A stretch of DNA of 64,000 bases from Candidatus Omnitrophota bacterium. Lineage in GTDB: Bacteria; Hinthialibacterota; Hinthialibacteria; Hinthialibacterales; Hinthialibacteraceae. Numbering within the stretch: position 1 is the stretch's first letter; every line of letters begins with the position of its first letter. Both the position numbers and the translations under genes were made by a program. Of this stretch, positions 1 through 64,000 are shown piece by piece. The stretch is taken from positions 71,879 to 135,878 of the forward strand of contig QZKN01000085.1 in the NCBI GenBank assembly GCA_003598175.1. The letters run 5' to 3'. The notes below the pieces were generated by a model that worked only from the letters and a program-made list of their open reading frames with translations, made no database searches and had not been told where the DNA came from.

Positions 1-1
1 T

Positions 2-913
2 ATTTCCTCGATCATTAAAGATCGGATTTTGTCGGACAGTAAACAACTGGCCACTTCCATTGTGGAAGAAATTAAAAATGTTCCGGGCGTCCAGCTTCGT
101 CCGCGCCCGATTTATCCGAATCGGTTGATCGTAACGAAACAGTTTCTCATGCCTTCCGTGCTCGTCGAGCTAGGGTATCTTTCCAATAAATATGATCATG
201 CGAATGTGAAAAAACCGGAAACACGGCAGAAAATGGCCGCATCGATTTATAAAGCGGTGGACAAATTTTTCTTTAATCCCGCGGATATTCCATTGGTTGC
301 TGTTTCTTCGAAACAACAACAAGTTACACCGGATCCTCTTCCTTCAATCGATAGATCGAGACCATTGTCAACCTCACTTCCGGCGGAACATACCGTGAGA
401 TCGGGAGAAACTCTTACGCGGATTGCCGATCGTTATGGCGTTACCGTCAATCAAATCCGCAACCTGAATCGTCGGCAGATCAAACGAGGGATTACGATTT
501 ACCCGGGGCAGAAATTGCAGCTTCCATCCACTATTCAAATCCAAGACAAGGATGATAGCAACACGGTTAGTCCGGTGGCGAAAAAAAATATTCCTTCCTC
601 AGGAAATACGATCAATTATACCGTTCAAAAAAATGATACGTTGGAAAAAATCGCCATCGATTTTGATATGTCGGTTGATGAGATCAAAAGTTTGAATGGG
701 AAAAAGAGTCATTTGATCTATCCGGGCGAGGAATTGAAAGTGACGCCTGGCAGGGAAGTCGTTTCGGCGCGTTCCATGCAGTATAAAGTGCAGCGAGGGG
801 ATACGCTGGGAAAAATTGCCGAGCGTTTTAACGTGTCGTTGAGCCGATTGAAACAGGCAAATGGATTGCACTCCAATCTTATCAATGTCGGCCAGATTCT
901 GAGAATTCCATGA
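2..913 (+). CDS. N-acetylmuramoyl-L-alanine amidase (Amidase_3) with three C-terminal LysM domains, 5'-truncated by window edge
   Basis: Frame is open from position 2. PSVLVELGYLSN amidase motif, followed by three LysM repeats (HTVRSGETL, YTVQKNDTL, YKVQRGDTL). Confidence 0.9.
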   Translation: MSSIIKDRILSDSKQLATSIVEEIKNVPGVQLRPRPIYPNRLIVTKQFLMPSVLVELGYLSNKYDHANVKKPETRQKMAASIYKAVDKFFFNPADIPLVAVSSKQQQVTPDPLPSIDRSRPLSTSLPAEHTVRSGETLTRIADRYGVTVNQIRNLNRRQIKRGITIYPGQKLQLPSTIQIQDKDDSNTVSPVAKKNIPSSGNTINYTVQKNDTLEKIAIDFDMSVDEIKSLNGKKSHLIYPGEELKVTPGREVVSARSMQYKVQRGDTLGKIAERFNVSLSRLKQANGLHSNLINVGQILRIP

Positions 914-1093
914 AAATGGGACATTCGTTCCTGTGGGATTTTCTATCCGTTCATTTCTTCAAACTCGCGAGTCGGATTTGATTGTGCTAATCTCCTATTC
1001 ATTAACCGATCGGTTTCCCGCGCAACCGTAAAAAAGTTGAGCTCATCATTACTGAACCCGCAAGGGGCAAATATCATGCAGCCTGCCGTTTGA

Positions 1094-2194
1094 ATGGCTG
1101 ACGCAATGAATCGAATGGGTACATTCAAACCACACCTTCATTATCTTATTTTTTATGTGACGTCGCGATGCAACTTGCGATGCCGCCATTGTTTTTATCT
1201 TGACGAGTTGAATAAACATCGGGAAATGTCGCTCGATGAGATCGAAAAAGTCGTGCGTAGCCTTCATCCCTTATCATTTGTGCGGCTGACGGGAGGCGAA
1301 CCGTTTCTGCGCAAGGATTTGCCGGAAGTGATGCATCTTTTTTACCGTTACGCATCGGTTCGGCGCATGGGATTGATTACAAACGGGACCCAACCGGACA
1401 AGACGGAAGGATATATCGATCGAGTCTTTGAATTATGTCCCACGCTTTCACTGGATGTGGGCGTCTCGATCGATGGACTTGAAACGGTTCACGACGAACT
1501 GCGCGGATTGCGGGGGGCCTATGCGCGAGCGAAGCAGACTGTCGAAATTCTTGTCGGCATGAAAGAACGATGTCCGAATTTGCTGACTTCGCTGGTGATT
1601 ACGGTAACGTCCAAAAATGAGTCACAGTTGGACGCATTGTATGAGGAATTATCCCGTTGGGGAGTTGACCGTTTGTCCGTGAACCACGTGCGCGGAAAGG
1701 TGCATGATTCCTCTCTTCTCGATGTGCCGTTTGCGCGTTACCGCGAATTTGCCGTGAAATGCGAACGGTATCATTTGGATCATGATCGCAGCTGGAAGGC
1801 GGGCATACAGCGAGCCAAAAACCGATTGGCGCGTAAGGTGATCGAGCAAGTTGCTGCGGGAGAGCATTCGGAGATTCCCTGCCTGGCCGGTTCCTCGATC
1901 GGTGTGCTCTATTCCGACGGCGTGGCGGCGGTTTGTGAATTGTTGGAAGGAGAATTGCCCTCTAGGGATGGCGTCCCCGCGAGCCGGCCGCTACTCGGTA
2001 ATATCCGTGAGGTGGATTTTAACTTTTATCGCTTGTGGCATTCCGAAAATGCGGACAATTGCCGCCGTTGGATTCGCGCGACTCGCTGTTCGTGCACGCA
2101 CGAATGTTTTCTGACCGCCAGCATCCTGTTTGGGAAAAGGAATTATCCCAAACTGGCGCGGGAATGGCTGCGAGTTTCCCTGGCCGGTTCTTGA
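1094..2194 (+). CDS. Radical SAM protein with C-terminal SPASM/twitch-like Cys cluster
   Basis: CNLRCRHC CxxxCxxC motif and LTGGEPFLR; C-terminal CLAG...VCE...CRR...CSCTHEC. Confidence 0.9.
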   Translation: MADAMNRMGTFKPHLHYLIFYVTSRCNLRCRHCFYLDELNKHREMSLDEIEKVVRSLHPLSFVRLTGGEPFLRKDLPEVMHLFYRYASVRRMGLITNGTQPDKTEGYIDRVFELCPTLSLDVGVSIDGLETVHDELRGLRGAYARAKQTVEILVGMKERCPNLLTSLVITVTSKNESQLDALYEELSRWGVDRLSVNHVRGKVHDSSLLDVPFARYREFAVKCERYHLDHDRSWKAGIQRAKNRLARKVIEQVAAGEHSEIPCLAGSSIGVLYSDGVAAVCELLEGELPSRDGVPASRPLLGNIREVDFNFYRLWHSENADNCRRWIRATRCSCTHECFLTASILFGKRNYPKLAREWLRVSLAGS

Positions 2195-2265
2195 CGAGCC
2201 ATTGTATTGTTGGCGCACTGCCTGCGTTATTCACCATCATAATTCCACTTTTTCAGATTTCACAC

Positions 2266-4572
2266 TCATGATTCCACTTCTTTTCCATCAGCGTCGTCTT
2301 CACCGAGAAGCAATTTGGCGTATCGCTGGTAAATGAAAGCGGCGACGATCAGCAGAATTCCGCACGCGCCGAACGACAAAATGCGATAAACCGGCTGCAC
2401 CAGACTCATATCAATTTGCAATATTTTCACAATGGTGACGCCGAATAGGATAAAACCGATTATGCGACGCATTTGTACGCGGGTCTTTAGCCCGAAAACG
2501 ATCAAGCCCAGCGCATACAGGCTCCAGCAGGTGGAGAGAATGCCGTGTTTGTGTTGGGATGAGATGGTTTCGAACGAGTGTGTCCAGCTGTAAATCTCAT
2601 ATGAGAGGGAGACAATAAACAAACCGTGCGCAACCGTTTCCAAAACCGAACAAATGGGGATTTGCAAATCGGCATGGCTGCGTGGAAACGGCATTTTATG
2701 ATATTGATAAGCGCCATAGCCCAACGACGCGGTAAAAAGCAATCGGGACAGGAAGGGATAATCGATAAACGGAAACATATGGTCAGGCCATTGTCTTCCG
2801 AAAGAGGCAAAAATGAGAATCAGACCGATGCACCAGGCAACGCACGCCAGAGGAATGCAGATGGACGCGCCGGTTCGGCGTGAGATTTCCACGAAGGTGA
2901 GTCCGATGAGCGCCCAAAGGACGATGAGAGAGGCGTCGTTATATAAACTTGCCGTTTGCACGCCGATTGTATCCATACGGACATTCCAGAAGGAAGACAC
3001 TTCGTTATGCAGCAGGGTGCAGAGCAGGAAAATTCCGATTAAAAGGGAAGTGACAGAGAGCCGCTTCCACGGCTCCGTGTTGAATGCGTCGCAGTTCTGT
3101 TGTAATTTGGAAATGATAAAACATGCAACGGCGACAATTGCCCAGGAACCGAACGGACGATTGAAAAAGGGGACAAATTCCACGGTATGCAGTGGCAGAT
3201 TCGCCAGCAGGGCGGTTGCCGCGAGGAATATAGCGCCGAATGCGAACAATTGCATGATTTTGCGCTCAAATTGCATTCCCACGTAGGCAAATAACACGGC
3301 TTCCAACGCCCAGGCGATAGGTAAGCCGTAAAATTGCAGATGAATGGGAATGGCGGCGGTGACCAATGCGAGAGCGCAAACGAGCAGAGACGCCGATGTC
3401 CGTCGATCGGATTCGCAACGTCGATTCCATACGGCGTAAACCACCAACAGAGTAACCGCCTGGGCTACCACGACGAATCCCAACATGGTTCGATGCTGTT
3501 CAAACAGCAGGTGATAATAATTGACAAAAGCGGCAAAAATGGTAAGGACAATCAGTTTCAGACTTTCGCCGCTTGACGGTGCGCGTTCGACCAATGATCG
3601 CAGAAGTGGAAGAATAAGGAACATGAAATAAAACAGCGTTGAGAAGGTGAATGCGATCATGAACTGTGATTCGTCGTAATGTTGGGACATCAGCCACGAA
3701 GCATACAGGACAACCGTACCGAAAAAGGCCGTCGTATTGATTTCCCGCCATTGCTTGAAGAATGCGCATCCCATTGCCGTGAAATTAAGAATCAATAGAT
3801 AACTAAACAATGCGATGGGGCGATTTTCACCGCTGGATAAGAGAATGGGGCTGAGAAAACCGCCGATCTGGCCAAACAGGCAGAGAAGACGGGCGTTATG
3901 GATGACGCCCATCGCAACGGAGAGCATTGTGACCAGAATCGACAGGAAAAATGCCACGGAAGGTGGAGTTAATTGATACACTTGAAAGGAAAAATAAGTA
4001 CAGACATAGAAAATGGCAATTCCGCCGCCGGACAATGCGTGAAACAGGATGTTGTATTCCTTTTTTCGGGCCATTTCACCGATGATCAACGCTACGACGC
4101 CGGTCAATGCGCCGATGCACAGCCTTCCCAGCGGTCCGATCCAATTGTTGTCATAGGCGTATTTCAAAAAGAAGGCCATGGCAAAGATGAGCAGAACGAT
4201 TCCGATCCAATTCAGCCATTTCGAGCCGAGAATCATTTCCAGCGAGGCCGATTCCGATCGTGGCGTTGAAGAGAGAGGCAGGGGACGCATGGGGGAAGGC
4301 GGCGGTTGTGGTTTTTCTTCCCGCAGAGGCGGCGTGGATTCTATGGTCGGTTGAATTTTCTCTGTCGCTGTTTTCGGCGGCGACGTGGTTTCTGTTTTTG
4401 GGAATGCGGGTATAGCGGTAGTAAATGGTTTCTCTGTTCGTACCGTTTGCAGCAATGTTTCCACGTCAAACATCCGTTGATTAAGTTTTCTGAGCAGAAA
4501 CAACGCGATGATTCCGCTTATGGAACCGCCGAAAATGAGTAGAATCAATGCGATAGGCAATAAAATTTGCAT
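2266..4572 (-). CDS. DUF2339-type multi-pass membrane protein
   Basis: N-terminal TM, Pro/Thr-rich linker, then LEMILGSKWLNWIG...FFLKYAYDNNWIGPLGR and many TM helices. Confidence 0.85.
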   Translation of the reverse strand: MQILLPIALILLIFGGSISGIIALFLLRKLNQRMFDVETLLQTVRTEKPFTTAIPAFPKTETTSPPKTATEKIQPTIESTPPLREEKPQPPPSPMRPLPLSSTPRSESASLEMILGSKWLNWIGIVLLIFAMAFFLKYAYDNNWIGPLGRLCIGALTGVVALIIGEMARKKEYNILFHALSGGGIAIFYVCTYFSFQVYQLTPPSVAFFLSILVTMLSVAMGVIHNARLLCLFGQIGGFLSPILLSSGENRPIALFSYLLILNFTAMGCAFFKQWREINTTAFFGTVVLYASWLMSQHYDESQFMIAFTFSTLFYFMFLILPLLRSLVERAPSSGESLKLIVLTIFAAFVNYYHLLFEQHRTMLGFVVVAQAVTLLVVYAVWNRRCESDRRTSASLLVCALALVTAAIPIHLQFYGLPIAWALEAVLFAYVGMQFERKIMQLFAFGAIFLAATALLANLPLHTVEFVPFFNRPFGSWAIVAVACFIISKLQQNCDAFNTEPWKRLSVTSLLIGIFLLCTLLHNEVSSFWNVRMDTIGVQTASLYNDASLIVLWALIGLTFVEISRRTGASICIPLACVAWCIGLILIFASFGRQWPDHMFPFIDYPFLSRLLFTASLGYGAYQYHKMPFPRSHADLQIPICSVLETVAHGLFIVSLSYEIYSWTHSFETISSQHKHGILSTCWSLYALGLIVFGLKTRVQMRRIIGFILFGVTIVKILQIDMSLVQPVYRILSFGACGILLIVAAFIYQRYAKLLLGEDDADGKEVES

Positions 4573-4701
4573 CGTTTATTCTCCTTTTCCGAGTCCGTTA
4601 TGGACTTGATTATATGTTTTTTTTGTTCTTGGTCATTGACATTCACTCAATCGATGTTTATTCGCCTCTAATTTATGCGCATGTGAAATGTTTATATATA
4701 A

Positions 4702-4730
4702 ACTATATCATCAAACTTTTTCTTTGCCAA
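4702..4730 (-). promoter_or_regulatory. Putative sigma70 promoter of the DUF2339 gene
   Basis: Minus strand reads TTGGCA-17 nt-TATAGT in AT-rich intergenic DNA. Confidence 0.45.
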
Positions 4731-4745
4731 CCGTTTTCGTGAGAT

Positions 4746-5684
4746 TTATGAATTTTTTTCTACTTGTTCAAACAAAGCAGTAAAAAGTAAGGGAAGCATG
4801 ATTTCGTGATGGCCCGTGAAGGAATAACCGGTTCCGCCGTCGAGCGTTGGCCGCCGGACGACGTTCACGTTTGGCCGGTAATGTTGGATCATGTCGAAAT
4901 TGGCGGTGGTGAAGTTCCCGATTTTTCCGCAAATATTGCGCGCGACGGTGAGCGCCTTGAGAAATACTTCTGGCAGCAACACATTGGAACCTACATTCAA
5001 CACCACGCCGCCGTCGCCGATTTGTGATACCGTATCGCAGAAGGTGTGAAAATCGGCCAGGCTGGTTTTTCCCAGCGCCTCGCCGGAAGCTTCCGGATGG
5101 TGGTGGATGACGTCGGTGCCGATGCCGAGATGCACGGTGAGAGGGATTTTGCATTCGTGGGCAGCGGCCAGGATGCTCAATCGTTTGTGCGAGAATGTGG
5201 AACCGCTGATTTGTTCGCCGACATAATTTCCCAGGCCGCGATCCTGTTGCGCCGCCTCCTTGATCCAATGGTTCAGTGTGGCGCCGGTTTCTTTCGTCAT
5301 GCCGAAACTACCGTCCTGCAGCGCTTCGGCTACATCCTCGGACGTGGTTCCCGCCAGCGCGAGTTCGAAATCGTGGACAATGCAGGCGCCGTTCATGGCC
5401 ACGGCAGTGATCAATCCCCGACGGATTGCCTGGATGATCCACGGACTCAGCCCGACTTTGATCGAATGGGCGCCCATCATCCATATAAAGGGTTTTTCCA
5501 GTTTTCGGGCGTCGTGGATCGCAGTAACCAACGATCGCAGATCGCGAGCTTTCAAATAATCGGGCAGGGATTGAAAAAAATCATGGAACGAAGAAGGAGA
5601 AGCGGGAGGCTCGGAAATCGATTGCGCTTCGACCAGGCTTTTGCGTTCGTAAATCGAGGTGCGTTTTAATTTGGAAAAATCCAT
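4746..5684 (-). CDS. Conserved hypothetical protein, deoxyhypusine synthase-like (DHS-like) fold
   Basis: MMGAHSIKVGLS, AMNGACIVHDFELALAGTTSEDV, GSNVLLPEVFLKAL and GHHEIMLPLL are motifs I recognise from a DHS-like conserved family. Confidence 0.7.
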   Translation of the reverse strand: MDFSKLKRTSIYERKSLVEAQSISEPPASPSSFHDFFQSLPDYLKARDLRSLVTAIHDARKLEKPFIWMMGAHSIKVGLSPWIIQAIRRGLITAVAMNGACIVHDFELALAGTTSEDVAEALQDGSFGMTKETGATLNHWIKEAAQQDRGLGNYVGEQISGSTFSHKRLSILAAAHECKIPLTVHLGIGTDVIHHHPEASGEALGKTSLADFHTFCDTVSQIGDGGVVLNVGSNVLLPEVFLKALTVARNICGKIGNFTTANFDMIQHYRPNVNVVRRPTLDGGTGYSFTGHHEIMLPLLFTALFEQVEKNS

Positions 5685-5962
5685 TTTATTGCTCCGGTGA
5701 TTTGTGGCGGTGGATATGCGCCAGATATGGACTTGTCATTTCCCGGCCGGATTCCCGTCGAGATGAGAAGTTCGATGCTCATTCATTATAGGAAGGGGTG
5801 AATGGGAATGAAGCCTGAATGATTCGAAATCTGATCGATCGGCCATGCAATGAATGCATTCGATCTAATCGTTTGGAATCTTCAAGTTTCGTCTCCGGTG
5901 GTAATGGAATCATGATGTTCCATCCGCCTGCACATAATTTTTCAAAATTTTCATTTCCGCTC

Positions 5963-5991
5963 TTGACAGGGGAGGATTTCATCTATATTCT
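5963..5991 (+). promoter_or_regulatory. sigma70 promoter of the glycan locus
   Basis: TTGACA (5963-5968), 17 nt spacer, TATTCT (5986-5991). Confidence 0.7.
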
Positions 5992-5993
5992 AA

Positions 5994-6008
5994 ATTCATT
6001 CATTGAAT
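5994..6008. promoter_or_regulatory. Palindromic operator ATTCA-N5-TGAAT over the predicted transcription start
   Basis: Perfect 5-bp inverted arms just downstream of the -10 box and upstream of a wHTH regulator gene. Confidence 0.5.
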
Positions 6009-6104
6009 TTTGAATTAATGAATGCCGCGAATGGAATGGGCGGTGATTGCCCTGTCCCAATGCGAAAATGCCCTATCGGCGGATGATTGCGGTACCGCTG
6101 ACGG

Positions 6105-6116
6105 GGGCGAAGCCTG
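6105..6116 (+). promoter_or_regulatory. ops/JUMPstart-like pause element GGGCGAAGCCTG
   Basis: 8/12 match to E. coli ops GGCGGTAGCGTG with GG...TG pause positions kept. It lies in the 5' leader of a 39-kb polysaccharide operon. Confidence 0.45.
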
Positions 6117-6144
6117 CCTGGATTTCTGAATTCTCAATTCCCCC

Positions 6145-6774
6145 ATGAATGAAAACCTCAACAATCAAGAAAACGGCGTCATGGACCGTGACGATCAAAT
6201 GATCTTATCTCTGCTCACGGCGATTACTGACGAGCCGGAAACGACGCAGAAAGATTTGTCCACCCGGCTGGGTGTGGCGGTTGGCCTGGTGAATTCCTAC
6301 CTCAAGCGAATCATTTACAAAGGGTATGTCAAAACCAAACAATTGGAGCGCCGTCGCCTGCGGTATTTGCTGACGCCGAAAGGGATTAAGGAAAAGAGTC
6401 GTCTGACGTTTGAATTTTTACATTATTCCTATCAATATATCCGTGAAATTCGCCGCAATGTCAAACATGCCGTGTCGCCTTTCCTGCGGGATGGAAGGAA
6501 GAAGGTGATTTTTTACGGCAGCGGCGAAGTGGCGGAATTGGCTTATCTCGCCGTGCGGGAATTGGGGTTGGAACTGGTTTCCGTCATCGATCCGCAACAT
6601 GTCGGGAAGCGTTGTGTGGATCATACCATTTGTGATTTATCGTCGCTGACAGAATCCGGGATGGCCGATGTTCTACTGGTTTTGGAGTCGCCGGCGCAAA
6701 AAAACAGCAGTGAAGTGGAACTCAAAAGAATAGCGGACGATTTGAAAATGCAGTATGTTTCCTGTTTTAAATAA
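6145..6774 (+). CDS. MarR-like winged-HTH regulator, EPS-locus-associated type
   Basis: TQKDLSTRLGVAVGLVNSYLKR...RYLLTPKGIKEKSRLT, plus a C-terminal Rossmann-like YGSGEVAELA domain. Confidence 0.85.
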   Translation: MNENLNNQENGVMDRDDQMILSLLTAITDEPETTQKDLSTRLGVAVGLVNSYLKRIIYKGYVKTKQLERRRLRYLLTPKGIKEKSRLTFEFLHYSYQYIREIRRNVKHAVSPFLRDGRKKVIFYGSGEVAELAYLAVRELGLELVSVIDPQHVGKRCVDHTICDLSSLTESGMADVLLVLESPAQKNSSEVELKRIADDLKMQYVSCFK

Positions 6775-8152
6775 GAATTGCAGGAACGGGGTGGAGGAGA
6801 AATTGGACGCAAACGGACAGAATTCTCTTCAGGAATTCGATTTGAAAAGGAAAGTGTGTTTCATTTTTGTCGCCGGATTTGTTCTTCGCGTATTCCTGTT
6901 TTGGATTGCGTATGATGTCTTGCCAACCCATAGCATTCGGAGTGATGCGCTCGGCTATCATCACCATGCGCTTGCATTTCTTGAAACAGGATCGTTTGAA
7001 AAGAACGGTTTGCCGATGATTTTTCGAACGCCTGTCTTTCCTTTGTTTCTTGCGGCAATTTACAAAATCTCCGGGCCGAGCGTACAGGCGGCTGTGTTTG
7101 CCCAGATCTTGCTTTCCATGGGATCCGCCGTACTAATGTATCTCATCGGAAAACGATATATCGAAACCCGCTTTCATCCTCTGCTGGCTGTATTATTGGT
7201 TTTTGAACCAGCCAGTCTGGGGATGGTTTTTAATTTATACTCCGAGACCTTATTTGTGTTTTGTCTTGTGGCGACGACCTACTTTTTTGTACGTTGGATC
7301 GATTCGCAATCCGTATTCGGATGGATTTTTTTATCCGGGCTTTTTATGGGAATCACGATACTCTGCCGTCCGATTGCCCAATTCCTGACGTTTCTTTTCA
7401 TTTTATGGTTGGTTATGCAAAAAGGGATTCGGTGGATGGTAATCAAACCAATTGCGGTTTTCATTGTCGGATGTGTATTGGTCGTGGCGCCTTGGGTGAT
7501 CCGCACCTATATAGTTGCGGGAATTCCCACCATTTCAATCGCCGGGAAATATAATTTATATTACAACGTAGCTGCCGGAACCTTGATTAAGGCAGAAGGA
7601 CTCGGACATGATGAAGCGCGCACTCGTCTCGTTGAACTATACGAAAAAAGGATTAAAGAAGAGAATATTCAAAGCCAGGCTGAGCAAGTTCAGTTGTACA
7701 GTCGATTGGCCAAGGAGATTATTTTTATGCACCCTCTGGCGTTTATGCGATCCACGGTCAGTGGGTTTTGCATCACCGCTTTTGGTGGAGCGCGGGTCCA
7801 TTATGATTTCATCGCGCCGCGCATCGCCGGACAAGGCACCAATTTCTTTTCGGCGATGATTTACCCAAGTCGGAATTTACAATTGCAGTTTCCTCCGCTC
7901 ATCATGGTTTTTGTGATTTTGGATTTGTTATTTATCTTTCTGCTTTATACGGGGATGTTTTATGGCGTGTATCGCGCCTGGGATGCGAAACAATACGATA
8001 TCCTGATTTTTCTTGCGATCGCCCTCTATTTCATCGTGCTTGCCTCCGCGCCGATGGGGTATTCGCGGTATCGAGTGCCTTCCATGCCGTATATTGTGAT
8101 GACCGCTTGTTATGGTTGGTGTTGCCTACGAATCCCAAGACGGATTTCATAA
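6755..8152 (+). CDS. GT-C membrane glycosyltransferase (ArnT/PMT_2-like)
   Basis: Multi-TM protein with SDALGY, FRTPVFPLFLAAIY, YSETLF, LCRP, PWVIR and RYRVP motifs. Confidence 0.75.
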   Translation: MFPVLNKNCRNGVEEKLDANGQNSLQEFDLKRKVCFIFVAGFVLRVFLFWIAYDVLPTHSIRSDALGYHHHALAFLETGSFEKNGLPMIFRTPVFPLFLAAIYKISGPSVQAAVFAQILLSMGSAVLMYLIGKRYIETRFHPLLAVLLVFEPASLGMVFNLYSETLFVFCLVATTYFFVRWIDSQSVFGWIFLSGLFMGITILCRPIAQFLTFLFILWLVMQKGIRWMVIKPIAVFIVGCVLVVAPWVIRTYIVAGIPTISIAGKYNLYYNVAAGTLIKAEGLGHDEARTRLVELYEKRIKEENIQSQAEQVQLYSRLAKEIIFMHPLAFMRSTVSGFCITAFGGARVHYDFIAPRIAGQGTNFFSAMIYPSRNLQLQFPPLIMVFVILDLLFIFLLYTGMFYGVYRAWDAKQYDILIFLAIALYFIVLASAPMGYSRYRVPSMPYIVMTACYGWCCLRIPRRIS

Positions 8153-8230
8153 TTTGCTTCGTTTGCATTCTCCTGACGAAAAAGCAAATCATTTCCCTCT
8201 GATCGAAAACCAGTACCGCCTGGATCGGTT

Positions 8231-9682
8231 TTGGAGTTGTTCCTAATGCAACGCATGATTCACTGGATTGCCTTTCGGTTCATCAAATTGATTTTGTTAT
8301 TACGTCAACATGATTTTTTAACTTGGTTGATTCTCCGCGCCTCCACGTTTCGCCGAGCGCAGGAATCATCGAATCCCATTTCAACGATTACTTTATTGGC
8401 GCTCAGTCATACCCGTTTTGTGAAAGATTTGGATGCGCTTTCTCAATCCGGAGAAGTCGATATCGTATTATTTCCTTATTATTTTCAATGTGCGCTACGA
8501 TCCGTCTTTATCCCATCGTCGGTCCATCAGCCGATTACATTCCAAACGTTTTTCGATCCAACACCCGATAGTTCCATTTTCAGGGAACGCAGGATCTATC
8601 GGGAGTTTTTGACTATTTTTTTGCCCAAACTCTTTTCCCGCTTGAAGGTGGATGCCGTCATTACCGCATCGGTCTGGTATCCGCAGGATCATGACATCGC
8701 CGTCGTGGCCGATCAATTGGGATATCCCTATTTCGCCTTTCACAAAGAGAATCTGATCTCCTCCAAAGGTCATCAAAACGTGGTCTGCAATCATTTTCGC
8801 CAAATGGGCCATTTTGAAGGGACGATGGTAATCGTTCATAATGTGAATATGAAAAAAATGTTGATCCAATCCGGTTACGTGACGGAAAATCAGGTCATGG
8901 CATTAGGATGCCTGCGAATGGACTCCTTTATTCAAAAAGTATTGTCTGCACAAAATAGGTCGGAAGACCAACGGGTTCCATGTAAAGAAAAGCAAATTGT
9001 TTTCTTTTCTTTTCATCGTGCAACGGGATTATGGGGATTGGCAGCACGATTTCCGAAAGACAAAACAACAGGATTGAGTCACTTTTTTAATCGTGTTCAT
9101 GTCACGATTGCCCGATTCGCGGCAAAACATCCCGACGTTAGCGTGGTCATCAAAACCAAATGGGGGGGCCAATGGTTTGTGGCGATTCGAGAATCATTGC
9201 AAGAGGACGGACTCGAACTCGATCAAATCCCGAATTTGATTCTGACCGATGCAACCCCTGCACAAGCATTAATTCAGAATTCCCAAGTCGTGGTCAGTTA
9301 TGGTTCGACGACGCTTCTGGAAGCCGCGGTTGCCGGGAAACCGGTGATTATGCCGTTTTTTGGCGAAGCAACCAAACCGGAGTATCAGGATTACGTGCAG
9401 TTTGCCGATGAAATGGATTTATTCGATGTGGCAAATAATGAAGAGGAGTTGGAGTTTTTGCTTGAGGAACGTTTGCAAACCTATACCGTGGATCCCGAAT
9501 TACAGAAACGCAGGCTTGCCGCCTTCGAATATCACGTTTCTCCCGTTTCGGACAGTGCGGTGCAAAGATATATTCAAGTGATTCGTTCACGGATTCTCGA
9601 AAAGAATTCCCAGCGATGGGAACGGGAGAATGCCATACCCCCAAAAGACGCAATGAAATCGGATCGGTGTATATTCAATTGA
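8231..9682 (+). CDS. Hypothetical protein with GT-B-like C-terminus, candidate nonulosonate transferase
   Basis: C-terminal VVIKTK...LIQNSQVVVSYGSTTLLEAAVAGKPV resembles CDP-glycerol/CMP-sugar transferase tails; lies directly upstream of neuB. Confidence 0.5.
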   Translation: MELFLMQRMIHWIAFRFIKLILLLRQHDFLTWLILRASTFRRAQESSNPISTITLLALSHTRFVKDLDALSQSGEVDIVLFPYYFQCALRSVFIPSSVHQPITFQTFFDPTPDSSIFRERRIYREFLTIFLPKLFSRLKVDAVITASVWYPQDHDIAVVADQLGYPYFAFHKENLISSKGHQNVVCNHFRQMGHFEGTMVIVHNVNMKKMLIQSGYVTENQVMALGCLRMDSFIQKVLSAQNRSEDQRVPCKEKQIVFFSFHRATGLWGLAARFPKDKTTGLSHFFNRVHVTIARFAAKHPDVSVVIKTKWGGQWFVAIRESLQEDGLELDQIPNLILTDATPAQALIQNSQVVVSYGSTTLLEAAVAGKPVIMPFFGEATKPEYQDYVQFADEMDLFDVANNEEELEFLLEERLQTYTVDPELQKRRLAAFEYHVSPVSDSAVQRYIQVIRSRILEKNSQRWERENAIPPKDAMKSDRCIFN

Positions 9683-9718
9683 TGGAGATATTCATGATTA
9701 ATAGGAAGGAGTCTGACG

Positions 9719-10612
9719 ATGAGAACGAATCATGCCAAAACCATCCGGTGCGTTCGAATTGGAAATCATGAGGTGGGACCGGGGCAACCGGCTTTTTTGA
9801 CGGCGGAAATCGGAATCAACCACAATGGCGACATTGCGATAGCCAAAAAATTGATCGACAAGGCCTCTCAGTTCGGCTACGGAGCGGTGAAATTCCAAAA
9901 ACGAACCCTCCAAGTGGTTTACACGGCGGAAGAATTGAATCAACCGCGGGAATCTCCTTTTGGCGTCACAAACGGAGATCTGAAGAGAAAATTGGAATTC
10001 GGTAAGGAGGAATATGCCGAAATCGATTGCTACTGTCGAGTAAAAGGGATCCTTTGGTTCGCTTCGCCTTGGGATGAAGAGAGCGTGGATTTTTTGGAAG
10101 AATTTAATCCTCCCTGTTATAAAATCGCCTCCGCCGGTTTGACGGATGATCATCTTCTTGCCTACATCAGAGCAACCAAACGTCCGATCATGTTGTCCAC
10201 TGGAATGAGCACCCTGGAAGAAATCGATCATGCCGTCGAAATTCTACAGGATTCGCCATTGATCCTGCTCCATTGCACCTCGACCTACCCATCCAAGCAT
10301 GAAGAATTAAATCTGTCGGTTATTGCGACTCTCCAGGAACGTTATCATCTCCCGGTGGGGTACAGTGGACATGAAGTTGATGTCATTCCTTCCCTGGTCG
10401 CCGTGGTCAGTTACGGTGCTTGTATTGTGGAGAGACATGTAACCTTGGATCGCAGTATGTGGGGCAGCGATCATGCCGCCAGTCTGGAACCGAGAGGAAT
10501 GGAACTGTTGTCGAAGTACATTCGTTTGTGGCCGATTATCAAGGGAGACGGCGTCAAACAAGTCTATGATAGCGAGCGGGCGATTAAAAAGAAACTACGC
10601 CGCAAGGGATAA
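9719..10612 (+). CDS. neuB: N-acetylneuraminate synthase family protein (short form, no C-terminal SAF domain)
   Basis: AEIGINHNGD, AVKFQKR, LHCTSTYP, GYSGHE, ERHVTLDRSMWGSDH. Confidence 0.9.
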   Translation: MRTNHAKTIRCVRIGNHEVGPGQPAFLTAEIGINHNGDIAIAKKLIDKASQFGYGAVKFQKRTLQVVYTAEELNQPRESPFGVTNGDLKRKLEFGKEEYAEIDCYCRVKGILWFASPWDEESVDFLEEFNPPCYKIASAGLTDDHLLAYIRATKRPIMLSTGMSTLEEIDHAVEILQDSPLILLHCTSTYPSKHEELNLSVIATLQERYHLPVGYSGHEVDVIPSLVAVVSYGACIVERHVTLDRSMWGSDHAASLEPRGMELLSKYIRLWPIIKGDGVKQVYDSERAIKKKLRRKG

Positions 10613-10645
10613 ACAGGGAATGGAATTTTCCACGGCAACGAACGG

Positions 10646-11827
10646 ATGAAAAAAACGCTTTCTCTTTTGCATTTGGCAAACTGGAACAGCACGAATATCG
10701 GCAACGGCGCGTTGATTGATGGGACGCACACTGTGCTGGAGGAAGATTTGCCGCTTCCCATCGACTGGACGCCGGTCGCTTGGGATGATTATACCTTCGG
10801 CCTGATTCCATTTGATGAACGATTCGTGGAACTCATTAACGAATCCGACGGAATGATCATCAACGGAGCCGTCACGATCAACGGGCGGGAGTACCTGAAG
10901 AATGCAGGCATGCGTTTCGATCTTCCCTATGCGCTATGGTCAAAGATACAAAAACCGTTGATTTTTTACGGCATCTCGTATCGTCACTGGTCCGGCCAAC
11001 CGTTTTATCATGCCTCGCAACTTCGGCGTTCGATTGAATTCATACTCAACAGTCCCTTGATGATTTTTGGCGTCCGTAACGACGGCACGAAAGAATGGCT
11101 GGAGCGACAAGTGGGAATTGCATCCGAGAAAATTGTCTCCATACCGGACATGGGTCTCTTCGTAACCGGCGAAGCAGGTTATTTCCCCCAAATTCGGAAT
11201 CAATACAAAAACCTGATTCTCGCATTTAACAACGAAGACGCCGAGTATCGTTATGGCATTCCCGCACGCCCATCCAAGACGGAGGAGAATGACGTCAATC
11301 CTTACAGGGAGCGACGCTCCGACATATTAAAAAAGATTGGGCATACCGTGGAACGACTGGCCGCGGAATGGAATCTGAACATGATCCTGGTTCCGCACTA
11401 TTTCGATGATTTTTCCATGGTGAGTGAATTCGTTTCCCATTGTCGCCCTCAACTTGCCCATCAACATATGGTTTCCACGGGGCTGTTACCAGTATCCGCA
11501 ACCAGACATTTCTATGGATTCTACTCCAAAGCCGATGCCGCCATGAGTATGAGAGTCCATTCCATGTCGCCATCCATCGGATTGGGTATTCCGATGATTC
11601 CCGTTATTACCCAGGAGCGAATGAGGGTGTATTTGAAAGAAGCCGAATTGAGTGATTGGAGCATCGATGCATTTTCTCCCCATCTGGAAGAGCAGTTGTA
11701 TGAATCCTTAACCACGTTGTTGAGAAATCCTGAATCCATCCAAATGCGATTCGCAGCCGCGCGGCGACGTTTTCGCGAACAATGTCGTGCATTCAATCGG
11801 AAAGTCGCCGCGATTCTGGTGCAATGA
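10646..11827 (+). CDS. Polysaccharide pyruvyl transferase family protein
   Basis: N-terminal NIGNGAL, GVRND, IPDMG and SMRVHS motifs. Confidence 0.75.
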   Translation: MKKTLSLLHLANWNSTNIGNGALIDGTHTVLEEDLPLPIDWTPVAWDDYTFGLIPFDERFVELINESDGMIINGAVTINGREYLKNAGMRFDLPYALWSKIQKPLIFYGISYRHWSGQPFYHASQLRRSIEFILNSPLMIFGVRNDGTKEWLERQVGIASEKIVSIPDMGLFVTGEAGYFPQIRNQYKNLILAFNNEDAEYRYGIPARPSKTEENDVNPYRERRSDILKKIGHTVERLAAEWNLNMILVPHYFDDFSMVSEFVSHCRPQLAHQHMVSTGLLPVSATRHFYGFYSKADAAMSMRVHSMSPSIGLGIPMIPVITQERMRVYLKEAELSDWSIDAFSPHLEEQLYESLTTLLRNPESIQMRFAAARRRFREQCRAFNRKVAAILVQ

Positions 11828-12324
11828 GTCTCATCCCACTGACGTCCATCCAACTGATCGTCTTTGATTTTGACGGCGTATTAACGGACAATCGGGTGCT
11901 GGTTTTAGAAAACGGAATGGAAGGCGTTTTTTGCAATCGCAGCGATGGTCTGGCATTCGATTTGTTACGCAAGGTTCCGATTCCGACCATGATTCTGTCA
12001 ACAGAAACGAATCCAGTGGTTAAAGTCAGAGCCGAAAAATTGAAACTTCCGGTTTTGCATGGGATCGATAATAAGGGGATCGTGTTACAGGACTATTGTC
12101 AAAAAGAACAGATCGATCTAAATCATGTGATTTTTGTGGGAAACGACATCAATGATTTGCCCGCCATGCAAATCGTCGGATATCCCGTAGCCGTGGCGGA
12201 TGCTCATCCGGCGGTGTTGAAGAATGCCCGGTATATACTATCGGCGAAGGGTGGGGAAGGCGCGGCGCGTGCATTGGTTTCCGAACTGCTGGACATTGAA
12301 TTTTTTTTACAGAAAGCAGATTGA
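11824..12324 (+). CDS. kdsC: KdsC/YrbI-type HAD phosphatase (ulosonate-phosphate phosphatase)
   Basis: FDFDGVLTD and FVGNDINDL. ATG at 11824 overlaps the upstream stop (ATGA). Confidence 0.85.
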   Translation: MSLIPLTSIQLIVFDFDGVLTDNRVLVLENGMEGVFCNRSDGLAFDLLRKVPIPTMILSTETNPVVKVRAEKLKLPVLHGIDNKGIVLQDYCQKEQIDLNHVIFVGNDINDLPAMQIVGYPVAVADAHPAVLKNARYILSAKGGEGAARALVSELLDIEFFLQKAD

Positions 12325-12326
12325 TC

Positions 12327-13097
12327 ATGGTCAATGAAATCCCCCAGGTTCTTGCCCTTATCCCGGCGCGGGGACAATCCAAATCGGTTCCCCGAAAAAA
12401 CATTCGTCCCGTCCTGGGAAAACCGCTGGTTGCCTACTCCATCGAATGCGCGAAGAAATGCAAACGCATTCAGCGTGTGATCGTTTCCACCGATGATCCC
12501 GAAATCGCGGAAATCGCCAAAACATACAACGCCGAAGTGCCGTTTCTGCGCCCGGCGGAAATCAGCGGAGATTTCTCTCTGGACGTGGAATTTCATTGTC
12601 ATGCGATTCGTTGGCTTCAGGAACATGAGCGCTATGTCCCCGATGCGGTGGTCAATCTGCGCCCTCCGCATCCCATTCGGAATCCGGCTACGATCGACCG
12701 GGCGATCGCATTGTTTTTGTCGCGGAACGATATCGACAGTTTGCGTTCCGTCAGAAAATCAGATCTCAGTCCTTATAAAATGTGGAAAATGGATGAAGCC
12801 GGGCTATTGCAACCAGTAGCTTCGCTGGATGGTGTAATTGAACCGTACAATCAACCTCGCCAAATTTTACCGATGGTGTACTGGCAGGATGGGTATGTGG
12901 ATATTACACGTCCCTCCGTTATCCTGGAGAAAAATTCCACGACCGGGGATCGAATTCTTCCCTTCCTGATCGAGGAGGAATGCATCGATATCGATTACGA
13001 AGATGAAATCGAACAAGCCGAGAAAATCCTGAAAGGGGAAACGCTCCCAAAGTTATCTCCATCTCATCCGCAAACACAAGAGAGATACCCATCATGA
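12327..13097 (+). CDS. neuA: CMP-nonulosonate synthetase (acylneuraminate cytidylyltransferase)
   Basis: IPARGQSKSVPRKNI, VSTDD, PFLRPAEIS, IDIDYEDE. Confidence 0.9.
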   Translation: MVNEIPQVLALIPARGQSKSVPRKNIRPVLGKPLVAYSIECAKKCKRIQRVIVSTDDPEIAEIAKTYNAEVPFLRPAEISGDFSLDVEFHCHAIRWLQEHERYVPDAVVNLRPPHPIRNPATIDRAIALFLSRNDIDSLRSVRKSDLSPYKMWKMDEAGLLQPVASLDGVIEPYNQPRQILPMVYWQDGYVDITRPSVILEKNSTTGDRILPFLIEEECIDIDYEDEIEQAEKILKGETLPKLSPSHPQTQERYPS

Positions 13098-14128
13098 AAT
13101 TTTTAATTCTGGGATTAGGATCGATTGGTCAGCGACATTGTCGAATCCTGCGTCAACTTCAGAATGAGAAGGTAGAACTTTATACTGTTCGCACCCGAAA
13201 TCGGAATATCGTCATTCATGACAACATGATGGCCGAGGAAGGGGTGGATCCATTGCCGTATTATGGAATCACTCCTTGCGCTTCCCTGGACGAGGCGTTA
13301 CATCTGGATCTGACCGCCGTATTCGTCACCAATCCGATCTCCATGCATGTCGACACTGCGATTAGCGCCGCGGAAAAGGGACATTCTCTATTTATTGAAA
13401 AACCGTTAAGCCATTCATTACAGAATGTGGAACGATTGAGTCGGTTGGTGGAGGAAAAGAAATTAGTGACCTTTGTGGGGTATCAATTGCGATTTCATCC
13501 TGCGCTTGAATACATCCGTGCGTGTCTGCAGGCGGGTGAAATCGGGGATGTTTATTATGCGGATTTCCATTTCGGAGAATGGCTGCCGGGGATGCATCCC
13601 TACGAAGATTATCGCGAAAGTCATGCCGCGCGGAAGGATCAGGGTGGGGGAGTCATCTTGTGTTTGAGTCATGAAATCGATATGGCCCATTGGTTGTTTG
13701 GATTCCCCAGACTGGCGTCGGCTGTTGGCGGGCATATCAGCCGGTTGGAAATGGATGTGGAGGATATGGCCAAAATTCTTTTGCAATTTGACCAGGACGG
13801 CCATTCCTTTCCCGTTTCCATCCATTTGGATTTTTTGCAGCGTCCCCCCAGGCGGGAATGTCTCATCCTCGGTGAAAAAGGCTCGTTATATTGGAATTAT
13901 TATACCAATCAGGTTATCCGGAAACTCCAAAATGAACGAACACCGGAGGAGAAGAATTTCCGGGATTTTCAGCGAAATGATATGTTTTTCAAAGAAATTC
14001 GACAATTTATTGCCGCGTTGCGAGGAGAAGCGGATTCCGCTATTCCGCTGCAGGACGGGATTCAAACGTTGAAAATTTGTCTGGCCGCTTTAACAAGCCT
14101 GGAAACAGGAACAACGGTGTCATTATGA
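13094..14128 (+). CDS. Gfo/Idh/MocA family oxidoreductase
   Basis: GLGSIGQRH, FIEKPL, GYQLRFHP, GGGVILCLSHEID. Confidence 0.9.
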   Translation: MKFLILGLGSIGQRHCRILRQLQNEKVELYTVRTRNRNIVIHDNMMAEEGVDPLPYYGITPCASLDEALHLDLTAVFVTNPISMHVDTAISAAEKGHSLFIEKPLSHSLQNVERLSRLVEEKKLVTFVGYQLRFHPALEYIRACLQAGEIGDVYYADFHFGEWLPGMHPYEDYRESHAARKDQGGGVILCLSHEIDMAHWLFGFPRLASAVGGHISRLEMDVEDMAKILLQFDQDGHSFPVSIHLDFLQRPPRRECLILGEKGSLYWNYYTNQVIRKLQNERTPEEKNFRDFQRNDMFFKEIRQFIAALRGEADSAIPLQDGIQTLKICLAALTSLETGTTVSL

Positions 14129-14973
14129 ATGAATTCTCAAAAAATGTGGTTCAACAGCGGATGCGATTGGATGGCCGAATCGCCCTGATTACGGGAGGCG
14201 CCGGCTTGTTGGGGATTCAACATGCGGAAGCAATTGCCGAAATGGGGGGAATCCCAATCCTGCTGGACATCAATGACAAAATCGTGCGGGAGAAAGCAGC
14301 GGAAATCGCTTCCAAATACAATGTTCCGGCTTCCGGCTTCTATGCGGACATCACAAAAAAAGAAATGCTGCAGTCGGTACAGTCCGAAATCGAACAAAAA
14401 GTCGGTCCAGTGGAAATACTCATCAACAACGCCGCCAACAATCCCAAAGTGGAGGGCGGATACGATGCGAAAAACTGGACGCGGTTTGAAAACCTGCCGA
14501 TATCCGTCTGGCAGGATGACCTGGATGTGGGATTGACCGGCGCTTTTCTATGTTCCCAGCTTTTCGGGTCGGTCATGGCAAAACGAAAACGTGGAGTCAT
14601 CCTGAACATCGCTTCCGATTTGGCGGTTATCGCTCCTGATCAACGAATTTATGCAGAATCCGGTTTACCGGAAGAAGAACAGAATGTGAAACCCGTAACC
14701 TACTCCGTGGTCAAGACCGGCTTGTTGGGGCTGACGCGATATCTGGCGACCTATTGGGCGGATAAATGCGTCCGGGTCAATGCCCTGTCTCCCGGCGGCG
14801 TCTACACCGGGCAGGACGAAGCATTTGTCAAGCGTTTGTCGAACTTGATTCCGATGGGGCGTATGGCGGCCAAAGACGAATACCGTGCGGCGGTTGTTTT
14901 TCTGGTGTCGGATGCATCCAGTTTCATGACCGGCGCGAACCTCATTATCGAGGGAGGAAGAACAATCTGGTAA
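14125..14973 (+). CDS. SDR oxidoreductase (PtmA/ElaC-like)
   Basis: TGGAGLLG, INNAA, YSVVK catalytic YxxxK, VRVNALSPGG. ATG at 14125 overlaps the previous stop. Confidence 0.85.
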   Translation: MNEFSKNVVQQRMRLDGRIALITGGAGLLGIQHAEAIAEMGGIPILLDINDKIVREKAAEIASKYNVPASGFYADITKKEMLQSVQSEIEQKVGPVEILINNAANNPKVEGGYDAKNWTRFENLPISVWQDDLDVGLTGAFLCSQLFGSVMAKRKRGVILNIASDLAVIAPDQRIYAESGLPEEEQNVKPVTYSVVKTGLLGLTRYLATYWADKCVRVNALSPGGVYTGQDEAFVKRLSNLIPMGRMAAKDEYRAAVVFLVSDASSFMTGANLIIEGGRTIW

Positions 14974-15093
14974 TGAATGGACCGGATCGTTCAAAACTGC
15001 CTATATGTTCCGGGTCGGAATATGGTGGTTTTCATTCACTTGAGAAACAATACTGATGGAATAAATACAAAATTAAGGTAATTATAAAAATCA

Positions 15094-16065
15094 ATGGACG
15101 GTAAAATCATACTCATCACTGGTGGTACGGGATCGTTCGGGAAAAAGTTCGTCGATATCACGCTCCGGACTTATCAACCGAAAAAACTAATCATCTTCAG
15201 CCGCGACGAGCTCAAACAACATGAAATGCGGACGGGAGGTTTCGATCATCCTGCTTTGCGCTATTTCATCGGCGATGTGCGGGATGGTAACCGGCTCTAT
15301 CGGGCCATGCACGGGGTCGATATCGTGGTCCACGCCGCGGCGTTGAAGCAGGTTCCCGCGTGCGAATACAATCCGATCGAAGCCATCATGACCAACATCA
15401 TGGGCGCGAAAAACATTATCGACGCCGCCATCGACAACGGCGTGAAGAAAGTGATTGCGCTGAGCACCGATAAAGCCGTGAATCCGATCAATTTATACGG
15501 CGCGACGAAATTGACGGCGGAAAAACTCTTCGTACAGAGCAATGCCTATGCGGGAAGGACCGGGACGCGTTTCAGCTGTGTGCGCTATGGAAATGTGGTG
15601 GGCAGCCGGGGGAGCGTGATTCCGCTCTTCCTGAAACAAAAGGCAACCGGCAAGATCACTATTACCGACGAACGGATGACTCGTTTTTGGATTACGTTGG
15701 AACAGGGCGTCCAATTCGTACTCAAATGCACGGAGATGATGCACGGCGGCGAAGTGTTCGTGCCGAAAATCCCCAGCATGAATATTATGGACCTTGCCAA
15801 CGCCATTGCTCCGGAGTGTGAAATCGAAATCATCGGAATTCGCCCGGGCGAAAAAATACATGAACTGCTTGTCTCCTCCGAAGAGGCGCATCATTCGTTG
15901 GAATTCGAAGACTTTTTTGTTATCCAACCCAGCCATCCGTGGTGGAAAACCGGAAACTGGACGGAGGGAAAGACGCTCCCGGATGATTATTGCTATTCAA
16001 GTAGTAATAATGACCATTGGCTCAAGATTACCGAACTGAAAGAATTGATGAAACCTATTTCATAA
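15094..16065 (+). CDS. pseB: UDP-N-acetylglucosamine 4,6-dehydratase (inverting)
   Basis: ITGGTGSFG, SRDELKQ, HAAALKQVPACEYNP, STDKA, RYGNVVGSRGSV, GIRPGEK. Confidence 0.95.
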   Translation: MDGKIILITGGTGSFGKKFVDITLRTYQPKKLIIFSRDELKQHEMRTGGFDHPALRYFIGDVRDGNRLYRAMHGVDIVVHAAALKQVPACEYNPIEAIMTNIMGAKNIIDAAIDNGVKKVIALSTDKAVNPINLYGATKLTAEKLFVQSNAYAGRTGTRFSCVRYGNVVGSRGSVIPLFLKQKATGKITITDERMTRFWITLEQGVQFVLKCTEMMHGGEVFVPKIPSMNIMDLANAIAPECEIEIIGIRPGEKIHELLVSSEEAHHSLEFEDFFVIQPSHPWWKTGNWTEGKTLPDDYCYSSSNNDHWLKITELKELMKPIS

Positions 16066-16142
16066 CGTAATCACGTTGGCTTTTCATCGATTGGTGAAAA
16101 CCGTTCTTTGTTCGTTTATTCGTTGGAATTATTACTCCCCAT

Positions 16143-17300
16143 ATGAATAAAAAATTGTTACCCTATGGCCGTCATTCCGTTTCGGAAGAGGATATAAGGG
16201 CTGTTGTCGAAGTGCTCCGCTCTGATTGGCTGACGACCGGACCAAAGATAGCCGAATTCGAGCAACAAATCGCTGAATTTGTCGGCGTTAAAGAAGGCGT
16301 GGCTGTCAACAGTGGAACCGCCGCATTGCACTGTGCGATGTTCGCCGCCGGTATCGGCCCTGGAGATGAGGTCATCGTTCCTCCCTTGACCTTTGCGGCC
16401 ACCGCGAATTGTATTTTGTATATGGGGGGAAGACCTGTTTTTGCAGACATCGAACCGGACACGTTGCTGCTTGATCCCGCCGAGGTGGAAAAGAAGATCA
16501 CCGATAAAACCAAGGCTGTCATCGCCGTCGATTACGCCGGCCAACCATGTGACTACGACGCCTTGCGAGCCATCACGGATCGGCATGGTTTACTGCTCAT
16601 CGCGGATTCCTGCCATGCGCTTGGCGCGCGCTATAAAGATCGACCTATCGGTTCCCTTGCGGATTTGACCTGTTTCAGTTTCCATCCGGTAAAACATATC
16701 ACCACCGGAGAAGGTGGTATGGTGGTGACGGATAATCCTGATTTTGCCGAACCGATTCGTCGATTTCGAAATCATGGCATTACGACAGACCACCGACAGC
16801 GATCGGAACGGGGCACCTGGTATTACGAAATGACGGATTTGGGATTCAATTACCGGATCACCGATTTTCAGTGCGCGCTGGGGATTAGTCAGTTGAAACG
16901 GTTGCAGGAGTGGGTATCCCGCCGCCGTGAGATTGCGGCCTCTTATGATCGCGTTTTCGTTGACGTCGATGCCGTTCAAATGGTTCGCATCCGTCCGGAT
17001 GCTTACCATGCCTATCATCTCTATCCGATTCTACTACGACTTGAGAAACTGAACATCAGCAGAACGATCCTGTTCCAGGAATTGGTTTCCGCCGGGATTG
17101 GCGTCAACGTTCACTATATCCCGGTTCATTTGCATCCCTATTATCGGCGGCGATTTCAAACCGGCGCCGGGAATTGTCCACATGCCGAACAGCGATATGA
17201 ACAGTTGCTAAGTTTGCCGATGTTTCCGGCCATGCGCGATGACGATGTGGAATTTGTCATTCAACAGATCACACAGGTTATCCGCAAGAATCAGCGTTAA
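16143..17300 (+). CDS. pseC: UDP-4-keto-6-deoxy-AltNAc aminotransferase (DegT family)
   Basis: LPYGRH, SDWLTTGP, FSFHPVKHITTGEGG, LGFNYRITDFQCALG, VNVHYIPVH. Confidence 0.9.
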   Translation: MNKKLLPYGRHSVSEEDIRAVVEVLRSDWLTTGPKIAEFEQQIAEFVGVKEGVAVNSGTAALHCAMFAAGIGPGDEVIVPPLTFAATANCILYMGGRPVFADIEPDTLLLDPAEVEKKITDKTKAVIAVDYAGQPCDYDALRAITDRHGLLLIADSCHALGARYKDRPIGSLADLTCFSFHPVKHITTGEGGMVVTDNPDFAEPIRRFRNHGITTDHRQRSERGTWYYEMTDLGFNYRITDFQCALGISQLKRLQEWVSRRREIAASYDRVFVDVDAVQMVRIRPDAYHAYHLYPILLRLEKLNISRTILFQELVSAGIGVNVHYIPVHLHPYYRRRFQTGAGNCPHAEQRYEQLLSLPMFPAMRDDDVEFVIQQITQVIRKNQR

Positions 17301-17311
17301 ACATAATCCTC

Positions 17312-18352
17312 ATGGTAAGCATGAATCGACAAATAGAACTCGGCGACCAGCCCTGGCGCGTTCTGGTGATGGGCTGTGGTTCGATTGGGAAGCGCCATAT
17401 TTCCAACCTGTTGTCATTGGGCATCCGGCCTCTTGTCGTTTATGATATCCATAAAGAACGAACGCAGGAAATCGAAACCCTCTATTCTCTTCCGACAACG
17501 AATACTCTGGATTCCACTTGGGAACTACAACCGAATGTCGCCTTGATTTGCGCTCCTTCGAGTCTGCACATTCCATTGGCAATCGAAGCGGCGAATCATG
17601 GTTGTCATCTATTTATAGAAAAACCGTTGGGAGATTCGCTGGCGGGGATCGACGAATTATTGCAGCTGGTTGCCAAAAACCATTTGTTCACATTGGTGGG
17701 ATGCAATATGCGGTTTCATCCCGCCTTGCTTTTGATCCAATCGTTGTTGGAAAGCCGAACCATTGGCCGTGTGATTTCCATGCAAGTGGAAGTGGGAAAG
17801 TATCTGCCGGACTGGCATCCGCAGGAAGATTATCGAAAAAATTACAGCGCCCAAAAAAAAATGGGTGGCGGGATTATTCTGGACGCGATCCACGAACTGG
17901 ACTATATCCGCTGGCTCCTGGGGGAAGTGAAATCGATTGTTTGTTTTGCGGATCATTTGAGCCATTTGGAAATTGACACGGAAGATACCGCCGCGATTTT
18001 ATTGCGTTTCGCCAATCAGGAAATCGGGGAAGTGCATTTGGATTACGTACAACGGAGTTCCAATCGAAGTTGTCGTGTGATTGGAGACGAAGGGACAATC
18101 GTCTGGACATCCGCGTCTGGGAAAGTGTCCTGGTACACTGCCGCATCCCAACAGTGGCAAGAGCAGGTCCTGGCGCCCGATTGGCGCACCAATCAAATGT
18201 ATCTCGACGAATTAATCCACTTTTTTCATTGTTTGAAAGAGCAGAAAAAAACAATGCAGGATGTGGAGGAAGGAAAACGAGTGTTGGAAATCGCTCTGGC
18301 GGCCAAGCAATCCGCCATACAGGATCGTGTGATCCGCTTCAGTGAGGTCTAA
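17312..18352 (+). CDS. Gfo/Idh/MocA family oxidoreductase (paralog of 13094-14128)
   Basis: GCGSIGKRH, FIEKPL, YLPDWHPQEDYR, GGGIILDAIHELD. Confidence 0.9.
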   Translation: MVSMNRQIELGDQPWRVLVMGCGSIGKRHISNLLSLGIRPLVVYDIHKERTQEIETLYSLPTTNTLDSTWELQPNVALICAPSSLHIPLAIEAANHGCHLFIEKPLGDSLAGIDELLQLVAKNHLFTLVGCNMRFHPALLLIQSLLESRTIGRVISMQVEVGKYLPDWHPQEDYRKNYSAQKKMGGGIILDAIHELDYIRWLLGEVKSIVCFADHLSHLEIDTEDTAAILLRFANQEIGEVHLDYVQRSSNRSCRVIGDEGTIVWTSASGKVSWYTAASQQWQEQVLAPDWRTNQMYLDELIHFFHCLKEQKKTMQDVEEGKRVLEIALAAKQSAIQDRVIRFSEV

Positions 18353-18354
18353 GT

Positions 18355-20418
18355 ATGCCTGACAACAATACGACTGCGATCGTTCAAGCAAGACTGGGTT
18401 CCACCCGGCTGCCGGAAAAGGCGTTGATGGCCATTGTCGGGAAGCCGATGCTTTGGCATATTGTTTCGCGCCTTAAAAGAGCAAAAGAAGTAGATAAGGT
18501 GGTGGTGGCGACTTCCGATTGCTCCGCGGATGCGCGGATTGCCGACTTTTGCCGTGATAATGATATCCCTTGTTTTCGCGGCAGCGAGAACGATGTGCTG
18601 GATCGCTTCTATCAAACCGCGAAGTGGCGCCAATCATCCGTGGTTGTGCGCATTACCGGTGATTGCCCGTTGATCGATCCGGAGGTGGTGGATCGGGTTC
18701 TGCATGAATACAAAACCGGTTCGGCTGATTATGTGACCAATACTCTGATTTATACATTTCCGGAGGGATTGGATGTGGAAGTCTTTTCTTTTTCCGCTCT
18801 TGAAACCGCCTGGCGGGAAGCAAAAACGGAGCGGGAACGGGAGCATGTAACTCCCTATATTCGCTATTCGGGAAGATTCAAGACGAAAAACGTTTTCTCC
18901 AATGGCTCCTTTCCTCGGCGCGATTATCATTGGTCGGTGGATTATCCTGAGGACCTGCAATTCGTATCAGCGGTGTATGAACGGTTAGCTTCGAATGCAT
19001 CCCTCTTTTTTTCCACCGAGGCGGTCATTGAATTGTTGGAATCCAATCCCGAACTCATGGAAATCAACAAAAAAATCATCGTCAATGAAGGCGGATTGCT
19101 TTCCTACACAAAGGAAACGCCGGTTCCTGTTCGGGAACGCTCCCTGGAAAAAAGTAACACGCTCAAGGCAAAGGCGAAAGAAATCATTCCTTCCTGCACA
19201 CAAACCTTCAGTAAAGGTCCGACACAATTCGTACAGGGAGTCGCTCCCGTGTATCTGCAAAAAGGAAAAGGATGCCGGGTGTGGGATGTAGACGGGAATG
19301 AATACATCGACTATGCCATGGGATTGGCGCCTGTGATTCTGGGTTATGGGTATCCGAGCGTGGTGGAAGCAGTCGCCGCGCAAATAAAAGAAGGTACGAC
19401 GTTTACTTTACCTCATCCTCTGGAAATCGAAGTTTCACAGAAACTGGTGGAGTTGATTCCCTGCGCGGAGATGGTGCGATTCGGGAAAAATGGCTCCGAC
19501 GCGACTTCCGGCGCCATTCGCGCGGCTAGAGCTTATACCGGCAGAGATAGAATTGCCTGTTGTGGCTATCATGGTTGGCAGGATTGGTATATTGGAACCA
19601 CCACCCGCAATAAAGGGATTCCCGAAGCGGTTCGTCAATTAACCTCGCCGTTTTCCTACAATAATCTGGAAAGTCTCGAACGGATTTTTGAACAGTACCC
19701 CCAACAAATCGCGGCAGTGATTATGGAACCTGTCGGTGTGGAAGAACCGCGGGATCACTTTTTGCAAAAAGTCAAAGAATTGGCCTATCGTGAAGGCGCG
19801 GTTCTGATTTTTGATGAGATCGTAACCGGTTTCCGCATGGCTTTGGGGGGAGCGCAAGAGTATTTCGGCGTGATACCCGACATGGCTTGTTATGGAAAAG
19901 CCATGGGAAACGGCTTTCCCATTGCCGCCATTGTGGGACGCCGCGACATCATGGAACTGTTCGATGAAATCTTTTTTTCGTTCACGTTTGGAGGGGAAAC
20001 CGCTTCGCTTGCGGCGGCGTTGGCGACCATTCAGGAACTGCAAACCAATCAGGTAATACCGCATTTGTGGTGGCAGGGGCAAAAAATCCGGAACGGTTTC
20101 AATGTTCTTGCACGGCATTACGGATTGGAAGCATATATGGAATGCAAAGGATATGCTCCCCGGGTGGCGGTCCAGTTTCATGAACAAGATTCACAACGGC
20201 CGATCCTGAAAAGTTTATATCAGCAGGAATGCCTGAAACGCGGGATTCTATTCACTTCGGGGCATAATCTCTCGTATTCTCATACAGTGGAAGATATCGA
20301 TTATACCTTGCGTGTATATCGGACGGTTATGGAAATTATGGCTCAGGCCATCCGTTCGGGAAATCCGGAGGCATGGTTGGAGGGAGAAATTGTCCAGCCT
20401 GTGTTTCGTCGATATTAA
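18355..20418 (+). CDS. Fusion: SpsF-type cytidylyltransferase + class III (GSA-aminomutase-like) aminotransferase
   Basis: N-terminal QARLGSTRLPEK, RGSENDVLDRF, RITGDCPLIDP, REHVTPY; C-terminal WDVDGNEYID, FGKNGSDA, YHGWQDW, FDEIVTGFR, YGKAMGNG. Confidence 0.9.
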   Translation: MPDNNTTAIVQARLGSTRLPEKALMAIVGKPMLWHIVSRLKRAKEVDKVVVATSDCSADARIADFCRDNDIPCFRGSENDVLDRFYQTAKWRQSSVVVRITGDCPLIDPEVVDRVLHEYKTGSADYVTNTLIYTFPEGLDVEVFSFSALETAWREAKTEREREHVTPYIRYSGRFKTKNVFSNGSFPRRDYHWSVDYPEDLQFVSAVYERLASNASLFFSTEAVIELLESNPELMEINKKIIVNEGGLLSYTKETPVPVRERSLEKSNTLKAKAKEIIPSCTQTFSKGPTQFVQGVAPVYLQKGKGCRVWDVDGNEYIDYAMGLAPVILGYGYPSVVEAVAAQIKEGTTFTLPHPLEIEVSQKLVELIPCAEMVRFGKNGSDATSGAIRAARAYTGRDRIACCGYHGWQDWYIGTTTRNKGIPEAVRQLTSPFSYNNLESLERIFEQYPQQIAAVIMEPVGVEEPRDHFLQKVKELAYREGAVLIFDEIVTGFRMALGGAQEYFGVIPDMACYGKAMGNGFPIAAIVGRRDIMELFDEIFFSFTFGGETASLAAALATIQELQTNQVIPHLWWQGQKIRNGFNVLARHYGLEAYMECKGYAPRVAVQFHEQDSQRPILKSLYQQECLKRGILFTSGHNLSYSHTVEDIDYTLRVYRTVMEIMAQAIRSGNPEAWLEGEIVQPVFRRY

Positions 20419-20478
20419 TTAAAATTAGAGAAATTGAACCTATGATGGCTTTCCGCAGATGGATGGTCTTGGGACAGA

Positions 20479-21036
20479 ATGATAACCATGGAAGAACGAA
20501 CGGGAAATCTATTTATAAAAGGCGAAAAAATATTCCTTCGGGAAGTGGATTTCACGGATGTCAATGAACAGTATCTCCGATGGATGAACGATCGAGAAAT
20601 TAACCAATATCTCGAATCACGCTTTTTCCCTCAGTCCCTGGAAAAACTTGAAGCCTTTGTGAGAAGTATGAAAGAAAGCAAGCAGCATGTTTTTTTGGCC
20701 ATAATAGATAATCTAGCCAATGAACATATTGGGAATATCAAATTAGGGCCGATTGATTGGATTCATCGGCGCGCTGAAATTGGCTTTCTGATTGGCAACA
20801 AATCGTATTGGGGTAAGGGGTACGCAACGGAAGCGATTCGGCTTGTCGTGCAATATGCCTTTGATACGTTGAATGTACACAAAGTCACGGCGGGATGCTA
20901 CAGCACGAACGTTGGCTCCGTTAAAGCGATGGAGAAGGTGGGATTCATGCAAGAAGGGGTATTGAAGGAACATTGTTTTTGCAATGGACGATATGTCGAT
21001 ATAATTCGCTTCGGAATCATAAAATCCGAACCGTGA
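20479..21036 (+). CDS. GNAT N-acetyltransferase (RimJ/RimL-like)
   Basis: HIGNIKLGPID, WGKGYATEAI, NVGSVKAMEKVGF. Confidence 0.85.
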   Translation: MITMEERTGNLFIKGEKIFLREVDFTDVNEQYLRWMNDREINQYLESRFFPQSLEKLEAFVRSMKESKQHVFLAIIDNLANEHIGNIKLGPIDWIHRRAEIGFLIGNKSYWGKGYATEAIRLVVQYAFDTLNVHKVTAGCYSTNVGSVKAMEKVGFMQEGVLKEHCFCNGRYVDIIRFGIIKSEP

Positions 21037-21340
21037 AAAGGATTCCCTGCCATGTGATTATCCGAAGACGAAAGACAATGGATTAAACAATCCGTTAGTC
21101 GCTTGGATTCTCAGGCGCAAATCTGGTTGTTCGGCTCTCGCGTTTCGGATCGAGAAAAAGGAGGCGATATTGATTTGCTGATCCTTTTGGATCGGTTGAC
21201 TTTCGCGGACAAACTGGAAATCAAGCGGTTTCTTTTCGAACGGATGGATGAGCAGAAAATCGATATTGTGATTTCTTCTCCGGACCAGCAGGTACCGTTC
21301 GTGAACATAGCGCTGGAGAATAGTGTGAGGTTGTAATTGA
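21034..21340 (+). repeat. Direct repeat copy 1 (MNT gene plus leader)
   Basis: Aligns ungapped with 22005-22311 (offset 971); about 19 mismatches by manual count. Confidence 0.95.
21052..21336 (+). pseudogene. Minimal nucleotidyltransferase (MNT antitoxin) with nonsense at codon 2
   Basis: ATG TGA here versus ATG CGA in the intact copy at 22023. The rest of the frame keeps FGSR...GGDID. Confidence 0.85.
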
Positions 21341-21346
21341 GACGAA

Positions 21347-21628
21347 ATGAAAACTATAAAAATTACGATTGAATTTTGGAAAGAAGGCGATCTCGTTCTT
21401 GCTCGCTGTCCCGAATTGGATATGGTGGGTCAGGGTGATTCTTTGGAGCAAGCCAAACGAAATCTTCTGGAAGTTGTTGAAATCCAGTTTGAGGAGATGA
21501 AAGAGCTGGGTACACTGGAAGAATTTTTACTCGAAGCGGGTTATACATCGAAAGACGAAATTATGGAATCAGAAAAAGAGATTATCGGTTTCGATAAATC
21601 ATTTGTATGCCTTGAGAATGTGGCATGA
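21347..21628 (+). CDS. hicB: HicB family antitoxin
   Basis: WKEGDLVLARCPELDMVGQGDSLEQAKRNLLE motif; overlaps hicA start. Confidence 0.85.
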   Translation: MKTIKITIEFWKEGDLVLARCPELDMVGQGDSLEQAKRNLLEVVEIQFEEMKELGTLEEFLLEAGYTSKDEIMESEKEIIGFDKSFVCLENVA

Positions 21629-21855
21629 GGCGGATCATTCCTACCGATTGGCAAACACAGGCTCGAATCTTCGAAAAATATGGTTGTACGTTTAGACGCC
21701 AAAAAGGTGACCATTTGATCTACCATCATCCAAGAGCCAAAAGAGCTGTAGTCATTCCAAGGTATAAAGAAGTGAGTATATCCATCATAAAAAGCAACAT
21801 GAAGACAGTAGGGATGACTGTCGATGAATACTTCCACTTGCTAACCATAGAATAA
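21625..21855 (+). CDS. hicA: HicA family toxin
   Basis: RQKGDHLIYHHP...VVIP...IIKSNMKTVGM; 76 aa. Confidence 0.85.
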   Translation: MRRIIPTDWQTQARIFEKYGCTFRRQKGDHLIYHHPRAKRAVVIPRYKEVSISIIKSNMKTVGMTVDEYFHLLTIE

Positions 21856-21873
21856 AGTGAATCGAATATTCCG

Positions 21874-21993
21874 ATGCAGTTATTGATTCGTGCGGATGCG
21901 AGTTCCCCAATCGGATCGGGTCATGTCATGCGCTGTCTGGCGCTGGCTCAAGCATGGATGAACGAAGGAGGCCAGGTCACTTTTTTATCATGA
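21874..21993 (+). pseudogene. 5' stub of a second pseG allele (39 aa)
   Basis: Translates MQLLIRADASSPIGSGHVMRCLALAQAWMNEGGQVTFLS*, 28/37 identical to the N-terminus of 22819-24324. Not in the ORF track. Confidence 0.9.
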
Positions 21994-22004
21994 AATTTGA
22001 ATCA

Positions 22005-22311
22005 TGAAAAGGATTCCCTGCCATGCGACTATCCGAAGACGAAAGACAATGGATTAAACAGTCCGTTTGTCGATTGGATCCTCAGGCGCAAATCTGGTTG
22101 TTCGGCTCTCGCGTTTCGGATCGGGAAAAAGGAGGCGATATTGATTTGCTGATCCTTTCGGATCGGTTGACTTTCGCGGACAAACTAGAAATCAAGCGGT
22201 TTCTTTTCGAACGGATGGATGAGCAGAAAATCGATATTGTGATTTCTTCTCCGGACAAGCAGGATCCGTTCATGAACCTAGCGCTGGAAAACAGTGTGAG
22301 ATTATGATTGA
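22005..22311 (+). repeat. Direct repeat copy 2 (MNT gene plus leader)
   Basis: Partner of 21034-21340. Confidence 0.95.
22023..22307 (+). CDS. Minimal nucleotidyltransferase antitoxin (MntA-like)
   Basis: WLFGSRVSDREKGGDIDLLI; overlaps HEPN start (ATGA). Confidence 0.9.
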   Translation: MRLSEDERQWIKQSVCRLDPQAQIWLFGSRVSDREKGGDIDLLILSDRLTFADKLEIKRFLFERMDEQKIDIVISSPDKQDPFMNLALENSVRL

Positions 22312-22774
22312 TCCAAACCGACTTCTTTATCTCCAGGAACAACTCGAACGGTTGGAGACGGCAGGGAAAATTTTTGCCTATTCCTGGGAGTGTTGCCAAA
22401 AGATTGAAGAAAAAAAAGACTATTCACATCGTGAATTGGATCAAATTGATGCGTTTACCAGCCGATTTGCACGGTTAAGCGATCTTGTGATTCAAAAGTT
22501 GTTTCGACTGATCAATCAGATCGATTTGGAGGAGGAAGGTTCGATTCGAGATCGTATCAACCTGGCAGAAAAAAAGGGATTGATTCAAACGGCGGATTGT
22601 TTTATTCAAATCAGGATTTTACGAAACGAAATTGCACATGAATATCTACCCGATGCCATGATTCAGATTTTTAAAAAATGTAAGGAATACGCTCCGTATC
22701 TGCTGGACAGTATCCGGAGGATCAATGAATATTGTCAGAAGTATACGTTCAACCACAATAGTAATTCGGATTGA
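22304..22774 (+). CDS. HEPN-domain toxin (HepT/HI0074-like)
   Basis: RNEIAHEY = RX4HXY motif; coupled to MNT. Confidence 0.85.
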   Translation: MIDPNRLLYLQEQLERLETAGKIFAYSWECCQKIEEKKDYSHRELDQIDAFTSRFARLSDLVIQKLFRLINQIDLEEEGSIRDRINLAEKKGLIQTADCFIQIRILRNEIAHEYLPDAMIQIFKKCKEYAPYLLDSIRRINEYCQKYTFNHNSNSD

Positions 22775-22818
22775 ATAGGATTCATTCCGAGCTAGTATTT
22801 CCATAAAAAAGTAAATTG

Positions 22819-24324
22819 ATGCGCAAGATATTATTAGTCCGCACTGATGCGTCTACGCAGATTGGAACCGGTCATGTCATGCGTTGCCTGGCGTTGGCTC
22901 AAGCCTGGCTGGATGAGGGAGGCCGGGTCGTTTTCTTGTCGTCGAATTTCCCCGCCGGATTATTGCCGCATTTGCAGGAAGATGGGATTCGGTTATGTGA
23001 TTTATCGGCTGTACCTGGTTCACCGCAAGATGCGGTTGAGTGCGCAAAGTTCGCTCAGGAAATCGGTGCGAGCTGGATCATTGTGGACGGTTATCATTTC
23101 AATGCCGACTATCAAAAAGTCATCAAGGATCAGAATCTCCGTCTCCTGTTCCTCGATGATTATGGTCATGCGGATCATTATCATGCGGACATGGTGTTGA
23201 ATCAAAATTGTTGCGCATCCGAAGAGTTCTATCCTCATAAAGAATCTCATACGCAATTATTATTAGGTCCAAAATACGTTTTGCTGCGACGTGAATTCTT
23301 ACGATGGAGAGAGTGGCGCCGCACGATTTCCGAAAAGGCCGCGCGTATTCTGGTTACGTTCGGCGGCAGTGATACGCAGAATGTAACAATGAAAGTCATC
23401 CAGGTTTTGGAGCGAGTAAAACACTCTGATCTTCAAGTCGAAATTGTTGTAGGGGCAGGCAATAGATGCCGGGATTCCATTCAGGAATATGTTGTAAATG
23501 CAAAACAGAATTACGAATTATTATGTTCTATCGATACTATGGCCGAAGTGATGGCCTGGGCGGATATGGCTATATCCGCGGCCGGCGGTACGTGTTGGGA
23601 ATTGGCCTTTCTGGGAGTGCCGTCTCTGCTGCTCCTTACGGCGGAAAATCAAAACGGGAATGCCCAATACATGGAAGAATCTCATGCCGCGAAAATAATC
23701 GGACGTGCAGCCGATTTGGAACTTCATGATCTGGCGCAAGCAATCGAATCGTTCGTGCAGAATGAGGAAGTGCGGAAAATCATGTCGGAAAAGGGACGTC
23801 AATTGGTTGATGGATTTGGCGCGTCTCGGGTTTCCGCTGCGTTAATGAAGGAAGGATTATTTCTGCGTCCAGCGATGCCAACGGATTGCTGTATTCTTTG
23901 GGAATGGGCGAATGATCCGGTAACGCGAGCCATGGCTATAAACAAGAATCCCATCCCATTGGCTGACCATGTTCGCTGGTTCGAACAAAAAATGAAAAAC
24001 GCACAAAGCGTCATTCTCATTCTTGAGCACGACGCTGTACCGGCGGGACAAATTCGATTCGATATCGGTGAAGATCAAACCACTGAAATCGATATTGCCG
24101 TTGCTCCCTCTCACCGCGGGCGCTCTCTGGGAACCTGGCTTTTGCGGGAAGGAATTCGTTATTTTTTATCGTTCAATCAGTCGGTAAAAACAATTCTGGG
24201 ACGCATTCGGGAAGAGAATCAATCTTCGCAACGCATTTTTGAAAAGAGCGGATTTATGTGGGAAAAAAGTGAGTTCATCGAAGACGGCGTTCTTCGATAC
24301 TATAATTATAACGTCAACCAATGA
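22819..24324 (+). CDS. pseG: PseG UDP-sugar hydrolase fused to C-terminal GNAT (PseH-like)
   Basis: RTDASTQIGTGHVMRCLALA, VDGY, LLGPKYVLLRREF, TFGGSD, AAGGTCWE; C-terminal WANDP...AGQIRFD...HRGRSLG. Confidence 0.85.
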   Translation: MRKILLVRTDASTQIGTGHVMRCLALAQAWLDEGGRVVFLSSNFPAGLLPHLQEDGIRLCDLSAVPGSPQDAVECAKFAQEIGASWIIVDGYHFNADYQKVIKDQNLRLLFLDDYGHADHYHADMVLNQNCCASEEFYPHKESHTQLLLGPKYVLLRREFLRWREWRRTISEKAARILVTFGGSDTQNVTMKVIQVLERVKHSDLQVEIVVGAGNRCRDSIQEYVVNAKQNYELLCSIDTMAEVMAWADMAISAAGGTCWELAFLGVPSLLLLTAENQNGNAQYMEESHAAKIIGRAADLELHDLAQAIESFVQNEEVRKIMSEKGRQLVDGFGASRVSAALMKEGLFLRPAMPTDCCILWEWANDPVTRAMAINKNPIPLADHVRWFEQKMKNAQSVILILEHDAVPAGQIRFDIGEDQTTEIDIAVAPSHRGRSLGTWLLREGIRYFLSFNQSVKTILGRIREENQSSQRIFEKSGFMWEKSEFIEDGVLRYYNYNVNQ

Positions 24325-25361
24325 GCCATCCTAAACACACCATTACAATCGATCATCGTATCATTGGCGACGGGCACCCCTGTTTGATTATCGCGGAAAT
24401 CGGAATCAATCATGACGGCTGTCTGACCCGTGCTCATGAGATGATCGAGGCCGCCAAACAGTCCGGCGCAGACGCCGTCAAATTTCAAACGGTGGATCCG
24501 GATGCCAGTTATGTTCCGGAGAGTCCATCCTACCAAGCATTCTCCGGCAAGGGATTTACCGAAAGTCAATATCGCGAATTGATTGCCCATTGCCGGGAAT
24601 TGAATATGATCTTTTTTACAACGCCCGGAGATTTTCCCTCCCTGCGACTGTGTCAACACTTGCAGCTACCCGCGCTAAAAATCAGTTCGGGGCTGTTCAC
24701 CAATCTTCCGTTGATCCTGGAAGCCACTCGGCTGGGAATCCCTCTCATCATTTCCACGGGAATGAGCTACCTCTGGGAAATCTCTCGTCTGGTAACAACG
24801 CTGGAAAGTCAACATTTTTTTGAATTCGCTCTTTTGCATTGCGTGAGTACGTATCCGGTTGCCGAAGAGAAACTTAACTTACGGGCAATCGAATATCTGA
24901 AAACCATTTTTCCCTATCCTATCGGGTATTCCAATCATTGTCTTCATCCTCTCGCATGCAGCAATGCGGTTGCGGCCGGCGCCTGTATACTCGAACAACA
25001 CTTCACGTTGGATCGCTCCTTGCCCAATGCGGATCATTCCATTTCCATGGAACCGGATGCATTTGCCGTTATGGTCGAGAATGTGCGCAGCACCGAAAAA
25101 ATGTTGGGACGGGCCGACAAACGACCGACCGATGAGGAGTTGCAAGCCAAAGATAACGTACGGCGATATTTGGTCGCAAATTGTGACATTACCAAAGGCC
25201 AACCGTTCAATTCCGTTAATGTTGGAATCAAGCGCCTGGTGCAACAAACAGGATTAACTCCGGAATTCCACGAATTTGTTCTGGGAAAACGAGCCGGCCG
25301 GGATATGAACAAAAATGAGCCGATTCGATTGTATGATCTATTGGAACCGGAGTGGCATTGA
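24321..25361 (+). CDS. N-acetylneuraminate synthase family protein with SAF domain (PseI/LegI-like)
   Basis: AEIGINHDG, ADAVKFQT, LHCVSTYP, EQHFTLDR...DHSIS; C-terminal RRYLVANCDITKG SAF domain. Confidence 0.85.
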   Translation: MSHPKHTITIDHRIIGDGHPCLIIAEIGINHDGCLTRAHEMIEAAKQSGADAVKFQTVDPDASYVPESPSYQAFSGKGFTESQYRELIAHCRELNMIFFTTPGDFPSLRLCQHLQLPALKISSGLFTNLPLILEATRLGIPLIISTGMSYLWEISRLVTTLESQHFFEFALLHCVSTYPVAEEKLNLRAIEYLKTIFPYPIGYSNHCLHPLACSNAVAAGACILEQHFTLDRSLPNADHSISMEPDAFAVMVENVRSTEKMLGRADKRPTDEELQAKDNVRRYLVANCDITKGQPFNSVNVGIKRLVQQTGLTPEFHEFVLGKRAGRDMNKNEPIRLYDLLEPEWH

Positions 25362-25450
25362 TGGCTTTTTTCCGTGGTGGAATGACAACCGTTATTTTTC
25401 CCTTGGCGGATCATCTGCCAAAGTAGATAATCACGATTTCTGATGCGAGT

Positions 25451-26503
25451 ATGTTTATGAAAAATCTCAATATTCTGTTGACTTGTGTTGGCGGTTTATT
25501 TTCGGTGGAAACGATACGGATGATGAAATCCGATGTCGATTTTGCGATTCGGGTGATTGGAGTGGATGCGAATCCCGCCACACCAAATCGTTTTTTTGCC
25601 GATCGTTTTTATTCTGTTCCCCTGGCGAAATCGGATCCTACGCGATTTATTCAAGAATTATTGCTGATCAGCCAAAAAGAATCCACTCAAATTATTCTTC
25701 CGGGCTCCGATGAAGAAGCGTTTGAATTGTCAAAAAATAAGAAACAGTTTGAAGAACGCGGGATTCGATGCGCCGTGGATTCGTTTGAAACCATCCGTCT
25801 ACTTCGGGATAAATTTGAGTGTTTCTCATTTTTAAAAAACAAAGGAATTGATGTTCCGATGGTATATGACGTCTCCACAGTGGATGCGTTGCCAACCCTT
25901 GCGGTTCGTATGGGATATCCGGAAAAACGGTTTATCATAAAACCGAAAATGAGTCGAGGCGCAAGGAATATTTTCTTTGTCGATTCGCGAGCAACCGCTC
26001 CCCATTCTCCAAATCAACAAAGGGAGTCGAGATGGTGTGATTTGGATACCCTGCTCACGGAGTATCGTGAACGGATTCGAGCCGGGGAATGCATGGCGAT
26101 GGAATATGTTCCCGGTCCATCCTATGATGTCGATTGCATTGCAAGCCAGGGACAGGTTCTATGCGTACTGCCGAGAAAGCGCGAATGGCCGGATGAATTC
26201 TCTTCCTTCAATCAGGGGTGTTTGCCGGAAAACAATGGGAAGATACAAAACCTGATTGCCGAGATTGCTCAGGCCTTATCGCTGAATACCATTTTCGATT
26301 TCGATTGCGGTACGCGCGAAAACGGCTTGCCGGGATTGTATGAAATCAATCCGCGGATGAGTGGATCGATTGCTTCCTGCCGGGCCGGCAATGTGAATCT
26401 TCTCAATATATTATTTCGTTATCTGCTAAATATGCCTATTCCTGTCGTTGAATTCCAATATGGGAAAAGAATGATCCCGGTGCTACAGATGATATTTCAG
26501 TAA
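25451..26503 (+). CDS. ATP-grasp domain protein
   Basis: ILPGSDEE, DKFEC, IIKPKMSRGARN, MEYVPG, YEINPRMSG. Confidence 0.8.
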   Translation: MFMKNLNILLTCVGGLFSVETIRMMKSDVDFAIRVIGVDANPATPNRFFADRFYSVPLAKSDPTRFIQELLLISQKESTQIILPGSDEEAFELSKNKKQFEERGIRCAVDSFETIRLLRDKFECFSFLKNKGIDVPMVYDVSTVDALPTLAVRMGYPEKRFIIKPKMSRGARNIFFVDSRATAPHSPNQQRESRWCDLDTLLTEYRERIRAGECMAMEYVPGPSYDVDCIASQGQVLCVLPRKREWPDEFSSFNQGCLPENNGKIQNLIAEIAQALSLNTIFDFDCGTRENGLPGLYEINPRMSGSIASCRAGNVNLLNILFRYLLNMPIPVVEFQYGKRMIPVLQMIFQ

Positions 26504-26572
26504 ACCATGAAGAAACAAATATCCTTGGATCTCTTCATATTTCTATCCAACGTCACCCGCGAATAATAAGCC

Positions 26573-28186
26573 ATGAATTTTATTTTAGACATTAAGAAAA
26601 TGAAAATCGACGCGGAAGGAATTGTCGATTTTCACTGGCCGATCGAGCGGAAAGAAATCACGTTGGTTCGGGATACGCTTCTCAATGCATATATTAAAAT
26701 CTATCAAGACCATGCCCATACCCATCCGGAAGATTCCCGTATATTCGGCCTATTTATCTTAACGTGTTTAAACCGAGTGATGGTTTTGTTTCAAAGCTGG
26801 GCTTTATGGAGTCGATTAACTGCCAAAGATATTGTTCCTGTAATATCCGAAAACAGCCAATGGATGCAGCATTACGCCCATGACGCGATGCCGGATGTCA
26901 ACGACCTTTCCAATCAATTGATCAACGGCCCCTATCGAAATCAAAAATGGTACGCGCCTTTGCTGCGTCTTTTGTGGCGAAGCAAAATCTTTCTAGCCTT
27001 TAACAATTTTTCTATGCCGCGTTGGCTCAATCCCGAGTGTATTATATCCACGGAATGTACCTCCTTCGTCGTAAAACATGCTCGTTCGGTCTCGGAACGG
27101 ATTGTCTATTCGTCCTATACTGATTGGTTTCCTCCGGTGGATCGTGAAATCGCCGAAGCATCGATCCATTGGAAACCGCTTCATGAGACCATGATCGATG
27201 AGATCGTGCAGGAAACCGAATCCGCGTTTCAAAAATTCAATATCACATTTACGGACAAAATCAAACATTACGTGCGGGAATGGATCAAGCAATCCACCGC
27301 GTCGATTCGATGGCGCTGTCATTTGTTATCAGAACAACCGGACAAATTGCCAAAGCGATTGTGGACCGGAACGGGAGGAACCATATGGGCGAAGATTTTT
27401 CGCCATGTCGTCCATGCCGATGGAGGGCACGTCACCGGCCATGATCACGGTATTGGAGCGGGGCATTTGAAATATCCTTACAAAATGTTAATTGATTTCA
27501 TGGATTGTCATCAGTTCGTTACTTTTACTCCTGCTCATAGCGATATGTTACAGCAAAATCTCCGGCAGGATTGGCTGATTTCAAATCATCCACCGGAAAT
27601 TTGCTCTCTCCCCATCTCGCCCGGACAGGAAGTCAAAGTCGCCGAATTATCCCGCCGGTTGCATGCGCCGCCCAGAAGCGTGATGTATATCTCTTCGTTT
27701 TATACGGGAGAGTGGTTCCATTTAGCCGTTCAAGTACCGGATTATATACAAATCGATTGGGAGAGTCGTTTGTTCGGTCGACTGCATCAGTGGGGGTATA
27801 CCATTTACCATAAGCCGCATCCGGAAAGCTTCGAATTCCCCCCCGAAGAATTGTATGCGCCGTTTCACGTGATTCGCTTGCAGGACCCCTTTGAAAAGGT
27901 CATGGATCGCGCCGATGTGATCCTGTTCATCAATCCGCAATCCACAGCAATGGTCCATGCGTTGCAAACAGATATCCCATTGGTCTTTATCGATGTCGGC
28001 ATGTTCGAATGGATGCCGGAAGCGTATCGCTGTTTGGAAAAACGCTGCCAGATCGTCCCGGGACGATTTGATGAGCAGAACCGCATCCTGATTGACTGGG
28101 AAGAACTGAAAGATAAAATTCCGAAAGCAGTCGGAATGAAGGATGATTCCTTCCGGCACAATTTTATCTACCCTCGAAATTGCTAA
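26573..28186 (+). CDS. Hypothetical protein with GT-B-like C-terminus, candidate nonulosonate transferase
   Basis: 537-aa ORF with GHDHG, YHKPHPE and QSTAMVHALQTDIPLV (HP and S/T motifs reminiscent of CMP-sugar transferases). Confidence 0.5.
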   Translation: MNFILDIKKMKIDAEGIVDFHWPIERKEITLVRDTLLNAYIKIYQDHAHTHPEDSRIFGLFILTCLNRVMVLFQSWALWSRLTAKDIVPVISENSQWMQHYAHDAMPDVNDLSNQLINGPYRNQKWYAPLLRLLWRSKIFLAFNNFSMPRWLNPECIISTECTSFVVKHARSVSERIVYSSYTDWFPPVDREIAEASIHWKPLHETMIDEIVQETESAFQKFNITFTDKIKHYVREWIKQSTASIRWRCHLLSEQPDKLPKRLWTGTGGTIWAKIFRHVVHADGGHVTGHDHGIGAGHLKYPYKMLIDFMDCHQFVTFTPAHSDMLQQNLRQDWLISNHPPEICSLPISPGQEVKVAELSRRLHAPPRSVMYISSFYTGEWFHLAVQVPDYIQIDWESRLFGRLHQWGYTIYHKPHPESFEFPPEELYAPFHVIRLQDPFEKVMDRADVILFINPQSTAMVHALQTDIPLVFIDVGMFEWMPEAYRCLEKRCQIVPGRFDEQNRILIDWEELKDKIPKAVGMKDDSFRHNFIYPRNC

Positions 28187-28209
28187 CCGATTCGGTGAAT
28201 CCAACTGTT

Positions 28210-28914
28210 ATGAATCCACGAAATAAAGCAAAGAAAACAATCCTGGCAATCGCGGCGCATCCGGATGATGAAGTATTAGGGTGCGGCGGAACCCTCGCAC
28301 GTTCATATCGGGAAGGGCACACCGTATATATCGCTATATTGGGCGAGGGGATTACGTCCCGATATCCACAACGGGAACAGGCGGATTCATCCCTTCTAAC
28401 CACGCTCCGCGCTGATTGCCATAAGGTTGCTGATTTACTTGGCGCGACGGAACTGTTCCAATATGCGCTGCCCGACAACCGGTTCGATTCGGTTCCCTTA
28501 TTAGACATCATCAAAATCGTGGAAGAATTGAAGGAACGACTGCGTCCGGACGTGATTTATACCCATCATGGCGGCGATCTGAATATCGATCATGTCGTTC
28601 TCCATCGCGCTGTGCTGACAGCCACACGTCCCATAAGGGGAGAGTCGGTTAAGGAAATCCTGACCTTCGAAATCCCTTCCTCCACGGAGTGGGCCTTTCA
28701 GCAATTTTCGCCTGCCTTTCGACCGAATGTGTTCGTCGATATACTGGATACTCTGGTGAAAAAAATCCAGGGGATGCTACTGTACGACAGCGAAGCGCGT
28801 CCCTTTCCTCATCCGCGTTCGGTGGAAACGCTGACCGCGATTGCGAAAAAGTGGGGAAGCATGGTAGGATGCCAGGCGGCGGAAGCATTCGAATTGGTCC
28901 GTAGTATACGATAA
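28210..28914 (+). CDS. PIG-L/LmbE family de-N-acetylase
   Basis: AAHPDDEVLGCGG, YTHHGGDLNIDH, PHPRS, AEAFELVR. Confidence 0.9.
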   Translation: MNPRNKAKKTILAIAAHPDDEVLGCGGTLARSYREGHTVYIAILGEGITSRYPQREQADSSLLTTLRADCHKVADLLGATELFQYALPDNRFDSVPLLDIIKIVEELKERLRPDVIYTHHGGDLNIDHVVLHRAVLTATRPIRGESVKEILTFEIPSSTEWAFQQFSPAFRPNVFVDILDTLVKKIQGMLLYDSEARPFPHPRSVETLTAIAKKWGSMVGCQAAEAFELVRSIR

Positions 28915-29024
28915 AAAGCGTTGATGAATACACTTTCCCGTCGGACAATCCAAAATCGACGCAGCAAAGAGTCGCGGGCGCTCTGACGAGCGATTCGCAT
29001 ATCCGATTCTCTCCAAATTCCATT

Positions 29025-30830
29025 ATGCGTTTTACGAAAAAACAATTCCAACAATTCTTGTCGGCAGTCAAACTGTTGTTGCGTGAGTATCGACCCTATC
29101 GCAAATGGGTGGGGATACTGATTCTTGCGATGGTGTTCAAAACGGTGTTTGAAACGTTACTTTCCGTTTTGTTATTGCCCCTATTGGACGAATTGCAGGA
29201 AAGCACTTCGACTCCCGCTGCGTTGAATCAAATGGTTGTTTTTTTTCATACCTATTCCGGAGTGCAATCCAGGATCACATTGGTTTTTATCCTCCTAATA
29301 CTAGCGGCTTTCGCCAAAGGTATGATGACGCTCGTTTTTTACTTTTTCTCGGCTCTGATTCAAAGTTCTTTTGAAAATGACAAAAGAGAAAACTTGTTTT
29401 CTGGATTTCTCCATTCCAAATGGATGTTTTTCATCAATCAAAAAACTGGCCATGTCATCAATACGATTTTTGGGGAGACTACACGCGCCAGCCATTTCTT
29501 TACGAGTTCCATTTTATTGATTGACACGGTGGTCCTGATCTTTTTTTATATCGCCACGGCCGCTTATATTTCTCCGACAGCCATGAGCGTGGCTCTGATC
29601 ATTTTTTTGTTGATCGGCGTGTCTATTTTGCCGATCATGAAAAAAAGCAAACAATACGCGGATATTTTAAAAGACGCCCGCGAAGGGTTGATGCATCATT
29701 TGACCGAACTGCTGAATGCCTTTAAAGTTGTCAAAGGATGCCGTATGGAAGATGTGGGGCGGAAATTTGTATCCCGGCAATCCCGCCGCTATCGCCGCTA
29801 CATGATCCGTTATGGAATTTTAAAACATCTTCCCGGCTCCATACTCGATCCCCTCGTCATTCTATCGGTTGGTTTGATTTTCTTTATCCTCTATTATTAC
29901 CAACTCGCCGTATTTTCAGAAGCAGCGGTCATCGTAGTCATTTTGTACCGTTGTTTCCAAAAGATAACCAGTCTGCAACAGTTTTGGATATCCATTTTCG
30001 AGTTTATTCCCAGTGTTTCTCTTATCGCCAATCTGCCTGCAATATTGGAAAAGAATCGGGAATCACAATCCCCAGGTTTGGTCGAGACGTTTGAACGCAT
30101 GGAGATGCAAGAGTTGACCGTTGTGTATCCGAATGCGAAGCAACCGGCGTTAAACCGTATAAATTTATCGATTGAACGTGGAGACTTTGTTGGGATTGTC
30201 GGTTCATCCGGGGCAGGAAAAACCACATTCGTAGATATCATATTGGATTTGCTGCAGCCCACTTCCGGCGAGTTCCTAGTCAATGGAATAAGCCTCCCTC
30301 AAATCAATCTTTTTCATTGGCGGGATTTAATCGGGTATGTTCCCCAAGAAAGTATTTTGTTTAATGATTCTATTTTTAATAATATTGCATTGTATCGCCA
30401 GGAAGTACAGGAAGAAGATGTATATTGGGCAGCACAAGTGGCGGATGCGGAGGAATTCATTCAGGATCTGCCACATGGGTATGAGACCTACGTGGGAGAC
30501 CGTGGAACCAAACTATCCGGTGGTCAACGGCAGAGGTTGGCGCTGGCCCGCGCCATCGCCCACAAACCACAAATTCTATTACTGGATGAAGCCACCAGTT
30601 CGCTGGATACGTTTTCGGAAAAAAAAATTCAAAAGGCGATCGAAGCGCTGCGAGGACATATGACAATAATCGTAGTTGCGCACCGCCTCTCCACAGTTCT
30701 CGAGGCTGATCGCATCATTGTGCTTGACAAGGGAAGAATTGACGAAGATGGAAGTCCGATGGACCTCCTAGGTCAAAGTGGCAAATTTCAGGAAATGTAT
30801 TCCCTGCAGACAAACTATGGATCGATATGA
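29025..30830 (+). CDS. ABC exporter, fused TMD+NBD (MsbA/PglK/Wzk-like flippase)
   Basis: N-terminal TM helices; GSSGAGKT, LSGGQRQR, LLLDEATS, VAHRLST. Confidence 0.9.
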   Translation: MRFTKKQFQQFLSAVKLLLREYRPYRKWVGILILAMVFKTVFETLLSVLLLPLLDELQESTSTPAALNQMVVFFHTYSGVQSRITLVFILLILAAFAKGMMTLVFYFFSALIQSSFENDKRENLFSGFLHSKWMFFINQKTGHVINTIFGETTRASHFFTSSILLIDTVVLIFFYIATAAYISPTAMSVALIIFLLIGVSILPIMKKSKQYADILKDAREGLMHHLTELLNAFKVVKGCRMEDVGRKFVSRQSRRYRRYMIRYGILKHLPGSILDPLVILSVGLIFFILYYYQLAVFSEAAVIVVILYRCFQKITSLQQFWISIFEFIPSVSLIANLPAILEKNRESQSPGLVETFERMEMQELTVVYPNAKQPALNRINLSIERGDFVGIVGSSGAGKTTFVDIILDLLQPTSGEFLVNGISLPQINLFHWRDLIGYVPQESILFNDSIFNNIALYRQEVQEEDVYWAAQVADAEEFIQDLPHGYETYVGDRGTKLSGGQRQRLALARAIAHKPQILLLDEATSSLDTFSEKKIQKAIEALRGHMTIIVVAHRLSTVLEADRIIVLDKGRIDEDGSPMDLLGQSGKFQEMYSLQTNYGSI

Positions 30831-30954
30831 ATTTCGGATTTGATACGAGAAAAGAATAAAAAAAGGAAAACACCTGTAAAAAGTTTTAAATTCAAGGTGA
30901 AAAAATACAGTATAGCAATATCCTCAGCAGGATCGACCAAAGTAACAATCTGTT

Positions 30955-32043
30955 TTGATGATGACTATAAAAATACGTGAAGCGACAGAAGATGATTCCC
31001 AACCCTGGGATTCCTTCCTTCACCAATTTCCCCATGTTCCCCCCTATGGCTGCTTTGCCTGGAAAAACATCCTCGAAGACAGTTATCGTGTGCAAACTCA
31101 TTTTTTTATGGCCGAAGATGACGAGGGGAACCTGTGCGGCATCCTCCCGGCTTACGTGACAAAAACGATCAAAGGGAATATCGATTTGTATGGTCTTCGT
31201 TATGGATTTCTATACAATCAGCCCACAGTCAAACACGCCCTTCTTTCCCATCTTTCCGTATTTTGTCGTGAACGCATAATCCGCTCCATCACCATCCCGA
31301 TTGGCGTGGAATCTTCACCGGAAGTAGATATGACTGTCAAGAAAACCGTCGTGCTTCCCCTCGCGGAAACGGAAGAGGCGACCTGGAAATCTCTGCGAGA
31401 CAAAACCCGAAATATGATCCGAAAGGGAGAACGATTAAATCTGAGAATGGAACAGGGATTTGCCAACCTGGACGCTTTTTATTCGATTTACACGACACGA
31501 ATGAAACAAATAGGCGTATGGTTTCATGCCCAGAATTTTTTTGTTCAAATCGCAGAACATCTGAAAAATCAAGTGGATCTCCTGTGCGTCAAAAAGGACG
31601 GTCAAGTCATTGCCGGGATGGTGATTTTGTACGGAAGGAACATCGCCAGTTATCCCTATCAAGCGACTCTCTCCGAATATAGAGACCATGCGCCCACTCA
31701 ATTTTTGAATTGGGCGGCGGTCAAACAATGTTTGGCGCGCAATATACTATTCCTGGATATGGGCGAGTCGACCGAAGGAAGCCCCGTATATCAATCCAAA
31801 GTGAATTTTGGTGGGATCCCGAAAGACATTTATTATTACGATCATCCGTTGGCAACAGAGGAGGGAACCCGGGAAAAATCGGTCATTCCTGTGAAATCCA
31901 ATCTATGCAATGGAGATGGTGATCTCATCTTCCGTAAATGGTTGCGTCCGGCAAAAGTGCTCGAGAATGTACTTCGGTATTCTCCGCTGTGGTTGTGCCA
32001 ACACATCTCGCCAAGACTGATCAAAACGCGGAGAATCATCTGA
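30955..32043 (+). CDS. FemAB-like GNAT-fold protein
   Basis: WKSLRDKTRNMIRKG, FYSIYTTRMKQIG, LDMGES, SKVNFGG. Confidence 0.75.
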   Translation: MMMTIKIREATEDDSQPWDSFLHQFPHVPPYGCFAWKNILEDSYRVQTHFFMAEDDEGNLCGILPAYVTKTIKGNIDLYGLRYGFLYNQPTVKHALLSHLSVFCRERIIRSITIPIGVESSPEVDMTVKKTVVLPLAETEEATWKSLRDKTRNMIRKGERLNLRMEQGFANLDAFYSIYTTRMKQIGVWFHAQNFFVQIAEHLKNQVDLLCVKKDGQVIAGMVILYGRNIASYPYQATLSEYRDHAPTQFLNWAAVKQCLARNILFLDMGESTEGSPVYQSKVNFGGIPKDIYYYDHPLATEEGTREKSVIPVKSNLCNGDGDLIFRKWLRPAKVLENVLRYSPLWLCQHISPRLIKTRRII

Positions 32044-32699
32044 TGTTTGATCGCTTGAAAAAGTTGTTTTATTTGGATCGCGGTTATTTTTTTATGACAG
32101 AAGATTTTTATGGTCCGGATCCTGAGTTTCCAGAAAATTCCCATCAATCGTTCGAAGAACTCGATTCCGCTCATTTCATTATGCAACCCATTTTTCAAGT
32201 AAAAGGTCGAAGGGAACGCTATCAGAAATGGCAAGAAGAAGGTCATCGCTGTTTTGGATTTGTTAATGAAACCGGCGAGGTGGCTTCGTATCTTTGGCTG
32301 GCGTGTCCCGAATCGTCTGCCACTTTCGTACCGTTCAGCCAAAAATTACAGATGATTATTAAACCGGGAGAAGCGTACCTTTTCGATTGCAGAACCGCTC
32401 CCGCGTTTCAAAAACAAGGCTTCTATAAGAATGGGCTTTGTGAGGCAATAAAAATTTGTGCGCGCCGAGGGGCTCGGGTAGTCTACATCCAATGCAAAAG
32501 GGACAACCTGGCATCGCGAAAAGGGATTCTTTCCGCTGGTTTTCACGATGCGTTTTCTTATTGTTTTATCCATGTTGGTTCTTGGCATTGGATTCGATAC
32601 TCGATTCGAAAACGGATCCATTTTATTGGGGGAGAGGTTTACGATGTGATCGGGATGGCCATGTGCGACAAAAATCATTCCACTATCCCGTTACTATGA
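32043..32699 (+). CDS. GNAT family acetyltransferase
   Basis: AYLFDCRTAPAFQKQGFY, DNLASRKGILSAGF. ATG at 32043 is coupled to the previous stop. Confidence 0.7.
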   Translation: MFDRLKKLFYLDRGYFFMTEDFYGPDPEFPENSHQSFEELDSAHFIMQPIFQVKGRRERYQKWQEEGHRCFGFVNETGEVASYLWLACPESSATFVPFSQKLQMIIKPGEAYLFDCRTAPAFQKQGFYKNGLCEAIKICARRGARVVYIQCKRDNLASRKGILSAGFHDAFSYCFIHVGSWHWIRYSIRKRIHFIGGEVYDVIGMAMCDKNHSTIPLL

Positions 32700-32705
32700 G
32701 CGACA

Positions 32706-33611
32706 GTGAGGAAAACGATCCGGATGCGCCTGAAACAAATCCTGAAATCTTTATTGATCAACAATCCGCGGAAAGCCAATTACAAATTCGTGTTAAAAGA
32801 TTGGATCCCACTCTTCGATCTGAAATATTGTGCGCAAGTTTTGGAAACCAAGCGTTTTTCTCGCAATCTTCAACCCATTGAAATGGACCATCCCCATGCC
32901 GATCGCATTCTGGTGATTGCGCCCCATCCGGATGATGAGATTTTCGGATGCGGAGGCGCGTTGATTCGTTCCGTTCAAGCGGGATCGCAAGTTCACATCG
33001 TCTACTTGACCGACGGGAGTCATCGTTCTCATCGTAAGGAAACCATCCGTGAAGAGAGTCGGTTGGTCTGTCAGACCAACGGATTCGATTTCACGTTTCT
33101 TGGCTGGGAATCGGGAGGGATTCCGCTTCGCGACGACGAAGGCGTCACTCAATTGGCGCAATGGATCGAAACCTACCGCCCCGAATGCGTCTTCGTCACG
33201 TTCCTTTTGGATGACCATGACGATCATCGCCGCGCCAGTGAGTTGCTCATGCAGGTGATATCGGATTGCAGATGGAAACCCAGGGAAATTTGGGCCTATC
33301 AAATTTACACGACGGTCATCCCGAATGTGGTGGTTAATATTACTTCCGTAATCGATGAAAAGAAAATGAGTATGCAGCTGTACAAAAACGTACAGGGGGA
33401 ACGAGATTGGGCGCATTACATTGTAGGACTGAATGCATTCAATTGTCGCTATATTTCGTCGCGGGAACCTTTTTATGTCGAAACGTTTTTTGTCGTGCCA
33501 ACGGAAGAATATTACGCACTGTGCAATTTATACTTTTCCGCGGATCATAAAAATGTATATTACAGTAATCCGTATCGCGGTGAATCGTCTTCGGAGCATT
33601 ATCGCGCTTGA
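32706..33611 (+). CDS. PIG-L family de-N-acetylase
   Basis: IAPHPDDEIFGCGG, LTDGS, DDHDDH. Confidence 0.85.
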   Translation: MRKTIRMRLKQILKSLLINNPRKANYKFVLKDWIPLFDLKYCAQVLETKRFSRNLQPIEMDHPHADRILVIAPHPDDEIFGCGGALIRSVQAGSQVHIVYLTDGSHRSHRKETIREESRLVCQTNGFDFTFLGWESGGIPLRDDEGVTQLAQWIETYRPECVFVTFLLDDHDDHRRASELLMQVISDCRWKPREIWAYQIYTTVIPNVVVNITSVIDEKKMSMQLYKNVQGERDWAHYIVGLNAFNCRYISSREPFYVETFFVVPTEEYYALCNLYFSADHKNVYYSNPYRGESSSEHYRA

Positions 33612-33709
33612 TTTGCAACGAGCTCAACCTGCGGCGCACGGCGTCGATTGACGGAGTACTCTATCATTCCGGCGTATTCTCAGTGGAAGTGGCATAGGAA
33701 AATGAAGCG

Positions 33710-35560
33710 ATGTGTGGTTTTATAGCAATAATTTCCAAAGGCGAAAAACCGGTTTCGGTAGAACAACTCCAACGAATGAGCCAGGATATCATCCATCGGG
33801 GGCCGGATGATTTTGGAATGTGGACTCAAGATTGGTGTGGTTTGGCCTTTCGCCGATTATCTATTCTGGACCTGTCCGAACATGGACATCAACCCATGAT
33901 CGATCCGACGGGAGAATATGTCATTGTATATAACGGAGAAGTCTATAATTATCAATCTTTGCGCTCCCATTTGCAAAGTGAAGGAATTTTGTTTTCTTCC
34001 ACCTCGGACACGGAAGTGGTTCTTCAATCCTATATTCGCTGGGGGGAAGAATGTGTAAGCAAGTTTGTTGGTATGTTTGCATGCATTATCCTTCACATTC
34101 CGACGCGCAGGATTTTTATTGCGCGGGATCAATTGGGAATCAAACCGTTGTATTGGACGGAAAATCGCGATTTTATTTTTCTGGCCAGCGAAATCAAAGC
34201 ATTCCGGCACGCCGTAGCCTTTTCCCTGAACGAAGCGTCTCTCTATGAACAATTGCTGTTCCGTTATGTTTCCGGAACCGGGACTCCCTTTAAAAATATT
34301 TATAAACTGTTGCAGGGAACCTATTGGCGCTTCGAACAGGGCGCCGCACCGCAGATGTATCGCTATTACAATGTGACGGATTCCCTCAAAACGAAATCCT
34401 TGATGTCCGAACAGGAATTGCTGCCCCGTTTGGAGGAACTGTTGAAAGAGAGCATCCGCTTGCATACGGCGAGCGATGTTGGGTATAACATCCAATTGAG
34501 CGGCGGCGTCGATTCCAGTTTCATAACCGCGGTGTTGGCAACCGATTGGGAACAACAGTTGGATACGTTTTCAATCACGTTGCAGGATCGGGAATTTGAC
34601 GAGTCTCAATACCAGCAGATGGTGGTTGCCCGCTATGCCACGCGTCACCACGATTATCGTTTAAGTGACGTCGAATTCGATGCCGCCCTGGAAAAGGCGA
34701 CCTGGCACATGGATATTCCGATCGTTCATTTGGGATGCGTGTTTTTAATGGTTCTCTGTCATGAATCCGTGCACAATTCCAAAGTGATTCTGACCGGCGA
34801 GGGCGCGGATGAACTATTTGGTGGATATTCACGTTATATAATCGACAAAAAAACGAAATTGGCCCAACAGCTAAAACGCCTTGGTTTTTGCGCGGCAATG
34901 TTCCCCTCTCTGCCGTATTTCAATGGTTTGAAAAATCGCATGAACCGCAGCACCCTCGATTCCAGTTTGTATGTTTCGAAACCGGATATGGTGAGTTTCT
35001 TTGAGGGGATTCCCGAAAATCTTCACTTCCGTGAGAATACGATTCGTTCTATGGTCTCGTATCGCGATCAACTGTTCGCGCATGATCAGACGTGCTATCT
35101 TTGCTCTCTCCTTGATCGCCAGGATAAAATGTCGATGGCGGCTTCCGTGGAAGCGCGAGTGCCCTTCTGCAATCATCTGTTGTTTGAAATGATCAATCCG
35201 GTTCCTGACTCCGTGAAATTCAGAGGCAATCGGACTAAATCGCTGCTGAAAACAGTCGCGGAACATTACCTGGATGCCTCGCTCTTGCATCGTAAGAAAA
35301 TCGGACTTGTACTTCCGCTCGGACGCTGGCTGCGATCCGGCCCATTGTCCGAACGCTTGTCCCTTCTGACCGATCAGACCGCTCGGGACCGTGGATTTTA
35401 CAATCACAAAAATATTGTCGCCGCGATCGATGCGCATCGGCAAAATCGGCGGGATTATGGAAATTATTTATCGATTCTGATCATGTTCGAAGTCTGGATG
35501 CGAATGTTTATCGACGATCCTTTTCGGTATCGAGGTGATGCCAACGTTTCTTTTTCGTAA
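33710..35560 (+). CDS. asnB: Asparagine synthase-like glutamine amidotransferase (sugar amidation)
   Basis: MCG N-terminus, HRGPDD, RRLSILDL, YNGEVYN, LSGGVDSS, TGEGADELFGGY. Confidence 0.9.
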   Translation: MCGFIAIISKGEKPVSVEQLQRMSQDIIHRGPDDFGMWTQDWCGLAFRRLSILDLSEHGHQPMIDPTGEYVIVYNGEVYNYQSLRSHLQSEGILFSSTSDTEVVLQSYIRWGEECVSKFVGMFACIILHIPTRRIFIARDQLGIKPLYWTENRDFIFLASEIKAFRHAVAFSLNEASLYEQLLFRYVSGTGTPFKNIYKLLQGTYWRFEQGAAPQMYRYYNVTDSLKTKSLMSEQELLPRLEELLKESIRLHTASDVGYNIQLSGGVDSSFITAVLATDWEQQLDTFSITLQDREFDESQYQQMVVARYATRHHDYRLSDVEFDAALEKATWHMDIPIVHLGCVFLMVLCHESVHNSKVILTGEGADELFGGYSRYIIDKKTKLAQQLKRLGFCAAMFPSLPYFNGLKNRMNRSTLDSSLYVSKPDMVSFFEGIPENLHFRENTIRSMVSYRDQLFAHDQTCYLCSLLDRQDKMSMAASVEARVPFCNHLLFEMINPVPDSVKFRGNRTKSLLKTVAEHYLDASLLHRKKIGLVLPLGRWLRSGPLSERLSLLTDQTARDRGFYNHKNIVAAIDAHRQNRRDYGNYLSILIMFEVWMRMFIDDPFRYRGDANVSFS

Positions 35561-35575
35561 AAATGAGCTGACACG

Positions 35576-37345
35576 ATGTCGCGGCAAAACTGCATCCAAT
35601 GTCAAACAAAGGGGCCGAGCAATCGAATAGATTCGGGACGTATGAAGAATAACTGGTCTTTTATTCCAAGCCGCCGGCGAAACTGGCAAATGTGGGAGAC
35701 TCCCTCCCTGACTCTGCATCTCTGCGGGTGGGCATATCGCGGCGACGACTATTTAAGCGGCAAACAACTTTCTGACCATATAGTAGATCAAATGCAAGCC
35801 GCCTTGCCCTGGGAGACGGTCTTTTCGGAATTGAACGGTAATTTTGCCGTGGTGATCGGGAATGCGGAATGTGTGGTTTTTGGAGTCGATGCCGTCCGCA
35901 GCATTCCTCTTATATATCGTTCCAATAAAAATAGTATTTCCATCTCCGATTGCCTTTTTGCAATCCGGCAAACGAACGATGCAATCGATCCGGATTCGCT
36001 GATCGAATTCTGTGCTGCCGGCTATGTAACCGGCTCGCATACGCTATACGAAAACATGACCGCATTGAAAGCCGGCGAGTACGGCATGTATTGTCGTGAA
36101 TGGAATCGGCCGGATACGAAACGATATTTTCGTTACGATTGTGCCTATGATTCGCAGGAATCCGAGGCGCAACTTTGCGAGGAATTTAATAATATTCTTA
36201 TTTCTGTATTCTGTCGTTTAACGAAAATTCTTAACGGGCGCCAAGTGGTGATTCCACTCAGCGGCGGATTGGATTCACGGCTGGTGGCGTCTATGTGTAA
36301 GCAAATGGGATATGAAAATGTGCTTTGCTTTTCCTATGGCCTGCCCGATAATATCGAATCGGCGCGGAGTGAAAAAATCGCTCAAACCTTGGGATATCCA
36401 TGGATTCGGATTCCCTATACGGGAGCCAAATGGAAAGATACGTTTTCTTTGCCTGCGTTTCACGAGTACTTCAAACTCGGGTGCAATGGGATTTCCTTGC
36501 CGCATATCGACGATTGGCCGGCCACGCAGGCGTTGCGGTCCTCTGACCGGATTAGTGAGGACGCCGTTTTCGTTCCCGGTCATACCGGCGATTTTATTTG
36601 CGGGAGTCACCTGAAATATGTGTTCGATCCGGTCTGGCATGACGATCCCCGGGATTTGTTAGGGGCGCTCATCAAGAAACATTATATGTTGTGGAAACAT
36701 CTGCTGCACAATAAACGGGTAAAAGCCGCCATCGAACAGCGGATTCATGAAATTGTGCGGGAGTTTCCCAACACAACACCAGAAGATATCGCGCGCATGT
36801 ATGAATTCTGGGAATGGCAGGAACGGCAATCCAAATATATCATCAACGCGGTCCGCGTGTATGAATTTTTTTCCTTCGATTGGCGTATCCCGTTGTGGGA
36901 CCGGGACATTATGAACTTTTGGAAGGAAATACCACTGGAATGGAAATTTGACAAATATCTTTATCGTACCTATCTAGCAAACTACGATGCATTTGGTATC
37001 TTTCCGGATGTGAATCCTGTCGAAAAATGGTACCGCGAATCTACATCGAACCGATTGGACGCACATTACCGCCGTCGCATCAAGCAATGGCTGAAATCTT
37101 CATGGTTGTTATCACAGCCGTTTGATTATCTGGAGTCATATCGTTATCATTTGCGTACCTATTGGAGTGAACCGAAAGGAATATCGCGAGGGTACGGATT
37201 TTTTCCTTATGTTTTTGGAAACCGAACCAAGCGACATAGTACTTCCCTTTTGATCGAACCGGTTTTAAACTCGCTTGGCTTGGATGCGGAATTCCGAGCA
37301 TTGCGCTATGGAAAAATGAGTGATCACCGTATTTGGAGTGAATGA
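35576..37345 (+). CDS. Asparagine synthase-related protein (synthetase domain, degenerate glutaminase domain)
   Basis: PLSGGLDSR, VPGHTGDF, WQERQSKYIIN, PLWD; no N-terminal MCG. Confidence 0.75.
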   Translation: MSRQNCIQCQTKGPSNRIDSGRMKNNWSFIPSRRRNWQMWETPSLTLHLCGWAYRGDDYLSGKQLSDHIVDQMQAALPWETVFSELNGNFAVVIGNAECVVFGVDAVRSIPLIYRSNKNSISISDCLFAIRQTNDAIDPDSLIEFCAAGYVTGSHTLYENMTALKAGEYGMYCREWNRPDTKRYFRYDCAYDSQESEAQLCEEFNNILISVFCRLTKILNGRQVVIPLSGGLDSRLVASMCKQMGYENVLCFSYGLPDNIESARSEKIAQTLGYPWIRIPYTGAKWKDTFSLPAFHEYFKLGCNGISLPHIDDWPATQALRSSDRISEDAVFVPGHTGDFICGSHLKYVFDPVWHDDPRDLLGALIKKHYMLWKHLLHNKRVKAAIEQRIHEIVREFPNTTPEDIARMYEFWEWQERQSKYIINAVRVYEFFSFDWRIPLWDRDIMNFWKEIPLEWKFDKYLYRTYLANYDAFGIFPDVNPVEKWYRESTSNRLDAHYRRRIKQWLKSSWLLSQPFDYLESYRYHLRTYWSEPKGISRGYGFFPYVFGNRTKRHSTSLLIEPVLNSLGLDAEFRALRYGKMSDHRIWSE

Positions 37346-37348
37346 AAA

Positions 37349-37558
37349 ATGAGAAAAACGGTCTTAATCATCACCCTGCCGATTGTGTATTTTTTCTGCA
37401 ATGCAAATCACGCTTACGCGTATATCGATCCGGGAACCGGCAGCATTATCTTACAGGTCCTGCTGGGATTGATTCTTGGCATTGTCTATACGCTGAAGAC
37501 CTATTGGCTGAATGTGAAGGATTTTGTTTCCAGGGTATTTAAAAAGAAATCGATATGA
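37349..37558 (+). CDS. Small membrane protein with signal peptide and YIDPGTGS motif
   Basis: MRK-hydrophobic-HAYA|YIDPGTGS, then TM helix and basic tail. Its stop overlaps the next start (ATGA). Confidence 0.8.
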   Translation: MRKTVLIITLPIVYFFCNANHAYAYIDPGTGSIILQVLLGLILGIVYTLKTYWLNVKDFVSRVFKKKSI

Positions 37559-38931
37559 CGCTTGCAAGAGAACGCAGCTCGTTTCGTGATCCGTGTGGTT
37601 TTTTGTTCACTCACGAGGGTATCCTGTATCGGCAGATCAATAATCGATACCGGGAGAATTACGATCATTTGATTCATGGCGGTCTTTATGACGAGTTGGT
37701 GAAGGAAAATCTTCTGCTGCCCCATCGGGAAACGGATAAGGTTCAGATCGATTTTCCCGATGCATATAAAATTATTCAACCCGAAAAAATTAATTTTATC
37801 TCATACCCATATGAGTGGTCCTTTTCCCAGCTGAAAGACGCGGCGGAGCTGACCCTGCAAATCCAACGGATAGCCATGGATTATGGCATGTCCTTAAAAG
37901 ATGGCAGCGCCTACAACATACAATTCCATAAAGGCAAACCGGTTTTCATCGACACGCTTTCTTTCGAAATCCTCGATGAACGCAAACCCTGGATTGCCTA
38001 CCGGCAATTTTGCCAGCATTTTCTCGCGCCGCTGGCGTTAATGAGCTATGTCGATCCGCAGCTCAACACGTTGTTGGTCAATCATATCGATGGCATACCA
38101 CTGGATTTATGTCACAAACTGCTTCCGTTTTCCACCCGGTTTCGGTTTTCATTATTCACACATATCCATCTCCACGCGCGATTCCAGAAACAGTACGAAA
38201 CCAGGAAATTGGCACATGCACGGCGTGAGTCTTCCCAACAATCGATGCGCGCAATTGTGGATAACCTGCAAGCGGCAGTTCGCAAACTGACTTGGATTCC
38301 CTCGTCAACGGCGTTTTCCGATTACTATTCGCAAACCAACTATTCCTCTCATTCGTTTGAGCAAAAGAAAGAAATCATAGAGTCGTGGATCAAACGCTAT
38401 TCTCCCCGGATAGTGTGGGATATGGGAGCGAATGACGGCCTTTTCAGCCGGATCGCCGCCTCCCATGCCTCGTTGGTCCTATCCATTGATAATGATCCGG
38501 CGGCGATTGAGAACAATTACCGCATGTGCAAAGCAGAACACGTGACCAATATTTTGCCCTTGTTCATCAACGTGACCAATCCCAGTCCCGCAATTGGATG
38601 GGATAATCAAGAACGCAAATCGCTGGGTGAACGCGGACCTGCCGATTTGGCGCTGGCTCTGGCTTTGATCCATCACCTCGCGATTTCGAATAATCTTCCA
38701 TTGTCGCATGTGGCTGCGTTTTTCTCCCGAACGACGCATCGGCTCGTGATTGAATTTGTACCCAAAGAAGATTCGCAGGTGCAGCGTCTTTTGCAGAATC
38801 GCGAAGATATTTTCACCGACTATAACCAAAAAATATTCGAGCAGGAATTTTCCAATTGGTTTACAATCCTCGAAAAAGTCCCGATTGCCCAAACCACCCG
38901 CACATTGTATTGCATGGAAAGGCTGCCCTAA
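37555..38931 (+). CDS. NoeA-like protein: N-terminal kinase-like domain + class I SAM methyltransferase
   Basis: SFRDP, SYPYEWS, LKDGSAYNI, FIDTLSF; C-terminal WDMGANDG SAM motif, ALIHHL. Confidence 0.8.
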   Translation: MTLARERSSFRDPCGFLFTHEGILYRQINNRYRENYDHLIHGGLYDELVKENLLLPHRETDKVQIDFPDAYKIIQPEKINFISYPYEWSFSQLKDAAELTLQIQRIAMDYGMSLKDGSAYNIQFHKGKPVFIDTLSFEILDERKPWIAYRQFCQHFLAPLALMSYVDPQLNTLLVNHIDGIPLDLCHKLLPFSTRFRFSLFTHIHLHARFQKQYETRKLAHARRESSQQSMRAIVDNLQAAVRKLTWIPSSTAFSDYYSQTNYSSHSFEQKKEIIESWIKRYSPRIVWDMGANDGLFSRIAASHASLVLSIDNDPAAIENNYRMCKAEHVTNILPLFINVTNPSPAIGWDNQERKSLGERGPADLALALALIHHLAISNNLPLSHVAAFFSRTTHRLVIEFVPKEDSQVQRLLQNREDIFTDYNQKIFEQEFSNWFTILEKVPIAQTTRTLYCMERLP

Positions 38932-40494
38932 ATGAAACGAGTTTACTTTCCCATTCATCCGTTTCTGTTGTCTGTTTATTTTATCCTTTATGTTTATGCT
39001 CATAACGTAACTGAAATTGATTTTGTTAGGATTCTTCCGTATTTGTTCGCTTCCCTGGGATTAGCTGTCATCGCGGTTGCGGGTAGCTATGTGCTGTTTC
39101 GGGACATCATCAAAGCGGCGATTCTGGCCTCGGTTTTGATTTTTTTGTTTTTTTCGTTTGGTCATCTGTACGATTGGATTGACAATTATTATTGGGGAAC
39201 AATCAAAATCGGTCGAAGGCGCTATGTCTTTTATTTCTATGCCATCCTGGTAACCGGGCTTGGCTTCTATCTATATAAAACACGAAAAGCGCTGACCACG
39301 GTTACTTCCTTCCTGAACACATTGACCTTGTTATCAATTCTCATTTGTTGTTTTCAAATAGCCGTTTTTAATGTACGCCGCGCCGATATCCGGGATGCCT
39401 TCGACCAAGCAGATCATCCGGAAACATCGTCGTTCATCACGACATCCCCGGCGGATCCTCCGGATATTTATTATTTGATATTCGATGGATACGCCAATGG
39501 CAATGTGTTAAAAAACATGCTGGGATACGACAACGAAGAGTTCTTGTCGTATCTCGAATCTACAGGTTTTTATGTGGCGCGTAACAGCCGCTCCAATTAC
39601 GGGCAAACCCCATTGTCCTTGTCCTCGACCCTGAGCATGGATTACGTCAACTACGCGGAAGAACGCGTGGGATACCATACGGCCGATGCCTCCCTGTTGC
39701 ATCATCTGATTCGCTACAGCAAAGTGGCAAGCTATCTGAAGAACAGGGGATACCGGTATTATCATGTTGGTTCGGGATACTATGAACCAACGAATTATAA
39801 TCCGAACGCCGATGTATTCATCCAGGCGGGAGTCACGGATGAATTGGCAATGGTCCTTTTTAAGACCACGTTTTTCCGCATGTTCGAACTCTATTACAAT
39901 CCCATCACCAACGATCAACGAGCGAGAATTTTGGGCATGTTCGATGAAATCGCAGTGTTAAAAAAATCGGATACTCCGAAATATGTGTTCGCCCATTTTG
40001 TTTCCCCCCATCCCCCTTTCATCTTCGGGCCCAATGGCGAAGACATTTCCAACGTGCAAATGGATATGTTCGGCGACGTATGGAAAAACAAACAGGCCTA
40101 TTTTGATCAAATAATCTTTGTGAACACAAAAATTAAAAAAATGTGTGAATCTATTCTGGCCAATACCAACAGGAATGTCATCATTCTTTTACACAGCGAT
40201 CATGGATCGGGTTGCCTGCCGGGTCAGTTCAAGCCTGATGGACCGGATGAAATCCCTCTGCTGAAGAAGGAAAACATGGTCGAACGATTTGGAAATTTTA
40301 TGGCATACTATTTTCCGAATCAACAATATGACCGACTGTATCCCGGTATCACTCCCGTCAACTCTTTTCGGATCGTTTTCAACCAATTTTTCGACGACCA
40401 GTTTGAACTCCTTCCGGATAAAAGTTATACCTCCGATGCGCAGATTTATTACAAATTTTATGATATCACGGAACTGGCGGAATACGGGGAATAA
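38932..40494 (+). CDS. Membrane-anchored sulfatase/alkaline-phosphatase-fold transferase (NoeB/LtaS-like)
   Basis: About 5 N-terminal TMs; PDIYYLIFDGY, SNYGQT (Thr nucleophile position), SPHPPF, HSDHG. Confidence 0.75.
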   Translation: MKRVYFPIHPFLLSVYFILYVYAHNVTEIDFVRILPYLFASLGLAVIAVAGSYVLFRDIIKAAILASVLIFLFFSFGHLYDWIDNYYWGTIKIGRRRYVFYFYAILVTGLGFYLYKTRKALTTVTSFLNTLTLLSILICCFQIAVFNVRRADIRDAFDQADHPETSSFITTSPADPPDIYYLIFDGYANGNVLKNMLGYDNEEFLSYLESTGFYVARNSRSNYGQTPLSLSSTLSMDYVNYAEERVGYHTADASLLHHLIRYSKVASYLKNRGYRYYHVGSGYYEPTNYNPNADVFIQAGVTDELAMVLFKTTFFRMFELYYNPITNDQRARILGMFDEIAVLKKSDTPKYVFAHFVSPHPPFIFGPNGEDISNVQMDMFGDVWKNKQAYFDQIIFVNTKIKKMCESILANTNRNVIILLHSDHGSGCLPGQFKPDGPDEIPLLKKENMVERFGNFMAYYFPNQQYDRLYPGITPVNSFRIVFNQFFDDQFELLPDKSYTSDAQIYYKFYDITELAEYGE

Positions 40495-40518
40495 TTTACT
40501 CCTGTTCATGACCGTGAA

Positions 40519-41661
40519 ATGACCTCTCCTCCCAAAATATGTTTTCCCTTTATCGGTGAAACGATAGGCGGCAGCCATCTATCAACCCTCCTGCTCATCA
40601 ACCATATCGATCGGCAACGATTCCATCCGGTCATTGTCTTGCACCGGCAAGGCGCGCTTTCTGCTTTTTTGGGAAAACAAGGAATTTCCTATGAGCTGTT
40701 GACGATAAAAAATTGTGTAGGACGCGAGATCGGTTTCCTCCATCACACCTACGCGCTTATGCAAGCGATTATTCCGATCGCTCGTTTTCTCAGACAGAAT
40801 AAAATTCAAATTGTGCATACGCAGGATATGCGCATGCATCTGACCTGGGCGCTCCCGGCGAAACTTGTACGATGTCGTTTCATTTGGCATCAACGCTCGA
40901 TTTGGAGTTCTTCCCGATTGGTTCGCTGGGTAAGCCGCTGTGCGGATCGAACGGTCGTAATATCGGATTTTATTAGTAAACAGTGCCCATTCCCTCTTCG
41001 AAATCCCGCCATTACCATCACCAATCCCTTCGATACTTCTTCCATTTCACAAATCATGCGACCATCAATCTCCGCGTCTCTCCGTCAGGAGATTCACGCC
41101 GACGCCAATGCTAAAATTATAGCATTTGTCGGAAATTACACACAGCAAAAACGGATCCTGCTTTTTCTCGAGATCGCCGCGGCGCTCATCCGGCAAACTG
41201 ATCATCCGATGAAATTTGTCCTGTTTGGCGAGGAGCGTGAAATCAGCGGGAACGAAATCGATGCGATGGCAAATCGTCTCGCAATTGCCCCGTTCCTGTT
41301 TCGTCTGGGATTTCGAACACCGATCGAAACGTGGTTGGCCGCTTGTGACCTGCTCATAGCTCCTGCCGTACAGGAAGCGCATGGACGGACGTTGGTGGAA
41401 TCCATGCTCGTTGGAGTGCCGGTCATCGCGGCCGCCTCGGGCGGTCATTGTGAAATTATTCGACACGGTGAGACCGGTTGGTTAGTCGCTCCCGATCAAA
41501 TCAGTGAGTTTGTTGAAGCCGCACTTCGGCTGTTGCATGATCCCATTCTTACCTCGACGATTGTAAAGAACGCAAACCAAAGCGCGAGGCAAACCTATTC
41601 CATTCACTCTCACGTTGACACTGTCTGTAAACTGTATGATGATTTACTTTATTCGGGTTGA
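40519..41661 (+). CDS. Glycosyltransferase family 4
   Basis: IGGSHLS, QKR, EAHGRTLVESM (EX7E), GETGWLV. Confidence 0.9.
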   Translation: MTSPPKICFPFIGETIGGSHLSTLLLINHIDRQRFHPVIVLHRQGALSAFLGKQGISYELLTIKNCVGREIGFLHHTYALMQAIIPIARFLRQNKIQIVHTQDMRMHLTWALPAKLVRCRFIWHQRSIWSSSRLVRWVSRCADRTVVISDFISKQCPFPLRNPAITITNPFDTSSISQIMRPSISASLRQEIHADANAKIIAFVGNYTQQKRILLFLEIAAALIRQTDHPMKFVLFGEEREISGNEIDAMANRLAIAPFLFRLGFRTPIETWLAACDLLIAPAVQEAHGRTLVESMLVGVPVIAAASGGHCEIIRHGETGWLVAPDQISEFVEAALRLLHDPILTSTIVKNANQSARQTYSIHSHVDTVCKLYDDLLYSG

Positions 41662-41664
41662 AGC

Positions 41665-42711
41665 ATGGAGCTTAAAGTGGGAAAGGTGAATCAAACAATG
41701 GAACTTCTTCCTATAAGCGTCGTCGGCTTAGGCGGGTGGGGGAAAAATGTTGTCAGAAGTTTTTCGCAAACCCGACGCGCAAAATTATGCGTCCTTTGTG
41801 ACGAAAACGAAGAAGTGATTGCCCGACAGGCGGTTCTGTATCCCTACGCTGCGACAACGACTCAGTATTCGGAGATTCTTGCCGAATCGAATATCCATGC
41901 CGTTGCTTTGGTCACTCCTTCCCCCTCCCATTTCAATCTCGCAGTGCAGGCTCTCAACGCCGGAAAACATGTTTTTGTTGAAAAACCGTTGTCGCTCACA
42001 GTTGGTGACGCAAAGGAATTGGTTGCGCTCGCCGAGAAAAAACAACGAGTGGTAATGGTAGGTCATTTGTTGGAATACCACCCTGCCGTCAATTTATTGA
42101 AATCGTTGATCCAAACAGGCGAATTGGGCGATATCCATTACATCTATTCCCATCGCCTCAATCTCGGCGTGGTTCGCTTGGAAGAAAACGCGCTCTGGTC
42201 TCTCGCTCCCCATGATATTTCCGTGGTTTTGTATTTGTTGGGAAAAGAACCGACGCATGTTACGGCAGTGGGACAATCCTATCTCAATCCGGGTGTGGAG
42301 GATGTCGTCTTTTTGAATTTGCGATTCGGCGAGGAGCATATGGCCCAGATTCATGTCTCCTGGCTCGATCCACACAAAGAAAGAAAAGTGGTTATCGTCG
42401 GCTCCAAACGAATGGCCGTTTTCGATGACATGCATCCCAGCGAGAAAGTACGCATATTCGACAAAAGCGCCAATGTGAAAATCGGAACCGCCAATTATGT
42501 GGAATCGATCACGGTGCGCCACGGTGAAATCCGTAGTCTGATCGTTCCCAATCAGGAACCGCTCCTGAGTGAAACGCAACACTTCGTCGATTGTGTTTTG
42601 GATGGCAAAACACCACGCAGCGACGCTCATGACGGATTGCGAGTCGTAAAAATTCTGGATGCGGCGACTCGTTCTTTGCACCAAAATGGAATGCCGGTGG
42701 AGATACTATGA
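41665..42711 (+). CDS. Gfo/Idh/MocA oxidoreductase, WbpB/WlbA-like sugar 3-dehydrogenase
   Basis: GLGGWGKN, HVFVEKPL, ENALWSLAPHDIS, HVSWLDPHKER; directly upstream of a WbpD/WbpE-like fusion. Confidence 0.8.
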   Translation: MELKVGKVNQTMELLPISVVGLGGWGKNVVRSFSQTRRAKLCVLCDENEEVIARQAVLYPYAATTTQYSEILAESNIHAVALVTPSPSHFNLAVQALNAGKHVFVEKPLSLTVGDAKELVALAEKKQRVVMVGHLLEYHPAVNLLKSLIQTGELGDIHYIYSHRLNLGVVRLEENALWSLAPHDISVVLYLLGKEPTHVTAVGQSYLNPGVEDVVFLNLRFGEEHMAQIHVSWLDPHKERKVVIVGSKRMAVFDDMHPSEKVRIFDKSANVKIGTANYVESITVRHGEIRSLIVPNQEPLLSETQHFVDCVLDGKTPRSDAHDGLRVVKILDAATRSLHQNGMPVEIL

Positions 42712-44420
42712 CCGACTACAACAATGTTTTTATTCACGAAACCGCCGTTGTTGATGATCATGTGGAAATCGGAGAGGGGACGAAAGTATGGCATTTTACA
42801 CACGTCATGTCCGGCGCAAAAATTGGTAAAAAATGTTCGTTGGGTCAAAATGTGAACATAGCCGGACGCGCCGTTCTTGGGAACAACGTCAAAGTGCAGA
42901 ATAATGTCAGTATTTATGACGAAGTGATTCTCGAAGACGACGTATTCTGCGGTCCGTCCATGGTGTTTACCAACGTGATCAATCCGCGCGCGCATATTAT
43001 CCGCAAACACGAATATATGCCAACGCTGGTAAAACGAGGCGCCAGCTTGGGCGCGAACAGCACGATTGTGTGCGGCGTAACCATCGGCGAATACGCTTTT
43101 GTCGGCGCCGGCGCGGTGGTCGTCAAAGACGTGCTCCCTTATGCGCTTGTTGTCGGCGTTCCGGCTCGACAAACCGGCTGGATGTGTTCCTGCGGTATGC
43201 GCTTGACGTTTATAGGGAAAACGGCGATTTGCTCGGATTGTGGAAAACAGTACGAAATGAAATCGGAACAGGAAATTCAGGAAATTGTACCCTCGGATAA
43301 ACCAACGCACGTTCCACTGTTGGATTTGCAGGCGCAATACAAAACCATTCGACACGAAATCGAACCCGCCATCCGTGAAGTATGCGAAAAACAAATGTTC
43401 ATCTTGGGTCCGAAAGTGACGGAACTGGAACAAGCCATCGCATCGTATTCGCAAACCAAATTTGCCATCGGCGTTTCTTCCGGCACCGATGCGATTCTCG
43501 TCGCTTTGATGGGACTCGATATCGGCCCCGGCGATGAAGTAATCACCACGCCGTTTACGTTTTTCGCCACTGCCGGCTGTGTTTCCCGCCTTGGCGCCCG
43601 ACCGGTTTTCGTCGATATCGAACCGGATACTTTTAACCTCGATCCAGGCCGCATCGAAGAAAAAATTACGGCGAAAACGAAGGCTATCTTATGCGTTCAT
43701 CTGTTCGGCCAATGCTGCGACATGTCTCCGCTTTTGACCATTGCCAGCAAACATTCCTTAGCCGTTGTGGAGGATGCGGCGCAGTCAATCGGGGCCGAAT
43801 GGGAAGGAAAACGCGCCGGTTCGATTGGCGATGTCGGGTGTTTTTCGTTTTTCCCTTCGAAAAACCTGGGCGCATTCGGCGACGGCGGTATGGTGGTCGC
43901 CAACCGCGAGGATTTGGCCGAACGAATCCACATCCTGCGCACGCATGGATCTAAACCGAAATATTATCATAAGATCATCGGGGGGAATTTCCGACTGGAC
44001 GCGATACAGGCCGTCGTTCTTGCCGTTAAACTGAGGCATCTCGATGACTGGACGAAAAAACGTCAGGAAAATGCGGAAGATTATAACCGGTTGTTTACTC
44101 AGGCCGGACTCGCAAATGGTGCGGTGACGCTGCCGGCCGTCAAGCAGTCGCGCCATATTTTCAATCAATATACGATTCGAGCCAAACAACGCGACGAGTT
44201 GATGCATTATTTGAAGGATAATAAGATCGGTTGTGAGATTTATTACCCCGTTCCGATGCATTTGCAGGAATGCTTCGCTTCGCTGGGATACCATAAAGGA
44301 GATTTTCCCAATGCGGAACTCGCCGCAGAGGAAGCGCTTTCCCTCCCCATTTATCCCGAGATTTCATCGGCGCAAAAAGAATTGGTGGTGCAAAAAATCA
44401 AGGAATTTTATGAACGATAA
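42708..44420 (+). CDS. Fusion: WbpD-like hexapeptide N-acetyltransferase + WbpE/DegT aminotransferase
   Basis: N-terminal VWHFTHV, QNNVSIY, GPSMVFTNVINPR, GWMCSCG; C-terminal VPLLDL, SSGTDA, EDAAQSIG, FSFFPSKNLGAFGDGG. Confidence 0.85.
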   Translation: MTDYNNVFIHETAVVDDHVEIGEGTKVWHFTHVMSGAKIGKKCSLGQNVNIAGRAVLGNNVKVQNNVSIYDEVILEDDVFCGPSMVFTNVINPRAHIIRKHEYMPTLVKRGASLGANSTIVCGVTIGEYAFVGAGAVVVKDVLPYALVVGVPARQTGWMCSCGMRLTFIGKTAICSDCGKQYEMKSEQEIQEIVPSDKPTHVPLLDLQAQYKTIRHEIEPAIREVCEKQMFILGPKVTELEQAIASYSQTKFAIGVSSGTDAILVALMGLDIGPGDEVITTPFTFFATAGCVSRLGARPVFVDIEPDTFNLDPGRIEEKITAKTKAILCVHLFGQCCDMSPLLTIASKHSLAVVEDAAQSIGAEWEGKRAGSIGDVGCFSFFPSKNLGAFGDGGMVVANREDLAERIHILRTHGSKPKYYHKIIGGNFRLDAIQAVVLAVKLRHLDDWTKKRQENAEDYNRLFTQAGLANGAVTLPAVKQSRHIFNQYTIRAKQRDELMHYLKDNKIGCEIYYPVPMHLQECFASLGYHKGDFPNAELAAEEALSLPIYPEISSAQKELVVQKIKEFYER

Positions 44421-44507
44421 GTTTTTTCAAATAGATTCAAGTGTCAATTCGGACAAACGGGCAGGTTGCGGACCTGCTCTCTTTTTTTAATAACCGGACG
44501 AAAAACT

Positions 44508-45617
44508 ATGACGGCCGATGTCGCATTTGTGATCAGCGATTTGGGGAGCGGCGGCGCTCAGCGCGTTTTAACAACATTGGCGAATTCATGGGCGCGCGCC
44601 GGTCGTAAAATTTGTATCATCACCTTCTCCACACCCGAAAACGATTTTTTCCCTCTCGAGCCAACCATTCACCGGATTGTGATTGATGGAATGAGCGCCT
44701 CCTCGAATCCTTTTTCCGCTGTTTTTTTTAATTTGAAAAGAATTATAAGAATAAGGCGGGCGATCAAGAAATCCGGCGCTCCCATTGTCGTGGGATTTGT
44801 TGGCTCAACCAATGTTTTAGTGATTTTTGCCGCGATTGGCCTCCATCTGCGTGTGGTGATTTCAGAACGAAACGATCCCGCGCGGCAATCGCTGGGGACA
44901 TTGTGGGATTTCCTGCGCCGGCATGTATATCGTTACGCCGATGTCGTGACCGCCAATACGCGCGGCGCGTTGGAAACGTTAGCAAAGTTCGTTCCATCTG
45001 CCAAACTGGCGTTGGTTCCCAACCTTTTATCCATCCCCGAATTGAATCAGGCCTCTCAAAAACGCTCAGCCCTACTCGCCGTGGGGCGCCTTTCTCATCA
45101 AAAAGCCTATGACATCTTGCTGGCTGCATTTGCTGAAGTTTCTTCCCATTTTCCCCATTGGCGTCTGGAGATCGTCGGCGAGGGGGAATTAAGAGAAAAT
45201 TTGAAAGAGATGGCGAACCAGTTGGGCATCTCACAAAACGTAATCTGGCGCGGACATCAATCCAATCCGTTCGTTTTTTATCGAAAAACGGAAATCTTCG
45301 TACTGGCATCCCGCTATGAAGGGATGCCGAACGCCATGCTCGAAGCGATGGTTTGCGGGATGCCCGTGATTGTTACCGATGCTTCCCCCGGTCCGCTCGA
45401 ATACGTGAAGCACGAAAAAACGGGCCTGGTCGTTCCTGTGGAAAATGTGCAACTTTTATCCGATGCGATGATGCGCTTGATTCGGGATACAGACTTGCGA
45501 AAGCGATTAGGGCAAGCCGGAAAGGAACGTGTTGCCGAATGTGAAATCCGTCATGGCTTGCCGGTGTGGGAACATGTGCTCGGTCTTCCGACAATATCCA
45601 TATCAAAAATGGATTGA
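44508..45617 (+). CDS. Glycosyltransferase family 4 (PglJ/PglH-like)
   Basis: GGAQRV, ISERN, VGRLSHQKAY, SRYEGMPNAMLEAM. Confidence 0.9.
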   Translation: MTADVAFVISDLGSGGAQRVLTTLANSWARAGRKICIITFSTPENDFFPLEPTIHRIVIDGMSASSNPFSAVFFNLKRIIRIRRAIKKSGAPIVVGFVGSTNVLVIFAAIGLHLRVVISERNDPARQSLGTLWDFLRRHVYRYADVVTANTRGALETLAKFVPSAKLALVPNLLSIPELNQASQKRSALLAVGRLSHQKAYDILLAAFAEVSSHFPHWRLEIVGEGELRENLKEMANQLGISQNVIWRGHQSNPFVFYRKTEIFVLASRYEGMPNAMLEAMVCGMPVIVTDASPGPLEYVKHEKTGLVVPVENVQLLSDAMMRLIRDTDLRKRLGQAGKERVAECEIRHGLPVWEHVLGLPTISISKMD

Positions 45618-45911
45618 TTGCAACACGCATTAATCTTATCAGTCGTTTGCCGGAACAAGTACCCGGTATCCTGCGTTGATCCCATAATTCCCTTCCTTCC
45701 TCAAATCTTGTCTTTCTAACACAAATTAATCGCGATCCTGTTTTCATTTTAGCCCGGAGGTCTGTCCGAAATGGGAGAATGCTGTCCTGTTCGCTCGGAT
45801 GTCTAGATTACTCGCAAAACCGGTTGTTGAATAAACCGGTCTGGCCTTTTGAAACGGTATTCGTGTGATAAAATTTAAGTATCCCGAAGTAATGAATAGG
45901 GGGCAATTTGC

Positions 45912-46271
45912 ATGAGCACGATCATGATTGTAGACGATGCCGCATTTATGAGGGCCACGTTGAAAGATATTTTGGTCAAAGCCGGTCATGAAGTCATATA
46001 CGAAGCGCAAAATGGAAAAGATGCGGTTAAAAATTATAAACGCTATCAACCGGATATCGTGACCATGGACATCACGATGCCGGAAATGAATGGCATTGAA
46101 GCGCTGAAACAACTGAAAGAACTTGATCAAGAGGTAAAAGTCATCATGATCACTGCCGTTGGACAGCAGGCGAATGTGATGGAAGCGTTGCGATTGGGCG
46201 CGAAGGATTTTATCGTCAAACCGTTTCAGCCCGATCGCGTCAAGGAAGCGTTGATGATGAGTTTGGCCTAA
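45912..46271 (+). CDS. cheY: Single-domain response regulator, CheY type
   Basis: VDDAAFMR, PDIVTMDITMPEMNG, GAKDFIVKPF. Confidence 0.85.
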   Translation: MSTIMIVDDAAFMRATLKDILVKAGHEVIYEAQNGKDAVKNYKRYQPDIVTMDITMPEMNGIEALKQLKELDQEVKVIMITAVGQQANVMEALRLGAKDFIVKPFQPDRVKEALMMSLA

Positions 46272-46289
46272 ACGCGGCGGATTCTTGAT

Positions 46290-46733
46290 TTGTTGCGATA
46301 TTCGTTTCCCGGAATTGTATCGGCCATATTCGCCGCTCGGTGTGCAATTGATGTTGCCTTCGTTTCACAACACGCAGCAGAAAAAAGGTTCCATCCATCC
46401 CCAAATCATGCCTCCCACCGCCCAGGCGCGGGCGGCGACGAATTAATTATTTGTTCATCTCGCTCAAAAATTCCTGCGCTCCACGCAGTTGGCAAAACCG
46501 TTTTATCACCCCTGACGGTCTCATCGCGGACGAACTCAAACTGGATCGGCCGGGCGTGATGGTGAATCTCGTCGATACCACCAAATAATATTACGATGCG
46601 AGTCGTCCCTGCCGCACGGATTGCATCAACGGGAAATGGAACAGCGGCGAACTCGTTGAGGATCCGCGTTCGGAAAACCGTTGGCAACAACCGTCAATGT
46701 TATTGATCACACTACGAATCGACGCGGATTGAA
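46290..46733 (+). pseudogene. Probable degraded gene fragment (C-terminal part of an unidentified enzyme)
   Basis: Frame from 46442 reads INYLFISLKNS...ELKLDRPGVMVNLVDTTK*YYDASRP...NSGELVEDPRS, with an in-frame TAA at 46586 and no start codon. Confidence 0.35.
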
Positions 46734-46809
46734 TGTATCGTGAATAGAGATTGACGAGAAGTATGATCAGGGCGCACAATAGTGGAATCATGCCATCCTT
46801 TTTGGGAGA

Positions 46810-48777
46810 ATGTTTATGAAATCACGTTTTGTTTTTATTTCGATAGTGATGCTGATGAACTATTTTTCCTTTCATACCGTGTTTGCCAATAACACGAATT
46901 ATCTCGTGAATCGCGAACCTCTTTTGCAGACTCAATTTGTCAGCCTGCCGCTGGGGGCAGTCAAACCGGCGGGATGGTTGAAGGATCAATTGACCATTCA
47001 AGCCGAGGGATTAACCGGACATCTCGATGAATTCTGGCCTTCGCTGGCAAAATCCGCCTGGAAGGGCGATGAAGAAGGCGAGGCGTGGGAACGAGGCCCT
47101 TATTACTTGGATGGTTTGGTCCCTCTCGCCTATTTGTTGGAGGATCAGCGACTCATCGACAAAGCCAAAATCTATATCGAATGGATCCTGAACAGCGGGC
47201 AGCCGGATGGATGGTTTGGGCCGGCAAAAAATAAGGATCGCTGGCCATTGGCCGTGGCCATGAAAGTATTGACGCAATATCACGAAGCCGCCAACGACGC
47301 CCGCGTTCTTCCACTATTGAAAAATTATTTCACCTTCCTGAAAAACAATCCGCCCGACTGGCCGGATAAGGAATGGCGCGGCGTGCGCGCCATGGAAAAT
47401 GCGGTTACAGCCTATTGGCTCTATCGCCGAACCGGCGACCCGCTTATTTTGGATGTGGTGGATTCCATTTTCAACAATAGCTTCGATTGGACGAATTATT
47501 TCTCGAATTTCCCCTATCCTACGGAGGTCTTAAAAAAAGGTATTCAATACGGCCACCCCAGCCACGTCGTCAATATCGCCATGGCGATCAAACACCCCGG
47601 CGTCTGGTACCAGCAATCGCGCGATGAAAAACATAAAAATGCCGTTGCCGCCGGATTGAAAAGTCTCGACCAGTATCATGGTCAGGTAACCGGCCGCTTT
47701 TCCGGCGACGAACACCTCGCCGGTTTGCGCCCGACGCAGGGCACGGAATTGTGCGGCGTGGTGGAGTTCATGTTTTCGTTGGAAAAACTGATCGAAGCGC
47801 TCGGCGATCCCCGATTGGCGGACCGGTTGGAATTGCTTGCCTACAACGCCAATCCCGGAACCTGCACGCCCGATTATTGGGCGCATCAATACGATCAGCA
47901 GGCCAATCAGGTTCTCTGCACCATCGACAAGCGGGAATGGAGCACGAACAGCGATACATCCAACATCTACGGCCTGGAGCCGAATTTTGGCTGCTGCACG
48001 GCGAATATGCATCAGGGTTGGCCAAAATTCGTCTCGCACATGTGGATGGCCACGCAGGATAATGGCCTTGCCGCCATTTGTTACGGCCCCAGCCAGGTGA
48101 AAGCAAAAGTGGCAAATGGCGTGAACGTGACAATTCTTGAAGAAACCGAGTATCCCTTCGACGGACGTATTCATTTAACCGTGCAGCTCGATCAACCGGT
48201 GAATTTCAGCCTGTATCTGCGCGTGCCGGCTTGGGCGGATGGAGCGACGTTGAACGTGAGTGGCAAGAAAATGCCCGTCGATGCCGGCACGTTCGCCGCC
48301 GTGACGCGCCTATGGAAAGCCGGCGACTCCATCGAGTTGAATTTGCCGATGAAAATCCGAACCGAAACCCGCTACAACAACGCCGTTTCCATAATACGCG
48401 GACCCATTTATTATTCCCTCAAAATCGGAGAACAGTTTGAAGCCATCAAAAAATATCATGAAACGCTGCCGGTCACGGATTGGGCGGTGTATCCCACTAC
48501 AAAATGGAACTACGGGTTGATCCTCGATCGAGAAAATCCGGAAAACTCGCTCACCGTGCAGACGAACCTGATCAGCAAGATTCCCTTCGAGCACGATAAC
48601 GTTCCGGTGGTATTGAAAGCGAAGGGAAAATTGATTCCCCCATGGACTCTCGTAAACAATTCCGCCGGAGAAACGCCGGCAAGTCCCGTAGTCTCGGATC
48701 AACCGGCTGAGGATTTGGAATTGATCCCTTACGGCTGCACACGTTTGCGGATTACGGAATTTCCGGTGGTGGAGTGA
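46810..48777 (+). CDS. Secreted glycoside hydrolase family 127 (beta-L-arabinofuranosidase-like)
   Basis: Signal peptide; WERGPYYLDG, GTELC, LEPNFGCCTANMHQGWPKF, LIPYGCTRLRITEFP. Confidence 0.85.
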   Translation: MFMKSRFVFISIVMLMNYFSFHTVFANNTNYLVNREPLLQTQFVSLPLGAVKPAGWLKDQLTIQAEGLTGHLDEFWPSLAKSAWKGDEEGEAWERGPYYLDGLVPLAYLLEDQRLIDKAKIYIEWILNSGQPDGWFGPAKNKDRWPLAVAMKVLTQYHEAANDARVLPLLKNYFTFLKNNPPDWPDKEWRGVRAMENAVTAYWLYRRTGDPLILDVVDSIFNNSFDWTNYFSNFPYPTEVLKKGIQYGHPSHVVNIAMAIKHPGVWYQQSRDEKHKNAVAAGLKSLDQYHGQVTGRFSGDEHLAGLRPTQGTELCGVVEFMFSLEKLIEALGDPRLADRLELLAYNANPGTCTPDYWAHQYDQQANQVLCTIDKREWSTNSDTSNIYGLEPNFGCCTANMHQGWPKFVSHMWMATQDNGLAAICYGPSQVKAKVANGVNVTILEETEYPFDGRIHLTVQLDQPVNFSLYLRVPAWADGATLNVSGKKMPVDAGTFAAVTRLWKAGDSIELNLPMKIRTETRYNNAVSIIRGPIYYSLKIGEQFEAIKKYHETLPVTDWAVYPTTKWNYGLILDRENPENSLTVQTNLISKIPFEHDNVPVVLKAKGKLIPPWTLVNNSAGETPASPVVSDQPAEDLELIPYGCTRLRITEFPVVE

Positions 48778-48875
48778 TGCTTTTTTTCAACATTGAAAAC
48801 AGAAAGTAGGATAGAATTTGATGTATCCTGTCTAGCATGTGTAATTGTTTGACAGGATGATTAAATAGAAAAAAG

Positions 48876-49181
48876 GTGGATGAGGATTCGAAATTGAATC
48901 TTTATGAAGTCATATGGAAAGAAGAATTCGTTGAAAAAATCGCAGCAAAGCATGGTGTTACCTGCGATGAAGTTGAAGAAGTGTTATTCTCACGACCTCA
49001 TGTGTGTTTGATCGAGAAGGGACATGTGAAAGGTGAAAATTTATACGTAGCTTATGGACAAACCCAGGCGGGAAGATATTTGGTTGTATTCTTTGTATGT
49101 AAACAAAGAATAAGGGCTTTACCAATTTCAGCCCGCAACATGACCAAAGCAGAACAAAGGTACTATAATGCACAAAAGTGA
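48876..49181 (+). CDS. brnT: BrnT family toxin
   Basis: KHGVTCDEVEEV, GQTQAGRYLVVFF, ISARNMT. Confidence 0.85.
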   Translation: MDEDSKLNLYEVIWKEEFVEKIAAKHGVTCDEVEEVLFSRPHVCLIEKGHVKGENLYVAYGQTQAGRYLVVFFVCKQRIRALPISARNMTKAEQRYYNAQK

Positions 49182-49437
49182 ACCAACCGATCCAATACCG
49201 GAAACGTTTACCGGTTATGAAGAAGCGGCGGAGTTTTGGGATTCGCATGATACGACGGATTATCCCGATGCGTTCCGCACAATAGAAGTAGTGAGTGAAT
49301 TCAGGCAACGTAGTTATGAGATTGAAATTGATGCCGATGTGATTGCGACGCTTCGCACGCATGCCCGTCGAAAAGGGATTTCACCGACGCACTTGGCAAA
49401 CGATCTTCTACGGCGGCAACTCACCTCGATAAAATGA
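49168..49437 (+). CDS. BrnA/CopG-like antitoxin
   Basis: IPETFTGYEEAAEFWDSHDTTDY, C-terminal ARRKGIS RHH-like; overlaps brnT. Confidence 0.8.
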   Translation: MHKSEPTDPIPETFTGYEEAAEFWDSHDTTDYPDAFRTIEVVSEFRQRSYEIEIDADVIATLRTHARRKGISPTHLANDLLRRQLTSIK

Positions 49438-49497
49438 ATCGTTGAATTGGAAGATTACTGAAATAATATAACATAAAAGATGAGCAATGGATGATCA

Positions 49498-49716
49498 ATG
49501 AAAGATTATTACATCGATATTTTTTATAGTGTGGATGACGGGGGATATATCGCCGATATCCCTGACCTTGCTTACTGCTCCGCTTTTGGAGAGACGCCCG
49601 AAGAAGCTCTGAAAGAAGTATTGATCGCAAAGGAAACCTGGTTGGAAACCGCCAAAGCGGAGAATCGTGTCATTCCGGAGCCGATGTATCAACCGATTTA
49701 CTATAAAATGGCTTGA
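49498..49716 (+). CDS. hicB: HicB family antitoxin (orphan)
   Basis: DGGYIADIPDLAYCSAFGETPEEALKE...IPEP; no adjacent hicA ORF. Confidence 0.85.
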   Translation: MKDYYIDIFYSVDDGGYIADIPDLAYCSAFGETPEEALKEVLIAKETWLETAKAENRVIPEPMYQPIYYKMA

Positions 49717-49830
49717 AATCGGCTCCCAATTCGTAAGAGCATCGTATTCGGTTCACGAGCCCGAAGGAGCGCCACGCCGGATTTCGATATGGATGTTTTG
49801 GCGCTGTTGGATTGGACGTCTTTCGAATAA
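49717..49830 (+). pseudogene. Start-less minimal nucleotidyltransferase remnant
   Basis: In the hicB frame after its stop: NRLPIRKSIVFGSRARRSATPDFDMDVLALLD...*. Confidence 0.7.
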
Positions 49831-49846
49831 TGGAAATCAAGTAGAT

Positions 49847-49888
49847 GTAGGGTGAACTCAAACCGCGCCGTTTGCGGTTTAGCCCACC
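49847..49888 (+). repeat. REP-like GTAG-initiated hairpin
   Basis: GTAG-GGTGAACTCAAACCGC-gccgttt-GCGGTTTAGCCCACC imperfect palindrome. Confidence 0.55.
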
Positions 49889-50073
49889 ACTGATTCTTGC
49901 CCTTGTCAGCAGACGGTTGTAATATTTTATAACAATGAGAGATAGAATGACAAAAATAATTTCTCAAGATACTCAAAAAGTATGGGATCCTAATTTTATC
50001 GACAACGCGGATGAATCATAAGTAAAATTATAAGATTTTAAAATTAACCAAGAAATAGAAGAAAGGAATAATA

Positions 50074-51294
50074 ATGAGAAATGATAGTGGAGTTTCACGC
50101 AGAACTTTTTTGAGAACGAGTGTTGTTGCCGCATCTGCAGGACTGACGGCTTCAGTGGCTGTTGCAGAGAAGAGCGACATACCAAATGGCGCGAAAGACT
50201 CTGTCCTGACATCAACCTACAAATCATACTCAGGTCATGATGTGACGTCCGATGCCGTCCATGCTGGAGAAGATAGCGACAGTTCATCCTATCCAATATA
50301 CCAGGGAACTACGAACCAAGGTCGTTATTCTCGCGATAGTAATCCGACGATTGACTCGGTTGAGGTTAAACTCAAAGAACTTGAGGGCGCCGAGCACGGT
50401 GTTGCAGCAGCCTCTGGCATGGCCGCTATCAGCCAGACTTTGCTCACATTCCTTAAGCAGGATTCCCGAATGGTGTACCATCGTTGCGTTTATGATGGAA
50501 CAATTGGATTGGTGGATTCGGTCCTGACACCGAGTGGTATCGACTGTGTTTCTATCGATATGACCAATCTGACTCAACTGAAAACGGCCCTGTCAAAGAA
50601 GACCGATGTAGTGTATTTCGAAGTCCATAGCAATCCGACTTTGGATGTCGTTGACGTGCCTGCGGCCGTGAAATTAGCGAAGGATGCGGGGGCTATGGTT
50701 ATTGTAGATAATACATGGCTTACGCCCTACCTGATTCAACCTATTGCACTGGGGGCTGACATCGTAATCCACAGCGCTACAAAGTACATGATGGGCCACG
50801 GTAACGGTCTTGCTGGAATTGCATGCGGTCCGCGAGAACTACTCCAGCGGGTACACCAAACACGCATGTATGTTGGCGGCATTATGGCGCCGTTTAACGC
50901 ATTCCTTCTTCACCAAGGCTTGAAGACGTTGCCCATGAGAATGGAACGGCATTGCGCCAATGCTAAAAGAGTAGCTGAATTCCTGAACGATCATCCAAAA
51001 ATCAAGCGCGTCCATTATCCCGGCCTTCCAAATGATCCAGGGCACGCCGTTGCTAGCAAACAACTTAACGGTTTCGGAGGGATGCTGGGATTTGAAACCA
51101 AAGAAAAATTGGGATTGAAAGTAGAACTCTGTAAGAAATGGGTGAGCCTGGGAGACGTGGAGACATTAGTTGTCAGATGGCCCGGTAGGGATGATCGGAG
51201 AGGGATACCGGATAACTACTGGCGAATGTCCGTTGGAATCGAAGATTCAGACGATATCATCAATGATTTGAAACAAGCGCTAGACAAAGCCTAG
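50074..51294 (+). CDS. Cys/Met metabolism PLP enzyme (methionine gamma-lyase/cystathionine lyase family) with Tat signal
   Basis: SRRTFLR twin-arginine leader; YSRDSNPT, SGMAAI, VDNTW, HSATKYM, SLGDVETL, RMSVGIED. Confidence 0.85.
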   Translation: MRNDSGVSRRTFLRTSVVAASAGLTASVAVAEKSDIPNGAKDSVLTSTYKSYSGHDVTSDAVHAGEDSDSSSYPIYQGTTNQGRYSRDSNPTIDSVEVKLKELEGAEHGVAAASGMAAISQTLLTFLKQDSRMVYHRCVYDGTIGLVDSVLTPSGIDCVSIDMTNLTQLKTALSKKTDVVYFEVHSNPTLDVVDVPAAVKLAKDAGAMVIVDNTWLTPYLIQPIALGADIVIHSATKYMMGHGNGLAGIACGPRELLQRVHQTRMYVGGIMAPFNAFLLHQGLKTLPMRMERHCANAKRVAEFLNDHPKIKRVHYPGLPNDPGHAVASKQLNGFGGMLGFETKEKLGLKVELCKKWVSLGDVETLVVRWPGRDDRRGIPDNYWRMSVGIEDSDDIINDLKQALDKA

Positions 51295-51425
51295 CAAGAT
51301 GCGTGAAGTCTTTTGCCCAATTAACTCATGAATCCATGAAGACGGATAAGTACTATGTGGTTAAAGTGTCATTGATCCAAAACACCAAACCTTCTTGTTG
51401 ATCACATATAGATGCGGAGTGAACC

Positions 51426-51453
51426 TTGACTGGATACGCCAATGGCGTACCAT
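51426..51453 (+). promoter_or_regulatory. higBA promoter with overlapping palindromic operator
   Basis: TTGACT-16 nt-TACCAT, with palindrome TACGCCA-A-TGGCGTA at 51435-51449. The toxin ATG begins 6 nt after the -10 box. Confidence 0.65.
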
Positions 51454-51458
51454 GCATC

Positions 51459-51749
51459 ATGTTTTTCATCGAAACCTCCATTTTTACGAAGGAAATTCAA
51501 AGCCTGATAGCGGATGATGATTATCGGATGCTCCAAACTTCATTGATGTTTCGTCCGGATGCAGGAAGTTTGATCAGAGGAAGTGGAGGTTTGCGAAAAA
51601 TACGTTGGAATCTTTGTGGTAAGAGGAAAAGAGGCGCTTTGCGAGTGATTTATTATTGGATCCCTCCTTCCACTATTTACATGCTTTTACCCTACAAGAA
51701 AACCGCACAAGAAGTTTTGACGCCGGAACAGCGGAAGATACTCCGGTGA
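51459..51749 (+). CDS. higB: RelE/HigB-2 family toxin (probably 8 aa short at C-terminus)
   Basis: FIETSIFTK, GSGGLRKIRW, RGALRVIYY. After the TGA at 51747 the frame continues MVKELLK to a TGA overlapping the higA start. Confidence 0.8.
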   Translation: MFFIETSIFTKEIQSLIADDDYRMLQTSLMFRPDAGSLIRGSGGLRKIRWNLCGKRKRGALRVIYYWIPPSTIYMLLPYKKTAQEVLTPEQRKILR

Positions 51750-51769
51750 ATGGTAAAGGAATTATTAAA

Positions 51770-52060
51770 ATGAAGAAAGACCATTTTGAAAAACTCGTCG
51801 CAAGTATTCAAGAAGCCGGAGAAATAAAAGCCGGACGCAAAGCGCCAGGCCGCGTGTTTGAAATCAAGCCCCCGGATATCAAACTGGTGCGTGAGAAACT
51901 CAATGTCTCTCAAAATGAATTCGCTCTCATGATCGGAGTCAGTGTTCGGACCTTGCAGAACTGGGAACAAGGCAGAAGAAAACCGGAAGGACCCGCACAG
52001 GCTTTATTGCGCATTGCATCGAAGAATCCCCAAACGATTCTTGATGCCTTGGAATCGTAG
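51770..52060 (+). CDS. higA: HigA-type HTH antitoxin
   Basis: VREKLNVSQNEFALMIGVSVRTLQNWEQGRRKPEGPAQALL. Confidence 0.9.
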   Translation: MKKDHFEKLVASIQEAGEIKAGRKAPGRVFEIKPPDIKLVREKLNVSQNEFALMIGVSVRTLQNWEQGRRKPEGPAQALLRIASKNPQTILDALES

Positions 52061-52269
52061 AGCGATTGTGTTTATTTAATCCATCGTAAAATGGATTGAA
52101 TTAAATTCAAGAGTATTGAATTTCGTGGCGGCGTCATTAGCTTGTTCATGATTGGAGGAATGCCAAAAAAGAATTTTATAACGTGAAAGAGTCAAGTCGT
52201 ATAGATTGGAATTAAAAAAAGACTTATTCATGCAGGACTTACATTTTGAAATCAACAAGGAGAATCGAT

Positions 52270-53616
52270 ATGGATCGCAGAAGTTTCCTTCAGGCCGGCG
52301 CAGCCGGGTTGGCGTTGTCGGCGATCGGCGGTCATGCCGCCGAATTCGCGGATAGAAAAAAACGGTACGGCTTGATCGGCTGTGGTTGGTATGGAAAAAG
52401 CGCACTGTTCCGCATGTTGCAGATCGCGCCGGTCGAGGTCGTGGCATTGTGCGACGTGGACAGCCGCATGGCGGCCGAAGCGGCGGAAATGGTGGCCGAA
52501 CGGCAGGTTTCCAGGATAAAACCGCGCATATATGGCGACTACCGCGAAATGCTCAAGCAAGAACAATTCGACATCGTGCAGGTGTCCACGCCCGATCATT
52601 GGCACTGCCTGCCCATGATCGAAGCCGTCAAGGCCGGCGCGGATGTGTACGTCGAGAAACCCATCAGCGTCGATGTGGTCGAAGGCCAGTCCATGCTCGC
52701 CGCCGCCCGCAAATACAACCGCGTGGTGCAGGTCAACATGCAGCGCCGCAGCACGCCGCATCTCATCGAAGCCCGCGATACCATCATCAAGGAAGGTAAA
52801 CTCGGCAAAATCGGAATGGTGGAAATGTACTGCTATTATCATATGCGCAATCGCCGCAATCCCCCCGACGCCGAACCGCCCGAACACCTCGATTACGAAA
52901 TGTGGACCGGTCCTGCGCCCATGCGTCCTTACAATGAAATCTGCCACCCGCGCGGCTGGCGCGCCTTTATGGAATACGGCAACGGCATCGTCGGCGATAT
53001 GTGCGTGCACATGTACGATATGGTCCGTTGGTTGCTCGATCTCGGCTGGCCGCAACGCATCAGCTCGTCCGGCGGCATCTTTATCGATCCGAATAGCAAA
53101 GCCAACATATCCGACACACAATCCGCCATCTTCCATCACGATGGATTGGATGTCGTTTGGCAGCATCGAACCTGGGGCAGCACGCCCGATCCCCAATATC
53201 CGTGGGGCGCCACCATTTACGGCGACAAAGGCACGTTGAAGGCAAGCGTAATGGGCTACGATTTCATCCCGCAGGGCAGGGGAGAAGCGATTCACAAAGA
53301 CGTGACGTACGAATACGAGCAGTTTCCCGAAGACCGCACGGAAAAGGATCTCGAACGCCACGTCGCCCCCGCGATCCGTTATCACATGAAAAATTTCCTC
53401 GCCTGCATCGAAAACCGCAGCCGCCCGGTGTCCGACATCGAGGAAGGCTACATTACCGGCGCCAGCTGCATCCTTGCCAACCTCGCCATGAAAACCGGCC
53501 GAACTCTCGTTTACGATCCGGTTGTGGGACAGATTGTGGGAGATGAGGAAGCGAACCGGCTTTTACGACGACCTTATCGAGAACCGTGGGTGCACCCGGA
53601 TCCGAATAGTGTCTGA
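52270..53616 (+). CDS. Tat-exported Gfo/Idh/MocA oxidoreductase
   Basis: MDRRSFLQ, IGCGWYG, TPDHWH, VYVEKP, WTGPAP, YGNGIVGDMCVH; SD AAGGAG upstream. Confidence 0.9.
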   Translation: MDRRSFLQAGAAGLALSAIGGHAAEFADRKKRYGLIGCGWYGKSALFRMLQIAPVEVVALCDVDSRMAAEAAEMVAERQVSRIKPRIYGDYREMLKQEQFDIVQVSTPDHWHCLPMIEAVKAGADVYVEKPISVDVVEGQSMLAAARKYNRVVQVNMQRRSTPHLIEARDTIIKEGKLGKIGMVEMYCYYHMRNRRNPPDAEPPEHLDYEMWTGPAPMRPYNEICHPRGWRAFMEYGNGIVGDMCVHMYDMVRWLLDLGWPQRISSSGGIFIDPNSKANISDTQSAIFHHDGLDVVWQHRTWGSTPDPQYPWGATIYGDKGTLKASVMGYDFIPQGRGEAIHKDVTYEYEQFPEDRTEKDLERHVAPAIRYHMKNFLACIENRSRPVSDIEEGYITGASCILANLAMKTGRTLVYDPVVGQIVGDEEANRLLRRPYREPWVHPDPNSV

Positions 53617-53629
53617 CAATGATGAATAA

Positions 53630-53875
53630 ATATCTGTGAATCAACAAATTTCGATTGGCGTAGTTGGACGCTTTACCAATCTCGGGCATTATTTGATTAT
53701 CACGGTATATGAGGTAACCGATTGAGGCGGTGTCATGATATATGGCTATCCATGCGAATATTGCAAAGGAACAGTGCAACCACGAACCGTAAAACGGGAG
53801 GCATTCAAACACAAAAGGGGAAGTTTTTTCCGTAAGGCGAATTCCGTCTGTTCCGGCGTTTGGGTCTGTATGTAG
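53630..53875 (+). pseudogene. Remnant of DUF4258 toxin / YgiT-type zinc-finger antitoxin pair
   Basis: 53630-53725 reads ...IGVVGRFTNLGHYLIITVYEVTD*. After SD GAGG, 53735-53875 reads [29 protein letters not shown] then diverges. Confidence 0.65.
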
Positions 53876-53928
53876 TTCCAACGATTGCCAATGCGATGAA
53901 CATAGGTGTCCACACAAAAGTGCTGAGA

Positions 53929-56478
53929 TCACCCAACCACAACAAACTCAGAGGAATAGGTACGCACCAGATCCACATGGCAGGGTCGTGCGCGAACGGC
54001 AAAACCATGCCGTCCGCTTTCCTCGCAGGGAACATCCACGGCAAATGTATGGATACCGTCGTTATTCGAATCCAGATGTCTGGTCAGGTAGATTCTTCCA
54101 TTGCAGAAGTTTCCCATCGAATCCAAACGGCCGCATTGCACTTCCACCGCCACATCTTCCGGCGTGATTTGCCCCAGCTGAATCCGCACGGTTACGGTTA
54201 AATCCTCGCCCACGTATAATTCTTCGGCATTGGTTTGAATGTCAAGTATTTTTACCTGATGCCATACTTCTTGAATTTTCTTGTGCCAGGCGGACAATTC
54301 TTTGGCTTTCCTGTATGATTCCGCGTACATCGCCGAGCCGTATTGGTGGGCGGGGAGATAGAGATTTTCGGTGTATTCCTTCACCATGCGATGGGTGTTG
54401 AAGGTTTGCCCGAGCGACTTCATGGCGGATTTCATTTTTGAAATCCATTTTCGCGGCAAACTGGAACCATTGCGGTCATAAAATAAAGGAATGACTTCAT
54501 GCTCGAGACAGTTATAGAGCGCTTGGCTTTCGACCCGGTCCTGATAATCGTTGTCGGCATACTCCTCGCCGCCGCCGATCGCCCATCCCACATCCGGATG
54601 ATATCCCTCGCACCACCAGCCGTCCAAAATGCTGAGATTCAACCCACCGTTTGCCGCCGCTTTCATTCCGCTGGTGCCGGAGGCTTCCAACGGACGGCGC
54701 GGCGTATTCATCCACACGTCGACTCCCTGCACCAAATAACGGGCCACGTTGATGTCATAATCCTCCACGAAGACGAAATGGCTGCGATAGGGCTCGTCGC
54801 GAATGAAATGGATGATGGATTTGATGATCTCTTTTCCGGGAATATCCTGCGGATGCGCTTTGCCGGCGAAAATAAACTGAATGGGACGTTCTGAGTCGGA
54901 TATCAATTTCCTTAGCCGTTCCTGATCGGAAAAAAGAAGAGCCGCTCGTTTATAGGTGGCAAACCGCCTTGCGAATCCAATGGTCAACGCATGAGGATCG
55001 AGAACTTCCTCCGCGGCGTTGATCTCGAATTGATGCGCGCCGCGGCGGAGCAATTGTTGCTTAAGCCGTTTTCTGACGAAAAAGACGAGACGCTCCCGCC
55101 GCCGCTGATGGGTTCGCCAAAGTTCCACGTCGGGAATCCGATCGATTCGATCCCACACATCGAATTCCCACGGTTTCTGCACAAATCGCGGACCCAAATA
55201 CGATTCAAAAAGATCCAACATATCGTGACTGATCCACGACCGTGGATGGATGCCGTTCGTGATGTGGCTGATGGGGATTTCGTTTGCGGGCAGATTCGGC
55301 CAGATGGCGCTCCACATGTTCCGCGAAACTTCTCCGTGCAATTTGCTGACGCCGTTGCAATGAGCGGATAGTCGCAACGCCCAAACCGTCATACCGAACG
55401 GTTCTTTCGTATCTCGCGGCGTGATTCGTCCCAATCGCAGGAATTCGTCCCACGAAAGCCCCAGCGATCCCACATAGTTTTCCAAATAAAATTTCAGCAA
55501 TTCGGGCTCGAATTGTTCATTTCCTGCCGGCACGGGCGTATGGGTAGTGAACACATTCGACGCCCAGACGACTTCGCGCGCTTCCTCGAATGAAAGTTTT
55601 TCCTCTTCCATTAACATACGGATTCGTTCCAAAATCAGGAATGCCGAATGGCCTTCATTCAAATGATAGACGGTTGGCTTCAGGCCTAACGCCTTCAAGG
55701 CGCGGGTTCCGCCGATTCCCAGCAATAATTCCTGCCGCAGACGCATATCCCGGTCTCCGCCATAAAGGCGAGTGGTAATCTCGCGCGCCCAAGGCGGATT
55801 CATGGAAAAATTCGTTCCCAACAAATAAAGCCGCACATTCCCGACCTGCACCCGCCATATCCGCGCATACACCGTTTTATCGCCCATCTCGACAGTAATC
55901 AAAATCGGTTTGCCGGATTCGTCCGTTTCCAATTTGACCGGCATGTTATACCAGTCGTTTTCCGGATACTCTTCCAACTGCCACCCGTCCGAGTTTAACC
56001 GCTGTCGAAAATACCCCTCGCGATACAGCAATCCCACCGCCACGAGTGGAATCCCCATATCCGACGCGGTTTTCAAATGATCGCCGGATAACACTCCCAA
56101 CCCACCCGAATAAATGGGCAATCCCTCATCCAACCCGAATTCACAGGAAAAATAGCCAACCAGCATATCCTTGGATTCGTGATGACTCAGATCGAACCAT
56201 TTTTTATTGTAAAGATAAACGTCCAGTTCTTCCTGAATGCGCGTCAAACCGGCGACAAAACTATCGTCCTGCGCCAGCTGTTTCAAACGCCCCTGCGGCA
56301 GGCGTCCGAGCAGGGCAACCGGATTTTGATAGGATTCCTCCCACGTTTCCGCGTTCATGCGAATGAACAGGCGCACCGCTTCCCAATTCCACGAATACCA
56401 CAAATTCATGGCGATATCCTGAATGGGCTTTAATTCGTCAGGCAGGACAGGAGCAACGTAAAATGGCTGGATTTTCAT
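53929..56478 (-). CDS. glgP: Alpha-glucan (glycogen) phosphorylase
   Basis: YSGGLGVLSGDHLK, HLNEGH, FTTHTPVPAG, GFARRFATYKR, EASGTSGMK. Confidence 0.95.
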   Translation of the reverse strand: MKIQPFYVAPVLPDELKPIQDIAMNLWYSWNWEAVRLFIRMNAETWEESYQNPVALLGRLPQGRLKQLAQDDSFVAGLTRIQEELDVYLYNKKWFDLSHHESKDMLVGYFSCEFGLDEGLPIYSGGLGVLSGDHLKTASDMGIPLVAVGLLYREGYFRQRLNSDGWQLEEYPENDWYNMPVKLETDESGKPILITVEMGDKTVYARIWRVQVGNVRLYLLGTNFSMNPPWAREITTRLYGGDRDMRLRQELLLGIGGTRALKALGLKPTVYHLNEGHSAFLILERIRMLMEEEKLSFEEAREVVWASNVFTTHTPVPAGNEQFEPELLKFYLENYVGSLGLSWDEFLRLGRITPRDTKEPFGMTVWALRLSAHCNGVSKLHGEVSRNMWSAIWPNLPANEIPISHITNGIHPRSWISHDMLDLFESYLGPRFVQKPWEFDVWDRIDRIPDVELWRTHQRRRERLVFFVRKRLKQQLLRRGAHQFEINAAEEVLDPHALTIGFARRFATYKRAALLFSDQERLRKLISDSERPIQFIFAGKAHPQDIPGKEIIKSIIHFIRDEPYRSHFVFVEDYDINVARYLVQGVDVWMNTPRRPLEASGTSGMKAAANGGLNLSILDGWWCEGYHPDVGWAIGGGEEYADNDYQDRVESQALYNCLEHEVIPLFYDRNGSSLPRKWISKMKSAMKSLGQTFNTHRMVKEYTENLYLPAHQYGSAMYAESYRKAKELSAWHKKIQEVWHQVKILDIQTNAEELYVGEDLTVTVRIQLGQITPEDVAVEVQCGRLDSMGNFCNGRIYLTRHLDSNNDGIHTFAVDVPCEESGRHGFAVRARPCHVDLVRTYSSEFVVVG

Positions 56479-56871
56479 GCTTCAACTCTCCACGGTTTTC
56501 TTGTTATTGAATGGAATAGAGGCCAAAACGACCGGTTTTCTTTTCTCATTTTCCTTCCGGATTACTACACATATATCCTTGATGTATTTATAATCACTTG
56601 AAAATACGTTCAAGGCTTCAACTTTTCATTACTGCTACCAGAGTAGCGGAATGAATTTAGAAATTATAGTTATACATACAAGAATTTCAATATAAACATG
56701 CTCAAATAGACATAAATTGATTCGATGGAATCTTGTATCGCACGGATTCCAGGGCATGAATGCCTGATACAAAAAAAACATTATCCATTTTGGTTTTTCC
56801 CGGATTGGTCATTCATCCAGCGAAAAATACCTGAATTTCTTCTCATGGGAACATTTTATAGCAACAAAACC

Positions 56872-56900
56872 TTGCAAGGATGAGTAGAATCCGGTATAAA
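56872..56900 (+). promoter_or_regulatory. Putative sigma70 promoter of hypothetical-lysA operon
   Basis: TTGCAA-17 nt-TATAAA. Confidence 0.5.
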
Positions 56901-56941
56901 AACAGTAAGTTTTTCAGAAAATAGGTTGCTTCAGCAAAAAC

Positions 56942-58198
56942 ATGGATCAAAACATTTGCGCGGAAATTGTTTCCAAAGTCGGTAAAGATAGTTATTCCTT
57001 TTCCAACGAGCCGGTTCGGGTAAGCGAAGAAGGATATAAATACCTGATGGAAGATATGATCCGTGAGGCCAAACGTCTTGCGGGGCTTCTCTCCATTTAT
57101 ATGGATGAAATCACGTTTGGGTATTCCATATCCCAAATCAAGTTAATTGTCGTTTATAATGCTGAAACCTGCGACGAGAATAACCTGAAGTTCGATCAGG
57201 TGTTACGCACCATCGGAACCCGCAACATCGTGGATGAGGACATCCTGTCGCTCGACCAAAAACTTCTCGAGAACATCCCTAAATTCGATTGCCTGCTGCA
57301 ACCGCAATGGGTGATGGGGAAAAAATTGAATATTCTTCATCCCAGCGCCGGTGAAATTCGCTTTTTCAACATCTCGCGAGTGCTCGATCTGCTTTGCAGC
57401 GGTTTTTTGCGCGATTTTTTCCTGTGGGAAGCGGAACGCGATATCAAGACCCGCGAAGCCTTATGGAAACTGAAACGGCTGCGGCGCTTGGTCGATCTGG
57501 CAAAGGTGATTCTCCGCAAAGAAGAAGCGCCTCGCTGGGATACGTATATGGAAACCGTCTATACCATGTGCGATCAGTGGTTTGAAATGGGAATCGAACG
57601 CTATCGCATGTTGATGTGGACCATTCGCGAAGGATTGTGCATCCTGTTCGATCTGATTTCCGAACTCGCCCTTTACTTCGATCGCGCGCGGGTCGTGAAC
57701 CTGAAAACCGATCCGAATATCTCCATCCCGCACGGATTGATCGTCACCGACCAGATTGCCACGCTCTTTATCAACGATTGGACGCCGGAAATGGCGTTGG
57801 ACAAGATGATTTGGTATCGCCAGAAAATGGGCCAATTCATTACCGTGCTTCCCGCGTCGTTTGCCCTGCAACTTTACGAATACACAAAAGGACACAACGC
57901 GTTCAGCCGCTACATCAAATCCTGCTTCACCACCGAAGGCATCAGCGGTAATATGGAACGTTCCTATATTTCTCTCGAACGGGCGAAAATTCTGAATCAC
58001 TACCTGAATTTCAAAATCAAACTTGGCATGTCTCTCGACGATGATACAATCTTCCATTGCAGCCTGCGGGACGGCTCCACACTGGCCAAAGCGGCCAACA
58101 TGATGAACGTCCAAAAAAACAAAGCCCGCTTGAAACGCATTCAACACGTTTTGCAGGGCGAAGAAGATCCGGCAAGCGGATTGGTCGAAGAAGGATAA
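56942..58198 (+). CDS. Hypothetical protein, possibly degenerate nucleotidyltransferase fold
   Basis: 418-aa ORF ending 3 nt before lysA; no intact motif. Confidence 0.7.
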   Translation: MDQNICAEIVSKVGKDSYSFSNEPVRVSEEGYKYLMEDMIREAKRLAGLLSIYMDEITFGYSISQIKLIVVYNAETCDENNLKFDQVLRTIGTRNIVDEDILSLDQKLLENIPKFDCLLQPQWVMGKKLNILHPSAGEIRFFNISRVLDLLCSGFLRDFFLWEAERDIKTREALWKLKRLRRLVDLAKVILRKEEAPRWDTYMETVYTMCDQWFEMGIERYRMLMWTIREGLCILFDLISELALYFDRARVVNLKTDPNISIPHGLIVTDQIATLFINDWTPEMALDKMIWYRQKMGQFITVLPASFALQLYEYTKGHNAFSRYIKSCFTTEGISGNMERSYISLERAKILNHYLNFKIKLGMSLDDDTIFHCSLRDGSTLAKAANMMNVQKNKARLKRIQHVLQGEEDPASGLVEEG

Positions 58199-58201
58199 TC
58201 A

Positions 58202-59473
58202 ATGATGAATAGGAAGTTTGACGCAAACTCCCGATTCTTTTCGTATCGGGACGGGCAGCTGTATGCCGAATCCGTGAATGTGGCTGAAATCGCCGAATCG
58301 TATCGCACTCCCCTTTATGTGTATTCCAAATCCGACATTCTGGACTCGTTTCAGTCCTACAAGAAAGGCTTGCAAGGAATACCGCATTTGATCGCATTTG
58401 CCGTCAAAGCGAATGGAAATCTATCCATTTTGAATACACTCGGCAAAGAAGGAGCGGGCGCCGATTTGACATCCGGCGGCGAGATGCATTTGGCGCTGCG
58501 CGGCGGCATCCCCGCGGATCGCATGGTTTTTTCCGGCGTGGGAAAAACTCGAACCGAGATTATCGACGCGCTCGACGTGGGAATCCTGATGTTCAATGTG
58601 GAATCCGAACCCGAACTGGACGCCATCGAAAGCATTGCTCGAGAAAAAGGAAAACCAGCGCCGATAGCCGTTCGCGTGAATCCCGATATCGACGCCAAAA
58701 CCCATCCGAAAATTACAACGGGATTGAAAGAACACAAATTCGGCGTCCCGATCGAGCATGCTTATCATTTATATCGGAAAGCCGTTGCTTCGCCGTATTT
58801 GAAAATTCAAGGCATTGCGTCCCACATCGGTTCGTCCTTGCAGGATACCGCCCCGCTGCTGGAAGCGATGCAGCGGTTGTTGAATCTGAAACAACGCCTC
58901 CTTGAAAACGGCATTCCCATCGCATACGTCGATCTTGGCGGCGGTCTTGGCATTCGGTACAACCGGGAAACGCCTGATTTGCCGGAAACGTATGCGAGAA
59001 AACTGGCGGAGCGGATTCGTGACGACGGCGCCACATTAATCATCGAACCGGGCAGATCCATCGTCGGCAATGCAGGGATTCTGCTTTGCCGGGTGGTTTA
59101 CGTGAAACGTTCGGCGGAACGAACATTTGTCGTGGTTGACGCGGGGATGAACGATTTGGCGCGACCGGCCATTTATGGCGCTTATCACCGCATCGTTCCC
59201 GTTCATATTACGACCGAAAAGGAAGAAATCGTGGATGTCGTCGGTCCGATTTGTGAAAGCAGCGACGTTTTCGGAAGGCAGATTCCCCTTCCTCCCTGCA
59301 AATCCGGCGATTTATTGGCCATATGTTCAGCCGGCGCTTATGGGTACGCGATGTCCTCCCACTACAACGGACGAGTGCGTCCCGCAGAAGCATTGGTCGA
59401 AGAGAACCATCATTGGCTCGTCAGAAAACGAGAAACGTATGAGGTTCTCTGGCAAAACCAAATGATGGTATGA
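58202..59473 (+). CDS. lysA: Diaminopimelate decarboxylase
   Basis: FAVKAN, RVNPDIDAKTHPKITTG, HIGS, DLGGG, EPGRSIV, GPICES, GAYG. Confidence 0.95.
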   Translation: MMNRKFDANSRFFSYRDGQLYAESVNVAEIAESYRTPLYVYSKSDILDSFQSYKKGLQGIPHLIAFAVKANGNLSILNTLGKEGAGADLTSGGEMHLALRGGIPADRMVFSGVGKTRTEIIDALDVGILMFNVESEPELDAIESIAREKGKPAPIAVRVNPDIDAKTHPKITTGLKEHKFGVPIEHAYHLYRKAVASPYLKIQGIASHIGSSLQDTAPLLEAMQRLLNLKQRLLENGIPIAYVDLGGGLGIRYNRETPDLPETYARKLAERIRDDGATLIIEPGRSIVGNAGILLCRVVYVKRSAERTFVVVDAGMNDLARPAIYGAYHRIVPVHITTEKEEIVDVVGPICESSDVFGRQIPLPPCKSGDLLAICSAGAYGYAMSSHYNGRVRPAEALVEENHHWLVRKRETYEVLWQNQMMV

Positions 59474-59490
59474 ATGGATTCCATCGGAAT

Positions 59491-60447
59491 TCAATACAAA
59501 TCCCAATTACCAATCCTGACAGGAACGGCGAATACCGCTTCGGTCCAGTTCGCGTCGTTATCTCCGTCCCCTACCCACATGACCTGCGCATCAAATCCTC
59601 CCGCGGGCAAATCCGTGTCGATGCATAAATGCGTAAGGCCGATCCTGCTTCCCGCCAGTGGATCGGGTAGTAAAAGTTCCCACCCCAGATTACTCATGTC
59701 GTCAGCAGTCAGATCGCCGAGAGCAGTCGGATTTGCCGGATCGACGCCTTCCGGATCGCTGAAGTATTTGCTTTTTTCCAACGAAGACCACGGCACTTTC
59801 ACTTCGATGGTATAATTTGTCCCATCGATGACCACGACGCTTTCCCATTGCTCGTTCACTTCACCGCGAGCAATGGTTCCATCGGGAAGAATGAAATCAT
59901 TCCAGTCCGAACGGTCTCCGTCGCGGGTTCCGACCGGCCATCTTCGCGTCGTGATGTCGGTTTGATCCTCCGTCGCGCCGATGGCGATGATCATTTCACC
60001 CGGCAGCCATTTGCTGTTGCCGGCGTAATTCTCAAAATCCACGAGATAATCGGGCCAATAGAGTATTTCCTGTTCGTCGTTGTTGGTGAAATCGAGAAAC
60101 CACTGTACGCCGTCCCGTTCCCACCAGGCATAAAAAGTCGTATTCGGATTATACGAGATATAATCGTCTTCAACGCGCGCGCCGCAATACAGCGCTTCGT
60201 TGTCATACATCATTGCAAACGTGCAAACCGCGTCGGGGGCGTTCCAGGCATAGCCGCCGGTTCTCGCCACGGTGGAGGCGCCGTACGTTACCCATTCCGC
60301 ATTGGACCAATCGCCGACATCTCCGTCGATGATGATTCCTCGCGCATAATGGATCGTATATTCCGGACCAAGTGGATTTTTGCCCAACGCCGGGCTGCTC
60401 ATCAACAAGGCAATTCCAATAACCAAAAAAAGTGACTGCGTTTTCAT
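59491..60447 (-). CDS. Secreted CBM9/DOMON-like sugar-binding protein with C-terminal NWDLY
   Basis: Signal peptide MKTQSLF...PALG; IDGDVGDW, MYDNEALYCGARVEDD, DGVQWFLD, YTIEVKVPW. Confidence 0.7.
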   Translation of the reverse strand: MKTQSLFLVIGIALLMSSPALGKNPLGPEYTIHYARGIIIDGDVGDWSNAEWVTYGASTVARTGGYAWNAPDAVCTFAMMYDNEALYCGARVEDDYISYNPNTTFYAWWERDGVQWFLDFTNNDEQEILYWPDYLVDFENYAGNSKWLPGEMIIAIGATEDQTDITTRRWPVGTRDGDRSDWNDFILPDGTIARGEVNEQWESVVVIDGTNYTIEVKVPWSSLEKSKYFSDPEGVDPANPTALGDLTADDMSNLGWELLLPDPLAGSRIGLTHLCIDTDLPAGGFDAQVMWVGDGDNDANWTEAVFAVPVRIGNWDLY

Positions 60448-60582
60448 TTTCTTTCCTCTCCTTTTTTCAGAATGTTTCTCTAATCTACTCTTCATGATTT
60501 ACAAAGTCAAATTAAATCCATCATTTTGCTCATCGGCGGTAAAAAAGAGCGATTCGACAAACAGAGATTGATTGTTTTTGAA

Positions 60583-60599
60583 TTGGCATGGTAACTGCT
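60583..60599 (+). promoter_or_regulatory. Putative sigma54 (-24/-12) promoter
   Basis: TTGGCAT-GGTAA-CTGCT with GG and GC 10 nt apart, about 45 nt upstream of the ORF at 60643 (SD GAGGAG). Confidence 0.5.
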
Positions 60600-60642
60600 C
60601 TTTATCTTCCTGCACATGAAAATGAGATGAGGAGCGGAAATT

Positions 60643-61776
60643 ATGTCCGATCAATTCATTCCCCTGCGGAATTATGTTCCCCCTACTCCACGATATCCGG
60701 TTAATCATGTCCCAAAATTTCAGGAGACCCAGGATGCCGGTGATCTCAGTTTTCAGCGAGTAATGGACCGCCAGCAGATGACTTCGGCGCAATTGAAATC
60801 CATCCCTTCCGCTTCGTTCGTTTCCACTCCGTTCGCATCCGATCCAATCGCCGTTGAACCATTGATCCCCATGCAATCCGGAACGTTGGTTATAACCGAT
60901 CCACCCCAAACTCATCAATCCACAGCTCCGATTCTGTTGGAACAGAGTGCGGAATTGATCGACAAGATGCCACAAAATGTTGCGACCGATAGCCATTTTG
61001 AGGAACAATTTTTGCAAAATCTGCACGAGTACAAAATGATGAAAAGGAAAGAAAGCAGTTCGCAGGAGAACTATACGAATTCAGGTCAAGACCTGGAAAA
61101 ACAGGAATCTCAACCGGTCAGTTGGTTCGCCGCGAAAGCCGCTCCGGTTACAATTCAGGAAAATACGGCGAATTTACAGCCTTTACAGCCGGTAGGACAA
61201 AATAATGCACCGGATACGGTGGATGCCATGCGAGAAGCCGCGCAAGAACCGGCGAAACGATACAGTTTATGGTCGCAACTTTCGGAAGCGGGACTTTCAG
61301 CGCAAACGTTGAACGAGGGCAGTATTGCCGCGAATGAATTGGCGGACGACAACAAGATTCAAATTGCACATTCTCAAAAAACAGAAGAGATTACTACAAA
61401 AAATCAATCGATTTCCAATAAAAAAGGCGTAATCGGAGCGGTCAGTTCATTTTTCGGAGACCTGGCAAGCGGTTTGACGCTTGGTTTGTATCGCCCGAAG
61501 GGAGAAGACGCGCCGGTTGGGCTCGCCAGAGTGGTTTATCCGTTCAAGAAACTCGTTTATGATGCTCCCATAAAGGATTTGGCGATTGGCGTTCCTGTCG
61601 GAATTGCCCATTCCGCAGGCTCGGTATTCAAAAAAAGGGAAAAACAAGAAGCCACGCCGCTGGAAACGGCACAAACCACCGCCACACAGGAAACGAATCG
61701 CTATAAATACCGACGAAGGTTTTCGCTCGATTATGCGTCTTTGCAGAATTCCACTTCCAACCGCAGAACCGCTTGA
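60643..61776 (+). CDS. Hypothetical protein, largely low-complexity Q/E/S/T-rich
   Basis: 377-aa ORF with SD; structured-looking C-terminal FFGDLASGLTLGLYRPKGE segment. Confidence 0.7.
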   Translation: MSDQFIPLRNYVPPTPRYPVNHVPKFQETQDAGDLSFQRVMDRQQMTSAQLKSIPSASFVSTPFASDPIAVEPLIPMQSGTLVITDPPQTHQSTAPILLEQSAELIDKMPQNVATDSHFEEQFLQNLHEYKMMKRKESSSQENYTNSGQDLEKQESQPVSWFAAKAAPVTIQENTANLQPLQPVGQNNAPDTVDAMREAAQEPAKRYSLWSQLSEAGLSAQTLNEGSIAANELADDNKIQIAHSQKTEEITTKNQSISNKKGVIGAVSSFFGDLASGLTLGLYRPKGEDAPVGLARVVYPFKKLVYDAPIKDLAIGVPVGIAHSAGSVFKKREKQEATPLETAQTTATQETNRYKYRRRFSLDYASLQNSTSNRRTA

Positions 61777-61788
61777 AAGGGCATCGTC

Positions 61789-62205
61789 ATGAAACATTTT
61801 CGAAAAGAACTGTGGTTTCAAGTTCCGACGCGGCGCGCTTTTATCAATATCACCTCTCAAATCGAGGACTGCTTGCGCGAATCCGGAATTCGAAATGGCC
61901 TGCTGCTTTGCAATGCCATGCATATTACCGCCAGCGTTTTCATCAATGACGACGAATCCGGTTTACACCATGATTATGACGTCTGGCTGGAAAAGATTGC
62001 GCCTCATGAGCCTGTCAGCCAATATCGCCACAATGTCGGAGAAGACAATGCGGACGCGCATATGAAAAGGCAGATTATGGGCCGCGAGGTCGTCGTCGCC
62101 ATAACCGACGGCAAATTGGATTTTGGGCCGTGGGAGCAGATTTTCTACGGGGAATTCGATGGTCGACGAAAAAAACGGGCTTTGGTGAAAATCATCGGAG
62201 AGTAA
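61789..62205 (+). CDS. yjbQ: YjbQ/UPF0047 family protein
   Basis: [40 protein letters not shown]. Confidence 0.95.
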
Positions 62206-62428
62206 ATTGTTTTTGTGTGGATTGTATTTTCCGATCCTTGTAACCTGATTTCTGATTCTTTCTTGCCGCCTTTTAGCCCCTTGTATCTTTTTTTATGATG
62301 AAAATTCGTGTATAATATTCATGTGTTTGTGAATTCATACAATGTGAGAGGGAAAATGAGTTATCGTTTAACGACAACCATTCACATCGCTTTTGATTTG
62401 TGATATTTGTTTGGGAAGTTGACATCCA

Positions 62429-63970
62429 TTGTGTCATGTCGGGATTGGTAAATTGATTCCTCGATGCATGTTGATATTCTTTTTTGTTTCCGGTGTGAGT
62501 TTTTTGAGTCTTGCGGGTCAGGTGCATACGAACCTCAATGATCTGGGAGCCATTCGAATAACTTTTGCGGAACAAAACCATTATGGTTTGGGAACCGCCG
62601 TATCGGGAACCGGCGATTTTGACGGCGATGGTTATCGCGATGTCGCCATCGGCGCGCCCTCCTACGATCCGGGAGGATTTGGCAACGGTTATGAAAATGG
62701 CGCGGTTTTCATCGTATCGGGAAAGACGCTGGATCGCACTCGCGGGGAAGTGATTCTGTCCGCTAACGATTTTGAAGGATGTTCCATCATTGGAAAAATC
62801 CAGGCGCGTGTTGGGAATGCTCTTTCTTTTGTGGGAGACATGAACGGCGACGGCCTGGGGGATTTGGCAATCGGGACCGAAACCCATCAAGGCGGCTATA
62901 TCGTTTTCGGCCATAAAAATCCCAATCGTCTGATTTCTCTCGCGGAGGAGGCTGGCCGGCATGTCGAAATTCAAAATACCGGTTTGTCCGTATCGACCGC
63001 CGGAGATTTTAACGGAGACGGCTTTGCGGATGCGATTTTCGGAAATCCGTTTACCGAATTGATCGATGTCGGCAATCAGCAGTATCACGTCGGCAGCGTT
63101 TCCCTCTTGTTCGGCGGGATTCGATTGCCGCAATTGCTCGATTCCTTGATCCCCACCGAATATTTGAAAACAATTCCCGGCCCGGCCGGCGCGTTGATGG
63201 GAAATGATATCGCCGGCGGTCACGACATCAACTGCGACGGGTTTTCCGATATTTTCATCGTTGCGCCGAAAGGCGGTCATCAACAGCGCGGACGTACCGT
63301 TCTGATTTATGGCAGCGAGACGTTGGGCGAATCCGTTGAATATACATTTATTATCGATCAGGCGCGGCGTTTCGTCCGATCGATTCAGGATACGAACGGA
63401 GATGGTTATCCCGACATCCTCGTTGGCGGAGAAGGCGGCGAAAATGGTACGGTCTATCTGATTTGGGGTGGAACGCATTTGAAAGGAACGCTCAAATTGG
63501 AAGAAGATTTCAATGCGAGTTGGGGCGTCAAACTCATCGGCGCACAATATGCGTATGGGGTGGGAGATTTGAATGGCGACGGTTTCGGCGATATCGCCGT
63601 CGGCATCCCGCGCGAACCCATCCGCGATAAATTCCTCACGGGACGAGTCGTTTTCCTGTTCGGCCGGCCGCAATGGCCGGAAACGATCGACATTCGCGGT
63701 CTATGCGAAGGAAAATTTTCCGTCATGGATTATGTTATCGTGGACGGATTGGATGCGCTTGGCGTATTCGGATCGTCGATTGCGGCGGTTGGAGACATTC
63801 AGGGCGATGGCTTCGACGATGTCATCATCGGCGCTCCGACCGTACTGGTTCCCGGCGAGACGGCGGGAGAAAGCCCCGGCTCCGCCTACATTATACAAGG
63901 CCAGAATCTATTCCTCAGCCTGCAAAGCTATCAAAGCAATTTTTACTCGCAAAAAGATTCCTCTCGTTGA
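62429..63970 (+). CDS. Secreted FG-GAP/integrin-alpha repeat beta-propeller protein (true start uncertain)
   Basis: About seven GD[F/M/I/L]xGDGxxD repeats with GAP; N-terminal hydrophobic signal. Confidence 0.85.
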   Translation: MCHVGIGKLIPRCMLIFFFVSGVSFLSLAGQVHTNLNDLGAIRITFAEQNHYGLGTAVSGTGDFDGDGYRDVAIGAPSYDPGGFGNGYENGAVFIVSGKTLDRTRGEVILSANDFEGCSIIGKIQARVGNALSFVGDMNGDGLGDLAIGTETHQGGYIVFGHKNPNRLISLAEEAGRHVEIQNTGLSVSTAGDFNGDGFADAIFGNPFTELIDVGNQQYHVGSVSLLFGGIRLPQLLDSLIPTEYLKTIPGPAGALMGNDIAGGHDINCDGFSDIFIVAPKGGHQQRGRTVLIYGSETLGESVEYTFIIDQARRFVRSIQDTNGDGYPDILVGGEGGENGTVYLIWGGTHLKGTLKLEEDFNASWGVKLIGAQYAYGVGDLNGDGFGDIAVGIPREPIRDKFLTGRVVFLFGRPQWPETIDIRGLCEGKFSVMDYVIVDGLDALGVFGSSIAAVGDIQGDGFDDVIIGAPTVLVPGETAGESPGSAYIIQGQNLFLSLQSYQSNFYSQKDSSR

Positions 63971-64000
63971 CGTTGAAGATATTTTTCCTATCGACAATCC

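Follow-up and report, generated by a model that had tools for sequence, protein, structure and literature searches.

Within the window, the stretch of 64,000 nucleotides of DNA analysed here, three plus-strand open reading frames encode proteins of 69, 458 and 520 residues (Table 1). The first two share an ATGA overlap at 37555-37558, and the TAA stop codon of the second (38929-38931) directly abuts the ATG of the third at 38932, which bears out the translational coupling claimed in the original prediction. The small gene starts 3 nt beyond the stop of an asparagine-synthase-like gene. No homologue of the latter adjoins the module at 57 other loci (0/57), and it is therefore placed outside the conserved unit. 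The surroundings in the window form a polysaccharide cluster with NeuB, aminotransferase, and glycosyltransferase genes.

Table 1. Features of the three-gene locus (positions within the window)
Feature	Position	Strand	Basis
Asn-synthase-like gene, without glutaminase domain	35576..37345	+	Context; Pfam/NCBIfam
Ribosome-binding site GGAG, 10 nt ahead of small-gene start	37335..37338	+	Read in sequence
Small membrane protein gene, 69 aa	37349..37558	+	ORF and translation; homologue of 71-aa ORF between nodL and noeA
Signal-peptide-like N-terminus, residues 1-24 (MRK, hydrophobic core, A-Y-A)	37349..37420	+	Probable cleavage before Tyr25
Signature Y-I-D-P-G-T-G-S-I-I-L-Q, residues 25-36	37421..37456	+	Family alignment
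Single membrane helix, residues 31-49	37439..37495	+	Hydropathy scan, mean 2.19 over 19 residues
Basic amphipathic tail K-x-Y-W-x-x-V-K...KKK, residues 50-69	37496..37555	+	Presumed cytoplasmic
Gene 2, NoeA-family bifunctional protein, 458 aa	37555..38931	+	tblastn, profile, AlphaFold2
Atypical protein-kinase-like domain, residues 1-250	37555..38304	+	Foldseek, VIA-align, invariant residues
Predicted catalytic loop K115-D116...N121	37897-37917	+	Invariant residues
D133 of "FID"	37951-37953	+	Invariant residue
Class I SAM-dependent methyltransferase domain, residues 250-458	38302..38928	+	Foldseek, VIA-align
SAM motif I, D289-G295	38419-38439	+	Invariant in homologues
Gene 3, NoeB-family sulfatase/alkaline-phosphatase superfamily membrane protein, 520 aa	38932..40494	+	Pfam, profile
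N-terminal membrane region, residues 1-150; three strong and two weaker hydrophobic segments	38932..39381	+	Hydropathy scan
Catalytic domain, residues about 175-520	39454..40491	+	Conservation in 21 homologues
D185, predicted ligand position	39484-39486	+	Invariant
T226, candidate nucleophile	39607-39609	+	Motif position
D423-H424, predicted ligand positions	40198-40203	+	Motif position, superfamily

The NoeA- and NoeB-like proteins

By sequence, gene 2 encodes a full-length homologue of S. meliloti NoeA (33.4% identity, 99% coverage, E 3e-58 by tblastn against noeA; E 2e-125 with the gene 2 profile). The AlphaFold2 model of its product reaches a pLDDT of 91.1 and a pTM of 0.90, and a hydropathy scan finds no membrane segment in it. 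The N-terminal domain, modelled alone (pLDDT 89.4), has as its best Foldseek match the amicoumacin kinase AmiN (E 8.1e-5), with protein kinases ranking next, and in VIA-align 50/50 among the matches listed are kinases or pseudokinases (Z 8.0-9.5). K115, D116, and N121 of its LKDGSAYNI motif, D133 of FID, and R26 show no variation across alignments of 36 and of 41 homologues. The C-terminal domain is closest to NodS (3ofj) in Foldseek (E 5.7e-7), matches many class I methyltransferases in VIA-align (residues 248-458, Z 16-18), and carries a VWDMGANDG motif (D289, G291, G295) invariant in 36 full-length homologues. The fusion of a kinase with a methyltransferase had been predicted from the letters alone, and both structural comparisons uphold it, with the kinase fold recovered even from the isolated domain. 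Fold matches of predicted models cannot separate a lipid or sugar kinase from a protein kinase, nor a phosphate O-methyltransferase from other class I methyltransferases, all of which score Z 16-18.

The product of gene 3 is, from alignments and hydropathy, a distant, membrane-bound homologue of NoeB. Its profile matches S. meliloti NoeB in two stretches (E 3.5e-22), and pairwise BLASTP aligns the two over 134 residues only (23% identity, E 6e-6). It passes the Pfam Sulfatase cut-off (27.4 bits against 25, E 2.6e-6), and its atlas neighbours are all sulfatase-domain clusters. Among 21 homologues, D185, H360, D423, and G425 never vary and T226 is kept in at least 90%, while D-E replaces D-H (D423-H424) in some of them. 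From motif position and superfamily, D185, H360, D423, and H424 are candidate metal ligands and T226 a candidate nucleophile. The membrane segments, metal ligands, and nucleophile Thr first proposed for this protein find their counterparts in the hydropathy scan, the Sulfatase match, and the conserved positions.

EptA/MCR-1, LtaS, OpgB, and PptA resemble the gene 3 product in their N-terminal membrane helices, sulfatase fold, Asp/His ligands, and Thr/Ser nucleophile. In sequence, however, gene 3 is far from all solved members of this group of membrane phospho-form transferases: profile searches of the PDB rank soluble sulfatases first, with E no better than 3e-4, and match an EptA-type domain only at E 0.8. 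EptA, LtaS, and OpgB take phospholipid donors and release diacylglycerol, and to our knowledge none of the transferases named needs a kinase-methyltransferase or a small partner. For a Legionella NoeB-like protein, the supplement of PMC9758233 lists EptA (5FGN, HHpred E 3.2e-27) and YejM (6v8q, FFAS).

The small membrane protein and a module already on record

The translated 69-residue protein reads MRK-hydrophobic-...HAYA, then YIDPGTGS-IILQ..., then a basic tail. Pfam and NCBIfam searches return no family for it, and its alignments make it a member of a large, sharply conserved, unnamed family of its own. The family profile gathers 12,690 cluster representatives at E<=1e-3, which combine a single membrane helix with the signature Y-[IL]-D-P-G-[ST]-G-S-x3-Q and a basic tail of consensus K-x-x-W-x-x-I-K-x-x-F. 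Tyr, Pro, both Gly, Ser, and Gln of the signature are invariant in 42 aligned sequences; among the 150 best representatives, Tyr, Asp, Pro, and Gln occur in all 150, and 148 have Thr or Ser at position 6. The signal peptide originally read as ending in AYA fits the family, in which Ala precedes the signature Tyr in 100/150 representatives and the N-terminus is hydrophobic in 97/150. The segment before the helix is signal-peptide-like or very short, and the first 15 residues beyond it hold on average 3.6 Lys/Arg and 0.2 Asp/Glu (150 representatives). The tail would accordingly face the cytoplasm, and cleavage would probably leave the signature as an exported N-terminus.

The pSymA operon of S. 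meliloti, nodL - (71-aa ORF) - noeA - noeB, encodes counterparts of all three proteins, in the order seen here and on one strand. Its 71-residue product, annotated only as "hypothetical protein" in the record used, carries the common signature (Ala followed by Y-L-D-P-G-T-G-S...Q) and matches the small protein with E 1e-9 by BLASTP and E 3.5e-15 by family profile. The original prediction had cited rhizobial noeAB as a similar pair; gene 2 is itself a NoeA homologue and the rhizobial operon includes the same small ORF. The S. meliloti genes differ from those of the window in being controlled by a nod box, with nodL in front, instead of lying within a polysaccharide cluster. According to passages citing Ardourel 1995, this operon affects host range, and a nodL mutant polar on noeA and noeB lost Nod-factor O-acetylation as its sole change; as cited, that work thus links no phospho or methyl group to noeA/noeB.

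Nor is the system undescribed, as had been supposed, since a survey of Legionella kinases (Sci Rep 2022, PMC9758233) reported the kinase-methyltransferase with both neighbours, as the family of Lani_1193/Lani_1194/Lani_1195 of Legionella anisa. Of its 816 neighbourhoods, 65% contain a small hypothetical neighbour and 38% one with an alkaline-phosphatase fold. The Legionella protein is described there as homologous to NoeA, with Arg replacing the catalytic Lys and the equivalents of D166, N171, and D184 retained, which match R26, D116, N121, and D133 of gene 2; Methanoculleus homologues are also mentioned, and loci of that genus match too. By this common NoeA homology and the matching descriptions, the Legionella trio is taken to be the same module. 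In the portions of the survey available, the function of the trio is left unassigned, the neighbours are treated as likely effectors, and the small one is given no motif, topology, or role. The trio of the window is very probably one more copy of a widespread micro-protein/NoeA/NoeB module, whose small protein is now defined as a large family with a sharp signature.

Distribution of the module

A homologue of the small protein adjoins the NoeA gene in 49/57 independent loci from many phyla and archaea. Of 35 genomes from the phylum of the window, three carry NoeA, and the same three carry the small protein. Across 201 genomes of another class, the small protein (15 genomes), NoeA (17), and NoeB (13) are all confined to the same 18, of which 11 hold all three families, and the other 183 have none. 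This adjacency and the size of the family argue for more than chance assembly, and the three genes stand as the conserved unit originally proposed, on the very profile and co-occurrence counts suggested for it.

A NoeB-family or Sulfatase-fold gene is present in 35 of the 57 NoeA loci, and in the remaining 22 the small protein and NoeA have no adjacent NoeB. In 5/5 genomes that keep the small gene apart from NoeA, a NoeB gene follows it immediately downstream. One locus (L012) combines one small and one NoeA gene with three NoeB genes, and three of five genomes carry 1, 5, and 2 unlinked NoeB copies, with no small gene nearby and a single small gene per genome. One small and one NoeA gene accompanying several NoeB genes fit a common donor-making core serving several transferases. 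No NoeB-family gene is found at E<=1e-20 in 2/5 genomes with the small-protein/NoeA pair, nor at E<=1e-30 in 3/14 such genomes of the class sample; these genomes may be incomplete, and if they are complete, the pair can work without NoeB.

A tentative pathway and its alternatives

The preferred reading, tentative and judged to have somewhat less than an even chance, is that NoeA makes a phospho(-methyl) donor on a membrane carrier, NoeB transfers the group outside, and the small protein couples the two. We infer the donor, the chemistry, and the contacts between the proteins as follows. The basic tail of the small protein would hold NoeA at the inner face of the membrane, where its kinase-like domain (ATP) and methyltransferase (SAM) would equip a carrier lipid with a phospho head group, probably a methyl-phospho one. 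Once the charged lipid has arrived at the outer leaflet, the NoeB-type transferase would load the phospho-group onto Thr226, with D185, H360, D423, and H424 making up the metal site, and hand it to an extracytoplasmic acceptor, in the window most likely the polysaccharide of the surrounding cluster. NoeA would then re-charge the lipid by-product. The small protein would serve as the common membrane-spanning subunit, its exported end starting at the invariant Tyr and its Gly-rich motif capping the helix where it meets the outer leaflet, next to NoeB or to the head group of the donor. The phospholipid-using transferases EptA, LtaS, and OpgB provide one analogy for this route. Two others are WbdD, in its union of kinase and methyltransferase (PMC9758233), and BcsF, whose cytosolic tail brings in a cytosolic partner and whose operon also encodes a phosphoethanolamine transferase (PMC11470070).

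An unlikely alternative separates the pathway into two decorations: NoeA, anchored by the small protein, would phosphorylate and methylate a lipid-linked glycan in the cytoplasm, capping or marking it, and NoeB would independently add phosphoethanolamine or phosphoglycerol from ordinary phospholipids outside. Its model is WbdD (E. coli O9a, O-antigen cap), which, according to PMC9758233, unites kinase and methyltransferase in glycan biosynthesis and is the one characterised enzyme of this kind, acting on the glycan end. Like gene 2, it joins a kinase-like and a class I methyltransferase domain in one polypeptide, and its methyltransferase domain is among the fold matches of gene 2 (Z 16.0, rmsd 3.0 over 184 residues); the 22 loci lacking an adjacent NoeB also suit this reading. 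However, the domain order of gene 2 is the reverse of that in WbdD and the coiled coil is missing, the two sequences resemble each other in the SAM-binding part only (E 0.35-0.45), and PMC9758233 treats the NoeA-like and WbdD families as clearly different. WbdD, moreover, has no small-protein or sulfatase-fold partner. The confinement of all three families to the same 18 genomes, and the small gene staying with NoeB in split modules, argue for one pathway, and many module copies lie outside glycan clusters, for example beside topoisomerase or GatB genes.

The shuttle role first proposed for the small protein is improbable: NoeB (or NoeA) would load a phospho-group covalently onto its Tyr25, Thr30, or Ser32, where the group would either stay, making the protein the acceptor, or be passed on. 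Tyr and Ser of the motif vary little or not at all, position 6 is nearly always Thr or Ser, and the motif is located within reach of a membrane transferase; related membrane transferases are known to modify protein Ser/Thr with phospho-forms (pilin by Neisseria PptA, FlgG by Campylobacter EptC). Yet Asp, Pro, both Gly, and the Gln in the helix are equally invariant, a pattern that suits a structural cap or binding loop better than a simple acceptor site. NoeA, besides, could not reach a motif outside the cytoplasm, and the unlinked NoeB genes, up to five per genome, contrast with the single small gene. DltX, a very small D-alanylation membrane protein encoded with its enzymes, resembles the small protein in size, in a conserved motif near the membrane surface, and in gene company. 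Pfam and NCBIfam reveal no relation between the two, their motifs and partner enzymes differ, and any counterpart in the trio to the acyl relay of DltX would be hypothetical.

Of similarly small probability is a regulatory module, in which the kinase-like domain would be a protein kinase or sensor steering NoeB through the small protein, in the manner of BcsE-BcsF. That all 50 matches listed for the N-terminal domain are protein kinases or pseudokinases agrees with it, as does BcsF (PMC11470070): this peptide crosses the membrane once, continues into an amphipathic stretch after its helix, and recruits a regulatory cytosolic protein through its cytosolic tail. The E. coli phosphoethanolamine cellulose operon shares the logic of the trio, with a cytosolic protein (BcsE), a small peptide (BcsF), and a membrane phosphoethanolamine transferase (BcsG) of the alkaline-phosphatase superfamily that acts in the periplasm (PMC11470070). 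In contrast, BcsE is a c-di-GMP sensor and no kinase-methyltransferase, BcsF as described lacks a conserved exported motif, and Pfam reveals no sequence relation to the trio, yielding only Sulfatase for gene 3 and no family for the other two. Structural similarity to protein kinases stops at Z 8.0-9.5, the best Foldseek match is a small-molecule kinase, and a fused methyltransferase with an intact SAM motif, found in 94% of about two thousand kinase-domain homologues according to PMC9758233, is hard to explain in a regulator. As BcsF is reported to make no contact with BcsG (PMC11470070), the Bcs analogy lends no support to contact between the small protein and NoeB in the preferred pathway.

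Very improbable, finally, is decoration of a secreted, Nod-factor-like signal or export of the proteins as effectors, an idea raised for Legionella and rhizobia in PMC9758233 and in line with the nod-box control and host-range effect of the S. meliloti operon, as free-living Chloroflexota, Bacteroidota, candidate phyla, and methanogenic archaea (Methanoculleus among them) also carry the module, hydropathy marks both NoeB and the small protein as integral to the membrane, and the window copy lies inside a polysaccharide gene cluster.

The module and its two larger proteins

The three genes are very probably a copy of the micro-protein/NoeA/NoeB module. They consist of a small-protein gene, a NoeA-family gene (gene 2) and a NoeB-family gene (gene 3), all on the same strand and coupled at the junctions reported in the original prediction. 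The small gene and gene 2 overlap by 4 nt (ATGA), and the TAA stop codon of gene 2 (38929-38931) directly abuts the ATG of gene 3. The small gene itself starts 3 nt past the stop of the gene upstream, with a GGAG located 10 nt 5' of its ATG.

Positions of the genes and loci mentioned in the text (window coordinates unless a locus or genome handle is given)
Feature	Position	Strand	Product or content
Small-protein gene	37349..37558	+	69 aa ORF
Gene 2 (NoeA-family)	37555..38931	+	458 aa ORF
Gene 3 (NoeB-family)	38932..40494	+	520 aa ORF
NeuB-like synthase gene	24321-25361	+	
ORF of the polysaccharide cluster	26573-28186	+	537 aa
Complete asparagine synthase gene	33710-35560	+	
Asn-synthase-like gene	35576-37345	+	589 aa
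Acetyltransferase/aminotransferase fusion gene	42708-44420	+	570 aa
Small ORF, S. meliloti pSymA record	L061:3760-3975		71 aa
NoeB-family paralogues, Ignavibacteriaceae MAG	L012:775-2271, 7365-8909, 9412-10959		
Gene downstream of NoeA	L025:9016-10560		
Small gene with partial NoeA match	G140:C59:1813-5948		
Split NoeA match	G231:C5:18749-20117		

Gene 2 resembles S. meliloti NoeA over nearly its whole length (33.4% identity, 99% coverage, E 3e-58 by tblastn), and a profile of 36 of its homologues matches NoeA with an E-value of 2e-125 over residues 18-475. It matches 65 records of the plasmid collection, of which 57 are from Sinorhizobium, with the match on noeA. The family is very large, with at least 8000 significant candidates, the best 120 of which share 55-60% identity with gene 2. 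A Pfam scan of gene 2 returns no match, NCBIfam gives a weak methyltransferase match only, and PDB sequence and profile searches yield only weak SAM-binding or methyltransferase matches. No membrane segment is detected by a hydropathy scan.

The AlphaFold2 model of the whole protein is of high quality (pLDDT 91.1, pTM 0.90), and fold searches performed with it list only class I methyltransferases, aligned to residues 248-458. The best Foldseek match of this domain is NodS (E 5.7e-7), and VIA-align returns Z-scores of 16-18 (top 18.1) over the same residues. The VIA-align matches include the phosphate/phosphonate O-methyltransferases MePCE, BCDIN3D and DhpI, as well as WbdD, the kinase and methyltransferase of E. 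coli O9a, none of which stands apart. Since these searches were filled by the methyltransferase domain and silent on residues 1-247, the N-terminal domain (residues 1-254) was modelled alone (pLDDT 89.4). The Foldseek matches listed for it are kinases, with the amicoumacin kinase AmiN first (E 8.1e-5) followed by protein kinases, and 41 matches have E<=1e-3. All 50 rows listed by VIA-align are protein kinases or pseudokinases, with Z-scores (8.0-9.5) that are middling but uniform, over 164-206 aligned residues and with rmsd values of 4.0-5.4. The predicted models thus support the protein-kinase-like fold proposed originally, with Z-scores too middling to indicate a particular kinase class. Gene 2 is therefore organized as a kinase-like domain (1-250) followed by a methyltransferase domain (250-458), at which the protein ends.

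The kinase-like and SAM motifs noticed originally are real and conserved. R26, D116, N121 and D133 are invariant in sets of 36 and of 41 homologues, and K115, which precedes D116, and the SAM motif D289-G-x-G295 are invariant in the alignments as well. Judging from motif spacing and from the description of the family in PMC9758233, R26 would be an arginine at the position of the catalytic lysine, and D116, N121 and D133 would correspond to D166, N171 and D184 of PKA.

Gene 3 is a distant member of the NoeB family, as judged by sequence profiles. BLASTP detects only limited pairwise similarity to S. meliloti NoeB (E 6e-6, 23% identity over 134 aa); a profile of 21 gene 3 homologues matches NoeB in two stretches with an E-value of 3.5e-22. 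Pfam identifies a sulfatase domain (PF00884) in residues 261-442 only, with 27.4 bits for a cut-off of 25 and an E-value of 2.6e-6, and all ten best ESM Atlas neighbours having a family are assigned to Sulfatase. A Pfam family exists for the EptA-type N-terminal membrane domain; PF00884 is the sole family reported by the Pfam scan of gene 3. Residues 1-150 contain three strong hydrophobic segments according to a hydropathy scan, and two weaker ones distinguished by eye. A PDB sequence search with gene 3 finds no match, and PDB profile searches return weak matches to soluble sulfatases and to the EptA-type soluble domain 4kav (E 0.8). Among the 21 homologues, D185, H360, D423 and G425 never vary, and conservation of T226 reaches at least 90%; the pair D423-H424 is replaced by D-E in some of them. 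From motif position and the superfamily, the conserved Asp and His residues are candidate metal ligands and T226 is a candidate nucleophile.

A single-pass small protein with a sharp signature

The small protein reads MRKTVLIITLPIVYFFCNANHAYA, then YIDPGTGS and IILQ, before turning hydrophobic and ending in basic residues. A simple hydropathy scan detects one strong membrane segment (residues 31-49), and the signature runs from Y25 (IDPGTGS-IIL) to Q36. The window protein fits the family signature, Y-[IL]-D-P-G-[ST]-G-S-x3-Q followed by one membrane helix and a basic tail, and is retrieved by the family profile in its own genome with an E-value of 3.6e-17. It belongs to no Pfam or NCBIfam family, and its ESM Atlas neighbours are unnamed "hypothetical protein" clusters only, with scores of 0.89. 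A word-based search with the 69-residue protein alone returned 4 matches and proved too insensitive in the light of the later profile search. The profile, built from 42 small proteins, retrieves 12,690 representatives (clustered at 50% identity) with E<=1e-3, and 3,792 with E<=1e-10, among 1.84 billion. This small-protein family and its genetic behaviour are newly defined here.

The 150 best members are 49-161 residues long; being the top-scoring ones, they are biased to the consensus. In this set, the Tyr, Asp, Pro and helix Gln of the signature are each present in 150/150 proteins, the two Gly in 149 and 150, the Ser in 146, and a Thr or Ser at position 6 in 148. An alanine precedes the Tyr in 100 of them, 97 have a hydrophobic, signal-peptide-like N-terminus, and 27 have 12 residues or fewer ahead of the Tyr. 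The first 15 residues past the helix average 3.6 Lys/Arg and 0.2 Asp/Glu per protein. These family features agree with the topology predicted originally, in which the N-terminus, beginning at or near the Tyr, would be exported and the basic tail would be cytoplasmic. The succession of a motif, a helix and a basic cluster is also that of a C-terminal sorting signal of the PEP-CTERM or LPXTG type; this reading was rejected since the motif follows the signal peptide directly, leaving no passenger to sort.

Five longer matches (113-236 residues) include no fusion to NoeA or NoeB, which is weak evidence that fusions of the small protein are rare. One family member of 161 residues (P0134) harbors two tandem copies of the signature, and in another of 236 residues (P0129) the signature region is joined to a TIR_2 domain.

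Co-inheritance of the three families

The three families are tightly co-inherited, associating a cytoplasmic enzyme with apparently intact kinase-like and SAM sites, a sulfatase-fold membrane transferase and a single-pass small protein. Gene 2 homologues were collected at 57 loci from one-genome-per-species contigs, spanning Chloroflexota, Bacteroidota, Verrucomicrobiota, Planctomycetota, Armatimonadota, Saccharibacteria, Melainabacteria, Spirochaetota, Methanoculleus and others. By phmmer, 48 of these loci have a small-gene homologue adjoining that of gene 2; by profile, 49 do. Most loci have it upstream in the same orientation; in six Bacteroidales loci it lies downstream, and one locus has a divergent arrangement. 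In three of the eight loci lacking an adjacent small gene (L015, L057 and L059), the locus is truncated by the end of the contig. Whole-genome searches find exactly one copy elsewhere for each of the other five, and each of these five unlinked small genes immediately precedes a NoeB-family gene (E 3e-99 to 3e-129).

A NoeB-family gene is found by profile in 29 of the 57 loci. A Pfam scan of 106 immediate neighbours, 21 of which contain PF00884, adds six loci through Sulfatase neighbours, bringing the number to 35. Five genomes with a NoeB-less locus were searched: NoeB is encoded elsewhere in three (1, 5 and 2 copies), and no NoeB was found at E<=1e-20 in the other two. No small gene was found within 1.5 kb of these 8 unlinked NoeB copies, five of which belong to a single genome (G042). 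In an Ignavibacteriaceae MAG (L012), three NoeB-family paralogues surround one small-gene/NoeA pair.

The window's own genome contains one copy of the small protein and one of NoeA. Among 35 genomes of its phylum, each of these two families occurs in three, and the same three genomes hold both. A sample of 201 genomes, from the class of locus L027, gives 15 genomes with the small protein, 17 with NoeA and 13 with NoeB, all within 18 genomes, with none in the other 183. Eleven of the 18 carriers have all three families, three have the small protein and NoeA, one the small protein and NoeB, one a contig-end NoeA fragment and NoeB, and in two the sole match is a partial or distant NoeA-like one. 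Of the 14 genomes of the sample having both the small protein and NoeA, 13 have the two side by side.

The spread of the module is patchy (3/35 and about 18/201 genomes), and identities of 50-60% are retained across phyla and domains, which together suggest frequent horizontal transfer. In other genomes, the module adjoins unrelated housekeeping genes (for example topoisomerase, GatB and YidC), and is thus a self-contained, mobile unit.

Several loci show particular arrangements. Genome G140 of the class sample has three NoeB genes, and next to its small gene only residues 369-458 of NoeA are matched; this NoeA may be decayed. In genome G231 of the same sample, the NoeA match is broken into two reading frames, suggestive of a frameshift or of an assembly error. 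Four Bacteroidales loci (L022, L034, L048 and L054) display the order sulfatase-fold gene, NoeA, small gene and, immediately downstream, a gene for a YidC-type insertase (Pfam 60KD_IMP), which may reflect plain synteny or a membrane-insertion link. In Leptolinea loci, NoeA lies apart from the small gene and NoeB, with three unnamed genes downstream of NoeA. NCBIfam searches with 12 unexplained neighbour proteins from related loci were uninformative, except for a weak Bud32/LanKC-like kinase match (E 1.8e-6) in one of these three genes downstream of NoeA, in L025.

Relation to known systems, a possible mechanism and the surrounding cluster

The original prediction of an undescribed cassette holds in that the trio is a real, conserved unit; it does not hold as to novelty, the NoeA/NoeB module having been noted bioinformatically in 2022 (PMC9758233, Sci Rep). 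According to the available part of that paper, the Legionella anisa protein Lani_1194 represents a family with a novel kinase-like domain; of about two thousand homologues, 94% also carry a fused methyltransferase. An Arg takes the place of the catalytic Lys, and the equivalents of PKA D166, N171 and D184 are kept. The homologues occur in 1201 species, including Methanoculleus, and NoeA is one of them. Its neighbour Lani_1193, present in 65% of 816 neighbourhoods, is presented there as a hypothetical protein with no conserved domain, the listed match ranges ending at residue 65. Lani_1195 (38% of the 816 neighbourhoods) is described as NoeB-like with an alkaline-phosphatase fold, related to EptA by HHpred (E 3.2e-27). 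In the same portion of the paper, the function of the system is left open between decoration of a secreted signal and action on the envelope. The genes noeA and noeB have been known as rhizobial host-range genes since 1995 (Ardourel et al. 1995, via citing papers), and in those citing papers their role is still called unknown. In our literature search, Lani_1194, Lani_1193, NoeA-like and NoeB-like, as well as NoeA together with kinase, methyltransferase and alkaline phosphatase, were found in PMC9758233 only; the motif strings of the small protein were not found in a relevant context, nor was relevant follow-up work.

The module is very common, in many bacterial phyla and in methanogenic archaea, and has no known reaction for any member. 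Four points are added here: the module has a third component, the small ORF, which looks obligate and bears a sharp signature; the classical nodL-noeA-noeB operon contains this ORF; split modules keep it together with NoeB; and one core pair of small protein and NoeA can accompany several NoeB genes. As to the second point, a 71-residue ORF annotated "hypothetical protein" lies between nodL and noeA on S. meliloti pSymA, overlaps the noeA start and carries the signature AHA|YLDPGTGS...Q, so that the operon seems to have a fourth, unnamed gene. A Singulisphaera plasmid likewise has an unannotated 60-residue ORF of the same kind before genes annotated "SAM-dependent methyltransferase" and "LTA synthase family protein". 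These four points lead to a concrete, testable three-part model in S. meliloti, which is tractable and harmless.

We infer that the three proteins act in one pathway placing a phospho-substituent on an extracytoplasmic target. Tentatively, and with somewhat less than even confidence, we propose a lipid-carrier phospho-transfer mechanism. The tail of the small protein would dock NoeA at the membrane, where, with ATP and SAM, NoeA would equip a lipid carrier with a phospho (probably methyl-phospho) head group. NoeB would then move this head group, via a phospho-Thr intermediate, to an extracytoplasmic acceptor, and NoeA would re-charge the released lipid. Such a mechanism fits the association of one NoeA/small-protein pair with several NoeB genes, the retention of the small gene with NoeB in split modules, and the lipid donors used by known NoeB relatives. 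It also fits the methyl-phosphate made by WbdD, to our knowledge the only kinase-methyltransferase fusion characterised so far. WbdD differs from gene 2 in its organization, a methyltransferase followed by a kinase and a C-terminal coiled coil, and its PDB profile match to gene 2 is limited to residues 281-320 (E 0.35-0.45). A three-chain complex prediction with the mature small protein, gene 2 residues 11-458 and gene 3 residues 1-507 gave no answer, with scores of 0.02 and 0.03 for a mark of 0.32, and weighs neither way.

The E. coli phosphoethanolamine-cellulose system offers a likeness of architecture only, no Bcs Pfam family being found in the trio. From the available part of PMC11470070, BcsF is a single-pass peptide whose tail recruits a cytosolic partner, BcsE, and which is encoded in an operon with a membrane transferase of the alkaline-phosphatase superfamily, BcsG, although BcsF does not touch BcsG.

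A more far-reaching version of the model, which we consider improbable, makes the trio a new ATP/SAM-driven machine for envelope decoration. NoeA would load a methylated phospho head group onto a membrane lipid and re-charge the lipid by-product, NoeBs, often several per genome, would move this group to different extracytoplasmic glycans or lipids, and the Tyr-first, Gly-rich micro-protein would be a hitherto unrecognised membrane-spanning coupling or carrier-binding subunit across Bacteria and Archaea. If this is true, noeA and noeB would also receive their first biochemical role in rhizobial host range.

The window's trio is an ordinary, typical copy of this known but unsolved module, within a polysaccharide gene cluster, the product of which is therefore probably the acceptor here. 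Upstream on the same strand are encoded a NeuB-like synthase, an ATP-grasp protein, a 537-residue protein, a PIG-L deacetylase, an ABC exporter, FemAB-like and GNAT acyltransferases, a second PIG-L, an asparagine synthase and an Asn-synthase-like protein. Downstream follow a GT4 glycosyltransferase, a GFO/IDH/MocA oxidoreductase, a fusion of a hexapeptide-repeat acetyltransferase with a DegT/DnrJ/EryC1 aminotransferase, and another GT4. This fusion, NeuB, the ATP-grasp protein and the two PIG-L deacetylases suggest a pathway for an aminated or acylated, possibly nonulosonic, sugar. The Asn-synthase-like protein immediately ahead of the small gene was considered as a part of the unit and rejected, its gene being at 0/57 loci. 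It possesses a synthetase domain without a glutamine amidotransferase domain, and the complete asparagine synthase is encoded just before it. For the 537-residue protein of the cluster, Pfam yields no family at E<=0.01.
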